Part shown: positions 1 through 64,000 of the stretch, piece after piece
Numbering within the stretch: position 1 is the first letter of the stretch
Layout of the letters: each line of letters opens with the position of its first letter
Source of the DNA: Candidatus Bathyarchaeia archaeon
GTDB taxonomy: Archaea > Thermoproteota > Bathyarchaeia > Bathyarchaeales > DTEX01
Direction: 5' to 3'
DNA length: 64,000 bases
Assembly (NCBI GenBank): GCA_038897035.1
Contig: JAWAXF010000005.1
Coordinates: forward strand, 4,648-68,647
Position numbers and translations under genes: made by a program
Notes under the pieces: generated by a model
The model's database searches: none
What the model was told of the DNA's origin: nothing
What the model saw: only the letters and a program-made list of their open reading frames with translations

Positions 1-148
1 GAAGCCTGACAGAGGTCGAGGGCACATTAAATAAACCTATTACATATGTGCTCAGAGCTAAATGCCCTGTGGCTGTAAAATCCCTTAACGTGCCACAGGG
101 ATCAAATATTATTACTAGGAAGTATTTAGAGGGGGGATTGTTGAGATT

Positions 149-829
149 ATGAGGTTAGGCGCTCTCTTCTCAGGTGGGAAAGATTCATGCTTGGCCATTT
201 ATAGGGCTCAAGCCTCCCATGAAGTTGTATGCCTAATAAATCTGATACCAAGGAGTGTTGAAAGTCAACTTTTCCACTTTCCAAACGCCTGGATAACGAA
301 GTTTCAGGCCGAGGCTATGGAGCTACCAATAATTCAACTAGAGACGAGTGATGAGGAGGAGATGGGATTAGTGGACTTATCCAGGGCCTTAAGATTAGCT
401 GCTAGGGATTTCGGTATTGAGGGAGTTGTCACCGGGGTTGTAAGGTCAGTATACCAAGTAAGTAGAATACGGAGGATATGTGAGGAAATTGGGTTACACT
501 GCCTTAACCCTCTCTGGCTTAAGAGAGCGGAGGATATATTGAACGAGGTTTTAGAGGAAGGATTTGTCGCTATGATAACCGGAGTTTTCGCATACCCCCT
601 AAACGAAAGACTCCTTGGAAAAATTATAACTGTAGATTTAGCTGAGGAACTCTTAGACTTAAGTAAGAAATATGGCTTTGATGCGGCTGGTGAGGGTGGC
701 GAAATAGAAACAACGGTGCTAGATGGGCCTATCTTCAAGAGGAGGATAGAGGTCACAGATTACGAGGTTTCCTATAGGGAGTATTCTGGAATATTACGGA
801 TAAAGGGCTTAAGGTTAATCCCCAAATAA
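149..829 (+). CDS. PP-loop ATP pyrophosphatase, diphthine-ammonia ligase (Dph6 / MJ0570-like)
   Basis: N-terminal PP-loop motif 'LFSGGKDSC'. Size (226 aa) and overall pattern match the archaeal MJ0570 family. Confidence 0.7.
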   Translation: MRLGALFSGGKDSCLAIYRAQASHEVVCLINLIPRSVESQLFHFPNAWITKFQAEAMELPIIQLETSDEEEMGLVDLSRALRLAARDFGIEGVVTGVVRSVYQVSRIRRICEEIGLHCLNPLWLKRAEDILNEVLEEGFVAMITGVFAYPLNERLLGKIITVDLAEELLDLSKKYGFDAAGEGGEIETTVLDGPIFKRRIEVTDYEVSYREYSGILRIKGLRLIPK

Positions 830-871
830 GGTTTTATGAAATGAAAATCACCTTTTTAATTCAGAAAAAGC

Positions 872-1633
872 CTAATTGATCTCGAATATTCTCTTCGCGT
901 TCTCCGTTGTTTTCTCAGCCACAACCCTTACACTCTCGCCTTTTAACTCAGCTACAGCATTTAAGGCTTTAATTATATGGGCTGGCTCAGAGGGCTCACC
1001 AGCATAGACTACAGGTGTATCCGTCTCCAAGATTATGTTCTCTAGGGGCGTGTTCTCAATAACCCTTCTATGCTCTCTACTATAGGCGGCTGCGGGCGTA
1101 GCGGAAATACTATATCCATGATCAAGCAGCTTCTTGAGGGTGTCAAGGGGTCCGCTAAACCAGTGGAAGACCGCCTTTTTAACCCCTGCTTCTATGGTCA
1201 TGTTGACACAGTCCATCCAAGCCCCCCTACTATGAACGGACACAGGCTTATTGCTTCTCTTTGCCAAACTAAGTATTCTCCAGAAAACATCTCTCTGAAT
1301 CCCCCTAACATTATTGTTCTTTCTCGCCTCCTTATACCAGTAATCTAATCCGACTTCACCTAAGGCGGCTACATTGTTTACGTTTTTCTCAATTAAGTCA
1401 ATTGTCTCTTTGATCTTTAATACGTCTAAGCCCCATGGGTGAATGCCAAGCGCCGGGTAAATCTTTAACTTCCTAGTTCCATATTTTCGGCTCTCACATA
1501 AAACCCACATATTGGACTCATAATCAGAGCCAACGGCTATTACTGCTATAACACCAACCCTTGCGGCTCTTCTAATGGCGCTCTTTAAACTCTTAACACT
1601 TTCTAAATGAGCATGTGTATCTATTAATTCCAT
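872..1633 (-). CDS. TatD-family metal-dependent hydrolase
   Basis: N-terminal 'IDTHAHL' metal-binding motif, later 'HS/HWFSG' and 'ETDTP' motifs typical of TatD. 253 aa. Confidence 0.8.
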   Translation of the reverse strand: MELIDTHAHLESVKSLKSAIRRAARVGVIAVIAVGSDYESNMWVLCESRKYGTRKLKIYPALGIHPWGLDVLKIKETIDLIEKNVNNVAALGEVGLDYWYKEARKNNNVRGIQRDVFWRILSLAKRSNKPVSVHSRGAWMDCVNMTIEAGVKKAVFHWFSGPLDTLKKLLDHGYSISATPAAAYSREHRRVIENTPLENIILETDTPVVYAGEPSEPAHIIKALNAVAELKGESVRVVAEKTTENAKRIFEIN

Positions 1634-1980
1634 AATAATAACTCCCCGTTTTAAAAATCACAATATTTTGTGATGAGGCTTTCTAATAAACCTTCATTGA
1701 AGCTTTATCTATAAATTGATTTACTCTAAAGGCATAAAGGTTAAATCCTGCAGAAAAATAAGTAATTAAAATCCTAGCTGAATAAAATGGTCAAGTTCGC
1801 AGAAGGTGTAAGCATGCGAATAACCATTATAAGGAGAAGGGTCTTTGAAGGTCTGATCTCTCAAGATCTTCTATTCCGAGAATATAGAGAGACCCCGCTG
1901 ATTAGCTTTGCTTCTAATAGCGAAAACTTGTTTTCCCCAGATGCCCACTTTAATTGTGACTGGTAATTAGGTGATTCATT

Positions 1981-3190
1981 ATGAATAAGGAGTGCTACAT
2001 GGCTGTAGTGAACATAAAACAAGATTACTGTAGTCGTTGTCTAATCTGTTATAGTGTTTGCCCCTACGAAGCTATTAAACTTGACGCGGAGACTGGAGCA
2101 TTAGAAATAGATAATCAAAAATGTCAGGTATGCGGAATATGCTATGGTGCCTGCCCATCCCGAGCGATAGAAATCGCCTATTATGATTACTCTGACTTAA
2201 TCAAGTATACTGAGGAGATTATGCAAAGAACAAAAGCTGACACGTTGGTATACACATGTCGTGGTAACTCACCCACTTTTGAAGAGATTAAGGAGTTACT
2301 CGCAAGTGAGAGGCTTATAGCAGAGAATATTGTGTCTTTACGTCTTCCATGCTCAGGAAGAGTACCGATGGAGTTTATTTTTAGTGCTCTAAAAGCTGGA
2401 GCTAAGAAGATAATATCTATACGGTGTAATGATGAATTTTGCCGCTTTAAGAAGGGATCAAGGATCAACGCTATACGTCTGAGCATAGGCAAAAAGATTC
2501 TTGAGATCTTGGGATATCCGGGCGACGCAATTGCCGCCATTGAATATTCACGAAAAGCTGTTTATTTCACAGAGAAATGCGTTGGATGTGATAAATGTGT
2601 TTTTGTTTGTCCTTATAAAGCCATTGAGGCCGAGAGTTTCGCAACACCAAAAATACTTGATGAAAAATGCATGGGCTGCGGCTTATGCGCGTTAGCTTGT
2701 CCACATCATGCAATACAAGTTAAGGGATTTGAATTTGAAAATATTTTAAAGCGCTATACAAGTGCGGCGGCAAAGCTAAAGGCTGAGGGAAAATCCCCCA
2801 TTGTTTTAGTTTTCTGCTGCCTATGGTCAGAGTTCTCCTTCCTCGACAGGCCTGAAATTGAGATTGCCAAAAGGAATTCTGTGGTAATAGAGATCCCATG
2901 TTTCAAAGCCCTCGATCCAGTTCATGTAATCTATGCTCTACAAAATGGTTTTGATGGTGTGATAGCTGTTGTATGCTCAGACGAGGATTGTAAACTTAAG
3001 GAAGGAAGAGACGTTGCTGAAAGAAACATAAGGGTCTTAAAAGATGTTCTTTTAAAAATGGGTCTCAGAGAGCGCTTTGAGCTTTTTGAATCGTCCCCAA
3101 GATTTTTAGGGAACTTTGAAAAAAGACTAAACGATTTTGTAGAAAAGGTTTCAGGTTTCCATGCTAAAGAGAATGTAGGAGGGAAAAGGA

Positions 3191-3198
<8 letters not shown>
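1981..3198 (+). CDS. Polyferredoxin with two MvhD/FlpD-like domains
   Basis: Four CX2CX2CX3CP motifs (CSRCLICYSVCP, CQVCGICYGACP, CVGCDKCVFVCP, CMGCGLCALACP) arranged as two pairs. Each pair is followed by a Cys-rich MvhD/FlpD-like module ('YTCRGNS..LPCSGRV..IRCNDEFCRF' and 'VFCCLWSEF..IPCFKALD..VVCSDEDCKLKEG'). The stop overlaps the next ORF's start. Confidence 0.65.
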
Positions 3199-5426
<2,228 letters not shown>

Positions 5427-5562
5427 TGAAAAGATCTCCCAAATAAGCCTATTCTCTTGATATACTCCTTTTTTATTGAAGACTTCAAAGAAAAATATAA
5501 TAATATTTATTAATTGAAGATTGTTATTCTGTCATAAAATACGATGGTAAGGAGAGCCTGAT

Positions 5563-6288
5563 ATGAAAATATTACACGAGTTCGTTCCAACAAAAAAGTT
5601 TTTGAAGCTTGCGGAAGAAACAAAGGATCTTGTTGATGGGTGGAATATAACTGATAGCGCTGCTGGAAGACCGGCACCAAGCGGGACTGCTGTTGGCTGT
5701 GTTTTGAAGGCTAAGTACACGGACAAGATAGTCATACCGATTTTCGTACTGCACTATAAGGGACCTGTGGAAGTTGGTGGCCTGGCGCTGGCAGCCGAGT
5801 CTGTGGGCTTAGATGGATTAGTTATCACTATGGGCGATATACCTCAGTATGGCGAGCCCATAAAGATGCTTAAGTCCTCTGAGGAGGCACGCGATTTCCT
5901 CCGCACAACCGTCAAAATAAAAAACTTGAAGTTGGGCTGTCTCTTAACAGCCCGCCGCTCGGTAGACGAAGTTGTTGAGAGAATTAAATCCCCATGGGAC
6001 TTCATCTTCTTCATGAGGTTGGAGGAGAAGAATATTTCAATGCTTGAAAAAATATCAGAGGAGTGTAGGAAGCTAAACAAGCCAATTTACTCATACTTCT
6101 TAGTGGGCACGCCTAGAAACGTTGATATTGTAAAGTTAATAGGCTGGCCAGTCACCGCGACAATGGACCGAGTTGAGGAGGTTGCAGTTAAACTCGAAGG
6201 CATTGTTGATGGAGTCATCGCAACGTGTGCTGGAGATTACGAAGGAGATCTAGAACTTTTGAAAAAATTACAAAAATTCAGGAAATAA
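5563..6288 (+). CDS. Methylenetetrahydrofolate reductase (MetF)-like TIM-barrel protein, short form
   Basis: MTHFR-like pattern: 'HEFVPTKK' (compare EhhPP), 'WNITDSAAGRP' (compare VTD.p.G) and 'LDGLVITMGDIP' (compare lL.l.GD.P). Only 241 aa, so the assignment is tentative. Confidence 0.5.
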   Translation: MKILHEFVPTKKFLKLAEETKDLVDGWNITDSAAGRPAPSGTAVGCVLKAKYTDKIVIPIFVLHYKGPVEVGGLALAAESVGLDGLVITMGDIPQYGEPIKMLKSSEEARDFLRTTVKIKNLKLGCLLTARRSVDEVVERIKSPWDFIFFMRLEEKNISMLEKISEECRKLNKPIYSYFLVGTPRNVDIVKLIGWPVTATMDRVEEVAVKLEGIVDGVIATCAGDYEGDLELLKKLQKFRK

Positions 6289-6421
6289 CAACGTGTTAGA
6301 GACTTAAATAACCATCCTTTTCTTTCTTAATTTTTGAGATAAAAAATTGACTTAAATTTAAAATATTTTTTTGGGTTATTCCTTAAGGTGAAGTTGCGGA
6401 GATTGATGGTTGGGAGAAAAG

Positions 6422-7270
6422 ATGAACAGAACTGTCAGAATTGGTGTATTGAAGGCTGGTTGTTTGGGTTCACTACCATTATTAGAATTTCTTTTAGACG
6501 AAAGAGCTGAAAGAGAGGATATTGGTGTAAGGGTTATTGGTTCTGGAGCGAAAGTAACCGTGGAGGAATGTATTGAGTGCGCTAATGAGATTTTAAAGCA
6601 GAACCCTGATATCATAATATTTGTTGGACCAGCCCAGACGACATCTGGGCCGACTGAGGCACGTAAGGTACTCAGAAAAGCAGGTAAACCAGTAGTAGTT
6701 ATTTCAGATACCCCGGCAAAGAGGATCATTAAGGAGCTTGAGGAAAACGGCTTCGGGTATATAATTGTTGAGGCAGACTCGATGATAGGTGCTAGAAGAG
6801 AATTTCTAGATCCATCAGAAATGGCCCTCTATAATTCTGATGTAATTAAAGTTCTAGCCATAACCGGGGTTCTAAATATTATAGTTGAGGAGCTTGATAA
6901 AGCAATTAGCGCAATCAAATCCGGAGAAAAACCTATTTTACCAAGAGTGGTAATAGACGGTAAGGTAGTTGCTGAGAGATCTGGTTTTTCAAATCCATAC
7001 GCTAGGGCGAAGGCTATGGCGGCTTATGAGATGGCTAAGCAGGTTTCAGCAATGACCATTGAGGCTTGCTTTAAAATATATGACCCAGGGCTTTATATTC
7101 CATTGGTTACCGCAGCGCATGAGCTCATGAGGGTTGCTTCAAAACTAGCTGACGAAGCCAGAGAAATCGAGAAGGAGAATGATTCTGTACTGAGGAAACC
7201 ACATTACAAGGATGGCTCAATTGGAGTAAAAAGAAGCTTGATGGAGAAGCCATCTAAGATAACCAGTTAA
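6422..7270 (+). CDS. mtd: F420-dependent methylenetetrahydromethanopterin dehydrogenase
   Basis: Collinear match to methanogen Mtd as I recall it: 'LLDERAEREDI', 'GARREFLDPSEMALYN', 'NPYARAKAMAAYE', 'LADEAREIEKENDSVLRKPH'. The ATG at 6422 lies inside the listed ORF. Confidence 0.85.
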   Translation: MNRTVRIGVLKAGCLGSLPLLEFLLDERAEREDIGVRVIGSGAKVTVEECIECANEILKQNPDIIIFVGPAQTTSGPTEARKVLRKAGKPVVVISDTPAKRIIKELEENGFGYIIVEADSMIGARREFLDPSEMALYNSDVIKVLAITGVLNIIVEELDKAISAIKSGEKPILPRVVIDGKVVAERSGFSNPYARAKAMAAYEMAKQVSAMTIEACFKIYDPGLYIPLVTAAHELMRVASKLADEAREIEKENDSVLRKPHYKDGSIGVKRSLMEKPSKITS

Positions 7271-7327
7271 ATGTAAACGAATATAAGATAGTCTTAAGGA
7301 AAAACAAAAAGAAAAAGGGTGGTGCTT

Positions 7328-7600
7328 ATGCCGGCAATAGAGGTTGGTAGAATCTGTATAAAGACTAGAGGGAGGGAGTCTGGCAAGCGTTGCGTAGTAC
7401 TAGACATTATAGATAGGAACTATGCGCTGATAACAGGCCCAAAAAATGTTACGGGCGTTAGGAGAAGGAGAGTGAATATAAATCATCTTAAACCCACAGA
7501 AGACCTTATTAAGATAAAGAGAGGGGCATCTGATGAGGAAGTCTATAAGGCTATCGTAGAGGCAGGACTACTTGAAAAATATATGCAGAAGAGGGGATAA
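7328..7600 (+). CDS. rpl14e: 50S ribosomal protein L14e
   Basis: 'MPAIEVGRICIKTRGRESGKRCVV..ITGPK..GVRRRRVNINHLKPT' is typical L14e. Confidence 0.85.
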   Translation: MPAIEVGRICIKTRGRESGKRCVVLDIIDRNYALITGPKNVTGVRRRRVNINHLKPTEDLIKIKRGASDEEVYKAIVEAGLLEKYMQKRG

Positions 7601-7628
7601 TTATTATAGCCTTAGTAATCGGGGGATT

Positions 7629-8659
7629 ATGATAAAAATGCAGGAGATTAGAGCGCCATGGGATATAAAAAGGGAACTTCTGGTGAAATCTGAGGATGAA
7701 ACAGATCCAAAATATGGCCACAAACCAGAGGAGCGGCCATATCCCGAAATAATAAGGTTCGGTGTAATAAACCTCGACAAGCCTTCAGGGCCATCTAGCC
7801 ACGAGGTAACGGCATGGATTAAGCGCATATTAGGTATCGAGCATGCCGGTCACGGAGGGACCCTAGAGCCCACTTATAGGTCAGCGGGCGTGGAAACCCC
7901 AAGGTGACCGGCGTCCTACCGATAGCTCTTGAGGAAGCTACAAAGGTTATTCAGGCGCTCCTAAAAGCTGGCAAAGAGTACGTTGGCATAATGAAACTTC
8001 ATGAAGATGTTCCTGAAGTGAGAATCAGAGAGGTTTCTAGCGAATTTCAAGGCAAAATCTATCAGAGACCCCCTTTCAGAGCTTCTGTTAAAAGGACTTT
8101 ACGGGTTAGGGCCATTTATTATTTTGAGATATTAGAGGTCGAGGGGAGAAATATTCTTTTTAAGGTTGGATGTGAGGCTGGAACCTACATTAGAAAGCTC
8201 ATTCATGATATTGGTAAGGCTCTGGGCTGTGGCGCGCATATGCAGGAGCTGCGTAGGATTAGAGCTGGTCCCCTTACAGAGGATTCAGGTCTCGTTACGC
8301 TACATGATGTTTTATACCTCTACGGCAGGTGGAAGGAGACAAGAGAAATTGGTTTCCTCAGAAGATTCATCATGCCGATGGAGAAAACTCTTGAATTTCT
8401 TCCAAAAGTCTTCATTAAGGACTCGGCGGTGGATGCCATCTGCCACGGCGCGCACCTAACTGCCCCAGGTATAACGTATATTGAAACTGGTATAAAGCCG
8501 ATGGATACCGTTGCCATATTCACATTAAAGGGCGAAGCGGTAGCTCTAGGAAGAGCAGAGGTGAGCACCGAAGAAATGCTTAAGGCCACTCATGGAATAA
8601 TGGTTAAGACAGAAAGAGTGCTAATGCCCAGAGGAATATACCCAAAAATGTGGAGATAA
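7629..8659 (+). CDS. cbf5: H/ACA RNP pseudouridine synthase Cbf5 (TruB family), interrupted by a 29-nt BHB-type intron (exon 1 7629-7866, exon 2 7896-8659)
   Basis: ORFs 7572-7907 and 7904-8659 are the N- and C-terminal parts of Cbf5 in different frames. Removing 7867-7895 joins '..HAGHGGTL' to 'DPKVTGVLPIALEEATK', restoring the universal catalytic-Asp motif GGTLDPKVTG and a 333-aa protein with a C-terminal PUA domain. Confidence 0.85.
7867..7895 (+). other. Predicted archaeal BHB (splicing-endonuclease) intron within cbf5 pre-mRNA
   Basis: Inner helix GCCC(7868-71)/GGGC(7886-89). 3-nt bulges AGA (7865-67) and AAA (7894-96). Relaxed 4-bp central helix CCCU(7861-64)/GUGG(7890-93). Outer exon-exon helix GCCGGUCAC(7845-53)/GUGACCGGC(7904-12). 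Cleavage after the 2nd bulge nucleotide gives the in-frame junction cta g|ac ccc. Confidence 0.6.
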
Positions 8660-8936
8660 TATTAGATAACATAACTAATAGAACCCTACTAGGTTGGAGA
8701 ACTTAAAGGCTTCTATAGCCAGGTGCGGTAGGGCGGGAAATTTTATTAGAAGCAGGTTACATGTGCCTGCGAGCTCAGGCCAGAAATTTAGAGCAGAAAG
8801 CCCGCCACCCATGTTAAGCCGCGTTGGACTTGTGAGCCCTATAAAAGCGAATATGTCCAAGCCACTCCAATAACCTTTAATTTCAGAAGAGTCAAATATG
8901 TTACAATTCATGCCCAACTGGAGTTAGACACTGACC

Positions 8937-10058
8937 ATGAGTATACCGGAAATCGAAGCTCTAAAAGAACTCTCCTTTGAGATAGGCGCGATTAGACCAC
9001 CCTCTGAAGGCGGGAGCTCATCACTTCTCATAAGAGCCGCCCGAAATTGCCCATGGAGCCAGTGTAAGTTCTGCTATGGCACACCTTATAACCAAGAGAA
9101 GTTTCAGCTCAGGAGTTTAGAAAAGATAAAAAGAGACATAGATGTGGTTAAGGCAATAAGCGAGCTTATAATAGCTATAGCTAGAAAACTTGGGGGAATG
9201 AGTTGGGCAGCCAAAGTTATTGATCCCTACTTTTTATATGGAAAGAACTTGGCTGAATTAGATGAGAAAGAATTTAGGAATTTTCAAAGTATTATGAACG
9301 TGTTTAACTGGACTCGCTCAGGAGGAAAAAGTGCTTTCCTTCAGGATGCGGATAGTCTAATCATACCAACTGATAAGCTGGTTGAAGTGCTAACTTATCT
9401 TAAGCAGATTTTTCCAAGCTTAGAGAGGATAACATCTTATGCCAGAGCAAAGACCCTTGCACGGAAGGCTTCAGAAGAATTAAGAGAATTACGCGCAGCA
9501 GGTCTTTCCAGGCTTCACGTAGGCTTAGAAACAGGCGATGATGAATTGCTGAAATATGTTAATAAAGGCGTGACCAGCCAGGAACTTGTTTTGGCTGGCA
9601 GGAAAGTTAAGGATGCGGGCTTTGAGCTCTCATTATATTGGATGCCAGGATTGGGCGGAAAAATCATGACAAAGCAGCATGCAATAAATACTGCCAAAGT
9701 TTTAAATGAGATAAATCCTGACTTCGTGAGGTCGAGAAGATTCATTCCCCGTAAAGGGACCCCGCTATATGAGGAGTGGAAGAACGGTGTGTTTCAACTA
9801 CTTTCACCTCACGAAGAGCTGAGAGAAATCCGAATGATGGTAGAACGCTTGGAAATCACCGGGAGAGTTTGCTTTGACCACTACATCAACCCAGCTTACA
9901 GAACCAATTTTGGTTACGTTTGGCTCTTCAAGCAAGACTATAATGGATATAAGTTTCCAGAGGAAAAATCTAAAGTTCTAGAAATCATAGAGTATGGTCT
10001 AAAGATAGATGAAGCATTATACGTCCGTGCTGAAGATTTGGTTGAAATGCCGCTCTAA
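8937..10058 (+). CDS. Radical SAM domain protein
   Basis: Cys triad 'NCPWSQCKFCYG' near the N-terminus, with downstream 'LHVGLETGDDELL'-type TIM-barrel motifs of Elp3/MiaB-like radical SAM enzymes. The spacing is CX4CX2C rather than the canonical CX3CX2C. Confidence 0.6.
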   Translation: MSIPEIEALKELSFEIGAIRPPSEGGSSSLLIRAARNCPWSQCKFCYGTPYNQEKFQLRSLEKIKRDIDVVKAISELIIAIARKLGGMSWAAKVIDPYFLYGKNLAELDEKEFRNFQSIMNVFNWTRSGGKSAFLQDADSLIIPTDKLVEVLTYLKQIFPSLERITSYARAKTLARKASEELRELRAAGLSRLHVGLETGDDELLKYVNKGVTSQELVLAGRKVKDAGFELSLYWMPGLGGKIMTKQHAINTAKVLNEINPDFVRSRRFIPRKGTPLYEEWKNGVFQLLSPHEELREIRMMVERLEITGRVCFDHYINPAYRTNFGYVWLFKQDYNGYKFPEEKSKVLEIIEYGLKIDEALYVRAEDLVEMPL

Positions 10059-10154
10059 CGATAAGTAAAATGGTTAGTATTGTTTGTGGGGCATCTTTTA
10101 AGAAAATTTTTAAGTCTCTTTAAATTTTCTTATGTTTAAGCCTGGTTGATCGAT

Positions 10155-11414
10155 ATGGGTAAAACTATAGCAGAAAAAATATTTAGTTTAGCCTCTGGGA
10201 AGGACGTTTATGCAGGAGATATAGTTGTGGCTAAAGTGGATGCCGCTATGGTTCATGATGGAACTGCGCTACTAGCTCTTGAAGCCTTCGAGGATATGGG
10301 GGGAAAGAGCGTTTGGGATCCATCGAGAGTCTTAGTGGTCATAGACCATGTTGCCCCCAGCTCGAATGAGAGCTTTGCAAAAGTTCATGAATCTATGCGT
10401 AGATTCGCACACAAATATGGCACAAGAATCTGCGACGTGGGATCCGGTATATGCCATCAACTCATGGTTGAGTCCGGGTTAGTTCGCCCCGGCTCATTAA
10501 TTGTTGGCGCCGACTCACATACGTGCACGTATGGCGCTCTGGGAGCATTTTCAACCGGGATAGGCTCAACAGAAATGGCGGCGGCTCTTATGTCGGGTAA
10601 ATTGTGGTTTAAGGTTCCAGGAACGATTAGAATTGAAATAAATGGCTCGCTGCTACCCATGGTTTTACCTAAGGATTTAATCCTAAAAATAGTTGGCAAT
10701 ATAGGAGCTGATGGCGCAACATATAGGGCTGTAGAGTATTGCGGCGAGACCATTAAAAACATGAGCATTGATGGTCGTCTAACACTCTGCAATATGGCCG
10801 TTGAAATGGGCGCAAAATCCGGGATAATTGAACCGGATGAAAAGACAAAGGAATATTTACGCAGCATTGGTGTTAAAGACTACATATTCATCGAAAATGA
10901 CGAAGATGCGGAGTACTCTGAAAAGATCAGCATCAAAGCATCAGATTTGGAGCCAATGGTTGCATGCCCCCATTCGGTTGATAATGTTAAGCCAGTTAAA
11001 GATGTCGAGGGGATCGAGGTTGACCAGGTTTTTCTAGGCTCGTGCACAAACGGGCGTATCGAAGACTTAAGGATTGCCTCAGAAATACTTAAAGGAAGAA
11101 AAATCAAGAGTGGTGTCAGAATGATAGTTATTCCAGCCTCCAGAAGCGTATATTTGCAAGCCTTAAGGGAGGGGTTGATTGAGAGATTTATTGAAGCTGG
11201 TTGCGTAGTGTGTAATCCTGGGTGTGGCCCATGTGCTGGAGCCCATCAGGGAATCCTAGGCCCTGAAGAAGTTTGCCTATCGACATCCAATAGGAACTTT
11301 AAGGGCAGGATGGGGAGCGCCGATGCAGAGATTTATCTGGCGTCACCCGCAACCGCGGCGGCCTCGGCCCTTGAAGGAAAAATAACTGATCCAAGAAAAT
11401 TACTAAAGCGTTAG
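10155..11414 (+). CDS. 3-isopropylmalate / homoaconitate dehydratase large subunit (aconitase family)
   Basis: Aconitase-family motifs 'DHVAPS', 'GADSHT', 'GSCTNGR' and 'PGCGPCAG'. 419 aa, followed by the small subunit. Confidence 0.85.
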
Positions 11415-11425
11415 AGAGAGGCGGT

Positions 11426-11929
11426 ATGATGGTAATTAAAGGTCGTGTATGGAAGTTTGGCGACAATATAAACACGGACCTGATCATAGCGGGGAAATAC
11501 AAGCTCAGCATAACCGACATCAGCGAGCTTTCAAAGCATGCTATGGAAGCGCTAATACCCGGATTCGCCGAAAAAGTGAGCAGGGGGGACATAATTGTCG
11601 CCGGAAAGAATTTTGGTTGCGGATCAAGCAGGGAGCAGGCACCACTCGTTTTAAAGCATATAGGCATAGGCGCCGTTATCGCTGAATCGTTCGCAAGAAT
11701 ATTTTATAGAAATGCGATAAATATTGGTCTACCAGTTTTAGAATGCAAGGAGGTCCATAAGATTTCCAGCGGGGATATTTTGGAGGTTGACCTGGCTGGC
11801 GGCTCCATCAAAAATATAACCAAAGGCGAGGTTTACAAGGTTAAGCCTATCCCATCATCTCTATTAGAAATCCTAGCCGAGGGCGGCTTAGTCAGCTATG
11901 TTAAGAAGCACGGAAAGCTACCATGGTAA
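11426..11929 (+). CDS. 3-isopropylmalate / homoaconitate dehydratase small subunit
   Basis: LeuD/HacB-like '[14 protein letters not shown]' motif. 167 aa, adjacent to the large subunit. Confidence 0.85.
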
Positions 11930-12105
11930 CATGGTATGAACTGACTTGAATAGCTTTTGAGCGTGATCCCGGAGCAAGTAAATTACACTTACTTATTTTC
12001 TAACTGTATGCTTTCCATTAATGAAGCTCATAACCACGCTAATGCTTACATTCCAGAGAAAAGGGCAAGTATTTGATGGACTAAAGTCAACACAACAATC
12101 TCTTA

Positions 12106-13137
12106 CTACCTTTCTTCAAGAATATTCTCGATTATCGCGTTTCCCATATCCTTTGTTGTAGCATCTCCGCCTAGATCATACGTTCTAACTTTCTTCTCAC
12201 TTAAAACCTTCTCAATTGCCCTCTCTATGCGTTTGGCCGCCTCGTATTCCCTAAGCCAATCAAGCATCATTTTTGCTGCTAAAATTGTCGCTATTGGATT
12301 AGCTCTATTCTTACCAGCATGTTTAGGCGCTGAACCATGAACTGGCTCAAACATGCCATAATTGTCGCCTATATTGGCTCCGGCCGCGAGTCCCAGACCG
12401 CCAGTTACTTGGGCAGCCTCGTCAGATAATATATCACCATACAGATTCGTTGTCACTATAACATCAAAACGCTCCGGCTCCTTAATCAGTCTCATCGCCA
12501 TAGCATCGACGCGATCTTCATCAACATGGACCGACGGAAACTCTTTGGAGACTGCGAAGACAGCATCCCTAAAGATACCGTCAGTTATGCGTAAAATATT
12601 CCTCTTGTGAACGCAGGTTAAGTAATTTCTCCGTCTCTCAGCTAGCTTAAATGCCACTCTGGCAACCCTCTCAGAAGCTTCTCTGGTTATGACCCTAAGG
12701 GCTATACCCCTACCAGGGGCAACTTCATACTCCCTGCCAAAATATAAGCATTCAGTATTTTCTCTAACTATGACCAGGTCTATATTCGGTTTAAGAGACC
12801 ATATGCCTGGCAGGGATCTGCACGGTCTAATATTAGCGTAGAGATTGAACATCTTTCTAATCGTTACTGCAACGCTTGGGGGAGCTCCCGGCTTCTCTGG
12901 GGTCGTCATTGGCCCTTTGAGACAAGCATTGGTCTCTTTAAGGATCCCTATTGTCTTTTGTGGTAGGTTAGTTCCATACTTTTCCATACAATTATACCCG
13001 GCCTCACCATAGATAAATTCTAGACTTAAGCCCTTCACAACTTTCTGAAGAGCTCTTAGGACGTCAACAGCCACCTCTATAACCTCCGGACCTATGCCAT
13101 CGCCGGGAAGAACGGCTATTCTGTAAATTCTCTGCAT
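12106..13137 (-). CDS. 3-isopropylmalate / homoisocitrate dehydrogenase family
   Basis: 'IAVLPGDGIGPEV' N-terminus and the 'NLYGDILSDEAA' motif of beta-decarboxylating dehydrogenases. Confidence 0.85.
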   Translation of the reverse strand: MQRIYRIAVLPGDGIGPEVIEVAVDVLRALQKVVKGLSLEFIYGEAGYNCMEKYGTNLPQKTIGILKETNACLKGPMTTPEKPGAPPSVAVTIRKMFNLYANIRPCRSLPGIWSLKPNIDLVIVRENTECLYFGREYEVAPGRGIALRVITREASERVARVAFKLAERRRNYLTCVHKRNILRITDGIFRDAVFAVSKEFPSVHVDEDRVDAMAMRLIKEPERFDVIVTTNLYGDILSDEAAQVTGGLGLAAGANIGDNYGMFEPVHGSAPKHAGKNRANPIATILAAKMMLDWLREYEAAKRIERAIEKVLSEKKVRTYDLGGDATTKDMGNAIIENILEER

Positions 13138-13230
13138 AGTTCCTCTCCCTTAGCACTTAAAGTATCATTAAAAACATTATGAAAAGTATTTATCATTTGT
13201 CAATAAACTCAAAAGAGTGCGAGACCCAGA

Positions 13231-14463
13231 CTATAATAGCCCGACCTCTCGAAGTATTTCTCTAAACTCTTCCTCCCTTAACGAAGCTTTTCTTCCATTC
13301 TCATAAAGCTTTTTAACTTCTTCAACAACTTTCATAAGAGCCCAATCGTCTGGCTCCTTACCAGTTATTTCAATAATTTTATGCCTAATTATGGCTTTTC
13401 CAGAATGCTTGCCTATCGTTAATCTACGTACGTTACCAACAAGCTCGGGTGGGTATGGCTCATATGTTTTTGGGTCATTTAGTACGCCATGTGTATGAAT
13501 CCCTGACTCATGGGCAAAAGCATAGGCACCAACAATTGCCTTATTTGGCGGAATAACGTAGCTTGTGGCTTTACTTATCAGCTGCGCTAGGGCGGTTAAT
13601 TTCTGTATTTTCCCCTCAAATTTCTTGACGCCATAGTGCATGTAAAGGTTCATTATGACCTTCTCTGTTTCAGCATTTCCAGCTCTCTCACCTATGCCGA
13701 GAAAAGTTGTGCTCAGATATACCCTATTCCAGACACCATCCGCAGCCCTGACAGCCGCTATAGTGTTCTCTACAGCATTCCCAAAGTCGTCATGTGCGTG
13801 AATCTCGACATCTCTGATCTTAGTTTCATATTTTATAGCCCTGATTTTTCTAGGTATTCCGTTAGGTAGTTGTGCGTTAGGATCTGAAAGCCCTACGCCG
13901 ACAGTGTCACATATCCTATAGCACTCTGCTCCCGCCTCAGCGACAGCATTGATAAACCTCTTTTCAAATTCCCAGTCAGCCCTTGTGCTGTCTTCGCCAT
14001 GGACAAAAACTCTTAAACCATGGTCCTTGGCAGCATATTCAACTACCTCAACAACTCTATTTAGGAGCTCTTCTGGGCTCTTGTTAGGCCACTTAGCCCT
14101 AAAATGTATATATGAAACTGGGTGAGATATGCCGACCTCCTCAAAGCCGCAGTCTATCGCATCATCAATGTCCTCCTTAACGGCTCTACACCACCCAGCC
14201 AATCTGACTTCTAAACCCATTTTCTGGATCAGCTTAACGGCTTCTTTATCTGGTTTCTGATAGTGATGAAGTTCTATCCGCTCAACGCCAACCTCAGCTA
14301 ATAGACGAGCTATCTCCGCAGCGTCCTCTGGCATGATTGCTAAACCGGGCATTTGAACGCCATCTCTGAGGGTTGTGTCGTCAATTATTGGATCAACCTT
14401 TAGAGATAGCTTAAAATAGAGATCCTCAAAGGCCATTTTATTAATTAGATTTAAATCAGTCAT
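13231..14463 (-). CDS. 2-isopropylmalate / homocitrate / citramalate synthase family
   Basis: 'DTTLRDGVQ' and '[15 protein letters not shown]' (HxH..D) motifs of the DRE-TIM aldolase family. The ATG at 14463 is the likely start. Confidence 0.8.
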
Positions 14464-14835
14464 GACACCACCCAACATACTTACTATTCAAGAGTAGACT
14501 TAAGCGAATGAACATCAATTTAAGACGCCCCTTCGCTCCGATTATCCTAATGGCCCCTTCAATCATTACAATACTTTAAAGTTTCCATCATCACATATAT
14601 AAAAATTTCGCTTAATACTGAAAAATTTTAAAATAAATGCTTTAATTTATGAATAAATGTTTAATGAAGATATACACGCATCACAGCATGACGATTTCGG
14701 CAAGCCATATCTTTTTAGCTATTATCAAGAGACTCATAGCAGTTATGATAGATCTCCATAAGTCCAATTACAGTTAAAATTTTTAGTCGGTTGCTGTTAA
14801 CGGCCAGGCTTAAATCACATACCTACAATTTTTGG

Positions 14836-14952
14836 TGGCGCCGGGGGTGGGATTTGAACCCACGCGGCCCACAATGGGCCACAGGCTCCCTTAGTCTCTG
14901 CTTTGTACTTTAGCTCTCAAGGCCTGCGCCTTATCCGCTCGGCCACCCCGGC
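14836..14952 (-). tRNA. tRNA-Ser(UGA), class II, with a 28-nt intron at 37/38 (14888-14915) and encoded CCA
   Basis: Hand-folded. Acceptor GCCGGGG/CCCCGGC, discriminator G. Anticodon stem CAGGC/GCCUG, loop CU-UGA-G|intron|A. 6-bp variable arm GGCCCA/UGGGCC, T-arm GUGGG-UUCAAAU-CCCAC. BHB central helix CUUG/UAAG with 3-nt bulges. Confidence 0.8.
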
Positions 14953-15011
14953 CCCATATAATTAATATTCCCCATTTATTAGAAAATATTTTTGTCGCGG
15001 TTCTCTATTTT

Positions 15012-15833
15012 TTGTTTGGTGGCTTCGGATTGAAGTGCCAGTACTGCGGCTTTGACACAGGTCTACCCTTCAGGTGCCCTTTTTGCGGCGGAATCTTTTA
15101 TGTTGAACATAGGCTGCCGGAAACCCACATGTGCCCAAGCTTTAGGAAGGATTTAAGAGTTTTTCGTGGTCTGGGGGAAACCACCGGCCCCTCTCTCACT
15201 CGGAGGGTTACGCCGTGGCTTTTTAGCGGCTTTGGGAGGCGTATTTTCAATGTGGCTAGATCCCCCGAGATTTTTCATGTATGTTTGGCGGCTGTCATTG
15301 TTGCTTTGGTCGGCTTATCTACGGCGGTAGCCACTCTCGGGTTTCTGAATCCATTTTTGATCTCGCTGCTGGTGTTGATCTTCGTCATCTCATTTACGCT
15401 ACATGAGATTGGGCATAAGTTTACGGCTAAACATTATGGTCTATGGGCTGAGTTTAGGCTATCTTTTCTCGGTGTGCTGGTGACCTTAATCTCAATTTTC
15501 ACCCCCCTCATAAAAGTAGTTTCTCCGGGGAGCGTGGTGATATATGGCTGGGCTGACAGAAGGATTATGGGCAGAATCTCATTATCCGGACCATTGATAA
15601 ACATTGTGCTCTCATTGATCTTCTTAACACTGACCCTATTTAATTTTGGTGGCATTCTGCTGGGAATTGCCTATATATGGGGGTTTGCAATTAACGCCTA
15701 TATAGCCCTCTTTAACCTGATACCGCTCAGCATCCTAGATGGTGCCAAAATCTTTCAATGGAATAGACATGTATGGGCTATAATGTTCACTATAGCACTA
15801 ATTTTTATTGCCGCTTATGTCCTCCTATACTAA
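15012..15833 (+). CDS. Membrane site-2-protease-like zinc metalloprotease (M50 family) with N-terminal AN1-like zinc finger
   Basis: N-terminus 'CQYCGFDTGLPFRCPFCGGIFYVEHRLPETHMC' fits the AN1 pattern CX2CX9CX2CX4(Y)X2HX5HXC. A 'HEIGH' zinc motif sits in the first of several hydrophobic segments. C-terminal 'NLIPLSILDG' resembles the M50 LDG motif. Confidence 0.7.
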   Translation: MFGGFGLKCQYCGFDTGLPFRCPFCGGIFYVEHRLPETHMCPSFRKDLRVFRGLGETTGPSLTRRVTPWLFSGFGRRIFNVARSPEIFHVCLAAVIVALVGLSTAVATLGFLNPFLISLLVLIFVISFTLHEIGHKFTAKHYGLWAEFRLSFLGVLVTLISIFTPLIKVVSPGSVVIYGWADRRIMGRISLSGPLINIVLSLIFLTLTLFNFGGILLGIAYIWGFAINAYIALFNLIPLSILDGAKIFQWNRHVWAIMFTIALIFIAAYVLLY

Positions 15834-16133
15834 CTGTATAGTTATGTAGACTTCGTCAGGAACCTTTATACGCATTATTCTGCGCATAACGCGGTCATCG
15901 GCATCTATGTCTATGAGCCGCCTATGTATCCGCATCTCCCATTTATCCCAGGTTTTTGTCCCCTCCCCGCAGGGCGTTCTGAGCACGGGCACCCTAAGTT
16001 TCTTTGTTGGCAAGGGGATTGGCCCAGAAACTCTCACCCCAGTCTTCTCGGCTATAGCCTTAAGCTCACTACATATCTCCTCAAGCTTCCTATAATCCGT
16101 GCTCGTCAACTTTATTCTAGCCCTCTTGACCAA
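15825..16133 (-). CDS. rps10: 30S ribosomal protein S10
   Basis: 'RARIKLTSTDYRKLEEIC..SGPIPLPTKKLRVPVLRTP.GEGTKTWDKWEMRIHRRLIDI' is typical S10. Confidence 0.9.
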   Translation of the reverse strand: MVKRARIKLTSTDYRKLEEICSELKAIAEKTGVRVSGPIPLPTKKLRVPVLRTPCGEGTKTWDKWEMRIHRRLIDIDADDRVMRRIMRIKVPDEVYITIQLV

Positions 16134-16197
16134 TCGCCAAGATCACCCTCTTTCCTACTCTCAGGGGAACGCTACTTTAAATCCTTTTCTCCAGCCG

Positions 16198-16383
16198 CTA
16201 GACTAGCCGCTCCCTTTGGAGGGTCTTTGTTTGCCAAGAGTATCTTCTTATTCTTGGGTCGGGGTAACCGCATGCAGCGCACCTCTTCTTTCTAACATGG
16301 TATGCTCTACGGCCGCATCTTCTGCACCTTATGTGAACTGTCTTTCCCATCCTCTTTCCGAAGGACGGTGTACCCTTTGTCAT
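16198..16383 (-). CDS. rpl37e: 50S ribosomal protein L37e
   Basis: '[36 protein letters not shown]' zinc-ribbon, L37e signature. Confidence 0.9.
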
Positions 16384-16389
16384 CTATAA

Positions 16390-16608
16390 TCACCTTGGGG
16401 GAGGTGATATCATGATAACATTATCGCCCCTAACTATTATTAGGCCCAGCTCCTTAACGTTCTCCGCGTCGGTGACGTCCTCAGCCTTCTCTAGAACCAG
16501 GTTTAGGTGCTGGTCGAAGCCTTGGAGTCTTCCCCTTATGCTCCTTCCGCCCCTAAGCTTTATTAACACTATCTTCCCAAGACTCTCTTCAAGCATTTGC
16601 ATAGCCAT
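16390..16608 (-). CDS. Sm-like (LSm/SmAP) RNA-binding protein
   Basis: 72 aa. Sm1/Sm2 motifs 'VLIKLRGGRSIRGRLQGFDQHLNLVL' and 'GLIIVRGDNVIMI'. Confidence 0.85.
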   Translation of the reverse strand: MAMQMLEESLGKIVLIKLRGGRSIRGRLQGFDQHLNLVLEKAEDVTDAENVKELGLIIVRGDNVIMISPPPR

Positions 16609-16683
16609 GTTCTATCCTTCCTTCTCGCCAACAACAATTCATGATGGGATGCAAATTTATATGCCTTATGCTAACTTTATGTT

Positions 16684-17190
16684 GTGTGCATCAAGCGAAG
16701 ATACTCGCTTAAGTCTAGTGAGAAAAAAGCCCTATCTAGGAGGATCTTTGATGAATTCGGTATTTATATTGAGGATATTGTTGGGGATGAGATGAATATT
16801 GAGGTTGCCGAACTGCACGAAAAGAAAACCCTCATGATAATTAATGGTAGATCCCTCTTCACAGAGTCTGAGGGGGTTTTGATCCCAACATTGTTATTCG
16901 AGGAGCTAGTTGGGCGGCTCCCGAAGGCCTTTGTCGATATGGGAGCTGTCCCGCATATATGTAATGGGGCTGACGTCATGGCGCCGGGCATAGTTAGAAT
17001 TGAGGGAGAATTCAAGGAAGGGGACTTTGTTGCGGTGCTGGATGAGAAACACGGCAAGGCAATAGCCATCACCAGGGCCCTAACAAGCTCCGAGGTTATA
17101 AAGGGCCTTAAGAGGGGCAAGGTTCTTAAAAACATACATTATATTGGAGATTCAATATGGAAGATAATTAGCAAAAAGGTTAAGATTTAA
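16684..17190 (+). CDS. PUA-domain RNA-binding protein (MCT-1/Tma20-like)
   Basis: 'VDMGAVPHICNGADVMAPGI', 'GDFVAVLDEKHGKAIAI' and 'GKVLKNIHYIGDSIW' are typical of archaeal PUA proteins. GTG start. Confidence 0.7.
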   Translation: MCIKRRYSLKSSEKKALSRRIFDEFGIYIEDIVGDEMNIEVAELHEKKTLMIINGRSLFTESEGVLIPTLLFEELVGRLPKAFVDMGAVPHICNGADVMAPGIVRIEGEFKEGDFVAVLDEKHGKAIAITRALTSSEVIKGLKRGKVLKNIHYIGDSIWKIISKKVKI

Positions 17191-17205
17191 TTTAATTAAT
17201 CTATT

Positions 17206-17589
17206 TTGTTAGTGCTTGGGGATGAAGAGAAATTGGTTGACTTATGTTTACTTAAGAGTCTTTGGGGCTCCATTATAGCGAGAAGGAGGAGAAAAGCTGA
17301 AAAGGGCGCGGTCCATACTCCGTTCGCTACTGGCAAGATATATTTAAAGGCGCTGGCTCTACACTCCCCGGAGGATGTAGAGAGGATTAAAGATGAGATC
17401 AGATCTGGGAATATAGTAATAATTAGGATTGGACCTTTAGTGGAGAAGAGTGCGGAGGATGCTAAGCGGGTGGTCAATGAATTAAGCGAGTTTGTGGCAT
17501 CGGTGGGAGGCGATATTGCACGTTTGGGCGAGGAGCGGATCATATTAACCCCGCCGAATATTCAAATATGGAGGGAAAAAAGTTCTTAG
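17206..17589 (+). CDS. sepF: Cell division protein SepF homolog
   Basis: 'SPEDVERIKDEIRSGNIVIIRIGPL..DAKRVVNELSEFVASVGGDIARLGEERIILTPPNIQI' matches the archaeal SepF (DUF552) core. The start codon is uncertain (TTG or GTG). Confidence 0.65.
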   Translation: MLVLGDEEKLVDLCLLKSLWGSIIARRRRKAEKGAVHTPFATGKIYLKALALHSPEDVERIKDEIRSGNIVIIRIGPLVEKSAEDAKRVVNELSEFVASVGGDIARLGEERIILTPPNIQIWREKSS

Positions 17590-17625
17590 ATGGTCTCTGA
17601 AAAGCGCACCTTTTAGGATTACTGA

Positions 17626-19542
17626 TTAACGAAGCTTTATTGTCTCTAGTATGTCAGGCGCTGCAGCGTTAATTCCATATTTCCTTTGTAAGAAGCCCGC
17701 TAATGTTATGCATTTGTTTCTCTCGCCATGGCATATAATTATGCTCTCCGCCTTCGGCGCCACTCTGCGCAGATAGCCTATTATTTGCCTCCTATCTGAG
17801 TGACCTGAAAATCCCTCAACAGTATAGACTTTTAAGCCAATTTTTATAATCTTAATCTTACCATCCTCGTTTACGATCGAGACTTCCTGCGGGCTTTTTT
17901 GTATTCTTCGGCCCAAAGTCCCCTCGATCTGATAGCTGACGAAGATAAGCGAGTTCCGTTCATCATGTGCAAGGTTCTGGAAGTAATCTATTACTGGACC
18001 CCCCTCAAGCATCCCAGAGGTCGCTAATATTATGCATGGGCCCCCCTCTACCACCTCGCTCCGCGCGCTTGGATGCTCAACTATCGTAAAATACTCGGAC
18101 TCAAATGGATTAATTCCCTCATTAATTATCTTGTTGCGTACCTCTCTGGAAAGATACTCTGAGTAGGCCATGTGTATGGCTGTGGACTCCGAGATCATGC
18201 CCTCGATGAAGACCGGTGCCTCCTTAAGTTCCCCACGTCTCATATACTCATCTATCACTAGCATTATCTCCTGAGCTCTGCCGACCGCCGGGACGGGAAT
18301 TATAATCTTCCCGCCCCTCTCCAATGTTTCATTAAGTATTGAAACGAGCTTCTTCTCAGCCTCTGTTCTGGAAGGCATTATATCTGTAGGAGACGCATAT
18401 GTGCTCTCAACTATGACCGTTTCAACCCTAGGAAACTCCGTGTCTGAGCTCTCGAGGAGCATTGTCTTTCCATACTTGAAGTCCCCCGTATAAACTATAT
18501 TGTGATAACCCTCACCGATATGGAGATGTATTATTGATGAGCCAAGTATATGCCCGGCGTTGTGCAGCGTCAGCTTTATGTCAGGCGCTATATCCGTGAC
18601 GACGCCGTAGCGGAGCGGAATTGTGTGGAGAACCGCTTCTCGAACATCCTTCTGGTCGTAGGGCAATGGGAGACCCTGCTTAGATAGTACGTCCAAGTAA
18701 TCTAACTGTAGTAGAGTCATGAGACTAACGCTTGGGGCTGAACAGTAGACCGGCCCATCATAGCCGTACTTAAATAGGTATGGTAGGAAGCCACAGTGGT
18801 CTAGGTGGGCGTGGCTTATCACAACAGCGTCTAGAGACTCTACATCGAATTGCGGCACATCAAGCCTCGGGAAGCTCTCGAAGGGTTTTGTTGAGCCGGG
18901 GTTTATTCCACAGTCTAATAGGATCTGACTTTCTCTCGTCTGCACGAGTATGGCTGAGCGCCCAACCTCCCTCGCGGCGCCGAGCATAGTTATCCTCACA
19001 TCGCCAACCTCATATAACAGCGGCCTAAATATCCTCTCGCCAACATCTCTTAGAATCCTCTCCCTCTCTTTGCTGGTGGTATATAATAGGTGCTGTATAT
19101 GCGTCATTATCTTTGACTGCTTAGGTGAACTTCTTATCACTCTTGGCCTCCACTTCGTTTTGACGATTATCTCCTGGAGAGTTGCCCCCCTCTTCCCTAT
19201 GACGAGTCCAGGCTTTTTCGCCTCAATTATCACCTCGCCAAGCGATGGATCAAACGCTATGCCTGTTATCTCTGCCTCCTCTGGGACTACCTCATAAATT
19301 ATCTTCTCAGCCTCTTTCTCTGGGAGCCTTACTGATGGATCTGAACGGGGGGCAATCCTCTTCTTGATCATGGCCACAATCTTTGTGATTATATGCTCTT
19401 GCTCTATCAGAATCTCAGGTCTCTTCGCATAGATGGCTAGCGCTGGCCCCTCAAACTCTATACGCGTTATCTCCGCCTCCTTTGGTATTTGCTCCAGTAT
19501 TATCTGTCTGATTTCTGCTTTGCTCTTCTCAAGCGACGGCAA
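17626..19542 (-). CDS. aCPSF1/FttA: KH + metallo-beta-lactamase + beta-CASP RNA endonuclease (transcription termination factor)
   Basis: 638 aa. N-terminal KH-like repeats ('GLVIGKRGATLQEI'), MBL motif 'ISHAHLDHCG' and beta-CASP C-terminal motifs ('GFSGHSD', 'IICHGE'). Confidence 0.85.
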   Translation of the reverse strand: MPSLEKSKAEIRQIILEQIPKEAEITRIEFEGPALAIYAKRPEILIEQEHIITKIVAMIKKRIAPRSDPSVRLPEKEAEKIIYEVVPEEAEITGIAFDPSLGEVIIEAKKPGLVIGKRGATLQEIIVKTKWRPRVIRSSPKQSKIMTHIQHLLYTTSKERERILRDVGERIFRPLLYEVGDVRITMLGAAREVGRSAILVQTRESQILLDCGINPGSTKPFESFPRLDVPQFDVESLDAVVISHAHLDHCGFLPYLFKYGYDGPVYCSAPSVSLMTLLQLDYLDVLSKQGLPLPYDQKDVREAVLHTIPLRYGVVTDIAPDIKLTLHNAGHILGSSIIHLHIGEGYHNIVYTGDFKYGKTMLLESSDTEFPRVETVIVESTYASPTDIMPSRTEAEKKLVSILNETLERGGKIIIPVPAVGRAQEIMLVIDEYMRRGELKEAPVFIEGMISESTAIHMAYSEYLSREVRNKIINEGINPFESEYFTIVEHPSARSEVVEGGPCIILATSGMLEGGPVIDYFQNLAHDERNSLIFVSYQIEGTLGRRIQKSPQEVSIVNEDGKIKIIKIGLKVYTVEGFSGHSDRRQIIGYLRRVAPKAESIIICHGERNKCITLAGFLQRKYGINAAAPDILETIKLR

Positions 19543-19814
19543 GTGTTAAATCTCCTCCCTCAGTCAGCATGAAAGGTTTATCCCTCTGAATTAATAGAAG
19601 CTGTAAACCGCTAAAACGAACCGTTTTACTCATTATTTACATCGTCCCCTAATACTTAAGCATTTTTGTTAACCCTTCCTTTTCCTTCACTTAAATCTAC
19701 TCGGACCTAGCCCTAAACTAAAAAACCTTTTAATACTTCCTTAAGCATCGGGATAATATAGTCAGTTTCCAATTTTTAAGGGCTGAATAGGCGTTGAGTA
19801 AAATTATTCACAGG

Positions 19815-20858
19815 ATGCAGCTGCCCAGAGAAGTAGTTGTTGGTAGGGGGAGCATAGAGTTTATTGGCCCGATATGTAGGGGCCTAGGCTTTACTAAGAG
19901 GGTCTTGCTGATTACTGGTGAAGTAACATTTGAGGTGGCTGGCAGTGCAATTAAGGAGAGACTTGAGGGCGAGGGAATTAAGGTTGAGGAGCATATAATA
20001 ACATCAAATACGCCGACAATCCATGATGTTAAAGTCTGTGAGGAAAAGATAGTGAGGTTTAGACCCCAGGTTGTTTTGGGCGTTGGTGGGGGAGCAAAGA
20101 TAGACATTGCAAAGCTCAGCTCTGCGAATCGGAGGATCCCCTTCATAAGTGTTCCAACAACAGCCTCCCATGATGGCATATCAAGTCCCTTCGCCTCCCT
20201 CAAGGGGTTAGGGAAGCCATACTCCGTCATGGCTCAGTCTCCAATAGCCGTTATAGCGGATACAGAGATCATAAGTAGGGCGCCTTACCGGCTTATTGCA
20301 GGCGGATGCGGGGACATAATAGCGAAGTTCACTTCTGTAAGGGACTGGAGGCTTGCACATGAGAGGAAAGGCGAGTATTACGCGCAGTATACTGCAAGCA
20401 TGTCTCTGATGAGTGCGCAGCATTTAATCGAGAACTCGCACTTAATCAGGCCGAACTCCGAGGAGGGGCTGAGGGTTATCTTAGAGTCCCTCATAAGCTG
20501 CGGTATAGCCATGGCCATAGCCGGAAGTAGTAGGCCCTGCAGTGGCTCCGAGCACCTATTTAGCCACGCATTAGACCTAATAGCGCCTAAACCAGCCCTC
20601 CATGGGGAGCAATGCGGCATAGGAACCATAATGATGGCCTTCCTGCATGGACTTGATTGGGAGATGATAAGAGATAATTTGAAGAGAATTGGGGCTCCAA
20701 CAACTGCTGATGAGGTAGGTATAGAGCCAAGGTGTATAGTTGAGGCGCTCGTGATTGCGCCAAGAATTCGCCCGGAAAGATACACTATACTCCATGAGAA
20801 GCCGTTGAGTCATGAAGAGGCTCTTGCCCTAGCTAAGGAGACTGGGGTGATAGAATAG
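19815..20858 (+). CDS. egsA: NAD(P)-dependent glycerol-1-phosphate dehydrogenase
   Basis: Iron-ADH/DHQS-like fold: 'GVGGGAKIDIAK', 'PFISVPTTASHDGISSPFAS' and 'SGSEHLFSHALD' are typical of archaeal G1PDH. Confidence 0.8.
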   Translation: MQLPREVVVGRGSIEFIGPICRGLGFTKRVLLITGEVTFEVAGSAIKERLEGEGIKVEEHIITSNTPTIHDVKVCEEKIVRFRPQVVLGVGGGAKIDIAKLSSANRRIPFISVPTTASHDGISSPFASLKGLGKPYSVMAQSPIAVIADTEIISRAPYRLIAGGCGDIIAKFTSVRDWRLAHERKGEYYAQYTASMSLMSAQHLIENSHLIRPNSEEGLRVILESLISCGIAMAIAGSSRPCSGSEHLFSHALDLIAPKPALHGEQCGIGTIMMAFLHGLDWEMIRDNLKRIGAPTTADEVGIEPRCIVEALVIAPRIRPERYTILHEKPLSHEEALALAKETGVIE

Positions 20859-20860
20859 TA

Positions 20861-21334
20861 ATGCATGAAGATAATGTAAAGGAGGCTCGAAGGACAATAG
20901 TTACTATGCTGAGCGTGGGGCAGGCTAAGGTTGGCGAGAGTTTCATTTATAGGGGCTCCGGGCAAGGGTGTCGTGGGTGTAAGTACTTTAACGTTTGCGC
21001 TGGAAACTTGAGCGTGGGGCGGATATATAGGGTCGTTAATGTGCGGAAGAGGGTGTTTAAATGTGGGGCCCTTGATGTCGAGATGTGCGTTGTTGATGTT
21101 GTTGAAGCAGATGTGGAGGCGGCGGTACCGTCAAAACAGGCGATTGAAGGAGTAATATTAACTCTTCATCCACAGGAGTGCGACAATAATCTCTGTGAAA
21201 ATCATATATTATGCCTGCCAGATGGTTTGATGGAAAATGATAAGTGTGAGGTTATCAGAGTTTATGGGAGGCTCAGCTGCCCTAAGGGGCTCCAGTTGAC
21301 GAGGGCGCTTCTGAGGAGGGTTCCTTCCTCGTGA
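20861..21334 (+). CDS. UPF0179-family conserved archaeal protein
   Basis: 'TMLSVGQAKVGESFIYRG....CRGCKYFNVCAGNLSVGRIYRV' resembles the archaeal UPF0179 family. Function unknown. Confidence 0.55.
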   Translation: MHEDNVKEARRTIVTMLSVGQAKVGESFIYRGSGQGCRGCKYFNVCAGNLSVGRIYRVVNVRKRVFKCGALDVEMCVVDVVEADVEAAVPSKQAIEGVILTLHPQECDNNLCENHILCLPDGLMENDKCEVIRVYGRLSCPKGLQLTRALLRRVPSS

Positions 21335-22007
21335 AGACCTCAATGAAACGCACAGTCTTCTTCTCTGGAAAGAACCTCTGTATGTCTAGGGATATGCCCC
21401 GCTTAATAATCTGTATTCCCTCGATGTAATAAGCTTCCTCTGGAACGTTTATTGCGACGCTATCCTCTCTAATCTCAAGTATGAATTTCTCCGCGTCCAC
21501 CTGCGGGACCCTGCGGTGGATGAGCGCCTTAATCTTCTCTTCAATTGTTTCAATCTTCTTTCTCACGGTAATTTCATAGATAAGTGTCTTCCCCGCTAAT
21601 GGGGGATTAAAGTCCAGTTGAACTCTACCGCCGCTTATCGCTCGGACGGTCGCTATTCTCCCGTCAACCTCAATCCTCATGCCAACCTTTGGCGCTACTC
21701 CCTGCGCTGTAAACCTCCTAAGGGGGTACATCTTAACTTTCTCTGGGTCTCTATTTCCGAAACCTTTTTCAGGAGGAATCTCTATGGTTACTGTTTGCCC
21801 TACATCGAGGTTCTGGATTGCTTCATCAAGGGCCTTTAGAATCCAACCCTCCCCCAAGACGACGAGTTTGGGCTCATATACCGCGCCCTCCTGGTAAATG
21901 CCCTCTTTCTTAGAGACCTCTTCAATGGTTGTGTCGAAGATCTCCCCTGTCTCAGCGACCTTGGCGACGTAATCTATCAGTAGGAAATCCCCTTTCTCGA
22001 AGGGCAA
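21282..22007 (-). CDS. FKBP-type peptidyl-prolyl cis-trans isomerase (long archaeal type)
   Basis: 'GDFLLIDYVAKVAETGEIFDTT' N-terminus, IF-insert and 'GRVQLDFNPPLAGKTLIYEITV' are typical FKBP/SlyD-like. The 3' end overlaps the convergent UPF0179 gene by 53 nt. Confidence 0.8.
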   Translation of the reverse strand: MPFEKGDFLLIDYVAKVAETGEIFDTTIEEVSKKEGIYQEGAVYEPKLVVLGEGWILKALDEAIQNLDVGQTVTIEIPPEKGFGNRDPEKVKMYPLRRFTAQGVAPKVGMRIEVDGRIATVRAISGGRVQLDFNPPLAGKTLIYEITVRKKIETIEEKIKALIHRRVPQVDAEKFILEIREDSVAINVPEEAYYIEGIQIIKRGISLDIQRFFPEKKTVRFIEVFTRKEPSSEAPSSTGAP

Positions 22008-22069
22008 GTTAACGCACCCGGCAAAGGAATAGCGAAGTCTATAATATAAATCTTACACAAACTTTAGGG

Positions 22070-22768
22070 TTAAATTTCCTCCTGCCTTAACTCAACATCC
22101 ACCTCGATACCTTTAATAGCGATTAGGGCATAGTTGCCCTGCTTAGCTGGCCCCGGATTAACTATAACTGTATCACCTATGCGATCAATCCCCTTGGCCT
22201 CATGTATGTGCCCGCACAGCGCTAGCAGCGGCTTCTTCTCTTCAATAAACCTTCTCACGCTAATGCTTCCAGCATGTATTCCCATAAACGTCCTATCTAA
22301 CTTAGTGTTCTTCGGAGGCGTGTGTGAAATAAGTATTATTCCCACGCACCTCGCCAGTTCATGAAGATTCTCCACACACCTCTGGAGGATCTTTGCTATT
22401 TCCTCTTCCTTCATCTCAAAGAACGTATTGAATGGCGATATGGTGCCACCGCCAAGACCGACAAAAGCCAAGTTATTGTGAATGAAGACTCCGCCATGGA
22501 TGCAGGTTAAACCATCTAGCTTAAGTTCTGTCAAGGAGGGCGGGTCACAATTTCCAGGGACGAAGATCGTGGGGGTTCCAGTTCCGGCTAATATTGTCAG
22601 TAGATTCTTTGCCTGCTCAACCGTGCTGAAGTTCGTTATGTCCCCGCATATAACCGCTAGATCCGCTCCGCTCCCTCTTATATTTTTAGCGAAGACCTCA
22701 AAAGCCCTCCTTGAGCCGTGGAAGTCTACCCCAGCAATAATCCTTACGCTCTTCTCATCTCCATTCAA
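22070..22768 (-). CDS. Small calcineurin-like metallophosphoesterase
   Basis: Motifs 'GVDFHG', 'VICGDITN', 'VPGNCDP', 'SHTPP' and 'CGHIHE'. 232 aa. The start lies 2 nt after the upstream HerA-like stop. Confidence 0.7.
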   Translation of the reverse strand: MNGDEKSVRIIAGVDFHGSRRAFEVFAKNIRGSGADLAVICGDITNFSTVEQAKNLLTILAGTGTPTIFVPGNCDPPSLTELKLDGLTCIHGGVFIHNNLAFVGLGGGTISPFNTFFEMKEEEIAKILQRCVENLHELARCVGIILISHTPPKNTKLDRTFMGIHAGSISVRRFIEEKKPLLALCGHIHEAKGIDRIGDTVIVNPGPAKQGNYALIAIKGIEVDVELRQEEI

Positions 22769-22770
22769 GA

Positions 22771-24369
22771 TTATTCACTCCTAAAATCCCGTAGGTGGAG
22801 GGGTAAACTATGCTCTACCCTCTCATTGGTGTTCTCCTCCATCTTCTCCCAGGCAGTCTTAGCGGAGGCTGCCGCCTTCCTCGGATACTCCTCAACCTCT
22901 ATCTCAACGATTATTGGGAATGGTGCTGGTACCGCAAGCCCCCATAGAATGGTCTCATGGTCTGCTAGGCCTGGCAGGTAATCTTTGAGCCTCTCTGAGC
23001 CATATTCCGTATACTCTAAGACCGCGTTCTGGTCGTTTCCGCTCCGGAGCCTAAAACATGCCACAGTATTGCACTGTGATATACAGCTCTTAAGAACATA
23101 GGCTGGTCTCTGAGTCATTATCACCAGGCCAACATTGTATCCGCCTGCCTGGCTTATCGTCTCAATCATCGATGCCTTAGCCTCGGATTGGGCGCTTGAC
23201 TCCTTTATTTCGACACCCCTCTCTGGGGCGAAATACTGCGCTTCCTCAACAACTATTATACATGCGAAGTCCCCATGATCCCCTCGTTTTATAGCATACT
23301 CCCTGATTTGATTTAGGATCTGGCTTGCAGTTCTATGCTGTGCTTCGATGTCAGAGTCTGCTGAGAAGTCAACTATTAAGGTATGGCTCTTCATTATCTC
23401 CTCCACCACGTCAAGCGGCTCACTCTGCTTATCTAGAAATTCACCCCTATTCTCTATAAACCACATGATGCTGCCGAGATATTTGCTCTTGCTTTCTGGC
23501 GTCTTAACCATGCTCCCATGCTCTATTACCTCACGGACCTTAGCAGCCAAATTCTTCCTCAAGAGTTCACCCCCCTCAGATAATAGCGCCCTAGCGGCCT
23601 CCAGAACAATATCCCGTTCCCTCCCCTTAAGCCCCATTTTCTCAACAATGAGTCTTGGATTATTTATTGGCGGCGTAAACCTGTTGTAGGGGATTATCCT
23701 AGCACCGTACTTCACTAGGCTGGAGTACTCCCCCCTCCTATCAAATATGATGAAGCGGGGCCTCGGTCTGAGAGCGCTGGCTCTAGCAACCATGTTAATT
23801 ATAAAGCTCGATTTGCCAGACCTCGTCATGCCGGCTACGAACATGTGCCCCCTAGCTATGGCATTTAGGTCTATGTATGCCGGAATCCTCGTCCCTCTAA
23901 TCTTCCCTATTTCTAGTAGGAGTGCGTCCCCCGCGCCTCTTTTGAATGCTAGGAAGCGCTCTAGGGCCTTCTCGCTTGGCTCATAGACGCTGTCCCACGG
24001 GGATGGGGCAACCTCAAGGGAGCGCCATTTGCCCCTCTCATCATAATATCCTAGAATCTCGGCGAGCGCGACCGTATACTCAAGTCGTTTTCCATAGTCT
24101 GCCCTAAGGCCCTTCTTGCCGGCAAGCGGCCCAACCCTGCCGGTGAGCATCTCCGGGTTATATGGTTGAACCTTAAAGACTCTTGTAAGCACGTATATCT
24201 CCGGCTTTAGTGGGTGCCTGATAAAGTAGAAGTTGTTGACCTTAACGCGCTTCTCCTCCATAACCACAAATGAAAGTAGGTCGTGTGTACAGCCGGATAA
24301 TGCGTATCCGACCAGTTCTAGCTCCTCTGAATGGCCGACTGTCCTCTCATCAACCATGTTCTCACACAC
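22771..24369 (-). CDS. herA: HerA-like FtsK/HerA-superfamily ATPase (paralog 1)
   Basis: Walker A 'VAGMTRSGKSS' and Walker B 'CIIVVEEAQYFAPE'. N-terminal barrel-like region and 'LVIMTQRP' motif. Overlaps the upstream NurA-like gene by 8 nt. Confidence 0.75.
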   Translation of the reverse strand: MCENMVDERTVGHSEELELVGYALSGCTHDLLSFVVMEEKRVKVNNFYFIRHPLKPEIYVLTRVFKVQPYNPEMLTGRVGPLAGKKGLRADYGKRLEYTVALAEILGYYDERGKWRSLEVAPSPWDSVYEPSEKALERFLAFKRGAGDALLLEIGKIRGTRIPAYIDLNAIARGHMFVAGMTRSGKSSFIINMVARASALRPRPRFIIFDRRGEYSSLVKYGARIIPYNRFTPPINNPRLIVEKMGLKGRERDIVLEAARALLSEGGELLRKNLAAKVREVIEHGSMVKTPESKSKYLGSIMWFIENRGEFLDKQSEPLDVVEEIMKSHTLIVDFSADSDIEAQHRTASQILNQIREYAIKRGDHGDFACIIVVEEAQYFAPERGVEIKESSAQSEAKASMIETISQAGGYNVGLVIMTQRPAYVLKSCISQCNTVACFRLRSGNDQNAVLEYTEYGSERLKDYLPGLADHETILWGLAVPAPFPIIVEIEVEEYPRKAAASAKTAWEKMEENTNERVEHSLPLHLRDFRSE

Positions 24370-25552
24370 CCAACAAGCCCCTTAAATGTTCTCCATCCCT
24401 GAGAACCCAGTTCTCACCATGCTGCAATGTTAGGAGGTTCAGGTCCTCCGGGCCTAAATCGCCCCTCTTTACGAGATCCAGCGCCTTGGAGTAAATCATG
24501 AGTGTCCGTATATTTGATAGGGAAGTGTTTATCCTAACTAGGCTATCAGCCTCCTTCAGCGCGAAGGGTATCCCGTCAACCTCAGAAGTCGCCAAAATTA
24601 TTGAGCCCACGTCCTCTAACCTATCCACACAGTATCTTGGAACCTCCAACCGGAATGGTGTCGTAAAGCCGGTCTTGGCATAGGAGAAGTGGATGCCCAA
24701 TATGTCCTCAATTTCCCTATCTGGTATCCCGATTTTATGGCACACTTTCCTGCATCGGCCGGGAACGCTGCCTTTTTCCGGGATTATCTTTGGCAGCGTG
24801 TACTCGCCTAAACCTAATATTGCATCTAAAAGGGCCGTGTCCCTCATCCTTGGGAAACCCAGCTCAGAGCATATATCGTTCACACGTGTCCTCTTAACAA
24901 AGCCGACCACCGGAATATCCATTTTAAAGCAGGCATACAATAAATCTATTAGCTTGAGAACAGCTGAGTCGAAGTCCCTCTTATACTCTTCCGTTGAGCC
25001 GGGCATCGTTGGCAGCAGCCAGAAGTTTAGCAGCAATGGGCCATCCAAGAGAACATATCTTGGCATCCAGCGCTCAATTGCATCCAAGGTTACCTCAAAT
25101 TGTAGCTTAAACGCTAGCAGGGATTCCCTGTCGCGGGCGCGCGTCTCATCCGGCCATACGTCCTGCTCGTCCACCCGGAATATTGGCTCATCAATTATCA
25201 TCTTTCCCTCCGCGGCTACGGCTGCTGATGCATAGAGTGGTATGAACGCCGATCTGAGGTCTACACCGTTACTACTTGCGTCTGAGGCAACCAGCCTCAG
25301 GTTAGATACGCTCTCCTCTACAATAAATCTACCGATAGGTATCTTTTCCCTCAGATCCCTTAGTAAAGCCCTCCTCCTCTCATTGTACTCCTTTAGCTTC
25401 CTAACTATCGTATCCGTCCCACTGTTAATTAGTTTGTCATATAGTCTTGGGTGAAATGTCTCGCTTTCGCTCTCGCTGGTTATTGGCGAGAGAAAGTCCC
25501 TCATGAATGGAATGGCTCTTTTAAAGATATCCCGACTATTCAGCCCACTCAT
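24362..25552 (-). CDS. nurA: NurA-like nuclease (paralog 1)
   Basis: NurA signature blocks 'LVASDASSNG', 'YVLLDGPLL' and 'VVGFVKRTRVND'. 396 aa. Confidence 0.7.
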   Translation of the reverse strand: MSGLNSRDIFKRAIPFMRDFLSPITSESESETFHPRLYDKLINSGTDTIVRKLKEYNERRRALLRDLREKIPIGRFIVEESVSNLRLVASDASSNGVDLRSAFIPLYASAAVAAEGKMIIDEPIFRVDEQDVWPDETRARDRESLLAFKLQFEVTLDAIERWMPRYVLLDGPLLLNFWLLPTMPGSTEEYKRDFDSAVLKLIDLLYACFKMDIPVVGFVKRTRVNDICSELGFPRMRDTALLDAILGLGEYTLPKIIPEKGSVPGRCRKVCHKIGIPDREIEDILGIHFSYAKTGFTTPFRLEVPRYCVDRLEDVGSIILATSEVDGIPFALKEADSLVRINTSLSNIRTLMIYSKALDLVKRGDLGPEDLNLLTLQHGENWVLRDGEHLRGLLGV

Positions 25553-25587
25553 GTCAAGTCATAGAATTTTTTATGTACACCTCTCCA

Positions 25588-26118
25588 TTAAGTCTTATGG
25601 GACTCAAAAGGGTAAGGTCTTCCATACTCATTTAGAAAGACTGTTTCCTCCCTCGGCTTTCTCGGCCTAGGCGCGGGTTTTTCATCCGAGTATCCGATCG
25701 TCAGCAATATTATGACTCTAAGGTTCTCTGGAACATTCAGTATCTGTCTAACCCCCTCCTCCTTGAATCTGCCTACCCAGCATACGCCAAGCCCCTCCTC
25801 GCACGCCTCAAGCGTCATGAAGCTGGCTGCTATAAACGGGTCCTGATTAAACCGCGCTGAGACGCTCGGGTCGCCTAAAATCGCTATCACAGCGCCAGCC
25901 TCACCAACATGTCTCTGCCCCTCACATGCATCAACAAGCTTGCCTTTAATCTCATCATCCTCAACAACTATGAAGTACCATGGCTGCAGGTTACGCGCTG
26001 ATGGCGCGAGCCTCCCGGCTTCAAGGATCTTCTCAAGAATATCTTTTGGTACGCGCTCTCTCCTATATTTCCTGATGGATCTCCTCTCGGAAATAACCCT
26101 GAATACCTCCATCCCCAA
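25588..26118 (-). CDS. Nitroreductase-family protein
   Basis: 'RRSIRKYRRERVPKD..L.AGRLAPSARNLQPW.FIVV' is a typical nitroreductase N-terminus. 176 aa. Confidence 0.8.
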   Translation of the reverse strand: MGMEVFRVISERRSIRKYRRERVPKDILEKILEAGRLAPSARNLQPWYFIVVEDDEIKGKLVDACEGQRHVGEAGAVIAILGDPSVSARFNQDPFIAASFMTLEACEEGLGVCWVGRFKEEGVRQILNVPENLRVIILLTIGYSDEKPAPRPRKPREETVFLNEYGRPYPFESHKT

Positions 26119-26205
26119 TAACCCCCATTAGTTGCCATATTAAAGATACCAGGCATATAACTCTTTACTTATGATTATGGGGGGCAAAAGCCTAAAGGGA
26201 GCTGT

Positions 26206-27378
26206 CTAGAATGGCTTCTGTGGGTTTAGGAAGGCAAAGAAGGCTTTGACGGCCTCGAGGCTCTCGTTATCCCTCGCGATCTTCTCTAGTACTCTTCCCT
26301 CAATCTCTGAGACAAACTCTTCAGTGAATTTTGAGGATATGTTGACTAGGCTATCCACGAGGTCTAGGGCTAGGGGGAGGTTCGTCGTTTCATTAAAGAG
26401 ACCCTCCTCAGATAATAGGTCCCTCAAATCCATCGTGTCAGGATACTCTAGCTCGCAAGGCGGTAGATCTCCATAGAATCTTACTTGCGCTCTCCTCATG
26501 CTAGCAAATCCCTTTGCGGGTAAATCCAGCATGTCGAAAGGTCTATATGTTCCTTTTCTAGCGATTTCGCGCAAATCATCAATAGACCCTGATATTCTTG
26601 ATGCGAAGGCTGCGGCCTTGGTATATGTTACGGGGTGCTCGTCGCTTATTACGCTATTGTATTCTAGGAATGATCTTTCAGGCATGATTAGGGCCAATAT
26701 ATGTTTATCAAGGATGTTTATAAAGTCCTTACAGCTAAGCTCTAGGAGCATGTAGCCTCCAATAATTCTGGAGTGGCTCCTCTTTATAACACCTAGCACC
26801 TTTCCACTTTTCCTTAATTCCTCGGTTATATTGAATATGTTTTCGAGGATTTCCCTCTCCCTTCTCTCTAAGGAGCCACTTTTCTTCATGGCTAGGGCTG
26901 GATAGACAAAACTGTAAAAGCTTCCGTCGAGAAAGAGTATATTGCATTCCTTTAATGCTTTCTGAGCCGTCTCCCTCTCATGCAGGGTTGTAACAAGATC
27001 AAATAGACGCTTACTATTCTCTCTGGAAAGAGCTTGCCTGCACCTGAAGATACCCGGCTTAAATTCCTCCCTCCTCTTAAATCCCCTCAAGTAAACTATC
27101 CCAGTTGCGTAGACCCCATACTTTATTCCTAGTCTCTCGCTAAGTTTAGGCGACCTTGAACTATCAACGGCCGCGATGGTGGACCTCCTATATTGATCTG
27201 GAAGGGGACGAATATGGTGAGTGATGCGGGTCTTAAGCTTCTTGAGACTCTCATTTATGCTCATTATCACCTTGGATAGTTCCTCTGCCTCCTTAGCCGC
27301 TAGCTCAAAGAAGCCATGCTGCAGATCTATCGGCAGCTTAATCCACTCAGGAGCCTCGCTCAGTTCCTCGCCCATCAA
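26206..27378 (-). CDS. nurA: NurA-like nuclease (paralog 2)
   Basis: Blocks 'IAAVDSSRS', 'ILFLDGSFYSF' and 'VLGVIKRSHSRI' match NurA catalytic motifs. The start lies 1 nt after the upstream HerA-like stop. Confidence 0.65.
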   Translation of the reverse strand: MMGEELSEAPEWIKLPIDLQHGFFELAAKEAEELSKVIMSINESLKKLKTRITHHIRPLPDQYRRSTIAAVDSSRSPKLSERLGIKYGVYATGIVYLRGFKRREEFKPGIFRCRQALSRENSKRLFDLVTTLHERETAQKALKECNILFLDGSFYSFVYPALAMKKSGSLERREREILENIFNITEELRKSGKVLGVIKRSHSRIIGGYMLLELSCKDFINILDKHILALIMPERSFLEYNSVISDEHPVTYTKAAAFASRISGSIDDLREIARKGTYRPFDMLDLPAKGFASMRRAQVRFYGDLPPCELEYPDTMDLRDLLSEEGLFNETTNLPLALDLVDSLVNISSKFTEEFVSEIEGRVLEKIARDNESLEAVKAFFAFLNPQKPF

Positions 27379-27379
27379 C

Positions 27380-28867
27380 CTATCCCCCTTGGATAGATGG
27401 CGGGATATAGGTGATTAGTAGTGGTACTGGGGATGGATTCATGGCGCCCGCGAAGTAGAATCTGCCTGGCTTAAGCTGTAGTAGGTGGCTGGCTGAGATT
27501 CCATAGGGTGATAGCCACTCAGAGGCTCCGCCCTCACCGCTCGCATCAAGCGGGTGTATCCTGCCGAAGAAATGCGTATTAAGGTTCCTCCTAACAGCAG
27601 CGTTCACGCCTATCTCACCCTTTATGCCCTGGGATATAAGCGTTAAGTTCAGCATTCTCTTTCTCCCAAGTGCGGCCAAATTTTTTATCATCTCGCATGT
27701 TTCAGCCTGTATTCCCCGGGCATCCCATGGAGCGTACTGTGGCGCCTCATCTATTATGAGGGCTATTCCAAGGCTCTTTCCAGCCTCCATTAGGCTGTAG
27801 AGGTGCCTTGATAGCGATAGGAAGAAGCCCAGCTTAGCCTCAGTTAATGCCCCGCCCATATCTATGGCAAGTATGCCCCTACGTTCCAACTCGGCGACGA
27901 GCTCCTCTATAGTTAAGACACCCATAACTGGCTGGAGGTCAGAGGGCTTAAGCCTCCTAAATACCCTCCTAAGCACCCTCTGGGCGGCAGCTTTTGAAAC
28001 CCTATGTTCTATGGTGGCCACGGAGTTCTCAATGTAGTTCTTCAGTTCTTTATAGAGGTGTTCGTTGGGGCTCTCTGAGTTAATGTAAGCCTCCTTCACC
28101 TTTGTATGCCATCCATCCACAAACTCATCGAAGAACTCTCTAAGAGCCTCATTTTTCGAGAAGTTAAAGGTTTTATTGCTAAAATAGCTCATTATCGATT
28201 CCTCATCGAGGGCTATCTCTGATAACTTGATGACCTCCTTTTCCCCTAGTAGGGGCGCGTAGTCGCTCCCGCTCCAGTCAAGTATAAGCACTTTATAGCC
28301 AACCCGCCTATACAGCGGGACAAGAATATACCTTGTAAACCAGGATTTACCGCAGCCGGTGCTCCCATATACGCCGGCATGATATGGTATGAAGTTCTTG
28401 TCGAAAGGGACCTTCCAGCTAGGGTGCCCTTCAATGTAAGCGTCTGACCAGACTACATCTCGCCCCTTAGCGATGTACTCCAGCGGCTTATCCCCTTCCT
28501 CAAGCAGGTAGACTGGCGACCTAGGCTGAATTATAGCCCTATTCGGCTCTATGCCCCCACTAGTTATTATGCCTATAGGTTCTATGGCGAATGAGTATAC
28601 TTCCCTAGCCCCGGATGGCTCCCCTCCATGCCTCAGATAAGCGACGTCAGGCCTATAAGAGGTATAACTTAAAAACTCGTTCTTCCCAAGCCCCTCTCTT
28701 AAAACTCCAATTATCTCGTTAACCGGGCTTTCTTCCCCACCATTCTTGATTAATACTAGGTCCTCAGCCACAATATAGTTTTCCATACCTTTAAGCAGGA
28801 TAAGCCTAGCCCTAGTCTCCGTGGCTCCATCTGCAACTCTTCCGATAAGCCTCAAGAACCCCACCAA
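27380..28867 (-). CDS. herA: HerA-like FtsK/HerA-superfamily ATPase (paralog 2)
   Basis: Walker A 'GVYGSTGCGKSW' and Walker B 'ALIIDEAPQYAP', plus 'LTLISQG' and an N-terminal barrel-like domain. 495 aa. Confidence 0.7.
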   Translation of the reverse strand: MVGFLRLIGRVADGATETRARLILLKGMENYIVAEDLVLIKNGGEESPVNEIIGVLREGLGKNEFLSYTSYRPDVAYLRHGGEPSGAREVYSFAIEPIGIITSGGIEPNRAIIQPRSPVYLLEEGDKPLEYIAKGRDVVWSDAYIEGHPSWKVPFDKNFIPYHAGVYGSTGCGKSWFTRYILVPLYRRVGYKVLILDWSGSDYAPLLGEKEVIKLSEIALDEESIMSYFSNKTFNFSKNEALREFFDEFVDGWHTKVKEAYINSESPNEHLYKELKNYIENSVATIEHRVSKAAAQRVLRRVFRRLKPSDLQPVMGVLTIEELVAELERRGILAIDMGGALTEAKLGFFLSLSRHLYSLMEAGKSLGIALIIDEAPQYAPWDARGIQAETCEMIKNLAALGRKRMLNLTLISQGIKGEIGVNAAVRRNLNTHFFGRIHPLDASGEGGASEWLSPYGISASHLLQLKPGRFYFAGAMNPSPVPLLITYIPPSIQGG

Positions 28868-28928
28868 TACAATGGAACTTCATAGAAATTATTCTTGATG
28901 GGGGTATTAAGTGTTAGTGTGCTTTGTC

Positions 28929-29954
28929 TTATCCATACGTTTTATGTGAAAGAAGTACAATCCATGTTTTAAGTCCGCCTTGGAGGATCCACCTGCTGGC
29001 GATAACCTCGTAGCCGAGCTCTTTAGCAATATTTTCCAGGAGACTATTATGTGTGGTTAGTAGGCAGACTCTTGAGCCCTCAGCCAGGAACTGTCTAAGT
29101 GACCTAAGGAAATTCTTATACATCGTTGGGATCACCTTAAGCCTACCACTTCTAATACCGAAGGGAAGATTTGAGACAACCCTATCGGCCCTCCAGCCCA
29201 TTGGCAAAGCCCTCTCAAGCCTCCTTGCATCCCCAACAATAAACTTCACCTTGTCCCTCACGCCAGCGGCTTCGGCATTCATCCATGCCCCCTCAATGCT
29301 CTTTGGGCTTATATCGACGCCAATTAGCTCGAGGCCCCTCCACACTTGGGCAGCCTCGATTATTATTGTTCCGCTCCCGCAGAATGGATCTAGAACCTTA
29401 TCCCCAGGTCTTACACTAGCTATTCTAAGCATCGCGTATGCTATCACGGGGTTCAGCGCGGAGCGGTGTTGGAAGGCCCTTGGATAGCGTATTCGTAAAG
29501 AAACTCTGGTCTTCTGTATGCCTAAAACGCATAGATTGTGGGAGACGTCTACTCTAACAATGGTCTTAGGATTCTTTAAGTTCACTTTGCGGCTATACTT
29601 ATCTACAAGCGCCTGGCCGGCAACCCTCTGAACATCTATGCTTGTAAACTCGTGGGATCCAACCCTCTCGCATGTAACCCTGAATGTTGAGCCAAGCGGT
29701 ATATCAAAACCATAAACTCCCCTGTAAATCTGGTCTAGGCCGCTCTTATCACTCTTAACTTCAAATGTCCCTATTAGCTCTATAACATGTTCAATGCTCC
29801 TAAGCGTAAAAATCCTGTCATATTGGCTGATGGGAACACTCAACAGAACCCTGCCGCCGACACCACCAAACCTTGGCATAGAATCCAAGACATCAAACTT
29901 CTCACGAGCCTCTTCTACAACAATATCCTCTAAACCAGGCACAGTTGTAACCAT
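28929..29954 (-). CDS. THUMP-domain SAM-dependent RNA (tRNA guanine-N2) methyltransferase
   Basis: The N-terminal THUMP-like region starts 'MVTTVPGLEDIV'. Methyltransferase motif I 'VLDPFCGSGTIIIEA' and motif IV 'VVSNLPFG'. The ATG at 29954 is preferred over the longer listed ORF. Confidence 0.7.
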   Translation of the reverse strand: MVTTVPGLEDIVVEEAREKFDVLDSMPRFGGVGGRVLLSVPISQYDRIFTLRSIEHVIELIGTFEVKSDKSGLDQIYRGVYGFDIPLGSTFRVTCERVGSHEFTSIDVQRVAGQALVDKYSRKVNLKNPKTIVRVDVSHNLCVLGIQKTRVSLRIRYPRAFQHRSALNPVIAYAMLRIASVRPGDKVLDPFCGSGTIIIEAAQVWRGLELIGVDISPKSIEGAWMNAEAAGVRDKVKFIVGDARRLERALPMGWRADRVVSNLPFGIRSGRLKVIPTMYKNFLRSLRQFLAEGSRVCLLTTHNSLLENIAKELGYEVIASRWILQGGLKTWIVLLSHKTYG

Positions 29955-30200
29955 AAAGTCAACTACACAATTAAGTGAAGACTTAGGGCCCCTGACAGCG
30001 CCGCCAAACATAATCCATAACCTAACAAGGGAGAGAGCAAACATAAACCTATTGTGGAAGAAGATCAAAGACCTCTAGAGGAGGGAGGTGCCGCTTTATT
30101 AAAACTTTTAGCAAAAACTAGTCTAACAATAATAATTTCCCCCTTTCGAGAACCTATAATTAAAGCTTTATAAGGCTTAATAGTTCATATTTTAGGGATT

Positions 30201-30404
30201 GTGGTATCTGATTTGAGATGGTATTATTGGGCTGGAATAATAATCTTTGTCATTCTGGGAATCTCTACAGTGATTCCTGCGCCTGCAAGCAAGGTATCCC
30301 TGCTAGGCTACTATGCCCACTGCTCCTTCGCCCCAATAAGCGCAATAATCTGCTTTATAATAGCTGGGGCAATGTACTGGCTTGGGAAAAAGAAAGAAAA
30401 ATAA
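30201..30404 (+). CDS. Hypothetical small two-TM membrane protein
   Basis: 67-aa ORF with two hydrophobic segments and a lysine-rich tail. No family recognised. Confidence 0.3.
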   Translation: MVSDLRWYYWAGIIIFVILGISTVIPAPASKVSLLGYYAHCSFAPISAIICFIIAGAMYWLGKKKEK

Positions 30405-30539
30405 TTCATGTAGCCCAAACTTCACCTTATTTTTAACTTATCGATTCTTTATCCTTGGGATAATCTTCAAATTAGTATAGAAAAGTGAGCAGGAATTTAT
30501 AGGAAGGTGAAAATAAAGAAGAAAGGAGTTTGGTTAGGT

Positions 30540-31319
30540 CTAAGCTGCGCCGTATAGTTTTGTAATCCCCTTTTTATCGCCTATGTAAAGATCTCTCTTA
30601 CTGGTTTCTCCAGCATAACTATAGCCATACATAGTCTCTTGGTATGCTGTACTCTGATAGACATCGCCCAATCCTATCCCGTGACCGAGCTCATGAGTCA
30701 CTATGTTCTGAAGATCCATTACTGTTAGACCCTGAGTAGCATTGTCCCATTCATAGTCTGTATCAAGTACTATATCGAATTCTATAATTGTCTTTGTCGC
30801 CTTATTGTACCAGAGGATTGTGACGGCAATAACGCCCCCGGTAGGATAGTTGCCCCAAACAATCGTGTTACACCCATCCAACTTATCGCTCGTCCATGCA
30901 AGGTCATCATAACCCTTATCTGTTATAGCAATGATGTCATTAAATAAATCTGGGGCTACTCCGTACCACGCAATACCCTCTAACTGACTATAAGCTCCAC
31001 TATCCCACTCCTCAGCTGCCATACCTATGGCTTTTATCACAAAATCTTGGCTCAGTCCACTACTAGAAGGATTTACTTCTAAATTAACCGGGAAAGTCTG
31101 CCATTTTGCACCTATAAGCTTGTAATAACCTGTCTCTTCTGATGGTGGCTTTGCCTTGCTTTTTACGAAGTGAATGAAAATAACTTGTTCGATATCTGGA
31201 GGTCGACTACTATCCAATTTTGCAAAAGCTAAGGGTATCATAGAACAACTTGCAAGCGCTATGATAAAAGCCATCAAAAATGCAGTAAATACTCTTTTAT
31301 CCATTTTCTCTCCCAACAT
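30540..31319 (-). CDS. Secreted/anchored metzincin-type zinc metalloprotease
   Basis: N-terminal signal/anchor 'VFTAFLMAFIIALASC', zinc motif 'HELGHGIGLGD' (HExxHxxGxxD) and a downstream Met-turn-like 'ETMYGY'. Confidence 0.65.
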   Translation of the reverse strand: MLGEKMDKRVFTAFLMAFIIALASCSMIPLAFAKLDSSRPPDIEQVIFIHFVKSKAKPPSEETGYYKLIGAKWQTFPVNLEVNPSSSGLSQDFVIKAIGMAAEEWDSGAYSQLEGIAWYGVAPDLFNDIIAITDKGYDDLAWTSDKLDGCNTIVWGNYPTGGVIAVTILWYNKATKTIIEFDIVLDTDYEWDNATQGLTVMDLQNIVTHELGHGIGLGDVYQSTAYQETMYGYSYAGETSKRDLYIGDKKGITKLYGAA

Positions 31320-31819
31320 TTAAAAAAGTATCCGGGATATAAATATATTGTTGGAATTTAGATTACTATTAAGTTTTTACTTCTAATTCAAATTTAAGCC
31401 ATTTGTTGGGATATTTTCCATGATTCCAAGAGGCCATGGAGAGTATCCCACTTTGAATTTTAGAGAGTTCTTTATCTTCTACTGGTATGTGTCCGATGAT
31501 TTTCACCTCTCTTTTATTTGGAAAATAAATAGTGAAAAAATGCCATTCTAAATGGATTTAGAAACCACCCTCCCCCCTTTCTGTTTGGAGGCTGGTTTAA
31601 TGGTGTCACACTTGAAAGAAGCCCGAAAAAAGAACGAAAACTTAATTGCCTTAAGAATTCCAAGGGAGTTAAGTGTAACACTTAGGAAAATAGGCATAAA
31701 CCCGAAAGAAGCATTTTTAAAGGCGCTTTATGAAATAGCAAAAAGAAACAGCCTCAGCACGGCCTCGAAAAAAGAAAACCCAATTTTAAGCCCGTTTTTG
31801 AAAATGAGCATGAATTTTT

Positions 31820-31897
31820 GGTGCGGCCGCCGGGATTTGAACCCGGGTTGCCGGCGTGGCAGGCCGATGTCCTAGACCAGGCTAGACGACGGCCGCC
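31820..31897 (-). tRNA. tRNA-Gly(GCC), intron-less, encoded CCA
   Basis: Hand-folded. Acceptor GCGGCCG/CGGCCGC. Anticodon stem UCGGC/GCCGG, loop CU-GCC-AC. T-arm CCGGG-UUCAAAU-CCCGG, discriminator A, CCA. Confidence 0.85.
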
Positions 31898-32129
31898 CAT
31901 TATTCAAGTTACGTTTTAAGTTCCTCAAATATTAATCCTTTTTGGCATTCTCTCATCCCTTTTCTACTTAGAGTTCTGTAAAACTTATTATAGTTTATTC
32001 TTAAAAATTTTTAATCCTCATCATAATAGTTGTTGCGTTGATGTTCTTTAGTGTTTTTAGAGTGTGTATCGAAATGTTTTTATGTAAAAATTTACATTTC
32101 ATTGTTATAAAATACATTGTGTGATCCAT

Positions 32130-32912
32130 ATGAAAATCAACGCTAAAGAGGTAGCGTTAATAAGTGTTTTTGCCGCCTTGCAACTTATTATATCAAGGCT
32201 TCCCGGGATCCCCATATATGGTGTAGCTGAAGGGAGGATAGAGCCGCAGCTTATCCTAATGCCAGTTATGGGGCTTATTCTTGGACCGTGGGTCGGCGGA
32301 TTAGCGGCCTTTATAGGTAATTTCATTGCTTGGCTAATCCCAACAACAACCTTCTTTGGGATGCTTATGCTACCAACCGTACCAATTGGCACAATTGTAT
32401 GTGGTTCTCTCTCCAGATCGGGAAATAAATCAGATTGGAAATTGGCTGCCGCAATACTTGCCCTTCTCAACCTCCTCTGGTACCTCTCTCCACCAGGTCT
32501 CTTAGTACCATATTATCCAATCCTACATCTGCTGGCGCTAGCCCTTATACTATTGCTCCGAAGCAAAATATACAATTATATAAAATCTGATATTAAGAGG
32601 AAATTTGCCATAGGCGTAACGATTGCAGGTTTCAGTGGCATAATGGCTAATCATATGACCGGAAATCTAATTTATATCGTCTCGGTAAACTGGTTTGTTC
32701 AACTTAAGGGCATTAAGGATGCTCTTACTAGCCTTGGTTTCTCATGGCTAAAGTCAGGTCTTCCAAAGAATGACCCTACGGGTTTGGGAACGATCTTCAC
32801 AATATTCTTCCCAGTATCAGTTGTTGAAAGGATAATACTTACCATATTGTCCTCACTGATATGCATCGGCGTTGTCTACACGCTAAAGAGGAGCGGATTT
32901 ATGGAATTCTAG
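32130..32912 (+). CDS. Polytopic membrane protein (ECF-transporter S-component-like; tentative)
   Basis: Six or more hydrophobic helices. The N-terminus 'KEVALISVFAALQLIISRL' resembles substrate-capture components. No firm family call. Confidence 0.45.
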   Translation: MKINAKEVALISVFAALQLIISRLPGIPIYGVAEGRIEPQLILMPVMGLILGPWVGGLAAFIGNFIAWLIPTTTFFGMLMLPTVPIGTIVCGSLSRSGNKSDWKLAAAILALLNLLWYLSPPGLLVPYYPILHLLALALILLLRSKIYNYIKSDIKRKFAIGVTIAGFSGIMANHMTGNLIYIVSVNWFVQLKGIKDALTSLGFSWLKSGLPKNDPTGLGTIFTIFFPVSVVERIILTILSSLICIGVVYTLKRSGFMEF

Positions 32913-32966
32913 ACGCCCCACAAATTTTTATACCACCGTTTTTCTATATCCTTTTAGGGTCCTTTT

Positions 32967-33449
32967 ATGCCCATCAAAATATATCCATACGTGATTTTCC
33001 TTCCTAAGGGCAGTAAGTATGATGTTCTGAGGGCTATCTTTGGCTCCTCAGTCCCAATTGATATATTGAGATTTGCCCTAAGGAGGGGCTTTTCGGAGAA
33101 GATTTACCAGAAGGATTTAATTGATAGTTTAGGTTACTCAAACAAGACTATTATAGAGCACTTGAAGGCGCTTGTAAATCTTGGGATACTAAGCGAAGAT
33201 ATGGAGAAGAAGGAGGTGTCCGGAAGGACTACATGGCTTAAATCATATATGCTCACGGATCTGGGCAGGTGGTTCGCGCTCCTCTTAGTTGAAGAAGAGA
33301 ACCTCCCAAGAGAGAGGAAAATCGAAATTGTATATAATGTGTTTAGGTCTTATGTAAGGTGGATTAGTAAGACCGCTGAGAACCTAGGGATTGACAAGAA
33401 AGATCTCTTTAAAATATTTGATGAAGAGATGAATAAAATAGATTGCTAG
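32967..33449 (+). CDS. Winged-helix DNA-binding protein (putative transcriptional regulator)
   Basis: The central 'IYQKDLIDSLGYSNKTIIEHLKALVNLGIL' is HTH-like. 160 aa. Confidence 0.45.
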   Translation: MPIKIYPYVIFLPKGSKYDVLRAIFGSSVPIDILRFALRRGFSEKIYQKDLIDSLGYSNKTIIEHLKALVNLGILSEDMEKKEVSGRTTWLKSYMLTDLGRWFALLLVEEENLPRERKIEIVYNVFRSYVRWISKTAENLGIDKKDLFKIFDEEMNKIDC

Positions 33450-33521
33450 ACCGATTTCGCGAAAAATTAATTTCACTTTGAGCCATAGAAATAATTACGC
33501 TTGAGCGGGGATTCGATTCTT

Positions 33522-34865
33522 ATGGAGAGGTTCGATGTTATTGTTGTTGGCGCTGGATCGGCTGGCTGCGTGGCTGCCAAGACCGCCGCAAAGGCTGGCT
33601 TATCCGTTTGCCTAATCGATTATAAAGATGCCGGCTCCATCGGCGATAAGATTTGCGGAGACGCTATTGGTAAGCATCACTTCGATAACCTCGGTTTAGC
33701 CTACCCAAAAGGGGATGAGCTTGAAAGGAATATTGTGGGAATAGAGGTTTACTCACCGGACATGGAGACGGTCTTTAAGCTTAGCGGCGAAGGGCTCTAT
33801 GGCTTTATAGTGAATAGGCATGCCTTTGTGCAGAGGTTACTTAGGGAGGCCATGGACGCTGGAGCGATGCTACTCGATTCGATGCAAGTTATTAAGCCAA
33901 TAATAGAGAATGGATTTGTTAAAGGGGTTATTGCTAGGGATCGAAGAACGGATTCGAGGAGGAGGATTTTGGGGGGCGTGACGGTTGATGCGAGCGGCGT
34001 CTCCGCCGTGATAAGAAGAGAGCTCCCGCCGGAGATGGGGATAGAGACTGTCATAGATAGGGGGGATGAGGTTGTATGCTACAGGGAGATACGCGTTCTA
34101 GAAAATGAAGTTGATGAGCCGGAGTTCTGCAAGATATACCTTGACTTAAATATTGCCCCAGGAGGCTATTACTGGATCTTCCCGAAGAAGGGGAGTAAAG
34201 TTAATGTTGGGTTGGGTGTCGCGGCGGTTGGCGATTTCCCAAGTCCGAGGGAGCAGCTCTATAAGTTCGTCTTAAGTAGGCGGGTCTTCGAGAACTCCAC
34301 TCTAGTTCACGGCGGTGGCGGTATCGTCCCAACAAGGCGCCCACTCGACTCGTTTGTTGGCAATGGGGTAGTTATTATAGGCGATGCTGCATGTAATGTA
34401 AACCCTATTCATGGGGGAGGAATTGGTCCGTCAATGATGGCTGGAAAAATAGCTGGCGAGGTCATCTCTAATGCACTTAAAGATGGCGAGCCGACGATTA
34501 AGAGACTCTGGCCCATAAATGTGCAGTACATGAAAACTTATGGGGCGAAGCAGGCAGGACTGGACATTTTTAGGCTATTCTTGCAGAGCCTATCAAATGA
34601 AGAGATCAATTATGGAATGAGATATAAGATAATAAAGGAGGATGATGTACTAAAGGCGGGGCTTAAGGGGGATGTTCGCCTCAATATAACTGACGCTACG
34701 AGAAGAGCGTTTATGGGATTAGGCAGAATCTCCCTCTTAAGGAAATTGCATAGGATGACTAGGAAGTCAAAGGCCGTGAAAAGAATCTATGAAGAGTATC
34801 CCCAATCGCCTGAAGATATGCCCGAATGGAAGTTGAAAGTTAAGGCAATATGGGAAAATAAGTGA
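33522..34865 (+). CDS. Geranylgeranyl reductase family flavoprotein (digeranylgeranylglycerophospholipid reductase-like)
   Basis: FAD motif 'FDVIVVGAGSAGCVAAKTAAKAG', with 'CGDAIG' and 'VIIGDAA' motifs of the GGR family. Confidence 0.8.
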   Translation: MERFDVIVVGAGSAGCVAAKTAAKAGLSVCLIDYKDAGSIGDKICGDAIGKHHFDNLGLAYPKGDELERNIVGIEVYSPDMETVFKLSGEGLYGFIVNRHAFVQRLLREAMDAGAMLLDSMQVIKPIIENGFVKGVIARDRRTDSRRRILGGVTVDASGVSAVIRRELPPEMGIETVIDRGDEVVCYREIRVLENEVDEPEFCKIYLDLNIAPGGYYWIFPKKGSKVNVGLGVAAVGDFPSPREQLYKFVLSRRVFENSTLVHGGGGIVPTRRPLDSFVGNGVVIIGDAACNVNPIHGGGIGPSMMAGKIAGEVISNALKDGEPTIKRLWPINVQYMKTYGAKQAGLDIFRLFLQSLSNEEINYGMRYKIIKEDDVLKAGLKGDVRLNITDATRRAFMGLGRISLLRKLHRMTRKSKAVKRIYEEYPQSPEDMPEWKLKVKAIWENK

Positions 34866-34980
34866 ACGACCCTTTTAATTAGATTGTTATATTGAGTACA
34901 TTTTTGTTCACAAAAGTTTTAAATAGTACATAAGAACACTATTTACATCATCCTAAACATTTAGTTTAGGGTGAACTGGT

Positions 34981-36360
34981 ATGAGAAAAGTTCTCTTAGG
35001 CGAAGACGATGTTCCAAAGCAATGGTATAACATTCTCCCTGATCTCCCAAAACCCTTGCCTCCGCCAATAAATCCGGTAACAAGAGAACCCATCAGGCCA
35101 GAGGAATTAATGGCTCTTTTTCCAAAAGAATGCATCGTGCAGGAAGTTAGCCAAGAGCGGTGGATAAACATTCCGGAGGAAGTCCGCGAAATCTACATGC
35201 TCTGGAGGCCAACGCCGCTTTATAGAGCTATTGGTCTTGAAAGGGCTCTTAAGACTCCAGCAAAAATATATTATAAGCATGAGGGAGTTAGCCCGCCTGG
35301 CAGTCATAAGCCCAACACCGCTGTGGCGCAGGCCTATTATGCGATGAAGGAGGGGCTTAAGCGGTTAACAACTGAGACTGGTGCTGGGCAGTGGGGTTCA
35401 GCGTTAGCCTTCGGTTGCATGTTGTTCGGATTTAAGGCAACAGTATATATGGTTAAAGTCAGCTATAACCAGAAGCCTTATAGGCGCATTCTAATGGAAA
35501 TGTGGGGCGCAGACGTATATCCAAGCCCAAGCACAAATACTGAGAGTGGAAGAAAGATACTTAAAAATGATCCGGATAACCCTGGGAGTCTAGGTATAGC
35601 TATAAGCGAGGCGATAGAGGACGCCATAACGCACGAGGACGCTAAATACTCTCTTGGAAGCGTCTTAAACTTCGTGTTACTGCATCAAACGGTTGTGGGA
35701 TTAGAGGCTAAAAGGCAGATGGAGTTCATGGACGATTATCCAGACCTAATTATTGGGTGTATTGGTGGCGGAAGTAGCTTTTCGGGGCTCTTTTGGCCAT
35801 TCTATTATGATAAGGTTTCAGGCAGGGCTCCAAAAGAAGTTGAATTTCTGGCAGTGGAACCGACAGCATGTCCATCCATAACCAAGGGCTTCTACACTTA
35901 TGACCACGGGGACACCGCACGTCTGACACCGCTACTAAAAATGTATACTCTTGGGCACATGTTTATCCCGCCGCCGATACATGCTGGTGGCCTAAGATAT
36001 CATGGGAAGGCGCCAACCCTATGCCTACTAAGTAAAGAAGGTATTGTTAAGACAATAGCGTATAATCAGGTTGAGGTCTTCCAAGCAGCTCATCTATTCG
36101 CTAAGACGGAGGGTTTCCTACCAGCTCCTGAACCCAGCCACGCGATAAAAGCAGTCATAGATGAGGCGCTGAGGTGCAAGGAGACTGGAGAGGAGAAGAC
36201 AATACTATTCCTGCTATGCGGACACGGCCACTTTGACATGCAGGCTTTCAGCGATTACCTATCGGGAAAGCTAATGCCATATGAGTATCCGGAGGAGAAG
36301 GTTAGGGAAGCCGTGAAGAAATTAAAGGAGCTTTATCCGTGGCTTGAGATGGAACAATAA
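34981..36360 (+). CDS. trpB: TrpB2-type tryptophan synthase beta-like PLP enzyme
   Basis: '[19 protein letters not shown]' N-terminal extension typical of TrpB2, '[18 protein letters not shown]' PLP-lysine region and '[11 protein letters not shown]'. Confidence 0.85.
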
Positions 36361-36596
36361 TGCGTATAAACGCTACTTACATCCCACCTTTTTAGAAGGC
36401 GACGAAAGCCATCCCGAGGACAGGTTATAGACATTAAAGTCTTTTCCCACCCTTGGTAAAAGCGTTAAGAGCAATACTTCAATTTTACCTTTACTTAACT
36501 TTTATATGTGAGAGGTCTAATGGGAATTTATGAGTGGTGGTTACGCTATATTTGAGAGTAAAGTTTGGCTTGGACAATGAAAGAGAAGATTGATGT

Positions 36597-37670
36597 ATGA
36601 TGAGAAGCGCAATAATTCTTGCTGGGGGTCAATCAAGAAGGTTTCAAAATGGAAGCGGCCGATGGGTTGATAAGGCTTTAGCAGAACTCTTTGGAAAGCC
36701 CCTCTTAGTACACATAGTAGAGAATGTGAAACTTGTTGTTGACGAGATTATAATATGCGTTAACAATGCTGCCAGAGGGTCCCATTATCTCAGGGTTTTA
36801 GAAAATTACTCAATCACGGATGTAAAGACTTGTGTTGATGCAAAGTTTCCACATGTTCAGGGGCCCTTTGCGGCCATTGCAACAGGCCTTAAGAAGTCGG
36901 GTGCAAACCATTGTGTGATACTTCCCTGTGATGCCCCTCTCATTAGGCCGTCTGTCATCGATTATCTATTGAAGCTTGTCGAGCATCTAGATATATGTGT
37001 GCCAATACATCCAGACGGAAACATTGAAGCGCTCTTCTTTTCGTGTAATAGGGTAAGGACTGCTGGGATTGCTGAATTGCTTTGTCTTCTGGGACGCAGC
37101 AAGCCAGTGGACATAATAAGGGCTTCCTCCAGAATAAAATTTGTCTCTACCATTAACGAATTAAAAAACCTGGATCCAGATTTCAGGAGCTTCATAAATA
37201 TAAATTTTAGATCGGATCTTGTTAACCTTCCGGTGAGGTTTTCAAAGGAGGGGCCTGTGACAAAAAGCATAGACTTAAACCTTATCCAACCATTATCTCC
37301 AGAGATATCTTCTTTAGAAAAAATTGCTAAAAAATATGCGGATGGGGAGTACTTGAATACAATTGATGGCATTTCAGAAACGTTAAGCATTTTTGAGAAG
37401 AGGGGCATTCATTTTTGGGCTGGGGTTCTCTGGGAAACTAAGGGAAGGATCTTCCATGCGTTAGCACTTAATGAGGAGAAAACTGGGAGAATTAAAGAAT
37501 ACTATGTTAACAGTAAAGTAGCGTTTGAAAGGGCTGCGCGCAAATACGCCGCAGAATCGGAAATTTACAAAAGCTGGCAGATAAAATTCCTGTTTGAGAA
37601 TGCGCGTGGAGACGAAATCTGGTGCCTAAACATGAGAGAGGAAATCGCTGCCCTGCTCTCAGGTGAATAA
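36597..37670 (+). CDS. mobA: MobA-like molybdenum/tungsten cofactor nucleotidyltransferase with C-terminal extension of unknown function
   Basis: N-terminal 'AIILAGGQSRRF' and 'ILPCDAPL' motifs of MobA. About 170 extra C-terminal residues with no recognised family. Confidence 0.65.
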   Translation: MMRSAIILAGGQSRRFQNGSGRWVDKALAELFGKPLLVHIVENVKLVVDEIIICVNNAARGSHYLRVLENYSITDVKTCVDAKFPHVQGPFAAIATGLKKSGANHCVILPCDAPLIRPSVIDYLLKLVEHLDICVPIHPDGNIEALFFSCNRVRTAGIAELLCLLGRSKPVDIIRASSRIKFVSTINELKNLDPDFRSFININFRSDLVNLPVRFSKEGPVTKSIDLNLIQPLSPEISSLEKIAKKYADGEYLNTIDGISETLSIFEKRGIHFWAGVLWETKGRIFHALALNEEKTGRIKEYYVNSKVAFERAARKYAAESEIYKSWQIKFLFENARGDEIWCLNMREEIAALLSGE

Positions 37671-37894
37671 ATAAACAATGATCATGCACCAGCCGCCCTT
37701 AAAATAGTTTCACTAAAGATGGTATGCAAAGGTAAACGTTAAATTAGAATTGAAGTTAGGGCAGATATTTCTGTTGGAGGTTTTAGCTGAGGATTTATCC
37801 GATGAGGAAAGCGGGTATTGCTAAAAATACTATAATGCATTAACCTAGTTTTTCTAAATAAGAATAAGAAATAATGAGGATTAGTATTCCTTAG

Positions 37895-38398
37895 CTAGGC
37901 TCTTAAAACTTCATAGAAGAGCTTCTTCACAGCGGATATTCTCGACTTCTGCGCTACAACATCTTTAGTCGTAAAGTCTAACGCCTTCTCGGGGCACCAC
38001 TCCACGCACTTTGGGGTTCCATTACATGTATCACATACAAAGACGACTTTCTTGTCTGGGTGTAGCATTATAGCTCCATAGTCACACGCTTCAATGCACC
38101 ATCCACATCCATTGCACTTGTCCTCATCAATAAGTATTATCCCTGTTTCCTCAGACTGCTTTAGGGCATCGCGTGGACATGATGCTACACATGGTGGATC
38201 TTCACATAGCCTGCATGCAAGGGACATATTCACTGTTAAGCCTAGCCTCACGATTCTTATGCGTGACTTTAGTGGATTAAATGACTTCTCCTTCTCGTAT
38301 GAGCATATATATTCGCATACTCCGCACCCAACACATTTATCTGGATCAACTGAAACGAACTTTCTTGCGTGTATAGATGGTTTAGCTATGCGTGACAT
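37895..38398 (-). CDS. 4Fe-4S polyferredoxin-like protein (AOR-associated)
   Basis: Multiple CX2CX2CX3C motifs ('CVGCGVCEYIC', 'CNGCGWCIEAC', ...). Immediately downstream of the AOR gene on the same strand. Confidence 0.75.
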   Translation of the reverse strand: MSRIAKPSIHARKFVSVDPDKCVGCGVCEYICSYEKEKSFNPLKSRIRIVRLGLTVNMSLACRLCEDPPCVASCPRDALKQSEETGIILIDEDKCNGCGWCIEACDYGAIMLHPDKKVVFVCDTCNGTPKCVEWCPEKALDFTTKDVVAQKSRISAVKKLFYEVLRA

Positions 38399-38419
38399 GC
38401 CCTCTCCCTCCCCATACTA

Positions 38420-40273
38420 CTAAACCTTTCTCTCAACTATGTAGGCTAAATCCTCTAGACCCAGCTCCTTAATCTTTTCGAGTGTTGGAACGCCGTCCTT
38501 AGTCCAGCCCCTATGTATATAGTAATCATCAAGCATAAAGTCCAGTTCTTCCTGAGTTATGTAAGAACCCTTCGATACTGTTTCGTCGGGAATTGGTGCC
38601 GTCATGACCTTAATTGGTAAATGATCATCTTTCCTTGAGAGACCCTCTCTGATATTAGCTAGTCTTGCCAGGTTGCTCAGTCTCTCGCCAGCTCTCTTAA
38701 GCTCCTCGGCTGTCATCTCCATACCTGTTACAAGCGTATAGTACTTCGCTAGATCCTCAAATCCCTTATAATAAACTCCTCTAGAGAACTTACAGACGAT
38801 TAGTGAGTCAATTATCATGTATAGGTCCTCTATCTCAATAACTAATTTAGATCTGCCCTTTTCAAACTTGAACCTATCAACTTTTCCAGCTATGTCTAGG
38901 GCGTATGCTCCATGTCTATTGTGGTCCGCGCCTCTAAAGGATACCGCGTAGCCTAAGGCTGCTGTCTTTAGACCCCTAATATCATAGCCAGTCATTTCAA
39001 CGCCCTTAATGTGGTTAGCAAGCTTTTCAGCGCCCTTACCAATAAGTTCAGCAGCCCTCTTAACGCCCTCAGCTAATATATTGCCTAGCCCCTCACGCAT
39101 ACCCATCATTTCAACGAGCTTAATCATGGCTTCAGCATTGCCGAACTTTAAGTCCAGTCCACCAGTGTCTTCCTTAGTCAATATTCCATGCTCATAGCAA
39201 TCCATGGCGAAACCAGCAATGACACCAGCGGATATTGCATCCATACCATAGTAGTTGCATAGATCTATGGCCTTGACTATTGCGTCCATTCTATCTACGC
39301 CGCAGTGAGGGCCGAAGGCCCAGAGGGGCTCATACTCAACCCTCGCCATCGTCCCCTTATATGGTCCCTCGGGCACGACCGCAATATGCTCGCACCTCAT
39401 TGCGCATGATGAGCAACCATTAATCTTAGTGACGAAGCGCATATTCAGGTATTCGCCACTAACTCTCTCAGCGCCCTCAAAGATGGCGTTTGTGAAGTTT
39501 CTTGTTGGCAGGCAGCCAAGAGAGTTGTGGACCAGAACGTTCTGTGGCGTTCCAAGGGTCCTGTACTTGACAGTTGCGGGTCCCTTCATCCTCTCGTGCA
39601 GAATTTTAACGAACTCTAGGAACTCTTCAGGCTTAGCCACGGAAACGTCTTTTGTGCCCCTAACGGCTATGGCTTTAAGGTTCTTTGAGCCCATAACCGC
39701 GCCTAGGCCGCATCTCCCAGCAGCCCTTGTTTTATCATTTATTATACATGCGATCCTAGAGAGCTTCTCTCCAGCAGGACCTATGCTTGCTAGCCGAATG
39801 TAATAGTCGCCCAGCTCTTCCCTTATAATATCCTCGGTCTCCTGCGGGGATTTGCCCCAGAGGTGCTTGGCATCCATTATCTGTACGCTGTCGTCGTCTA
39901 TCCAGACATAAACTGGCTTTTCAGATTTGCCCTCAAATATGACTGAGTCATAACCAGCCCTCTTAAGCTCGGCTCCAAAGAAGCCGTGCGATTTAGCCTC
40001 AGCAATACCATAGGTCTGCGGGGACTTAGAGACAAAAGCATGTCCATTACCACCTGTCGGAGCGATGGTTCCACTTAACGGACCCGTCGTAAGGACTAGG
40101 GGGTTCTCCGGACTAAATGGATCGAGACCAGGCTTACTATTGTCAAGCCATAAGCGTATGCCTAAACCTATCCCTCCAATGTACTTTTTAGCAGTTTCTT
40201 CCTTCAGCGGTTCCGTTTTGATATTCCCCGTCGATAAGTTTATTCTGAGGATTCTGCCGGCATACCCAAACAA
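38420..40273 (-). CDS. aor: Tungsten-containing aldehyde:ferredoxin oxidoreductase family
   Basis: 'FGYAGRILRINLSTG' N-terminus and 617 aa, with AOR-family blocks ('GGIGLG', 'DxxxCxFxxxP'-type 'CKFSRG'). The N-terminal AFOR_N-like region is followed by the large C-terminal domain. TTG start. Confidence 0.85.
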   Translation of the reverse strand: MFGYAGRILRINLSTGNIKTEPLKEETAKKYIGGIGLGIRLWLDNSKPGLDPFSPENPLVLTTGPLSGTIAPTGGNGHAFVSKSPQTYGIAEAKSHGFFGAELKRAGYDSVIFEGKSEKPVYVWIDDDSVQIMDAKHLWGKSPQETEDIIREELGDYYIRLASIGPAGEKLSRIACIINDKTRAAGRCGLGAVMGSKNLKAIAVRGTKDVSVAKPEEFLEFVKILHERMKGPATVKYRTLGTPQNVLVHNSLGCLPTRNFTNAIFEGAERVSGEYLNMRFVTKINGCSSCAMRCEHIAVVPEGPYKGTMARVEYEPLWAFGPHCGVDRMDAIVKAIDLCNYYGMDAISAGVIAGFAMDCYEHGILTKEDTGGLDLKFGNAEAMIKLVEMMGMREGLGNILAEGVKRAAELIGKGAEKLANHIKGVEMTGYDIRGLKTAALGYAVSFRGADHNRHGAYALDIAGKVDRFKFEKGRSKLVIEIEDLYMIIDSLIVCKFSRGVYYKGFEDLAKYYTLVTGMEMTAEELKRAGERLSNLARLANIREGLSRKDDHLPIKVMTAPIPDETVSKGSYITQEELDFMLDDYYIHRGWTKDGVPTLEKIKELGLEDLAYIVERKV

Positions 40274-40850
40274 GGTCTCACCAACCCGCTTTTACCTATT
40301 CTTTCATGTTCGCATTATATTAAGGAAGATTTTTCAAATATTTATAGTTTAATTTTCTGCGAATTTAAATATACTCCCTCTTGGATTAGGCTTCCATGGT
40401 GCCAAAATGAGTTCTTCCTTGTACATATACAATGCGTCGTAAGAGGTGGAAATATTATAAGGAAAACCAACAAATCAAATGTGATACTCTATACTCTCTC
40501 GAAGTTTGCTCGTCTCCTGCGAGACTTGATTTTTCCTCTTTACAGTTCCATGTAAATCGTTCTTTATTGGATTGCGAAACGTATGCATAAGGGCTGTTAA
40601 GTTTATTTTTAATGGAACTATGCTTGAACTATAACTAAGTATTTCTTACTTTATTTAGCAAGGAATCTTTTCGTCTTTTACCCAAAAGCAGAAAACAGTA
40701 GCAAAAAAGATGTTTTAATATTTTTCTTCATTTTTCTTTCCCATTTTTATAAGAGTTGTCTTCGAACTACTAGAAAAAAGATAATAAAGTAAAATATTTC
40801 GATTAATCTCACCTCTTTTGGGATTAAAGAGTTTTGTGAGGTTGAATTTT

Positions 40851-41600
40851 ATGTTAAGTGATCTGACCGATGAGGTTAGGTCTCCAACTCACGCTGAAGA
40901 TTTAAAGTTTCGTTTAGCAACAGTTGATCTTCTTAGGACAGCTAAAAAGTATTACACCTATAGGGAACTAGCAGCTAAAACTAACTTGCCAGTAACTGTT
41001 TTAAGCCGGTATGTTAAGGGTCATGTTCTCCCAAATAAGGAGAGAGCGCAACATCTTTGGTGCATTCTCTCCAGGATGGTTGGAATTGAGAATGAATTTA
41101 GGAGGAGAATTAAATTTAACGATGATGGATACTTTGACAACACACTTTTAACTAGCGACATAATCCTCTTGAGACAGGCTGCGAACTATGCTGTGGCAAA
41201 GTTCGCCGGAAAGAGAATAACTAAAGTTCTAACAGCTGCTGTTGATGGTATCCCGTTAGCGACAATGGTTGCCAACGCTTTAGGCGTGAACCTCATTATT
41301 GCAAAGACAAGCAAAGAGGCCGGCATCTCATACTTCCTTGAGGAAACATATATTTTAAACGATTTAGGCTACGCGATAACATTCTATGTTCCAAAAGACT
41401 CTGTGAAAAAGCGTGACAGCGTGTTATTGGTTGATGGGGTAATAAAGAGTGGGGAAATACAAAAGGCACTACTAAATTTGATCTATAAAGCTAAAGCCGA
41501 GGTTGCGGGAATATTTGCAATGGTGTCCATGGGAGACTCATGGATCCATAAGGTAAAGATTCCATCAGAATGCCCAGTAGAAATAATCCTGAGACTATAA
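40851..41600 (+). CDS. HTH + phosphoribosyltransferase-domain protein (PRT-type regulator-like)
   Basis: The N-terminal 'YTYRELAAKTNLPVTVLSRYVKG' is HTH-like. The C-terminal PRTase-like part has 'VLLVDGVIKSGE' (PRPP loop analogue). Confidence 0.55.
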   Translation: MLSDLTDEVRSPTHAEDLKFRLATVDLLRTAKKYYTYRELAAKTNLPVTVLSRYVKGHVLPNKERAQHLWCILSRMVGIENEFRRRIKFNDDGYFDNTLLTSDIILLRQAANYAVAKFAGKRITKVLTAAVDGIPLATMVANALGVNLIIAKTSKEAGISYFLEETYILNDLGYAITFYVPKDSVKKRDSVLLVDGVIKSGEIQKALLNLIYKAKAEVAGIFAMVSMGDSWIHKVKIPSECPVEIILRL

Positions 41601-41621
41601 CCGAAAGCTATTGGGCGAAGT

Positions 41622-41786
41622 TTATCGTTTAGTCCTCTCTCTTTTCTTCCACCTTAAATTCCTACTTCTACATTTTCTGCATTTCTTGGCAGTTGGGGCA
41701 TTTCTGACTCCACAGTCTCTGCATATTTTCAAATATAGTCTCTTCTTCTGGGCGATGGTTCTTTTTAAGGGATCGACTAGAGGCAT
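41622..41786 (-). CDS. rpl40e: 50S ribosomal protein L40e (not in the supplied ORF track, 54 aa)
   Basis: Hand translation: MPLVDPLKRTIAQKKRLYLKICRDCGVRNAPTAKKCRKCRSRNLRWKKRERTKR. It has the L40e zinc-ribbon CX2C..CX2C pattern with a basic tail. Confidence 0.8.
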   Translation of the reverse strand: MPLVDPLKRTIAQKKRLYLKICRDCGVRNAPTAKKCRKCRSRNLRWKKRERTKR

Positions 41787-41853
41787 TATGATCAGCCCTT
41801 AATTAAATAATTAAATCAAAAAATTGCTGCGGATAAAAATATGCTTTTTGGTT

Positions 41854-42450
41854 CTAGGGGATATATGTCTCCTTATACCACTCAGCAAATTTTCTGAGAG
41901 CCCTTGCGCGGTGCGAAAACCTGTTCTTTTCTTCAATAGTCATCTCGGCAAAGGTTTTGCCCGGTTCTTCATTAGGCTCAAAGATTGGATCAAAACCAAA
42001 GCCTCCGCTGCCCTTAGCTTCCTCGGCGATTTTGCCATAAACTACCCCATGAAAATGCTTCACCTTTTCTTCGGGGTTGCAGAAGGCAACCACCGACTTA
42101 AAGTATGCTTTGCGCTCTTCTACGCCCCATAGGAGTTTTAATAGCCCTCTTATGCCTATTGTTCTGTAAACGTATGATGAATATGGTCCTGGGAAGCCAT
42201 TGAGCGCCTCCACGAAGAGGCCAGTGTCTTCAACAATTACTGGCAAGTTTGTTTCCTTAGCGGCGTTCATAGCGCTAATTTCAGCAATTCTTTCTATGTT
42301 ATCATCCTGAACTTCTAACGTTTTAGCCCTAATCATGGCTACGGATATGGAATATTCGGCCAGAATTCTTCTAGCCTCATTAAACTTGTTTACATTTTTT
42401 GTAGCGAAGAAAATTAGTCTTCCGTATGGGAAGTTCGCGTCTATTGGCAA
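41854..42450 (-). CDS. Non-canonical purine NTP pyrophosphatase (RdgB/HAM1 family)
   Basis: 'LIFFATKNVNKFNEA', 'VEDTGLFVEALNGFPGPYSS' and 'GSGGFGFDPIF' are HAM1-family motifs. Confidence 0.8.
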   Translation of the reverse strand: MPIDANFPYGRLIFFATKNVNKFNEARRILAEYSISVAMIRAKTLEVQDDNIERIAEISAMNAAKETNLPVIVEDTGLFVEALNGFPGPYSSYVYRTIGIRGLLKLLWGVEERKAYFKSVVAFCNPEEKVKHFHGVVYGKIAEEAKGSGGFGFDPIFEPNEEPGKTFAEMTIEEKNRFSHRARALRKFAEWYKETYIP

Positions 42451-42457
42451 TCTTAGC

Positions 42458-43174
42458 TCACCTCTCCGCTATATATCTCCCCCTTTTCTCTATCTCAGAT
42501 ACTCTATCTAAAACATCTTTAGTGGAATCTGGACCCATTTCCTCATCATACCCCTCTATGATGGCGTTAAAGCACTCATCAACGTAATTATAATGCGTGC
42601 TTGCCAGAGCCCTCTTCACTAAGTGGAGATCTACTCCTTGGTACTCTAAGTCCGTACTCTGCTCACTAAGCCCAAAGTCCACTAGAACTATTTTTCCCTC
42701 CGGCGTTAAAATCATGTTTGATGTTGTGAGGTCGCCATGTACAATACCGTTTTTATGTAGCTTGCCTATCAGCCTACCTATCTGCCGGCATACCTTAACC
42801 CTTTCCTCGCTTGGTAAATCGTTGAGTATATTCTTTATTTGCTTCCCCTCAACATATTCCATAATTATTGTCGCCTCCTCAAGATCGACCATGAACACTA
42901 TGGGCGTTGGGACGCCAGCCTCCTTAGCCTTATGAATCATCTGCGGCTCATGCTTGGTCCTCTGAATTTGTATGGCCCTGTCCAGCTCCTGTAAACGATA
43001 CTTTTTTGGCAGCCTCCTCTTAAAGATAACTTTCCGCCCATACCACACTCCCAAATAGATGCTTGCCTCAGCACCCCTCTTTATCAAAGTGCCCAATGTG
43101 GAGTAATCTTGCGAAGCGCTGTTCTGGTTAGGGAAGCTACTAATGTGCTCCGAACCATGGGACGTCGACGTCAT
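42458..43174 (-). CDS. bud32: KEOPS complex kinase Bud32
   Basis: RIO-like small kinase: 'LIKRGAEASIY', 'VIFKRRLPKKYR' and 'IVHGDLTTSNMIL..LVDFGLS'. Overlaps the upstream kae1 gene by 35 nt. Confidence 0.8.
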   Translation of the reverse strand: MTSTSHGSEHISSFPNQNSASQDYSTLGTLIKRGAEASIYLGVWYGRKVIFKRRLPKKYRLQELDRAIQIQRTKHEPQMIHKAKEAGVPTPIVFMVDLEEATIIMEYVEGKQIKNILNDLPSEERVKVCRQIGRLIGKLHKNGIVHGDLTTSNMILTPEGKIVLVDFGLSEQSTDLEYQGVDLHLVKRALASTHYNYVDECFNAIIEGYDEEMGPDSTKDVLDRVSEIEKRGRYIAER

Positions 43175-44153
43175 CCAGCCTCCACTTCATTCTGACAAAG
43201 CTTTTCTCAATGGGTATTGTTAAACCATACTTGTAGCATAGTACGCCAGTCCACGCTATCATAGCGCCATTGTCTGTCGCATATTCTTTAGATACGACGG
43301 AGAAGTGGGCGCCGTGCTCCTCAGCCATCGCTCTCAGCATGGATTGGAGTCTCTTGTTCGCTGCAACCCCCCCAGTCAATAAGACCTCTACTTTCTCAGT
43401 ATGCGCCAGCGCCCTCTCTGTTACCTCGGTGAGCATAGAGAAGGCTATTTCCTGAAGACTAAAGCACAGATCCTCAAGAGGATATTTCCCCCCACGCAGT
43501 AGATTAACGGCCGCGGTTAACAGTCCGCTAAAAGACATGTCCATTCCCTTAACTGTATATGGGAGCTGTATCAGCCTTCTGCCCCTGGAAGCTAATTCCT
43601 CAAGAGCTGCCCCCAATGGTTTACCCGGCTCGGGCCTCAAGCCAGCCTCCCTAGCGAATACATCAAGACAGTTCCCAACGGCTATATCTAGTGTCTCACC
43701 GAAAATCCGATAACGACCTGCCTCAAAAGCAGATACAATTGTGTTACCACCGGAGACATAAAGTGTAACTGGATCCTTAACACGATTAACCATTCTGCCC
43801 ATTTCTATATGGGCTAAGCAGTGGTTAACCCCAACCAATGGTTTACCTAGATATGATGCTAAGGCCCTAGCGACGGTTGCGCCAACCCTTAGGCATGGGC
43901 CTAACCCAGGACCTTGGGAGAACGCTATTACATCTATTTCTTTGGGCTTTATTCCGGCCCTCCTAAGGGCTTCGGCTATAACCCTCCCGGCAACTATGAC
44001 GTGATGCCTAGATGCTTCTCGAGGATGGATCCCTCCTTTATCTGGAATATAGACGTCATTCACGTTCGCAAGTACCTCGCCGTCAAACGAGACTATTCCA
44101 ACGCCAAAATCATCAGCCGTGCTTTCTATACCAAGAGAAAAACCTTCACGCAT
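43140..44153 (-). CDS. kae1: tRNA N6-adenosine threonylcarbamoyltransferase Kae1
   Basis: 'LGIESTADDFGVGIV', 'GIHPREASRHH', 'FSQGPGLGPCLRVG' and 'VNHCLAHIE' are Kae1/TsaD motifs. The start at the 44153 ATG is chosen by N-terminal homology and is uncertain. Confidence 0.85.
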   Translation of the reverse strand: MREGFSLGIESTADDFGVGIVSFDGEVLANVNDVYIPDKGGIHPREASRHHVIVAGRVIAEALRRAGIKPKEIDVIAFSQGPGLGPCLRVGATVARALASYLGKPLVGVNHCLAHIEMGRMVNRVKDPVTLYVSGGNTIVSAFEAGRYRIFGETLDIAVGNCLDVFAREAGLRPEPGKPLGAALEELASRGRRLIQLPYTVKGMDMSFSGLLTAAVNLLRGGKYPLEDLCFSLQEIAFSMLTEVTERALAHTEKVEVLLTGGVAANKRLQSMLRAMAEEHGAHFSVVSKEYATDNGAMIAWTGVLCYKYGLTIPIEKSFVRMKWRLDDVDVPWFGAH

Positions 44154-44258
44154 ATAATTTTTAGAGCTCATACATCCTTTTAAAGATGATGGAAAAAGTT
44201 GTGAGGTCATCAACATATTTTTATCTTTGGTAGGTATATATTTAGATATTTAGGGAAA

Positions 44259-44615
44259 GTGATGACGAAGCAGAATGACCTAGAGCGAAAGGCCCTTGAA
44301 ATAATAATGAAGAGTGGAAGTAAGGGCGTATTGCAGTCGGAGCTCTGGCGCGAGATAAATGTTACGAGTAGGGAGGGCTCTAGAATCTCAATCAGGCTTG
44401 AGAATAGAGGGCTCATTTACCGTGAGCCTGAGCTATCAAGGGGAAGATGGACATATAGGCTCTACCCGAAGCATCATCCGGTCTCTATGGACTCGATACT
44501 TAATTGCCCATGCATTTCATGCAAAGAAAACTCTATATGCGGCGCCAACAGCGTGATCACTCCTAATAAATGTGAAAAATTCACGCAGTGGATTCTAGAA
44601 GAATCTTTTCAGTAA
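44259..44615 (+). CDS. Winged-helix protein with C-terminal Cys cluster (TFE-beta / RPC34-like; tentative)
   Basis: N-terminal wH 'GVLQSELWREINVTSREGSRISIRLENRGLIYRE' and C-terminal 'NCPCISCKENSICGANSVITPNKCEKF'. The architecture resembles crenarchaeal TFE-beta. Confidence 0.4.
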   Translation: MMTKQNDLERKALEIIMKSGSKGVLQSELWREINVTSREGSRISIRLENRGLIYREPELSRGRWTYRLYPKHHPVSMDSILNCPCISCKENSICGANSVITPNKCEKFTQWILEESFQ

Positions 44616-44640
44616 AGATATTTTCTGGTGAAAGGGAATT

Positions 44641-45258
44641 TTGTCTGGGAGATGGCTTGAGAGACGGAAGAGAGACTACTATTATAAGAGAGCAAAAGAG
44701 GAGAATTATAGGTCACGAGCCGCATATAAGCTTAAGCAATCTGTAAAGAGGTATAATTTCATTAAACCCGGTGACGTAGTTGTTGATTTGGGCGCAGCTC
44801 CCGGGGGATGGCTACAAGTAGCTAGGGAAATAGTTGGTGATAAGGGTTTTGTTCTCGGCGTAGACATCAGGAAGATAGAGCCACTAGGTTATGAAAACAT
44901 ATATACGCTGGTCGGCGACATAATGGAGCCCAATATCCCTGAGAGAATAAAGGCTGTCTTACCGCGGCCAGCAGATGTGGTGTTATCCGATGTCTCCCCC
45001 AACATCTCAGGGGTATGGGAGCTCGATCACTATAGGCAAATAGAGCTGGCAGGTCGCTCCCTACAAATAGCGCTATCAATACTAAGGAAAGGCGGCACCG
45101 TATTCATAAAAGTATTTCAAGGGGAGCTCCTTGAAGAATTCTTGAAGAAAGTCAAAATATATTTCAATCAGACTAGGATTGTAAAGCCGGAAGCCAGTAG
45201 GAAGGAGAGCGCTGAGATATATATTCTTGGAATAGGGCTTGATAATGGAGCTGATTGA
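44641..45258 (+). CDS. rlmE: 23S rRNA 2'-O-ribose methyltransferase RlmE/FtsJ
   Basis: 'YRSRAAYKLKQ', 'VVDLGAAPGGWLQVA', 'VLSDVSPNISG' and 'KVFQGE' are FtsJ motifs. TTG start. Confidence 0.8.
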   Translation: MSGRWLERRKRDYYYKRAKEENYRSRAAYKLKQSVKRYNFIKPGDVVVDLGAAPGGWLQVAREIVGDKGFVLGVDIRKIEPLGYENIYTLVGDIMEPNIPERIKAVLPRPADVVLSDVSPNISGVWELDHYRQIELAGRSLQIALSILRKGGTVFIKVFQGELLEEFLKKVKIYFNQTRIVKPEASRKESAEIYILGIGLDNGAD

Positions 45259-45273
45259 TCAGAGCGTCTACCC

Positions 45274-45930
45274 TTACCATTCATAAGCATGAAGGGTTTT
45301 CTCTATGTATGTGTTTGGATCAGTCTCCTTAACGGCGCATTTATCTACATCAATGATATATACTGCATGTAAACGAGCATTCCTTATCTCTTCAATACTT
45401 ACTGGCGGATTACTGTAATATAGATCGCATAGAGCCTTTATCTCTCTTATTTCGTTACTAGTTCTATATTTTGGCGGTTTAACAAGCGCTGGATGGAAAC
45501 ATAATATATAATAGGGGGGAGCCGCAAGAGCAAATTTCTCAGCAAATCCACTGTACCTCGCTATCTTACTTGTCACCCTAGCCTTGCAATAGGTTATCGG
45601 GTCAACAGCGTGCTCAGGTGGGACATAGCCTGTCTCAACCTCAATTATTAGGCTACCTAAGCCCTTCAAGGCATATATGTCACAGGTTATCCCATCTAAG
45701 GCGTACTCTAACTCCACAATATGATAGCCGCTTAAAATAAGATACTTAGCACACACTATCTCCATAACCGAGTGATTTATCTTAACAGCATTCCTTTTAT
45801 AAAGGTGAATCAATTTATCCCTTAGCCTAAAAATCCGCTGAGAGACTCCTTCACTCTCCCCCCTACAAAGTTTATTCACGATGGCATCTAAATCCTCCTC
45901 AAAACGCTCAACAGACTTATCCAGTACCAT
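45274..45930 (-). CDS. Hypothetical protein, possible PD-(D/E)xK-fold nuclease
   Basis: 218-aa ORF. The 'ELEYALDGITCDIYALKG..SLIIEVETG' segment resembles E...D...(E/D)xE/K restriction-endonuclease-like core strands. No family recognised. Confidence 0.4.
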   Translation of the reverse strand: MVLDKSVERFEEDLDAIVNKLCRGESEGVSQRIFRLRDKLIHLYKRNAVKINHSVMEIVCAKYLILSGYHIVELEYALDGITCDIYALKGLGSLIIEVETGYVPPEHAVDPITYCKARVTSKIARYSGFAEKFALAAPPYYILCFHPALVKPPKYRTSNEIREIKALCDLYYSNPPVSIEEIRNARLHAVYIIDVDKCAVKETDPNTYIEKTLHAYEW

Positions 45931-46006
45931 AACTCAAAAACTATTGATCTTTACATTTAAAATTTTGTGCCAAAAATATTATATATATTAATCGTGTAAA
46001 TTATTC

Positions 46007-46145
46007 TTGCTAAGCCAAGAAGTACGCTTTGAGCACTGTGTTTAGGTGAAGAGTGCGCCAGTTGAAACGGCTGAAAACTGGCGCGCGATAAAGACTTCAC
46101 CTAAACAGGCCGGTCAGCGCTCAAGGCTTAGACTTGGCTTGGCAA
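46007..46145 (+). ncRNA. 139-nt extended imperfect hairpin (candidate structured ncRNA or palindromic element)
   Basis: Four stacked helices: 46007-19/46133-45 (13 bp), 46026-38/46115-27 (12 bp plus an A.C mismatch), 46039-51/46095-107 (13 bp) and 46053-63/46076-86 (11 bp). The apical loop is 12 nt. The hairpin sits in a 245-nt intergenic spacer, flanked by A/T-rich TATA-like sequence and a downstream T-rich tract. Confidence 0.35.
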
Positions 46146-46175
46146 ACATTTATATTATTATTTTATTTTAATAAA

Positions 46176-47939
46176 TTATTCGACCTCTATTTTCTTTAAT
46201 TGCCCCTTATACATTTCGATTATCTCGTTCACAGTTGTTGCGTCATCAGGAGACTTATCTGTTCTATACCTTCCAGTAAACCTTGGAAATCTTATTGCGA
46301 GCCCACTTCCCCTCCTTATAATGTCTCTTGCGCATGTGTGGATTGGGCTTAGGGTTATCTCAGCTCCAATAACTTCTATAACCATCTTTGGTACAAACCA
46401 GACATCCGCTCCGATCTCAGAGTTAACCCGCGGGTGCTTATGGTTAATTTTGTAGGGCTCAAGCATCTTGGGGAGATTCTCTAGGTCTTCATCCGTAAAT
46501 CCTGAGCCGCACTTACAGATTGTCTCAAAGGTGTCGTTCTCATGATTGTAGGCTGCTAGTAGCAGGGCACCGTAAGTTCCGGCCCTCTTGCCCCTACCAT
46601 GAAATGCTCCGACGACGACTAGGTCCACAGTATCCGTCATCTCGCTCTTATAATCCCGCTTATATTTTATCCATAACCAGCCTCTAGCACCAGCCTGGTA
46701 CATTGAATCCTTATTCAGCGATTTGCAAACGAGCCCCTCGCAGCCAGCCTCAACAGCCTCCTCAAAAAATTTCTCTAGATCCTCAACATTATCAATGATT
46801 ACATACTTGGCCAGCTGAAACCTATCGCTCTGTTCAATTATTTTCTCAAGAACTTCGTGTCTAGCAGGGTAGGGCTCTAAAGTCAGATCCTTCCCATCTA
46901 CGTAAAGGGCGTCAAAGGCGAACAACGAAACCGGATACTCTTCGGCAGCCTTGGCAATATCATATTTCCGCCTTCTATGCATGAGCTCCTGAAATGGCAT
47001 CATCTCGCCGGTGTCTAAGTTTACGGCTACGCACTCAGCCTCTATAATCGCATCCCTAGCCTTAACATGGTTCCTAACGAGCTCAACAGCATCCGGATAT
47101 TGGCTAGTTATGTTCTCGAGTCTTCTCGAGAATAAAAGAATTCTGTCCCCGTCTTTATGGGCCTGAATTCTCTCTCCATCATACTTGTACTCGGCGACGC
47201 ATTTCCCTCCGAGCTTCTCAAGGATCTCGACCGGAGAGCTAAGTCTCTCAGCTAGCATGGGCCTAATCGGGTTGCCAAGGGACACCCTAAAGTTTTTAAG
47301 AGTCTCAATACCACCCTCAGCGAGAGCTTTTGCGACCTTACCGAGATCCGATGAAAGATTATAGGCTCTTTCAATAATATCCCTTGCGCTCCTGCCTCCG
47401 CCATAAGCTATCGCTAGGGCATCTAACATCGTCATATCCGCTATCCCCAAACGCAGCTTACCCGTAACGGTTCTAATAAGATACTTAGCCTCTTTTGGTG
47501 ACGCGTCAGCCAACAGCCCAGCTAGAAGATTTACTTTTAGATCCATTGAGCCCTCGCCAGCGGCCCTAGCAATTTTGTCAAGCGTTTGATAAACCCTATC
47601 TACGGTCAATGGCTTCTGGAAAAAGGAGACTTGACGTCTCTTCTCCAGAAATCTTTGCGCAGTTTCCCCTAAATCTCCGGTTTTGGCTAAGTCCTCGTCA
47701 ATCTCGCTTTCCTTTCTCCCAGAAGCTTTGGCGAGGGCCTTAAGGGCGAGCCTTTCAGCGACCCCCAATTCGATACCCATGAAGTCCGGGTAAAGTTTAC
47801 CCTGAGTTAGATACACAACTTTGTCAATTATTTCCTTAGGTGTTTTTTTAAAGAGTTCAACCAGATAGTCGGTCATCTCAAGTCTCTTAGTTGTGCTTTC
47901 AATCCTTTCATAAACCTCTGTGACCAAAGAGTAATGCAT
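46176..47939 (-). CDS. lig: ATP-dependent DNA ligase
   Basis: 587 aa. Adenylation motif 'AEYKYDGERIQ' (KxDG) and 'EGLVCKS', with OB-fold C-terminal motifs 'LLLAAYN' and 'LAIRFPRF'. Confidence 0.9.
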   Translation of the reverse strand: MHYSLVTEVYERIESTTKRLEMTDYLVELFKKTPKEIIDKVVYLTQGKLYPDFMGIELGVAERLALKALAKASGRKESEIDEDLAKTGDLGETAQRFLEKRRQVSFFQKPLTVDRVYQTLDKIARAAGEGSMDLKVNLLAGLLADASPKEAKYLIRTVTGKLRLGIADMTMLDALAIAYGGGRSARDIIERAYNLSSDLGKVAKALAEGGIETLKNFRVSLGNPIRPMLAERLSSPVEILEKLGGKCVAEYKYDGERIQAHKDGDRILLFSRRLENITSQYPDAVELVRNHVKARDAIIEAECVAVNLDTGEMMPFQELMHRRRKYDIAKAAEEYPVSLFAFDALYVDGKDLTLEPYPARHEVLEKIIEQSDRFQLAKYVIIDNVEDLEKFFEEAVEAGCEGLVCKSLNKDSMYQAGARGWLWIKYKRDYKSEMTDTVDLVVVGAFHGRGKRAGTYGALLLAAYNHENDTFETICKCGSGFTDEDLENLPKMLEPYKINHKHPRVNSEIGADVWFVPKMVIEVIGAEITLSPIHTCARDIIRRGSGLAIRFPRFTGRYRTDKSPDDATTVNEIIEMYKGQLKKIEVE

Positions 47940-48213
47940 CTAAATCACCATCAAATCTAAGAAATATAATTAAGAGAGGGCTCATTTAACCTTAGCTTCC
48001 ACCTAAAGTTAAATGTTTTTAGAGGTGCCGGAAGCAAGTTTACAAAGGTATCTAAATCCTTATTGGAGGACGACAAGGCTGCCTTTAAATACTGGTGCAC
48101 AGTCTATTTTAAAAAATATTTAATGTTATCGTTTCCTTATATCTTCATATCTTCCTAAAATAAGAGGGGTGGAGCAAGAAGTATTTGGACAATGTTACCT
48201 TTTTAGCGCATCC

Positions 48214-48336
48214 TCATTTCCTTACATACTCTCGAAACTTCTTGCCACAGCATTCATAGAGCTTTATGTGTACTTTAGGACCTAAGTCCCACTCTTTGAT
48301 TAGCTTTGCTTCCTGGCCACAAACCGGGCATTTCAT
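48214..48336 (-). CDS. Hypothetical 40-aa zinc-ribbon-like protein (not in the ORF track)
   Basis: Hand translation: MKCPVCGQEAKLIKEWDLGPKVHIKLYECCGKKFREYVRK. It has CPxC...CC and a GGAGG-like motif about 14 nt upstream of the ATG. Confidence 0.4.
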   Translation of the reverse strand: MKCPVCGQEAKLIKEWDLGPKVHIKLYECCGKKFREYVRK

Positions 48337-48569
48337 AAGAAACACTCAGCCTCCCTCATTATACTATAATATTCTGGCTAATTAACACTATTTAAAATTT
48401 AAATCAAAATAACACTTTCATAACAGTCCTTTACCTTTAATTAGGCGCACAATCATAAGCACATTCAACATATTCATTGAACTTTCTAAGTCTTCTTCTA
48501 ATAAATTTTTATTTATCAATTTCTAAGATTTTAAATCTTAAACTATAGTTAATTGTCTTGGGAGTAAAC

Positions 48570-50405
48570 ATGGATAACAGCAGTCTACTAGAGGAGTATT
48601 TGAGGAGTAAGGCTAATATTCTGAGACTATATAGCCTTAGGTCTACGACGAAAGCTGAATCCGGCCACCCAACAAGCTGTCTCTCAAGCGCCGAGATCAT
48701 CGCAACGCTTTTCTTACACGTTATGAACATCGATCCAGAGCGCATCGACTATCTAGACAATGATGAGTTCGTCCTCTCAAAGGGTCATGCCGCGCCAGTT
48801 CTATATGCGGCCTTGGCGGAAATAGGCGTGATTTTACCGGAGAAAATAATGACGTTAAGGGAGTTCACCTCCGAGCTTGAGGGGCACCCAGCTCCAAGGG
48901 TGAAGGGTATAAGGGTTGCAACCGGCTCCCTTGGTCAGGGATTATCTATTGGCTTAGGCATGGCGTATGCGAAAAAGCTCCTAGGAATTAATAGACGAGT
49001 TTACGTTCTTCTCGGAGATGGCGAGATGGCTGAGGGCTCTAACTGGGAGGCGATAAGTCTCGCTGGTAAACTTAGGCTCTCAAATCTGGTGGCGATAATG
49101 GATATGAATAGGCTTGGCCAAAGCGAGCCGACAATGCTTCAGTGGGATGGGGAAGCTTACGCAAAAAGAGTCGAGGCCTTCGACTGGAACGTCACAATAT
49201 GCGATGGGCATGACATCAAGGATCTCATCAGGGCCTTCAATGAGACAAAGAGATCTGAAAAGCCATTCTTCATAATTGCTAAGACAGTTAAGGGGAAAGG
49301 TGTCAGTTTCCTTGAGGATGCAGAAGATAGGCATGGGAGAGCGCTTACTAAAGAGGAATTGGGTATTGCTGAGAAAGAGCTACTCCCAAAAATAAGACAT
49401 GATATCGACTTTAAGCCAGAAAACTTCATTAAGGCTAATATCCCCGTGGAGCCGAGAAGAAAGTATGAGGTTGTCGAGACCAATTATAGGATTGGCGAGA
49501 TGGTTACGACTAGAGAGGCTTTTGGCAGAGCCCTTGTAAAGCTTGGGGAACAAAACGAGAGGCTGGTGGTCCTGGACGGGGATGTTAAGAACTCGACTTT
49601 CACGATGTACTTCTTTAATAGGTTTCCAAGGAGGAGTCTGCAATGTTACATAGCCGAGCAGAACATGGTCGGCATAGCGACTGGAATGCAGGCGCAGGGG
49701 TTTGATGTGTTCTTCGCAACGTTTGCTGCCTTCCTTACAAGGGCATTTGACCAATTGAGGATGGCTGCATACTCTAGGGCAAACCTGAAGATATGCGGTT
49801 CGCATGCAGGCGTATCGATAGGGGAGGACGGACCCTCTCAGATGGGGCTGGAGGATATAGCCATGTTCAGGTCGATCTTCGGAAGCGTCATCTTATATCC
49901 GTGTGACGCTGTGAGCTCAGAGAAACTCACATGCGCGATGGCAAACTATAATGGTATCTCGTATCTTAGGACAACTAGGCCTAAAACGCCAGTGATATAC
50001 AGCAATGATGAAGAGTTTCATATTGGCGGCTCAAAGGTCCTAAGGCGGAGCAAGAATGATGAGGCGTCAGTCATAGCCTGCGGGATAACAGTTCATGAGA
50101 CATTAAAAGCTTATGAGATGTTAAAGGACGAGGGCATAAAAATTAGGGTTATTGATTGCTACTCCATAAAGCCAATCGACGCCGAGACGCTAATTAAAGC
50201 CGCTGAAGACACAAAGTACATAATAACCGTAGAAGACCACTACCCTGAAGGGGGATTGGGAGAAGCCGTAGCATCACTAGGCCTAAAACCACATATACTA
50301 GCCGTAAGGAAAATGCCCCACTCTGGAAAACCACAGGAACTCCTAACAGAGCAAGGAATAGACTCTAAAGGGATCGCGAAAAAAGTCAAAGAGATAATTT
50401 CATAG
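48570..50405 (+). CDS. tkt: Transketolase (N- and C-terminal halves fused)
   Basis: 'SGHPTSCLS', 'SKGHAAP' and 'GSLGQGL..GDGEMAEG' (TPP motif). The pyrimidine-binding and C-terminal domains are in one ORF. ATG at 48570, preceded by GGGAG. Confidence 0.85.
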   Translation: MDNSSLLEEYLRSKANILRLYSLRSTTKAESGHPTSCLSSAEIIATLFLHVMNIDPERIDYLDNDEFVLSKGHAAPVLYAALAEIGVILPEKIMTLREFTSELEGHPAPRVKGIRVATGSLGQGLSIGLGMAYAKKLLGINRRVYVLLGDGEMAEGSNWEAISLAGKLRLSNLVAIMDMNRLGQSEPTMLQWDGEAYAKRVEAFDWNVTICDGHDIKDLIRAFNETKRSEKPFFIIAKTVKGKGVSFLEDAEDRHGRALTKEELGIAEKELLPKIRHDIDFKPENFIKANIPVEPRRKYEVVETNYRIGEMVTTREAFGRALVKLGEQNERLVVLDGDVKNSTFTMYFFNRFPRRSLQCYIAEQNMVGIATGMQAQGFDVFFATFAAFLTRAFDQLRMAAYSRANLKICGSHAGVSIGEDGPSQMGLEDIAMFRSIFGSVILYPCDAVSSEKLTCAMANYNGISYLRTTRPKTPVIYSNDEEFHIGGSKVLRRSKNDEASVIACGITVHETLKAYEMLKDEGIKIRVIDCYSIKPIDAETLIKAAEDTKYIITVEDHYPEGGLGEAVASLGLKPHILAVRKMPHSGKPQELLTEQGIDSKGIAKKVKEIIS

Positions 50406-50414
50406 GGATGTAGT

Positions 50415-50428
50415 AAAATTATAATTAT
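50415..50428 (+). promoter_or_regulatory. TATA-like box upstream of tRNA-Leu
   Basis: 'aaaattataattat' is centred about 23 nt upstream of the tRNA 5' end, which is the spacing of archaeal TATA boxes. Confidence 0.35.
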
Positions 50429-50443
50429 CTAGCGGTATAGAGA

Positions 50444-50583
50444 GCGGGGGTGGCAGAGCTTGGTCAAATGCGCGGGGCATATGGCAAAAATGACGCCATA
50501 TGCGCGTAAGACTCAAGGTCAGAGACGGATGGGGTATCCCGTCCCATAGGGGTTCGTGGGTTCAAATCCCACCCCCCGCACCA
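50444..50583 (+). tRNA. tRNA-Leu(CAA), class II, with two introns (34 nt at 29/30 = 50476-50509; 18 nt at 37/38 = 50518-50535) and encoded CCA
   Basis: Hand-folded. Acceptor GCGGGGG/CCCCCGC, discriminator A. T-arm GUGGG-UUCAAAU-CCCAC, variable region UCCCAUAGGGGUUC. After both excisions the anticodon arm is CGGGA-CUCAAGA-UCCCG and the mature length is 88 nt. Both introns fold into BHB-like motifs. Confidence 0.8.
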
Positions 50584-51380
50584 ATACCCCTAGTTCTGGT
50601 GCGGTTCACATAAGCCCGACTTTTAAATCTTCGAGTACAGAGTTTAATGTGAATGCGGATATTCATGATTATGCTGGTAGGCTTCGGAGGGCTAGAGAGG
50701 CTTTAGTTAGCTAGAGAATAGCGGCCTACTCATATCCTTCATAGATGCACGTTCTACAAGTTTAAGAACGAGAGCTGAGGGAGAGGGTAGGCTCAAAATA
50801 ACTGCTAAAATACTTTGGGAAACCCAATTTTAGATTAAATCTCCCATAAAAGCGTAAGGATTATCATATTTTACTTGACCTTTACGGGCTAAAAATAGGT
50901 TCCGGGAGAACGAAGGGGCCGAGGGAAAAACAATAATAGAGAACCTATGGGCCTATATTTCTACGTTGGCGGCGGGCTCGGTTGATTAGATAATCCTCAT
51001 GCCCTCGGTGGAGGACCACTTCCCCATCGCCCGCCGCCCAAGAAATATTATTGTGTAGCCTTATATGAGGTTATCCATTTCCTCAATCGTCTTTTATTTC
51101 AGGGTTATGTTTATGAGATGCCTCTATAATAGATATTTTGGCGATGAATGCTTCTATTACTCCCGGCGCAGACTATTAGGGGATGATGAGCCGAATAAAA
51201 GATTCTCGCGGGTAACATCTTAGGGCCAGGCATAGTCTTTCTCTTATATGCGGCTCAGTGCTGCGTGGGTCCATCATCCACTCATGTCAGTTGAGGGCCG
51301 CCTCATCGCCGCAACAACTAGTCAATACTGTTATATCCTCGGCTTAGGAATATTAATTTTTAGTTGTATTGTGGGATAAA

Positions 51381-52127
51381 ATGGTCACCTCCAACGGCTC
51401 CGAGTGGCGTAGTCCATTGCCTTATGCCAGTAGTCGGTTTGGCGAGATAACCTACTCTTGGAATCCCATAGTTGGCTGCCTACACAACTGCGTCTATTGC
51501 TGGTCTAGAAAATACGCTGCTAGATTGGCCTCTAGAGGCATTGAGCCCTATAGGTCGTACGGCTTTAACCCAACATTTGTGGCTGAGAGACTTAGGCAAA
51601 AGCTTCCAAATAGAGGGTTCATATTTGTCTCGGACATGGGTGACATGTGGGGCGAGTGGATTTCAAGGGATTGGATTGAGAGCGTACTAAGGGTTGTTAG
51701 GTCTAAGCCTAGGACAAACTTCCTATTCCTAACAAAGAATCCAGCAAGATACCTTGAGTTCATAGGAGAGTTCAGCGATAACGTTGTCCTTGGAGCAACG
51801 ATTGAGACAAATAGGGACTATGGGCTGAGCAGGGCCCCGTCGCCAAGGGAGCGTTATAAGGCCATGCTTAATCTGGACTGGAGGTGGAAGGCCATATTTA
51901 TAGAGCCTATATTGGACTTTGACGATGAGTTCATAGGCTGGATACGTGAGATAAAGCCATGCATGGTCTACGTTGGATATGATAATCATGGAAATAGGCT
52001 TTCGGAGCCAGAGCTGGTGAAGACCGAAATACTCCTCAAGGCGCTGGTCAGCATAACGGAGCTTAAACTGGGGACTGTAAGGAGGGCATGGTACGAGAGG
52101 CAGCTCACCAGCCGCAAAAATTTATAG
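51381..52127 (+). CDS. Phage Gp37/Gp68-like (DUF5131-like) protein
   Basis: The N-terminal 'ITYSWNPIVGCLHNCVYCWSRKYAARL' resembles the DUF5131 'W.TWNP..GC...S.GC..CYA..' signature. Also 'FVSDMGDMWGEW' and 'FLFLTKNP'. Confidence 0.5.
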   Translation: MVTSNGSEWRSPLPYASSRFGEITYSWNPIVGCLHNCVYCWSRKYAARLASRGIEPYRSYGFNPTFVAERLRQKLPNRGFIFVSDMGDMWGEWISRDWIESVLRVVRSKPRTNFLFLTKNPARYLEFIGEFSDNVVLGATIETNRDYGLSRAPSPRERYKAMLNLDWRWKAIFIEPILDFDDEFIGWIREIKPCMVYVGYDNHGNRLSEPELVKTEILLKALVSITELKLGTVRRAWYERQLTSRKNL

Positions 52128-52153
52128 CGGCAATCATATAAGCAGTAATTATT

Positions 52154-52223
52154 GGGGATGATGAGGGTCGAAAGCGCGGACAGAAAAGTGGACTGTATGA
52201 CAGGCTGGCTGATCACTGATCCC
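52154..52223 (+). ncRNA. Candidate box C/D sRNA
   Basis: C box AUGAUGA (52158-64) and D box CUGA (52216-19), closed by a terminal stem GGGG(52154-57)/UCCC(52220-23). A possible D' CGGA (52177-80) lies 12 nt after C. A degenerate C' AUGACAG (52197-203) lies 12 nt before D. The internal spacer is longer than usual. Confidence 0.4.
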
Positions 52224-52434
52224 GCAGCAACCAAAATCTAATTTCTCCCAGAGAACCTTAGACCACTCAGGGCTACATATAAAATGAGATGAGATTATTA
52301 GGGGTGATAGGGGCGAGGCTGCTATCCCTATTATAGCACTCTACACTATTAATTGCTGAATAAACGCTCAGGTCTCGCAATCCTAAATAGCAGTAGCTGA
52401 GAAAAAGGGAAGACTGCTGTTAACGCTCCCACTA

Positions 52435-54090
52435 TTATGGTATTGTAAACTCGGCTGAGGCAGTTATTGGGAGGCCGCTCCCCTCAAGCCAACCCGTTGC
52501 AACAGCCCTATACGTTCCGAGAGCCGGTGGCTTCAGCGGGCGCTCAAGCGGGATTGTAACTGTCACGTTCTCTCCGGGCTTAAGCTTCGTCAGAACCTGG
52601 GCCGCTATAGGCGTGTAGACGGGCACCCATACAGCAGCAATCTTCCTCTCAATAACAATTCCGTAGGCCGAGTTCGGGAAGACGATTGTCTCGTTTCCGA
52701 CGTTCTCCAAGGTTACCTTCACTAAATAGTCCCTTCCGACCCTCTCAGCCTTAACACTTAGCCTCAGCACGTCGCTTGGGGTGGGTTTTATTGGCCCTAT
52801 CGGTGGTACTGGCACTATAATTGGTCTGGATGGAGCCATTAGCGTAGCCCTTATATACGGCGTATTATCCTCAACAACGACCCTGCCGATCACTGTCACT
52901 TCCGCGCCCTCTAAAATCGGTAGCATGCGTATAATGCCCACGCGTCCCTCTCCAACAATGTAGATCCAACCAGTATCGTCTGCAAGTATCCACGAACCCT
53001 TCTTGGGCGGTGCGCCAGATGGCCCTAGAAGATCCTCAGGCGGCTTCTCTCCGCAGTAATTCCCTTCAACTCTAACTATCTTTCCATTAAAGGCTGAGGC
53101 GTTTGCGAGGATGTCACCAACCTTCACTCTCATCGAAGGCCTCTCAGGAACTATCTCCCTGGTCTCACGGAGAATACGGCCTATACCTTTAAGATCCTCA
53201 AGTATCTCCTTAATCACGTCCTTAATCTTCTTCCCAGCACCCTTAACTATTTCTGTTAGGTTCTGTATTATTTGGCCGAGATTTCCGAGACCAAGTCCTT
53301 CCATAACCTCAGTCTCATTCAACCCCTCCTCCCTAATCCTCCTAGTGAACTCATTACGGATCCTCCCAAAATTGATGACAAACTTCTCCGCCCTCTTCTG
53401 AAGCATCTCCTCAGCCCTACTCCTTAGGCGGACGAAGGCCTCTGATATAAGTTTATTTGCCTCGGCGAGATTATGGGCCGCGGTGGGGATATTACCTTGC
53501 TTTAGGAGTGGCCCTATATTATTCAGTAGGTTCTCCGCCTGAGAGAGTAGATCTTTAACTTCGGAGGCATTTGGCAGAGACTTGATACGCTCAATCCTCT
53601 CGAGTGACCTGTTAGCGGCGACCAGGAGGCCCTGCGCCTTCAGCTCAGGAGCCTCTCCAAACTCTAGGGGTGTCACGCCAGCCTGGCAGAGAATCTTATG
53701 GATTCCAGCGTAGGCATCCCTCAGCAGCCTCATAGCCTCAATGGCCCCCTTGATGGCTTCGGTGTACTTCCCGGTCTCGAGCAAGCTCTTAGCTTCCTCT
53801 AGGAGGTCTAAGCCCTGATCTCTGAGAGCAATCGTATCATTGAGGGATGAGCTGAGCCCGGCGTCCACGATGGCCTTCATAATCGTCTCATTCCCCTCAA
53901 TCATATTTATGAGGGCGTTGACCCTCGCCTCAGCCTTAACGGCAACATTTATTATGGCTCTCGCCTTAGCCTCTAAGCCGTCCTCAGCCGCTGCGGGCAA
54001 ATCTAGAGCGCCTGCCTCTGCAGCTACCGAAGAGAGCATTATTACTAGAGCAAGAGCCGTTAGACTTAGAGCCTTCAACCTCACATGCAT
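52435..54090 (-). CDS. Hypothetical secreted/anchored protein (alpha-helical N-terminal half, beta-rich C-terminal half)
   Basis: N-terminal signal/anchor 'ALSLTALALVIMLSSVAAEA'. A long Ala/Leu/Glu-rich helical region is followed by an 'IVRVEGNYCG..WILADDTGWIYIVG' OB-like segment and an Ig-like tail. No family recognised. Confidence 0.5.
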   Translation of the reverse strand: MHVRLKALSLTALALVIMLSSVAAEAGALDLPAAAEDGLEAKARAIINVAVKAEARVNALINMIEGNETIMKAIVDAGLSSSLNDTIALRDQGLDLLEEAKSLLETGKYTEAIKGAIEAMRLLRDAYAGIHKILCQAGVTPLEFGEAPELKAQGLLVAANRSLERIERIKSLPNASEVKDLLSQAENLLNNIGPLLKQGNIPTAAHNLAEANKLISEAFVRLRSRAEEMLQKRAEKFVINFGRIRNEFTRRIREEGLNETEVMEGLGLGNLGQIIQNLTEIVKGAGKKIKDVIKEILEDLKGIGRILRETREIVPERPSMRVKVGDILANASAFNGKIVRVEGNYCGEKPPEDLLGPSGAPPKKGSWILADDTGWIYIVGEGRVGIIRMLPILEGAEVTVIGRVVVEDNTPYIRATLMAPSRPIIVPVPPIGPIKPTPSDVLRLSVKAERVGRDYLVKVTLENVGNETIVFPNSAYGIVIERKIAAVWVPVYTPIAAQVLTKLKPGENVTVTIPLERPLKPPALGTYRAVATGWLEGSGLPITASAEFTIP

Positions 54091-54226
54091 CACCAAACAT
54101 TAATATGCAAGAAGCCTAAGATAAGGGACACCTTGAAACGCCGCGTTTCATAGCTCTTGAGAGAATCTTTTAGCGCATTAAGGGATATTTAAGAGACCGC
54201 GGATAGGTTTTTATCGGTTGGTCTAT

Positions 54227-55174
54227 ATGCGCTTTAAGGCCGTTACAGCCGTAGCTCTCCTCCTTTCAGCCTTCTGCTTACTTGCATATCAGAATTTTAC
54301 TCTATGGGGGAATAACGCAGCCCTCAGGGGTACTCTTGCCTCAGAAATATCTAGGAGAGCCGCCGTTGAGGGACTCTATGAAAAGCTCCTCGAAGATTAT
54401 TATGACCTCCTTAAGAATTACACAAGTCTCTCTTCAGAGGCGGGGCGGCTTAAGATCCTATATGACGGTCTACTGGGCAACTATTCGGCACTCAGGGATC
54501 AGCATGCAAAGCTCGTAGAGGAGTATACTGCGCTCAATGAGACCCACAGCATATTGCAACGAGACCACATGTCCCTTATAACCAGATACATTGAGCTGGA
54601 GACGGCATACGCGGCATTAAACAGGTCATACGGGGAACTGCTTCAAGAACTTGCAGCCCTTGAGAGCATAGTTAGGGACTATGAGGAACTACGGGCAAAA
54701 TATGACCTACTTCTAAGCGGAAACCAAGCGCTTCAAGAGGAGCTCCTGGCATTGAGGGGCCAATATGAGGCACTCTATAGGGCGCTTTATGAGCCCCTTT
54801 GGTCTAACATGACCGTTACGCCATCACTCAACGAGCTTAGAGAGTGGTTGGCTGAGGATGATACAGACAAGATCACATACAAAGAGTGGGACTTCGTATG
54901 CGGGGACTACGCCACAATGCTCTCTATGCATGCTAAACTTAAAGGCTGGGATATGGGTGTAGTTGCCGTGCTTGGTCACGACGCCGATAGGAAGATATTT
55001 GCGCATGCATTTAACGCCATAAGGTGCAGGGAGGGCTTAGTTTACGTTGAGCCGCAGAATGACCAAGTATTTTACGGGCCGATAATCGAGGGAATATGGT
55101 ACATGCACCCTAACTATGGGATGATCTTCGTCGAAAAACTTATAGTCGTCATGCCATACCAGTCTCCACTTTAA
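54227..55174 (+). CDS. Membrane-anchored coiled-coil protein with C-terminal transglutaminase-like (Cys-His-Asp) domain; tentative
   Basis: N-terminal TM 'AVALLLSAFCLLAY'. About 170 aa of heptad-like 'L..(E/N)Y..L' repeats. The C-terminus has 'FVCGDYATML', 'FAHAFNAI' and 'EPQND', matching the order of the transglutaminase-like catalytic triad. Confidence 0.45.
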   Translation: MRFKAVTAVALLLSAFCLLAYQNFTLWGNNAALRGTLASEISRRAAVEGLYEKLLEDYYDLLKNYTSLSSEAGRLKILYDGLLGNYSALRDQHAKLVEEYTALNETHSILQRDHMSLITRYIELETAYAALNRSYGELLQELAALESIVRDYEELRAKYDLLLSGNQALQEELLALRGQYEALYRALYEPLWSNMTVTPSLNELREWLAEDDTDKITYKEWDFVCGDYATMLSMHAKLKGWDMGVVAVLGHDADRKIFAHAFNAIRCREGLVYVEPQNDQVFYGPIIEGIWYMHPNYGMIFVEKLIVVMPYQSPL

Positions 55175-55236
55175 ACATTCCGCTCAGTAGAGCCGTGAAA
55201 CGTTAAAATATCTTCACGGAAGATGCCAAAGGACTA

Positions 55237-56343
55237 TTAACATATTCTTGGGATTGGGTCTCCTATTGGCCTTGCTATTATCCTTTTTCCGCCAATAACC
55301 GTTTCCATCACCACGCCATTAAACTTGTCAGTTACTTCGCCTATTATCTCGGCTTCTCTCCCCTCACTCGCCCCCCTAAGGAATTCTAGAACCTCATCAG
55401 CCTTCTCCCTAACAACGCCCATGATAACCTTGCCCTCATTACCTATCTCAAGCGGATCTAAACCAAGCATCTCACACGCAGCCCTAACTTGCTCGCATAT
55501 CGGTATCCTATCCTCATAGATTAATATCCCAACGCCAGATTTCTCGGCAAACTCATTTAATGCGTCCGCTAGGCCACCCCTAGTCGGATCCTTCATTGAG
55601 ACTACCCCGCCGACCTCGCCAAGTACACACTGGATCATCTTGTTTAACGGCTTAACATCTGATTTAACATCCCCGCCGAAGTCCAGCCCCTCCTGAGCTG
55701 ATAGGACGGCTATGCCGTGGTCCCCTATAGTTCCCGAGATAATTATTTTATCGCCGGGCCTAAGGTTTGAATCCAGTATCCATCTGCTCCCAAAATCCTC
55801 CCTATATTTCCTAACAACATTGAGGTCCTTCTCCAAGTTCTCTGTCCTAAATCCTATGCCGGAGGTGTTTATCACGCAGCCCCCTAGGCTCCCCCTCTCA
55901 ACAACTTTAGTGTCCCCAGTGACTATCGCCACACCAGCTTCAAGGCACGCCTCACGCATGCTAGCGAGTATTCGCTCAAGATCCCTCAATGGGAGACCCT
56001 CCTCAAGGATTAGCCCACAGGCAAGCGCCATGGGCTGTGCACCCATGACGGCGATATCGTTAACAGTCCCGGAGACCGCTAGGCGCCCAATATCTCCGCC
56101 AGGGAAGAAGATTGGCTTAACTGCATGTGAGTCACTTTTAAGCACTATATCGCCTACGACAGCAGCGTCGTCAAGGGCCTTTAGTGGGACAATTACATCG
56201 GGTATATCAAGGCCGCCAAAGAACCTAAGAATATATTTTCTGATAAAGTTATGCATAACTAAGCCGCCAGCGCCATAGAGCATCGTTATATATTCTTCAC
56301 CAGCAGACAACCCTACACGCCCCGAGCCGTAGTACGGACACAT
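55237..56343 (-). CDS. hypE: Hydrogenase maturation protein HypE
   Basis: AIR-synthase-like fold and the diagnostic C-terminal 'PRIC' motif. 'DPTRGGLA' block. Start uncertain. Confidence 0.85.
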   Translation of the reverse strand: MCPYYGSGRVGLSAGEEYITMLYGAGGLVMHNFIRKYILRFFGGLDIPDVIVPLKALDDAAVVGDIVLKSDSHAVKPIFFPGGDIGRLAVSGTVNDIAVMGAQPMALACGLILEEGLPLRDLERILASMREACLEAGVAIVTGDTKVVERGSLGGCVINTSGIGFRTENLEKDLNVVRKYREDFGSRWILDSNLRPGDKIIISGTIGDHGIAVLSAQEGLDFGGDVKSDVKPLNKMIQCVLGEVGGVVSMKDPTRGGLADALNEFAEKSGVGILIYEDRIPICEQVRAACEMLGLDPLEIGNEGKVIMGVVREKADEVLEFLRGASEGREAEIIGEVTDKFNGVVMETVIGGKRIIARPIGDPIPRIC

Positions 56344-56378
56344 AAAATATTTAATTATTATCGTAATCAAGTTTTCTT

Positions 56379-56777
56379 ATGCATGAGTGGGCTCTGGCTG
56401 AGGCGATTATCTCCGCTGTATCTGAGACCGCTGAAAGGGAGAGACTTAGAGAAATTAGTAGTGTAGTGATCGTTATTGGAGAGCTACAGCATGTTAACAA
56501 GGATATACTTAGGTTCGCCATAGAGCAGCTCAAGCAGAATAGACTTACCGGAGCCAAGTTTATTATAAGATCCACTCGCGCCAAGTTCATATGCAGAGCC
56601 TGCGGCCATAAGTGGTCTTTAAAGAGGACTGATTTATCAAAGGATGTTAGGGAGGCTATACACTTCGTCCCTGAAACTGTCCACGCATACCTCAAATGCC
56701 CAGTATGCGGTAGCCCAGACTTCGAAATCTCTGGCGGGAGGGGCGTTTGGATAGCCAGCATAAGGGGCGAGAGATAA
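56379..56777 (+). CDS. hypA: Hydrogenase nickel-insertion protein HypA
   Basis: 'MHEWALAEAII' N-terminus (MHE nickel site) plus zinc motif 'CRACG...CPVCGS'. Confidence 0.85.
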   Translation: MHEWALAEAIISAVSETAERERLREISSVVIVIGELQHVNKDILRFAIEQLKQNRLTGAKFIIRSTRAKFICRACGHKWSLKRTDLSKDVREAIHFVPETVHAYLKCPVCGSPDFEISGGRGVWIASIRGER

Positions 56778-56779
56778 AA

Positions 56780-57523
56780 ATGCTAGACCCAAGAATAAAT
56801 GCTATAAATAATAGGCTAAGTGGAATAAATAGAATAATTGCCGTTGCGAGCGGTAAGGGCGGCGTCGGGAAAAGCATCATAGCTTCTACAATGGCCCTGC
56901 TATCAGCTAAAAGTGGACTTAAAAGCGGGCTACTAGACATAGATTTCACTAGCCCAACAACCCACATAGTCTTAAATGCCAGGGGCCTGCAGCCGGTCGA
57001 GGATAGGGGGATTGTTCCGCCGGAGGTAAATGGCGTAAGGTACATGTCGCTGGTATTTTACCTCGGCGATAAGCCCTCGCCGTTGAGGGGTCATGAGCTA
57101 TCGGATACGCTGCTTGAGGTACTCGCATACACGGTGTGGGGTAGGCTAGGTCTGCTTGTAATAGACATGCCGCCGGGCATAAGTGACTTAACGCTCGACC
57201 TACTAAAATATGTGAGGGGGGCAGAGTATTTAATAGTAACCACGCCCTCAAAGATGTCTTTTGAAACCATCAGGAAGCTCATACTGCTCCTTAGGGAGCT
57301 TAGGGCGCCAATCCTAGGCGTAGTTGAGAATATGAAGATGGGCGGCGCGGACTATATTAGGCGGGAGGTAGAGGTCCTAGGAGAGAGATATTTGGGCGAG
57401 ATACATTATGATGAGGGGCTGGAGGACACTCTCGGCAGAGTAGAGGAACTGCTAAGAACAAGATTCGCGGCCGAGGTTGGAGAAATCCTACGGAAGATCA
57501 TTAATGTTAAGCCTCAATACTGA
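56780..57523 (+). CDS. Mrp/MinD/NBP35-family P-loop ATPase (possible ATPase-type HypB)
   Basis: Deviant Walker A 'VASGKGGVGKS' and 'LVIDMPPGISD'. Directly follows hypA with a 2-nt gap. Confidence 0.75.
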   Translation: MLDPRINAINNRLSGINRIIAVASGKGGVGKSIIASTMALLSAKSGLKSGLLDIDFTSPTTHIVLNARGLQPVEDRGIVPPEVNGVRYMSLVFYLGDKPSPLRGHELSDTLLEVLAYTVWGRLGLLVIDMPPGISDLTLDLLKYVRGAEYLIVTTPSKMSFETIRKLILLLRELRAPILGVVENMKMGGADYIRREVEVLGERYLGEIHYDEGLEDTLGRVEELLRTRFAAEVGEILRKIINVKPQY

Positions 57524-57554
57524 AATCTATATACTATTAAAGGGTGCCGGATTA

Positions 57555-58166
57555 ATGGGAAGGAAGATTATTCAGGCCAGCAATATCTGCGCGCTCTGCC
57601 AAGGAAAGTATCCCAGTAGTGCGCTTTATACATGCGGCCGCTGCGGGCTGAGGTACTGCGGGAACTGTGTTCTGTTTGGGGATGGTGGAGTTATATGCTT
57701 AAGGTGCGCGGTGAAGAGAGTGACGCCGAGGACCCGGGAGAGCAAGTACATGAAGCTCGGCCAATTCTTAGCGAGGAGGGCGGGGGGTCTAAGCGAGATC
57801 ACGCTCTCGTTCCATCAGATAGAGGAGATTATCGGAGAAAGGTTGCCTGAGTCTGCCAGAACCCGAAAGACCTGGTGGAGCAACATTAGGGGCAGGATGC
57901 CATCTGAAGCTTGGCTAACTGTAGGCTGGGCCGTGAAGGAGGTTGACCTAAAGGGGAAGATGGTAAGGTTCATTAGGGAGACAGAACCTAAAAAGGAGGC
58001 AAAAAGGAAAACCACAGAGGAAGCCGGGCCGGAATTTAAGGCTCTAGCCTTTAAAGCTAGGGCCACAGAAATAACTTTAAGGAAGAAGAGACCCTCAAAA
58101 ACTAAATTGGCGATGCTACAGGCGCGCCTAAAGAATATTGAGAGACAACGTAGAGGTAGACCTTAA
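57555..58166 (+). CDS. Hypothetical protein: N-terminal multi-Cys zinc-ribbon + conserved 'LPxSAR..WWSN' domain + basic tail
   Basis: 'CALCQG..YTCGRCGLRYCGNCVLFGDGGVICLRC' has 8 Cys. Then 'ITLSFHQIEEIIGERLPESARTRKTWWSN..EAWLTVGWAVKEVDLKGKMVRF'. The C-terminus is Lys/Arg-rich. Confidence 0.45.
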   Translation: MGRKIIQASNICALCQGKYPSSALYTCGRCGLRYCGNCVLFGDGGVICLRCAVKRVTPRTRESKYMKLGQFLARRAGGLSEITLSFHQIEEIIGERLPESARTRKTWWSNIRGRMPSEAWLTVGWAVKEVDLKGKMVRFIRETEPKKEAKRKTTEEAGPEFKALAFKARATEITLRKKRPSKTKLAMLQARLKNIERQRRGRP

Positions 58167-58250
58167 GAGCAGGTTACTTTAGAGGCGCAATCTCTCCCGC
58201 GAGCCGCAAAGCAATTATTTTTCACTCAAAAATAGGATAGATGGGATGGC

Positions 58251-58562
58251 ATGATGGCTAAGGTTAGGGTTAAGTACTTCGGCAGGGTACGCGAGCTCTT
58301 CAGCGTCAAGGAAGAGGAATATGAGGTTGAGGACTCTAGTTTAGAGGATCTTCTCCTCAAGCATATACCCAGTAGACACGAGAGAACCGCTAGGGAGTGG
58401 AGGAAAATAATGTTCCCGGCTGAGGGGGGCACTAGCAAGATTGGAAGCTCGACGCTCGGGGGGAATTATTTAATATTCGTTAATGGTGAGCCACGTGACA
58501 TAAAATATAAGCTCAAGGATGGAGATATAGTCGCAATTCTCCCACCAGTCGGAGGTGGATGA
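58251..58562 (+). CDS. moaD: MoaD/ThiS-family ubiquitin-like sulfur carrier (SAMP-like)
   Basis: 103 aa ending in '..ILPPVGGG', a Gly-Gly C-terminus. Overlaps the moaE start. Confidence 0.7.
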   Translation: MMAKVRVKYFGRVRELFSVKEEEYEVEDSSLEDLLLKHIPSRHERTAREWRKIMFPAEGGTSKIGSSTLGGNYLIFVNGEPRDIKYKLKDGDIVAILPPVGGG

Positions 58563-58983
58563 AGTGAGGATTAAAATTTCTGAGAAGCTCGACGACCTAA
58601 ACGCGTTGCTCAGCGAGATTAAAAGATCTTCTAGTGAGGTGGGCGCGGTGACGATCTTCGTTGGTTCGGCTAGGGGCATCGGCAATAACGGTGGTAGGGT
58701 TTTGAGGTTGGAGTATGAAGCCTATGAGGAGGCTGCCGTGAAGGCTCTTGAGAGGATAATAGAGGACTTAAAGGGCAAGTATGGCATAATTGATGCGATA
58801 GTAGAGCATAGGACCGGAGAGGTTGGCGTTGGGGAGGACATAGTGTACGCCCTAGTCGCATCAAAACATAGGGAGGAGGGATTTAAATCAATAGTGGAGC
58901 TGATAGAGAGGCTAAAGAGGGAAGTTCCGATATGGAAGAAAGAGATAACGGATAAAGGGTCACGGTGGATAGAGAATCTCTAA
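58555..58983 (+). CDS. moaE: Molybdopterin synthase catalytic subunit MoaE
   Basis: 'GAVTIFVG.ARG', 'EYEAYEEAA', 'VEHRTGEVGVGE' and 'HREEGF..PIWKKE' are MoaE motifs. GTG start overlapping the moaD stop. Confidence 0.8.
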   Translation: MDEVRIKISEKLDDLNALLSEIKRSSSEVGAVTIFVGSARGIGNNGGRVLRLEYEAYEEAAVKALERIIEDLKGKYGIIDAIVEHRTGEVGVGEDIVYALVASKHREEGFKSIVELIERLKREVPIWKKEITDKGSRWIENL

Positions 58984-59002
58984 GACCAGAGATTTTTGCT
59001 GT

Positions 59003-59221
59003 TCAGCGAGGGGCTAACTCCCTTTTAGCTTTAGCCCTTTCCTCCATCCCATAGTACATGGTCCACTTCAGCTTACGGGAGTCTCGACCAAGCTTAAGCT
59101 GGTTCTTCCTACACTTACTTGAACAGAACCAAAATATCGATCCATCATTATTAACGTACATTATCCCCGTTCCAAGATTAAACTCTCGGCCACAGAACGT
59201 ACATCTCCTCGGCCTTGGCAT
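59003..59221 (-). CDS. rpl24e: 50S ribosomal protein L24e
   Basis: '[36 protein letters not shown]' is the L24e zinc-ribbon signature. Confidence 0.9.
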
Positions 59222-59278
59222 CCATGCCCCAACCTTAAGCAGGTATTAAGATGAAGATCGGCTAAATAAACTTATAGT

Positions 59279-59527
59279 TTACTTTATTTTCTTCGCTTCC
59301 CTCTCCGTCTCCCTGAGCATAAGTACGTCACCTAGCCTTACAGGCCCCTTAACGTTTCTAGTAATTATTCTGCCCTTATCTGGCCCATCAAGTATTCTAA
59401 CCCTAACCTGCTCTATCTCGCCAGTCACTCCAGTGCGCCCTATTATCTGGATTACCTCAGCCGGGGTTGGGGGGCCCTCAGCCTCCTTCTCAGTCTCCCT
59501 AGTCTCTCGCGCGGCCTTCTTGCTCAA
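59279..59527 (-). CDS. rps28e: 30S ribosomal protein S28e
   Basis: '[56 protein letters not shown]' is typical S28e. Confidence 0.9.
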
Positions 59528-59532
59528 GAGCT

Positions 59533-59907
59533 TTAACCACCCCTAATCTTCTGAACCCTCTCCATGATCTCCTTAACCAGATCGGCAGCCTGACCTGGAT
59601 CAATTATGCAGGCGGACGACGCTGCAACTTCTATCCCAGCTGCTGAACCCAGCTTAGCCTTACTAGGAACATACACATATGGTACTTTACGCTCATCGCA
59701 TAATAATGGTAAGTGGGCTACAACCTCCGGTGGATCAACATCCTCGGCTATTATGACCAGCTTAGCGAGACCCCTTTCCACAGCCTTAGTGGTCTCATTT
59801 ATTCCTCTCCTAACTTTTCCAGTCCTCTGCGCCACCTGCACTGCCTCATACACTGCGTTAGCCAATTCAGGCGGAACCTCAAACTTCACATAAAATGGTT
59901 TCGGCAT
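59533..59907 (-). CDS. rpl7ae: 50S ribosomal protein L7Ae (K-turn binding protein)
   Basis: '[51 protein letters not shown]' is the L7Ae/L30e family signature. Confidence 0.9.
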
Positions 59908-59974
59908 ATGTCATCAACCTCATTTCCCATGGGATTCAGTTTCACCATAAACCCTAGAAAGAGCAGTTTCCCCC

Positions 59975-59980
59975 TATATA
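59975..59980 (-). promoter_or_regulatory. TATA-like box upstream of rpl7ae
   Basis: The minus strand reads 'TATATAGGGG' about 70 nt upstream of the rpl7ae ATG. This implies a leader of about 40 nt. Confidence 0.3.
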
Positions 59981-60244
59981 CCTTACGGTTCCACTTTTGT
60001 TCATTATAAACTGCTTGGATGGAAAATCTTCGTAGCACCTTTAATAATTAGGATTACGGACCAAGAAGAACCCGTTAGCTATTGGGTCTAGGTCTATTAT
60101 CTTCCTAACCCTTCCAGCTTATCGCCATATCCGCTGGCTTAAGCCCTATCAATCATAAGCCCCCTATAACGCCGCCATAAGCATCCAAAACATTAATAGG
60201 GCACATTGCTAAATTTGAGTAAAGTGCTGTGATGAGGGGCACTG

Positions 60245-61198
60245 ATGCTAGTCTCAGAGGTGCTGCCTGGGCTCTTTATGGTTAGGGTTCCGCTCCCGGG
60301 CAGCCCGCTTAAAGCGCTCAACTCCTACGTCATTAGGGCGGAGAGACCATTAATAATAGACACGGGATTTAACATGGATGTATGCTACGCTGAGCTCGTG
60401 GGAGCCTTGAGGGAAATAGGGGTTAATTATGGGCGCGCTGACTATTTCATAACACACTTTCACCCGGATCACCTAGGTTTAGCGAGCAGACTAACGAACA
60501 GCGTTTATATGGGCGACATCGAGATCGAAGTCAAGCGGAACCTCGCCACTCTCAGATCCGAGAATCTACGATACTTTGAGATGAATGGTGTCCCGCGCAA
60601 GGATATAGAGGAGATGGCGATAAAACTACGTGAGTACGTTGAGGACATAAGCAACATCACCTTCCGGCCATTTAAGGACGGTGAAGTTCTAAAGTATGGA
60701 GATTATAAGTTGAGGACTATATTAACGCCAGGACACACGCCGGGCCACATGTGTCTTTATGATGAGGAAAAGAAGATCTTATTCTCCGGAGACCACATAC
60801 TCTTCGACACGACACCAAACATCTCTTACTGGAGCAGGTATGACACACTAAAAGAATATATTAACAGCCTTGACAAAATCTACGAGCTTGACATAGACCT
60901 AGTGTTCCCCGGGCATGGAAGGCACCAAGGAGGGGTTAGGAAAAGGATCCTAGAGCTCAAGGGGCATCATAAGAGAAGGCTTGAAGAGATAATTGCGGCG
61001 TTAAAGAGCGGTGTGAAGAATGCATGGGAGATCTCTCGCCACATAACATGGAACATATCCTACAGTAACTGGGATAATCTTCCAGCAATTCAAAAGTGGT
61101 TTATCATCAGCGAAACCTTGGCGCACATCACCTACCTAGAAAACATCGGGCTCATAACCAAAGAAAACAAAGATGGAAAAATTTGCTATATTTCTTGA
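60245..61198 (+). CDS. Metallo-beta-lactamase-fold hydrolase with C-terminal winged-helix-like extension
   Basis: 'ITHFHPDHLG' (HxHxDH), 'TPGHTPGH' and 'GDHILF' are MBL motifs. 317 aa. Confidence 0.7.
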   Translation: MLVSEVLPGLFMVRVPLPGSPLKALNSYVIRAERPLIIDTGFNMDVCYAELVGALREIGVNYGRADYFITHFHPDHLGLASRLTNSVYMGDIEIEVKRNLATLRSENLRYFEMNGVPRKDIEEMAIKLREYVEDISNITFRPFKDGEVLKYGDYKLRTILTPGHTPGHMCLYDEEKKILFSGDHILFDTTPNISYWSRYDTLKEYINSLDKIYELDIDLVFPGHGRHQGGVRKRILELKGHHKRRLEEIIAALKSGVKNAWEISRHITWNISYSNWDNLPAIQKWFIISETLAHITYLENIGLITKENKDGKICYIS

Positions 61199-61271
61199 AA
61201 ACTTCAAAATCTCCCACCATTAACGTTTTGCCATTTGGCATCAATAGATGCCCATTTAACCTTCTTTCGCC

Positions 61272-63032
61272 TTATTTGTGAGCATAGTAGGCTGTTATCT
61301 CCCCGTCTACACTATCTATTCTGACAAAGCCGAAGCGCTCAAACTGAACGACCTCATTGATTCTGACGATCTTTATCGAGCGCTCAGCAAACCCCTCGGC
61401 GATGGAATTGTCTGGCATCACAACTTTGCATGGAACACAAGCGTCTTCAGGGATCCAATGTATTAGTGGCGCATTAAGCCTCTTAGCCTCGCTATATGGC
61501 TCGCTGTGGAAGGTCGCGTCCACATAATCCTTGCTGGCGGTCTTAACCTTGACGTTGAATAGTTCCATTAGGCGCACAACCTTTCCAGCGGCAAGCTGCT
61601 CAACGTCCCTGCCAGAAATTAGGAGCGTTGCTGAGCCTCCAACTGGCCTTATATGGAATATCCTATCGCCCCTCTCAGGGCTGTCCGGGTGGAGTGGGAT
61701 CCTCGCAACATAATCTCTTGGAATGCCCTCCACTATAAGTTTTATTGGGTTCCAGACGAAGAAGAATCTGTTAGCTATTGGGTCTATTATCTTCCTATTG
61801 TAGGCGTAGAGGTTCTCCCAGCTTACTGTTATGTCCGCGGGTCTGGGTCCTATCTCAAGTATAAGCCTCTTTATGGCTTCGGGCTTAATGCCCCTACGCT
61901 TAAGCGCCATGAATGTTGCTAGGCGTGGATCATCCCAGCCAGCATAAATTCCCTCAATAACGCCCCGAACAATCTTAGATTTACTTAAGGACGCGCCAAC
62001 GATCTTAAGCCTACCATAATGTATCGCCTCAGGATACTCCCAGCCCAGATATCGGTACATGTACTTCTGTCTCTCCTGGTTTGTTAGGTGCTCCTTACCG
62101 CGTATAATATGTGTTATGCCCATCAGGTGGTCGTCTATACCACAGGCGAAGTTATACAGCGGCCAAACCCTATACTTCGAGCCGACTCTTGGATGCGGAT
62201 ACTTCTTCGTATCTATTATTCTGAGGGCAGGCCAATCCCTGATCGCTGGGTTCGGGTGCTTCAGATCCGTCTTTATGCGCACTACTGCCTCGCCCTCACC
62301 ATAAACCCCGCCCAACATGGCATCCCACCTGCGCATCTGCTCCTCGGGTGGGAGACCCCTACATGGGCATGGTTCACCAACCATAACCCTCGCGTGGAAG
62401 TCATTAGGTTTACATATGCAAACGTAAGCGTAGCCCTCTGAAAGAAGATTCTCAGCATGCCTGTAATAAATTTCTATCCTATCGCTCTGAATATATTCTT
62501 CATCAGGCGGGCAGCCCAGCCACTCAAGATCCTTCCGAATCAAGTCCATGAACTCCAGAGAGGATCTCTTCAGCCTCGGATCCGTGTCCTCAAACCTGAG
62601 AATAAACTTCCCCTTATACATTCTAGCGTACTCATAGCAGAGGATTATCGCCCTAGCTGAGCCTATATGCAGGACGCAGTCCGGGTTCGGTGCAAACCTT
62701 GTGACAGCACGGCCATACTTCTCAACATTAGGTAGTGGGGGCAGCTCTCTCTCCCCAGCTTTCTCCTTCCTAGTCTCAGCTAAGGCCTCGGGCCATAAGG
62801 TCTTTAAGAGATCCATCTGTTCGCTCTGGGACAATTTATTGACTTCCTGAACAACCTCCTCGACAACTGCGGCAACAGTTTTTGCAAGCGTCTTTAGGTC
62901 AGGTCTCTTGCCCAAGAGCCTCCCTAAGACAGGTCTACTTTGAGCCTTCCCACCATGGGAGACCGCATTCAATAGAGCCATCTTCTTAGCCAGATCCCTA
63001 ATAGCACCTAAGTCTATAATGTTGGAACTCAA
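61272..63032 (-). CDS. gltX: Glutamate--tRNA ligase (archaeal/eukaryal type)
   Basis: Class I motif 'PNPDCVLHIGSARA' (HIGH variant), 'FILRFEDTDP' and 'LSKSK' (KMSKS-like). 586 aa. Confidence 0.85.
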   Translation of the reverse strand: MSSNIIDLGAIRDLAKKMALLNAVSHGGKAQSRPVLGRLLGKRPDLKTLAKTVAAVVEEVVQEVNKLSQSEQMDLLKTLWPEALAETRKEKAGERELPPLPNVEKYGRAVTRFAPNPDCVLHIGSARAIILCYEYARMYKGKFILRFEDTDPRLKRSSLEFMDLIRKDLEWLGCPPDEEYIQSDRIEIYYRHAENLLSEGYAYVCICKPNDFHARVMVGEPCPCRGLPPEEQMRRWDAMLGGVYGEGEAVVRIKTDLKHPNPAIRDWPALRIIDTKKYPHPRVGSKYRVWPLYNFACGIDDHLMGITHIIRGKEHLTNQERQKYMYRYLGWEYPEAIHYGRLKIVGASLSKSKIVRGVIEGIYAGWDDPRLATFMALKRRGIKPEAIKRLILEIGPRPADITVSWENLYAYNRKIIDPIANRFFFVWNPIKLIVEGIPRDYVARIPLHPDSPERGDRIFHIRPVGGSATLLISGRDVEQLAAGKVVRLMELFNVKVKTASKDYVDATFHSEPYSEAKRLNAPLIHWIPEDACVPCKVVMPDNSIAEGFAERSIKIVRINEVVQFERFGFVRIDSVDGEITAYYAHK

Positions 63033-63059
63033 TTTTAGGAACCTCTGGATTAAACCCGG

Positions 63060-64000
63060 CTATATTCTTCTTTGAATAAGATACTCGGCGAACATCTTAA
63101 CTTTTTTCCTATCTTCTTCCCTAGGTATAAGTCTCTCTATTCTGCTCCAGCCATCTTCAACCAGCCTCGAAGCAATGTTCTTAGTGTACTCCACCGCACC
63201 GCACTTATGCATTATGTCAATGGCCTTCATCTTGAGCGATTCGTCCTTAGTATGCATGCTGAGTATCCTAAGAAGATCTCTCCTATCGACCTCATCAGCC
63301 CTTCTCAGCGTATATATCACCATCAGGGTTATTTTACCCTCAGTTATATCCATGCCTAGGCCGCCCTTTCTCCTGGCAAATTCCTCACCAGTTATATCAA
63401 GTATATCGTCCTGTATCTGGAAAGCGACGCCGAGGGACTCAGCGAACCTACCAGCTCTCTCAACAGCCTCGTCGCTTAAGCCGGCTAGGATGGCTGCCAT
63501 TTTAGCGGACATCCTAGCGAGGGTTCCCGTCTTATATGCGCACATCTGCAAATAATGCTCCTCACTTAGCCCCTCAGCTGGGATTAGGCCTCTATGCCAA
63601 GCTATGTCGATCGCCTGACCGATGCTTAGCTTCATCATCTCCTGGATGTAAACCTCATATATTTTCCTAGCAACATTAATTGGGATCCTATCCCGCTTAT
63701 CGCTTAGGACTATCATCGGTAGGAAGTACATTGCCTGCGAGAGGTTTACGGCTATGTCTAGGCCGTAGATCCTGTATGTGCACGGCTTGCCCCTTCTCAT
63801 CTCCGAAGAATCCTCTATATCATCGGCTATCAGCGTCCCGTTATGCACGACCTCCGGGATTATAGCGAAGTCCAGTGCGTCCTCCACGAATTCTCCGCCA
63901 AAGGCCTCGTATAACAGCAGAAATAACGCTGGGCGCCAGCGCTTACCACCCCTATCGAGAAACTCCCACATCGGCTCACTAATAGTCCTGTTAAGCGCAT
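63060..64000 (-). CDS. Polyprenyl (geranylgeranyl) diphosphate synthase, N-terminus probably beyond the window edge
   Basis: FARM 'LIADDIEDSSEMRRG' and SARM 'FQIQDDILD'. The reading frame stays open to the window end. Confidence 0.8.
   Translation of the reverse strand, partial: ALNRTISEPMWEFLDRGGKRWRPALFLLLYEAFGGEFVEDALDFAIIPEVVHNGTLIADDIEDSSEMRRGKPCTYRIYGLDIAVNLSQAMYFLPMIVLSDKRDRIPINVARKIYEVYIQEMMKLSIGQAIDIAWHRGLIPAEGLSEEHYLQMCAYKTGTLARMSAKMAAILAGLSDEAVERAGRFAESLGVAFQIQDDILDITGEEFARRKGGLGMDITEGKITLMVIYTLRRADEVDRRDLLRILSMHTKDESLKMKAIDIMHKCGAVEYTKNIASRLVEDGWSRIERLIPREEDRKKVKMFAEYLIQRRI

Follow-up and report, generated by a model that had tools for sequence, protein, structure and literature searches.

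A probable 29-nt bulge-helix-bulge intron in the catalytic Asp codon of cbf5 from a member of the Bathyarchaeia

The window analysed here is a 64,000-nucleotide stretch of contig C5 from a hot-spring metagenome-assembled genome of 1.25 Mb, which comprises 24 contigs and is rated 100% complete. Within it, cbf5 appears as two open reading frames in different frames, 7572-7907 and 7904-8659, both on the forward strand, and the break falls inside the GGTLDPKVTG motif at the catalytic aspartate. Deletion of the 29 nucleotides 7867-7895 joins position 7866 to 7896 and gives a single open frame of 333 codons, starting from the ATG at 7629 (ATG 7638 is an alternative start). The joined frame contains ...CTA GAC CCC AAG..., which restores GGTLDPKVTG, and reads ...HAGHGGTLDPKVTGVLP.... 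The Asp codon (GAC of GGTLDPKV) is divided as G^intron^AC, where the caret marks a splice position, and the predicted junction in the spliced RNA is CUAG^ACCCCAAG. The preliminary description of this DNA had proposed the two frames, the break at the catalytic Asp and the in-frame L-D-P-K left by removal of 7867-7895, and on all of these the coordinates bear it out. The parts of the gene are as follows.

7629-7866, forward strand: cbf5 exon 1, from the ATG at 7629 to G, base 1 of the catalytic Asp codon
7867-7895, forward strand: predicted cbf5 intron of the bulge-helix-bulge (BHB) type, 29 nt, AGCCCACUUAUAGGUCAGCGGGCGUGGAA, removal of which gives a gapless Cbf5
7896-8659, forward strand: cbf5 exon 2, from AC, the last two bases of the Asp codon, through the stop codon

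By family and structure matches the host gene is archaeal cbf5, encoding the H/ACA pseudouridine synthase. The spliced product aligns with Pyrococcus abyssi Cbf5 (PDB 2aus; E 3.7e-131) without a gap at the junction, PDB Cbf5 chains match it with E-values of 1e-129 to 1e-131, and it scores above the cut-off of both NCBIfam Cbf5 equivalogs (NF003280, 460 bits; TIGR00425, 451 bits). Its domains are DKCLD, TruB_N, TruB_C_2 and PUA. The first two start in exon 1, which matches P. abyssi Cbf5 from residue 9 on, and exon 2 encodes the remainder of TruB_N followed by TruB_C_2 and PUA. The nearest named records are MAGs of hot-spring Bathyarchaeota/Bathyarchaeia, with at most 87% identity over exon 2. 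The ORF directly 5' of cbf5 (7319-7600, forward strand) looks by eye like ribosomal protein L14e.

Public protein collections list the halves of cbf5 as separate proteins, and some of the short halves carry the name 'H/ACA ribonucleoprotein complex subunit 4'. The locus is thus a real trap for automatic annotation, as had been anticipated: gene callers give cbf5 as two fragments, so that marker-gene sets, pangenomes and metabolic reconstructions mis-score an essential gene. The same calls, and the separate database entries, would be expected if the two ORFs were translated separately and the products then assembled into a split Cbf5. Such an arrangement is extremely unlikely, since the catalytic Asp lies in neither piece (ORF 1 ends ...GGTLEPTYRSAGVETPR and ORF 2 begins at the Val of DPKVTG) and exon 2 lacks a start context conserved among relatives of differing insert length.

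The RNA around the break has a pronounced fold. RNAfold gives -36.4 kcal/mol for 7840-7918 (z = -2.8 against dinucleotide shuffles), and the outer helix is part of the minimum-energy structure, as are GGG/CCC, CC/GG and GCCC/GGGC. The elements at the proposed intron boundaries are listed below, in the order of the sequence.

7845-7853, forward strand: extended exon-exon helix, 5' strand GCCGGUCAC, Ala-Gly-His codons, pairs with 7904-7912
7857-7860, forward strand: exon helix h, 5' strand GGGA, pairs with 7897-7900
7861-7864, forward strand: central helix H, 5' strand CCCU, Thr-Leu codons, pairs with 7890-7893
7865-7867, forward strand: 5' bulge AGA, predicted cut after G7866
7868-7871, forward strand: inner (intron) helix h', 5' strand GCCC, pairs with 7886-7889, present in the minimum-energy fold
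7886-7889, forward strand: inner (intron) helix h', 3' strand GGGC, pairs with 7868-7871
7890-7893, forward strand: central helix H, 3' strand GUGG, internal to the intron
7894-7896, forward strand: 3' bulge AAA, predicted cut after A7895
7897-7900, forward strand: exon helix h, 3' strand CCCC, pairs with 7857-7860
7904-7912, forward strand: extended exon-exon helix, 3' strand GUGACCGGC, Val-Thr-Gly codons

The 5' strand of the extended helix, GCCGGTCAC (7845-7853), is perfectly complementary to GTGACCGGC (7904-7912) over 9 bp, and the minimum-energy fold extends this helix to 11 bp. Between it and exon helix h lies a 3x3 internal loop. Beside the bulge, helix h has a mismatch, A7860.C7897, where 77 of 85 intron-bearing relatives (see below) have A-U. 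The pairs of central helix H are C-G, C-G, C.U and U.G, and h' encloses a loop of 14 nt. Among the same relatives the 5' bulge is AGA or UGA in 79 and the 3' bulge AAA or AGA in 80. The outer helix, the letters and coordinates of both bulges, the relaxed 4-bp helix between them and the inner GCCC/GGGC helix agree in every detail with those drawn beforehand, and the suggested check with RNAfold places the BHB helices in the minimum-energy structure.

The canonical hBHBh' motif of archaeal tRNA introns was reportedly defined by Marck and Grosjean in 2003; the definition is quoted in PMC7714728. The cbf5 motif has two 3-nt bulges on opposite strands, with four stacked positions between them, and flanking helices of at least two Watson-Crick pairs (4 bp in h' and 3 bp, GGG/CCC, in h), all of which it shares with the tRNA introns. 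Four standard pairs in the central helix are not found: with its C.U mismatch and U.G pair, the BHB is of the relaxed type and departs from the canonical form. It differs from the tRNA introns also in sitting within the coding region of an mRNA and in having an exon helix made of codons with constrained wobble positions. The same enzymes, EndA and RtcB, would be expected to act on both.

For comparison with related genes, 40 relatives and 80 named loci were searched, and the motif region was extracted by script. An insert between GGTL and PKV is present in 85 of 91 distinct Bathyarchaeia cbf5 loci and missing from the other six. The insert is located at the same nucleotide in all 85, with a length of 17-45 nt that covers all three length phases. 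The interiors are variable and the boundaries are kept, as ...ACC CUA G^a gcc... at the 5' end and ...ggc gKgg aa^AU CCC at the 3' end. Two loci, L017 (G^GG...) and L028 (G^TG...), set the phase, with exon 1 stopping after the G of the Asp codon; they exclude the alternative splice register 7868-7896, which in the present gene would give the same mRNA.

Pairing was scored in an anchored alignment made up of 24 exon nucleotides on the 5' side, the 6 initial and 11 terminal bases of the intron, and 19 exon nucleotides on the 3' side. The BHB pairing is present in 93.4% of cells (92.6% for the extended exon-exon helix and 94% for central helix H), and changes on both sides of a pair occur in 100 cells compared with 29.3 in shuffles. 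None of 500 shuffles attained the observed pairing or covariation, and in controls with slid partners just 27-48% of cells were paired. Two pairs of helix H have undergone double changes from C-G to U-A, one in 16 sequences and the other in 5. Compensatory changes affect every one of the four h' pairs, on both sides, and examples in which the exon varies together with the intron are ACU CUA/AGAG, ACC UUA/AAGG and ACC CUA/GGGG. As the architecture recurs in 85 loci with compensatory changes, and none of the 500 shuffles matches it, it exceeds what chance would produce. The alignment to related cbf5 loci that the preliminary description had put forward as a check thus finds both the insert and its compensatory pairs conserved (85 of 91 loci). 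Throughout the genus of the window (17 sequences), pair 2 of helix H is C.U or U.U, so that the relaxed form is stable in this genus and no recent defect.

The conserved insert also bears on the possibility that cbf5 is a pseudogene, broken by a 29-bp insertion, with H/ACA-guided pseudouridylation lost or taken over by another enzyme. The reading of the gene as two ORFs in different frames would agree with this, as would a Pus10-like gene elsewhere in the genome (contig C12). We regard it as very unlikely. The gene is single-copy, being the only cbf5 in a complete genome, and its two halves, neither of which contains a stop, share 75-98% identity with those of relatives from over 20 genomes of the genus. 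The genes for Nop10 and Gar1 are present, which indicates that the H/ACA machinery is retained. Moreover, an insert at one nucleotide in 85 loci, with its structure kept and its sequence variable, is a pattern that decay does not give.

Translational recoding, in which the ribosome bypasses or shifts frame across the insert and the RNA is not spliced, would draw on the strong structure of the region, and stable hairpins are able to promote ribosomal bypassing. A frameshift, however, cannot restore the Asp. In the frame of exon 2 the codon before CCC AAG is AAC (Asn), and this frame is blocked by a TAG at 7877-7879; a -1 shift within 7880-7903 would produce N in place of D together with about 10 extra residues. 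With inserts of 17-45 nt in every phase among the relatives, no one recoding rule fits. The conserved features are those of an endonuclease substrate, namely 3-nt bulges four pairs apart, and bypassing leaves the BHB covariation unexplained. Recoding is accordingly a highly improbable explanation.

It is scarcely conceivable that the insert is an artefact of assembly or sequencing, even in a genome that is metagenome-assembled in 24 contigs. A structured insert of 29 nt is atypical of sequencing error, homologous inserts occur at the same base in independent assemblies from many studies, and both ORF products are found on at least 7 contigs from several sources. When metagenome contigs were searched with a degenerate pattern of the spliced junction, the 7 matches were intronless cbf5 genes of other lineages, with 53-67% protein identity, and carry no information on splicing of the present gene. 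A group I or group II self-splicing intron was also considered and rejected, as the core of such introns takes hundreds of nucleotides and the cbf5 intron has only 29.

An intron is the reading that accounts for the break, as had been argued against a frameshift: precise removal of 29 nt alone rebuilds the Asp, and the inserts of the relatives come in all phases with their pairing compensated. It is very probable that cbf5 holds a 29-nt archaeal intron of the BHB type at 7867-7895, after base 1 of the catalytic Asp codon. Exon and intron bases of the pre-mRNA would fold into the relaxed BHB, and the splicing endonuclease would then cut behind base 2 of each 3-nt bulge, at G7866 and A7895. The enzyme is presumably a heterotetramer in which a catalytic alpha subunit bearing the crenarchaeal specificity loop is combined with a beta paralogue that lacks catalytic function. 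Ligation of the exons by RtcB would produce ...CUA GAC CCC AAG... and a normal Cbf5 of 333 aa. That cleavage and ligation take this course in the present organism is what we infer from the sequence. The model assumes efficient cleavage of a degenerate BHB, with C.U and U.G in the central helix and A.C at the start of the exon helix, and the alpha-beta EndA would presumably tolerate the two non-Watson-Crick positions in this copy of cbf5.

The genome encodes proteins suited to this task. Two genes with an EndA domain lie outside the window, at C1:95017-95592 and C13:11680-12285 (genome G000). One product, of 191 aa, is of the catalytic type: its closest match is the catalytic chain of the A. 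pernix heterotetramer (3p1z_B; E 1.2e-45), and it keeps the Tyr, His and Lys. No gap interrupts the alignment over the crenarchaeal specificity loop, and the K44/R46 positions are K/K. K44 and the specificity loop confer a broad substrate range on EndA (PMC3241643). The second paralogue, of 201 aa, is without the catalytic His and would fit a structural beta subunit. This pair of genes, one alpha-like and one lacking the His, is what a hetero-oligomeric (alpha-beta) EndA looks like at the level of sequence, and suggests that Bathyarchaeia use the (alpha-beta)2 type of endonuclease. One RtcB gene is present. ARAGORN predicts introns in 16 of 37 tRNA genes genome-wide, among which some long ones are doubtful and some are at non-canonical positions. 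Within the window, ARAGORN with the intron option places a 28-nt intron in tRNA-Ser(UGA) (14836-14952, reverse strand), and Rfam matches 14839-14952 as a tRNA of 114 nt; over the whole window, an Rfam scan at gathering thresholds reported two tRNAs and nothing else.

The exon strands of the BHB consist of codons, and their wobble positions covary descriptively with the intron bases in the aligned genes. The comparison set was 26 intronless genes, 20 from genomes and 6 from metagenome contigs. Several pairs depend only on wobble bases: x3 forms in 76% of the genes with the intron versus 10-17% of those that lack it, x4 in 82% versus 10-40%, h2 in 87% versus 0-20% and h4 in 98% versus 33-40%, percentages that are treated as descriptive only because the relatives are non-independent and the intronless rows were hand-picked. 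The gene may be regarded as a clean natural case in which an RNA structure whose sole purpose is to be cut limits the choice at synonymous positions. The third base of the Asp codon was tried as a mark of intron loss, with GAT in 77 of 85 intron-bearing genes and GAC in 6 of 6 intronless ones, and was given up when a wider intronless sample had GAT in 14 of 20. The idea had rested on a U that closes the exon helix; the A-U pair in intron-bearing genes holds.

Introns spliced by the endonuclease are rare in archaeal protein-coding sequences, and crenarchaeal cbf5 had been named beforehand as the classic reported case. The literature agrees: Yokobori et al. 2009 (PMC2738675) describe a cbf5 intron of 16-44 bp that disrupts the catalytic codon, at the same site as here, is cut between bulge bases 2 and 3 and was confirmed by cDNA in several species. 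In that study it was reported only in Desulfurococcales and Sulfolobales, and was absent from Thermoproteales, two thaumarchaea and Korarchaeum. The present intron shares with the crenarchaeal one (Watanabe et al. 2002; Yoshinari et al. 2006; Yokobori et al. 2009) the gene and the Asp-codon site, the size class (29 nt) and the lack of an ORF, a relaxed BHB with a cut, here predicted, between bulge bases 2 and 3, a host with a two-gene EndA, and a patchy distribution with secondary losses. It differs in its host, a Bathyarchaeia MAG from a lineage unsampled in those papers, and in the constant C.U or U.U in the central helix of the genus; splicing is cDNA-confirmed there and predicted here. The preliminary description was right about the kind of intron, with the qualification that the host belongs to the Bathyarchaeia and is no classical crenarchaeote.

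A 2020 paper counted crenarchaeal cbf5 as the only BHB intron in archaeal mRNA besides its own 5' UTR case (PMC7714728). That case, HVO_1309 of Haloferax volcanii (Schwarz et al. 2020, PMC7714728), resembles the present one in being an mRNA BHB site for the splicing endonuclease, as is predicted here. It lies in the untranslated 5' leader, in a euryarchaeon with a homodimeric EndA, whereas the cbf5 intron interrupts a codon and its removal would be needed for active enzyme. Our literature search found no paper linking Bathyarchaeota to a cbf5 intron, a result that does not prove absence. Introns of this kind are known; what goes further than the papers searched is the lineage of the host and how widely the intron is distributed.

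Among 300 sampled genomes of the phylum, split cbf5 was found in many families, and at least 10 Thermoproteota families outside the Bathyarchaeia have the same split base and context. Genomes that fit Sulfolobaceae and Desulfurococcaceae, lineages with experimentally demonstrated cbf5 splicing, have the same split, G^...^AY, in the context ACCCUA G^a...gggg aa^AU CCC. The inserts of 22, 23 and 16 nt in three complete genomes are of the sizes published for Sulfolobus and Desulfurococcus, and these genomes would fit Sulfolobus acidocaldarius, S. shibatae and Desulfurococcus. The shared base and context in ten families, together with the matching insert sizes, indicate that the Bathyarchaeia intron is, in position and structure, the same element as the published one. 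A distribution so wide and patchy makes the intron unsuitable as the sharp taxonomic marker that it had been proposed to be. Two other Thermoproteota families (L121 in G063 and L131 in G046) have same-site inserts of 14 and 13 nt; their motif is DPAVSG or DPGVSG, and the inserts leave scarcely any room for an inner helix.

A quick maximum-likelihood tree was computed for the exon-2 proteins, with 127 rows, of which 26 are intronless and were added deliberately. On this tree the intron must change state at least 11 times, and well-supported branches force 5 of these changes. Within the Bathyarchaeia the intronless genes form a few clades nested among intron-bearing ones. This distribution fits ancestral presence followed by several losses, within the limits that the root and a single-gene tree set on the inference. 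Ancestral presence with losses was argued for the Desulfurococcales in 2009 (Yokobori et al., PMC2738675). In Bathyarchaeia the intron is the rule, implying that it either arose much earlier than the Desulfurococcales-Sulfolobales ancestor put forward in 2009 or marks a strong insertion hot-spot. A further reading, to which we give somewhat less than even chances, is that of one ancient Asp-codon element that the common ancestor of Bathyarchaeia and classical Crenarchaeota already carried, that was lost many times and that is no novelty of the Desulfurococcales and Sulfolobales. Otherwise, introns may have been inserted repeatedly and independently at this site, where the codons (AGH...VTG) are self-complementary by nature. 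If the element is indeed ancient, its long persistence with wobble bases held in pairing would imply a selected role. The intron may then be regulatory, and one candidate role would be to tie Cbf5 production to how active the EndA/RtcB splicing system is.

A different kind of insert was seen in the cbf5 of two Bathyarchaeia of the same order, where about 530 aa are inserted in frame at GTYIRKL^C...SN^CHD. We know of no reported Cbf5 intein. The two genes are as follows.

L166 (G032:C66:1400-4400), ORF 207-2822: cbf5 with intein-like insert
L167 (G033:C11:291800-294800), ORF 203-2566, reverse strand: cbf5 with intein-like insert

The insert has motifs of the LAGLIDADG type (LLGLIASDG and FLKGYFDGDG), and on account of these it resembles an intein that carries a homing endonuclease. 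The cbf5 of G033 combines it with the Asp-codon intron; that of G032 has the insert of about 530 aa only.

Follow-up and report, generated by a model that had tools for sequence, protein, structure and literature searches.

Two Anciently Diverged HerA-NurA Gene Pairs Adjoining in a Bathyarchaeia Chromosome, with a Likely Role in DNA-End Processing

Introduction

Two HerA-NurA-like gene pairs lie side by side in the genome of a Candidatus Bathyarchaeia archaeon, next to a gene for a small metallophosphoesterase (MPE). Do they form one composite system, possibly devoted to defence, or are they separate DNA-processing machines that happen to be neighbors? The initial annotation, made from the sequence alone, described them as two tandem modules without a nearby mre11 or rad50, and proposed that one or both could serve in defence or DNA processing. 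The locus was analyzed within a 64,000-nucleotide stretch of contig JAWAXF010000005.1 (the window) and compared with related loci and with known HerA and NurA systems.

Organization of the Locus

The locus comprises six co-directional open reading frames (ORFs):

27380-28867, minus strand: HerA2, 495 aa, first gene of module 2
26206-27378, minus strand: NurA2, 390 aa, second gene of module 2
25588-26118, minus strand: nitroreductase, 176 aa, between the modules (Pfam Nitroreductase, 101 bits)
24362-25552, minus strand: NurA1, 396 aa, first gene of module 1
22771-24369, minus strand: HerA1, 532 aa, second gene of module 1
22070-22768, minus strand: MPE, 232 aa, adjoining module 1

HerA2 and NurA2 are separated by 1 nt, NurA1 and HerA1 overlap by 8 nt, and HerA1 and MPE are separated by 2 nt; these spacings were computed with a mechanical first-start rule, and orthologue alignments suggest that some of the genes actually begin a few codons further downstream, so the exact values are soft. 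The ORF list reproduced the coordinates and spacings of the initial annotation, as well as the inverted gene order that it had described (herA comes first in module 2 and nurA in module 1). Homologues at 40-100% identity fall into more than 100 clusters for each locus gene, and, as judged from these sequence matches, all six are real genes and not chance ORFs.

The window surroundings are of housekeeping character, with genes for DNA ligase, Kae1, GluRS, transketolase, and leucine/lysine-type biosynthesis. ORFs in the window reach at most 638 aa, and none encodes Mre11 or Rad50; all those of at least 300 aa were placed in other families or in none. Likewise, more than 50 module loci were examined, and none has either protein within 10 kb.

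A TATA-like element (cataaaaaatt) is located about 20 nt upstream of the NurA1 ATG, and the nitroreductase gene has an A/T-rich box of its own upstream. Only close Bathyarchaeia relatives have the nitroreductase gene after NurA2; it is missing from this position in Hecatella, Korarchaeum, Nitrososphaerales, and a Thermoprotei-labelled metagenome-assembled genome (MAG), and is probably an unrelated passenger.

Identity of the HerA and NurA Proteins

HerA1 matches Pfam DUF87/HerA (56.7 bits) and carries the Walker A motif GMTRSGKS and the Walker B motif VVEEAQ. Its family profile detects Sulfolobus solfataricus HerA (4d2i) over the whole ATPase domain with 61.3 bits, and HerA1 is thus a HerA-family ATPase. 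HerA2 matches the same Pfam family (61.1 bits), with the motifs GSTGCGKS and LIIDEAPQY, while its profile gives no match to 4d2i. In the AlphaFold (AF2) model of HerA2 (pLDDT 87.9), the best 50 Foldseek matches in the PDB are all HerA, including Thermococcus kodakarensis 9x1m_A (E = 1.8e-20) and S. solfataricus 4d2i (TMt 0.65). HerA2 is a divergent HerA-family ATPase of the hexameric-translocase type. Walker A and B are unvarying in both HerA families, and G171, K174, S175, D373, and E374 of HerA2 are unvarying across 41 orthologues.

With regard to the nucleases, NurA1 is a NurA-family member that matches Pfam PF09376 (74.3 bits), and its profile detects no solved NurA by sequence. D91, D170, E334, and D336 are unvarying in 37 orthologues, and E122 nearly so. 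NurA2 itself falls below the Pfam threshold, but most of its orthologues match PF09376, and its family profile detects S. solfataricus NurA (2ygk, E = 9e-4). For the AF2 model of NurA2 (pLDDT 91.4), the first 11 Foldseek matches in the PDB are all NurA structures. The list is led by 2ygk (E = 5.6e-11), with the T. kodakarensis and Pyrococcus furiosus NurA and TdpAB after it; the model thus indicates a divergent NurA-family nuclease of the RNase H/PIWI fold. D72, E104, D151, D339, and D342 are unvarying across 37 orthologues. The site of Pyrococcus NurA was reported as Asp51/Glu105/Asp126/His411 (PMC3300031), and the invariants of both NurA families include positions that align with it. All four proteins are true members of their families. 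Their catalytic residues, whose possible degeneracy the initial annotation had named as a point against its own proposal, are intact.

The gene identities proposed initially are therefore borne out by Pfam matches and, for NurA2, by orthologues, profile, and model. The same is true of the strong divergence between paralogues: BLASTP gives no significant match between them, and profile-profile alignment reaches only E = 0.004 to 0.01, with the catalytic motifs aligned.

Compared with the canonical archaeal HerA-NurA systems (4d2i/2ygk; P. furiosus 3tai; T. kodakarensis 9x1l-9x1p), the locus has the same combination of a DUF87/HerA ATPase and an RNase H-fold nuclease, with matching folds, retained nuclease acidic residues and Walker motifs, and tightly spaced genes. 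It differs in that mre11 and rad50 are absent from the operon, module 1 runs from nurA to herA, and sequence identity in structural alignments is only 12-18%. In addition, both HerAs fall more than tenfold short of the NCBIfam repair-HerA equivalog thresholds: HerA1 and HerA2 score 62 and 24 bits (with HerA_Thermprot) against a cut-off of 800.

Distribution and Inheritance of the Two Modules

Module 2 is a fixed two-gene operon present in several classes of Thermoproteota/TACK, comprising Bathyarchaeia, Nitrososphaeria, Korarchaeia, and a Thermoprotei-labelled genome. NurA2 directly follows HerA2 in every locus examined, and the abutting pair is kept amid differing neighborhoods in Hecatella, a 1.67-Mb JGI contig, the Thermoprotei-labelled MAG, Korarchaeum, and Nitrososphaerales. 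HerA2 identity is 55-89% among Bathyarchaeia, Nitrososphaerales, Korarchaeum, and this MAG, a level of conservation similar to that of FttA, and the constraint on module 2 is very strong.

Module 1 is a narrower family, mainly of Bathyarchaeia, fixed beside FKBP26-UPF0179-EgsA-FttA. The block NurA1-HerA1-MPE-FKBP26-UPF0179-EgsA-FttA is kept in about 30 Bathyarchaeia species, NurA1 precedes HerA1 in 38 of 42 loci, and only 30 representative clusters among 1.84 billion match HerA1 at E <= 1e-30. HerA1 is conserved at about the level of EgsA. The NurA1-HerA1 pair is gone from loci L006 and L056, and HerA1 from L041 and L048; absence in these few relatives is secondary loss, and the module is dispensable there. 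Five scanned representatives of the HerA1 family carry inteins in the P-loop region, and a further three show the same split-match pattern. Inteins favour conserved ATPases of replication and repair, and their presence here supports a role in chromosome maintenance.

The identities of NurA1, HerA1, and MPE track that of FttA (Spearman 0.93-0.94), which indicates vertical inheritance. Both pairs are old and vertically inherited, and they do not constitute a mobile defence island. Moreover, the two modules stand side by side only in one sub-clade of Bathyarchaeia, and they are not a single unit.

The Metallophosphoesterase

MPE matches Pfam Metallophos_3 (64.7 bits; residues 50-226, the C-terminal three quarters), Metallophos_2, and Metallophos, and its motifs DxH, GD, GNCD, H, and GHIH are unvarying. 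It is of the aq_1956/TT1561-like (Metallophos_3) type: its nearest solved relatives are aq_1956 (2yvt, 57 bits), which the family profile matches over a similar stretch, and TT1561 (1uf3, 33 bits). MPE is not Mre11, although it has the calcineurin-like fold class in common with it: at 232 aa it lacks a capping or DNA-binding domain, and its likeness to Mre11 and SbcD (only 22-27 bits) is confined to the first two, N-terminal motifs, which are generic.

The steadiest neighbor of MPE is FKBP26, not HerA1. Scanning from the MPE side, FKBP26 was directly downstream in 29 of 55 loci, while HerA1 was upstream in 7 of the 45 metagenome loci that extended far enough on that side (counting L070 as an eighth was an error due to an over-extended ORF). 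MPE is retained in L006 and L056, where NurA1-HerA1 is missing, and is absent from L037-L039, the most distant NurA1-HerA1 loci. On the other hand, it lies within 90 nt after HerA1 in 29 genome loci, stays with HerA1 where a 3.3-kb two-component-system insertion parts it from FKBP26, and is missing together with HerA1 in L041 and L048. MPE is probably co-transcribed with module 1 at this locus; it is a conserved gene of the FKBP26 backbone rather than a dedicated third component or obligatory partner.

Functional Interpretation

These data are probably best explained by two HerA-NurA operons that diverged long ago, were inherited vertically, and were brought together in a housekeeping region of the Bathyarchaeia chromosome by a lineage-specific rearrangement, and that likely act in DNA-end processing for chromosome maintenance. 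The observed gene identities, folds, conserved catalytic residues, synteny, vertical descent, and lack of mobile-element or defence hallmarks all bear on this reading. The complexes solved from Sulfolobus and Thermococcus suggest by analogy that each pair most likely forms a HerA hexamer with a NurA dimer as its cap. The ATPase would draw in a DNA end through its pore and pass the strands on to the two NurA sites, which are RNase H-like and Mn-dependent, leading to resection or degradation of the end. The two pairs would presumably divide this work in some way. Several findings count against this explanation: HerA1 scores equally well against antiphage HerAs (9c1m and 8wiv, 62-65 bits) and Sulfolobus HerA, both HerAs are far below the repair-HerA cut-offs, the NurA1 profile misses the solved NurAs, module 1 is dispensable in L006 and L056 and partly in L041 and L048, and no Mre11 or Rad50 is nearby. 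The low repair-HerA scores and the losses of module 1 leave room for a role uncoupled from Mre11-Rad50, and one pair may act outside canonical Mre11-Rad50-coupled resection.

How the work might be divided can be proposed only tentatively. Module 2 could be the essential, TACK-wide recombinational resection pair, with Mre11-Rad50 encoded elsewhere, and module 1 a second, specialised machine that the cell can do without and that might serve at stalled forks, in the uptake or degradation of DNA, or in other end-processing, in parallel with the extra pairs of Pyrobaculum (PMC3396285). The FttA-like conservation of HerA2 across several classes, the detection of Sulfolobus NurA by the NurA2 profile, and the narrow, secondarily lost module 1 favour this assignment; however, HerA1 is nearer than HerA2 to the characterised repair HerAs (4d2i, HerA_Thermprot), of the two NurAs it is NurA1 that clears the Pfam threshold, and the roles could just as well be the other way round. 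It is rather unlikely that NurA1, HerA1, and MPE together make up a three-component end-processing system independent of Mre11/Rad50, in which the aq_1956-type MPE would contribute an Mre11-like nuclease or phosphatase step. The close spacing behind HerA1, the joint loss, the unvarying metal-binding motifs, and the correlated divergence of MPE and HerA1 (rho 0.93) agree with such a system, but shared vertical descent explains the correlation equally, and the rarity of HerA1 upstream of MPE, the survival of MPE after loss of the pair, its absence from the most distant loci, and its domain content speak against it.

An anti-virus or anti-plasmid function of one or both modules, with a HerA ATPase and a nuclease effector, is very improbable. 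HerA ATPases recur in defence systems, and Sir2-HerA (8wld/8j4u) and DUF4297-HerA (9c1m/8ziq/8xau) have the HerA hexamer fold in common with the proteins described here; TdpAB (8wfd), to which the models of NurA2 and HerA2 are similar as well, likewise combines a HerA-like ATPase with a NurA-like nuclease. Sporadic loss of module 1 and the lack of nearby Mre11-Rad50 would also fit. PADLOC matches HerA1 (best 116 bits) and MPE (candidate PDC-S10, 66 bits), but mostly through the shared ATPase core in the case of HerA1, and it has no match for NurA1 or NurA2; the NCBIfam antiphage HerA models give at most 75 bits against cut-offs of 800-850. No adjoining Sir2, DUF4297, csm6, CRISPR array, flanking direct repeats, or other partner effector was found at the locus, neither pair occurs in the viral contig collection searched, and a plasmid search with HerA1 returned just remote matches. 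Divergence tracks marker genes, and conservation of 55-89% is unlike that of fast-evolving defence genes. The initial annotation had itself named conserved, syntenic, non-island-like modules in the lineage as evidence against its proposal, and this is what their housekeeping neighborhoods display across deep divergence.

Two vertically inherited HerA-NurA operons in one genome are a real but fairly ordinary finding. In Pyrobaculum and other Thermoproteales, several diverged pairs per genome, three or more in Pyrobaculum, are each inherited vertically as a pair, and one herA paralogue group there is barely detectable with Sulfolobus HerA, as is the case for HerA2 (Bernick et al. 2012, PMC3396285). 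The parallel concerns pair number, inheritance, and detectability and does not imply orthology to modules 1 and 2; unlike the Pyrobaculum case, the present locus has no csm6/CRISPR association, and its two pairs adjoin.

Organization and Genomic Setting of the Locus

Two tandem NurA/HerA modules and a small metallophosphoesterase (MPE) had been described in the initial annotation as six minus-strand genes, and this observation is confirmed. The open reading frame (ORF) listing reproduced the six co-directional genes at the coordinates claimed, together with the junctions of 1-nt gap (module 2), 8-nt overlap (module 1), and 2-nt gap (to the MPE gene); start codons were assigned by a mechanical rule, and the true starts may move by a few codons.

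Genes of the HerA/NurA locus (window positions, strand, assignment, and basis)
27380-28867, minus strand, HerA2 of module 2 (ORF listing and Pfam DUF87/HerA)
26206-27378, minus strand, NurA2 of module 2 (ORF listing; NurA by orthologues, family profile, and fold)
25588-26118, minus strand, nitroreductase, situated between the modules (ORF listing and Pfam nitroreductase family)
24362-25552, minus strand, NurA1 of module 1 (ORF listing and Pfam NurA)
22771-24369, minus strand, HerA1 of module 1 (ORF listing and Pfam DUF87/HerA)
22070-22768, minus strand, MPE, 232 aa (ORF listing and Pfam Metallophos_3/2)

The window is ordinary chromosome. It encodes the termination factor FttA/aCPSF1, an EgsA-type iron-dependent alcohol dehydrogenase, FKBP26, a THUMP methyltransferase, an ATP-dependent DNA ligase, Kae1, GluRS, transketolase, aconitase/IPMDH-type enzymes, and one tRNA-Gly, and the GC content over the HerA/NurA locus (0.47-0.49) is similar to that of its surroundings. 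The immediate neighbours are NurA, nitroreductase, MPE, THUMP methyltransferase, and FKBP26. A/T-rich TATA-like boxes upstream of herA2, the nitroreductase gene, nurA1, and the FKBP26 gene suggest that these four begin separate transcription units. About 20 kb from the block, the ligase (46176-47939, minus strand) and Kae1/TsaD (43140-44216, minus strand) are likewise in keeping with a part of the chromosome devoted to core information processing. Elsewhere in the window, an ORF of 553 aa (52435-54096, minus strand) matches no Pfam family at E ≤ 1e-5, and the adjoining ORF of 318 aa (54218-55174) has a sub-threshold coiled-coil-type match only.

Just upstream of the THUMP gene, GC falls to 0.39 (30069-32000), and this stretch carries a matrixin-like secreted peptidase (30540-31319) and the tRNA-Gly (31819-31896). 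In the syntenic relative L001 (positions 1-7400), this place is taken by DUF2283/DUF4258 toxin-antitoxin-like pairs together with a TnpB-type fragment, which indicates that a variable spot starts beside, but outside, the HerA/NurA block.

Family Membership of the HerA and NurA Proteins

Both HerA proteins pass the cut-off of Pfam PF01935 DUF87 (23.2 bits), with 56.7 bits for HerA1 and 61.1 bits for HerA2. The HerA fold, an N-terminal barrel joined to a RecA-like ATPase, was recognized for HerA2 in an AlphaFold model (pLDDT 87.9; the top 50 PDB fold matches are all HerA) and is predicted for HerA1 from its family profile, which aligns to Sulfolobus HerA 4d2i over residues 140-481; Walker A and B are intact in both. 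The Walker A motif GxxGxGKS and the acidic pair of Walker B are invariant in either family.

Assignment to a characterized HerA subgroup gave a different outcome, as the equivalog thresholds for repair and antiphage HerAs were all missed by an order of magnitude. HerA1 scored 62.3 bits and HerA2 24.3 bits against NF040937 HerA_Thermprot (cut-off 800 bits), while against NF040819 helicase_HerA (cut-off 970 bits) and the antiphage models NF042943 and NF042944 (cut-offs 800 and 850 bits) HerA1 reached 44.4, 75, and 47.5 bits, respectively, and HerA2 gave no match. When compared with solved structures, the HerA1 profile scored about equally against antiphage HerAs (9c1m, 64.5 bits; 8wiv, 61.8 bits), Sulfolobus HerA 4d2i (61.3 bits over the whole ATPase), and Thermococcus HerA 9x1l (52.6 bits), and the HerA2 profile barely registered. 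HerA1 forms a narrow family: of 1.84 billion representative clusters, 30 match it at E ≤ 1e-30. Its distant relatives are sparsely named, and those with names, at 28-34% identity, come from metagenome-assembled genomes (MAGs) of Geothermarchaeales and Promethearchaeota.

Inteins at or near the Walker A region bring many HerA1-family representatives to a length of 750-1320 aa. Inteins were found in the P-loop region of five scanned representatives (P0362, P0365, P0366, P0369, and P0371), some of them bearing LAGLIDADG homing-endonuclease domains and HTH domains; two inteins appear to be present in P0362, and three more representatives (P0370, P0373, and P0374) show the same split-match pattern. 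HerA1 of the window is itself intein-free. Conserved sites in ATPases of replication and repair are a preferred location of inteins.

With regard to the nucleases, NurA1 passes Pfam PF09376 NurA (74.3 bits; cut-off 21), and NurA2, which has no match itself, satisfies it at the family level only, in that most of its orthologues carry PF09376. The NurA2 family profile also finds Sulfolobus NurA 2ygk, and the AlphaFold model of NurA2 (pLDDT 91.4) retrieves only NurA structures at the top of the PDB fold search (2ygk, 9x1n_G, and 3tai, E = 6e-11 to 6e-8). These three lines of evidence together establish NurA2 as a NurA. Single-sequence PDB searches with NurA1 and NurA2 returned chance matches only, and the NurA1 family profile retrieved no NurA from the PDB, so that NurA1 is not placeable relative to solved NurAs by sequence. 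The model of NurA2 shows the RNase H/PIWI-like fold, and an Asp-Glu-Asp-(His/Asp) metal site is represented by invariant D72, E104, D151, and D342 in NurA2, where D339 is invariant as well, and by invariant D91, D170, and D336 plus a nearly invariant E122 in NurA1. These metal-site residues of the two align with each other in profile-profile comparison and, by motif position rather than superposition, probably correspond to the metal site of Pyrococcus NurA (PMC3300031). A further NurA1 homologue, labelled 'Freyarchaeota', lies on a contig of 4.5 kb, a length insufficient for assessing its taxonomy or context.

The strong divergence claimed between the paralogues was borne out: BLASTP found no significant match between HerA1 and HerA2 or between NurA1 and NurA2, and profile-profile comparison gave a marginal alignment with the catalytic motifs in register. 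Degeneracy of the catalytic residues, a concern raised in the initial annotation, was not found, as the ATPase and nuclease residues are intact in all four families. Each module is a tightly paired set of genes with HerA and NurA folds and intact catalytic residues.

Absence of Mre11 and Rad50 and Comparison with Known Operons

It had also been noted that no Mre11 or Rad50 is encoded nearby, and this holds well beyond the window. No mre11 or rad50 was found in the 64-kb window, where all ORFs are at most 638 aa and every ORF of at least 300 aa belongs to another family or to none, nor within 10 kb in 43 Bathyarchaeia loci, nor beside module 2 in five other lineages. The locus lacks the same-cluster mre11 and rad50 of the canonical herA-mre11-rad50-nurA operon. 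In related loci, flanking ORFs that are large or conserved were considered as Rad50 or Mre11 and rejected, being an ABC transporter, a histidine kinase, DNA polymerase B, AlaRS, a P-type ATPase, a GFO-type oxidoreductase, a sugar-isomerase-type TIM barrel, prolyl oligopeptidase, DUF763, and others. A literature search for Bathyarchaeia with Rad50/Mre11 found nothing.

Pyrobaculum species were reported to have at least three nurA-herA pairs that descend vertically, of which one is CRISPR/csm6-linked and another a putative recombination orthologue (Bernick et al., PMC3396285). Several diverged pairs per genome are thus already familiar from this region of the archaeal tree.

Distribution and Descent of the Two Modules

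An alignment scan with NurA1, using one genome per species, yielded 43 loci, nearly all labelled Bathyarchaeia or Bathyarchaeota. The block NurA1-HerA1-MPE-FKBP26-UPF0179-EgsA-FttA, in which the last four form a housekeeping block, is present in about 30 species, the most distant of which have NurA1 at 44-50% identity. For NurA1, HerA1, and MPE, identity to the window proteins follows that of FttA (Spearman 0.93-0.94), a signature of vertical descent under purifying selection, and HerA1 is conserved to the same degree as EgsA and FKBP26. L024 (DATKLC010000096.1), which is labelled Candidatus Krumholzibacteriaceae bacterium, likewise carries the archaeal NurA1-HerA1-MPE-FKBP26-EgsA-FttA block in full and is almost certainly a mis-binned Bathyarchaeia contig.

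Module 1 is sporadically missing. Two loci (L006 and L056) have the same backbone without NurA1-HerA1, and two others (L041 and L048) keep NurA1 and lack HerA1 and MPE. In a neighbour-joining tree of FttA and EgsA, all four nest within clades that have the full set, from which it follows that the absences are secondary losses and not the ancestral state. An insertion of module 1, as first read from L006, was rejected on the basis of this tree.

The order THUMP-HerA2-NurA2-nitroreductase directly upstream of NurA1 occurs only in the sub-clade of the window (L001/L002/L007, L008, L012, L042, and L043), and the side-by-side placement of the modules is a lineage-specific gene order. The corresponding place in L015, L029, and 13 other loci is occupied by a GFO/IDH/MocA oxidoreductase and an AP_endonuc_2/xylose-isomerase-type TIM-barrel gene. 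Since the AP_endonuc_2 Pfam family also includes endonuclease IV, a repair link of this TIM-barrel gene is conceivable.

Module 2 is an old, strongly constrained two-gene operon. Homologues of NurA2 and HerA2 occur in Bathyarchaeia, Hecatellales, Nitrososphaeria/Nitrososphaerales, Conexivisphaera, Korarchaeum, and a Thermoprotei-labelled MAG; in every locus fetched, herA2 and nurA2 abut in the same order, and the neighbours vary. Between these classes HerA2 identity is 55-89%, and long stretches of the protein, Walker A and B among them, are invariant. The family extends over several Thermoproteota classes, at a level of conservation equal to that of FttA.

The Small Metallophosphoesterase

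The closest solved relatives of MPE are aq_1956 (2yvt, 57 bits) and TT1561 (1uf3, 33 bits), and Mre11/SbcD proteins score 22-27 bits over the first generic N-terminal motifs only. All metal-binding motifs are invariant. At 232 aa, with other families nearest and no Rad50, MPE does not have the capping domain, nearest relatives, or Rad50/SbcC partner of an Mre11/SbcD protein.

Whether MPE belongs to module 1 depends on the side from which it is viewed. From the HerA1 side, MPE lies at most 90 nt downstream in 29 loci and remains beside HerA1 in loci where an insertion with a histidine kinase and response regulators has come between MPE and FKBP26, and MPE was on this basis regarded as a conserved third component. 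This assessment was downgraded after an unbiased scan from the MPE side, in which HerA1 was upstream in 7 of the 45 metagenome loci with enough sequence (8 of 45 counting L070, which has an over-extended ORF), and FKBP26 (21282-22007 in the window) was directly downstream and co-directional in 29 of 55 metagenome loci (L055-L134). MPE-FKBP26 pairing is more persistent than HerA1-MPE adjacency, and by these counts MPE is best read as an FKBP26-backbone gene that follows module 1 in this clade. It is probably not a component of module 1; co-transcription with it here is plausible. We know of no functional link between aq_1956-type phosphoesterases and FKBP26.

The insertion between MPE and FKBP26 (about 3.3 kb; L027, L030, L031, L034, and L045) is confined to one Bathyarchaeia sub-clade and encodes, on the opposite strand, a PAS histidine kinase of about 700 aa and one or two response regulators.

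Possible Roles of the Two HerA-NurA Pairs

By analogy with solved Sulfolobus, Pyrococcus, and Thermococcus systems, each pair would assemble as a HerA hexamer with a NurA dimer, and such a complex may thread a DNA end and degrade one or both strands. Either pair may be the one that serves homologous recombination: HerA1 and NurA1 are the closer pair according to curated family models; HerA2-NurA2 is the broader, more constrained one, and NurA2 is the paralogue that detects Sulfolobus NurA. An unlikely reading is that NurA1-HerA1 and the co-oriented aq_1956-type phosphoesterase make up a DNA-end-processing machine that is specific to Bathyarchaeia and independent of Mre11/Rad50, and that the TACK-wide HerA2-NurA2 pair is a second, essential machine with a different substrate. 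If true, one archaeon would run two non-canonical HerA-NurA motors in parallel.

The locus represents two additions to the known HerA-NurA systems: two deeply diverged operon families, that of module 1 largely confined to Bathyarchaeia, which are kept vertically outside the classic herA-mre11-rad50-nurA cluster. They extend the observation of several pairs per genome from Pyrobaculum to uncultured lineages and offer two well-defined families for asking what extra HerA-NurA machines do. Current profiles cover them weakly, and family-specific profiles would improve annotation over Pfam and NCBIfam.

The Defence Interpretation

A defence role for one or both modules had been proposed in the initial annotation and is not supported. 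PADLOC returned matches for HerA1, HerA2, and MPE, mostly over the shared ATPase core, and none for NurA1 or NurA2. Synteny within the housekeeping block and divergence both resemble those of marker genes; the sporadic loss of module 1 is the sole island-like trait. Hallmarks of mobile or defence elements were not seen. No Sir2 or DUF4297 effector adjoins HerA1 or HerA2, no relatives of either were found on viral contigs, and a plasmid search with HerA1 gave three remote matches only; that on Aquifex plasmid ece1 was discarded as a remote split DUF87 gene without NurA or MPE context. A tandem-repeat scan of the window and a direct-repeat scan of 15000-36000 revealed no CRISPR-type array, and the latter found no pair of direct repeats flanking the locus. 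In contrast to the Thermoproteales nurA-csm6-herA cluster, the genes here overlap or abut without csm6 between them and without a CRISPR array. Literature searches found nothing on HerA/NurA with a metallophosphoesterase and defence, and passing mentions only of TdpAB. As the evidence points away from defence, little is at stake here for defence biology. For archaeal DNA repair the value is modest.

Among distant HerA1 relatives (about 30% identity and 100 bits), P0395 and similar proteins of 630-655 aa have an N-terminal PLD-family nuclease fused to the HerA ATPase, a different and probably defence-type architecture.
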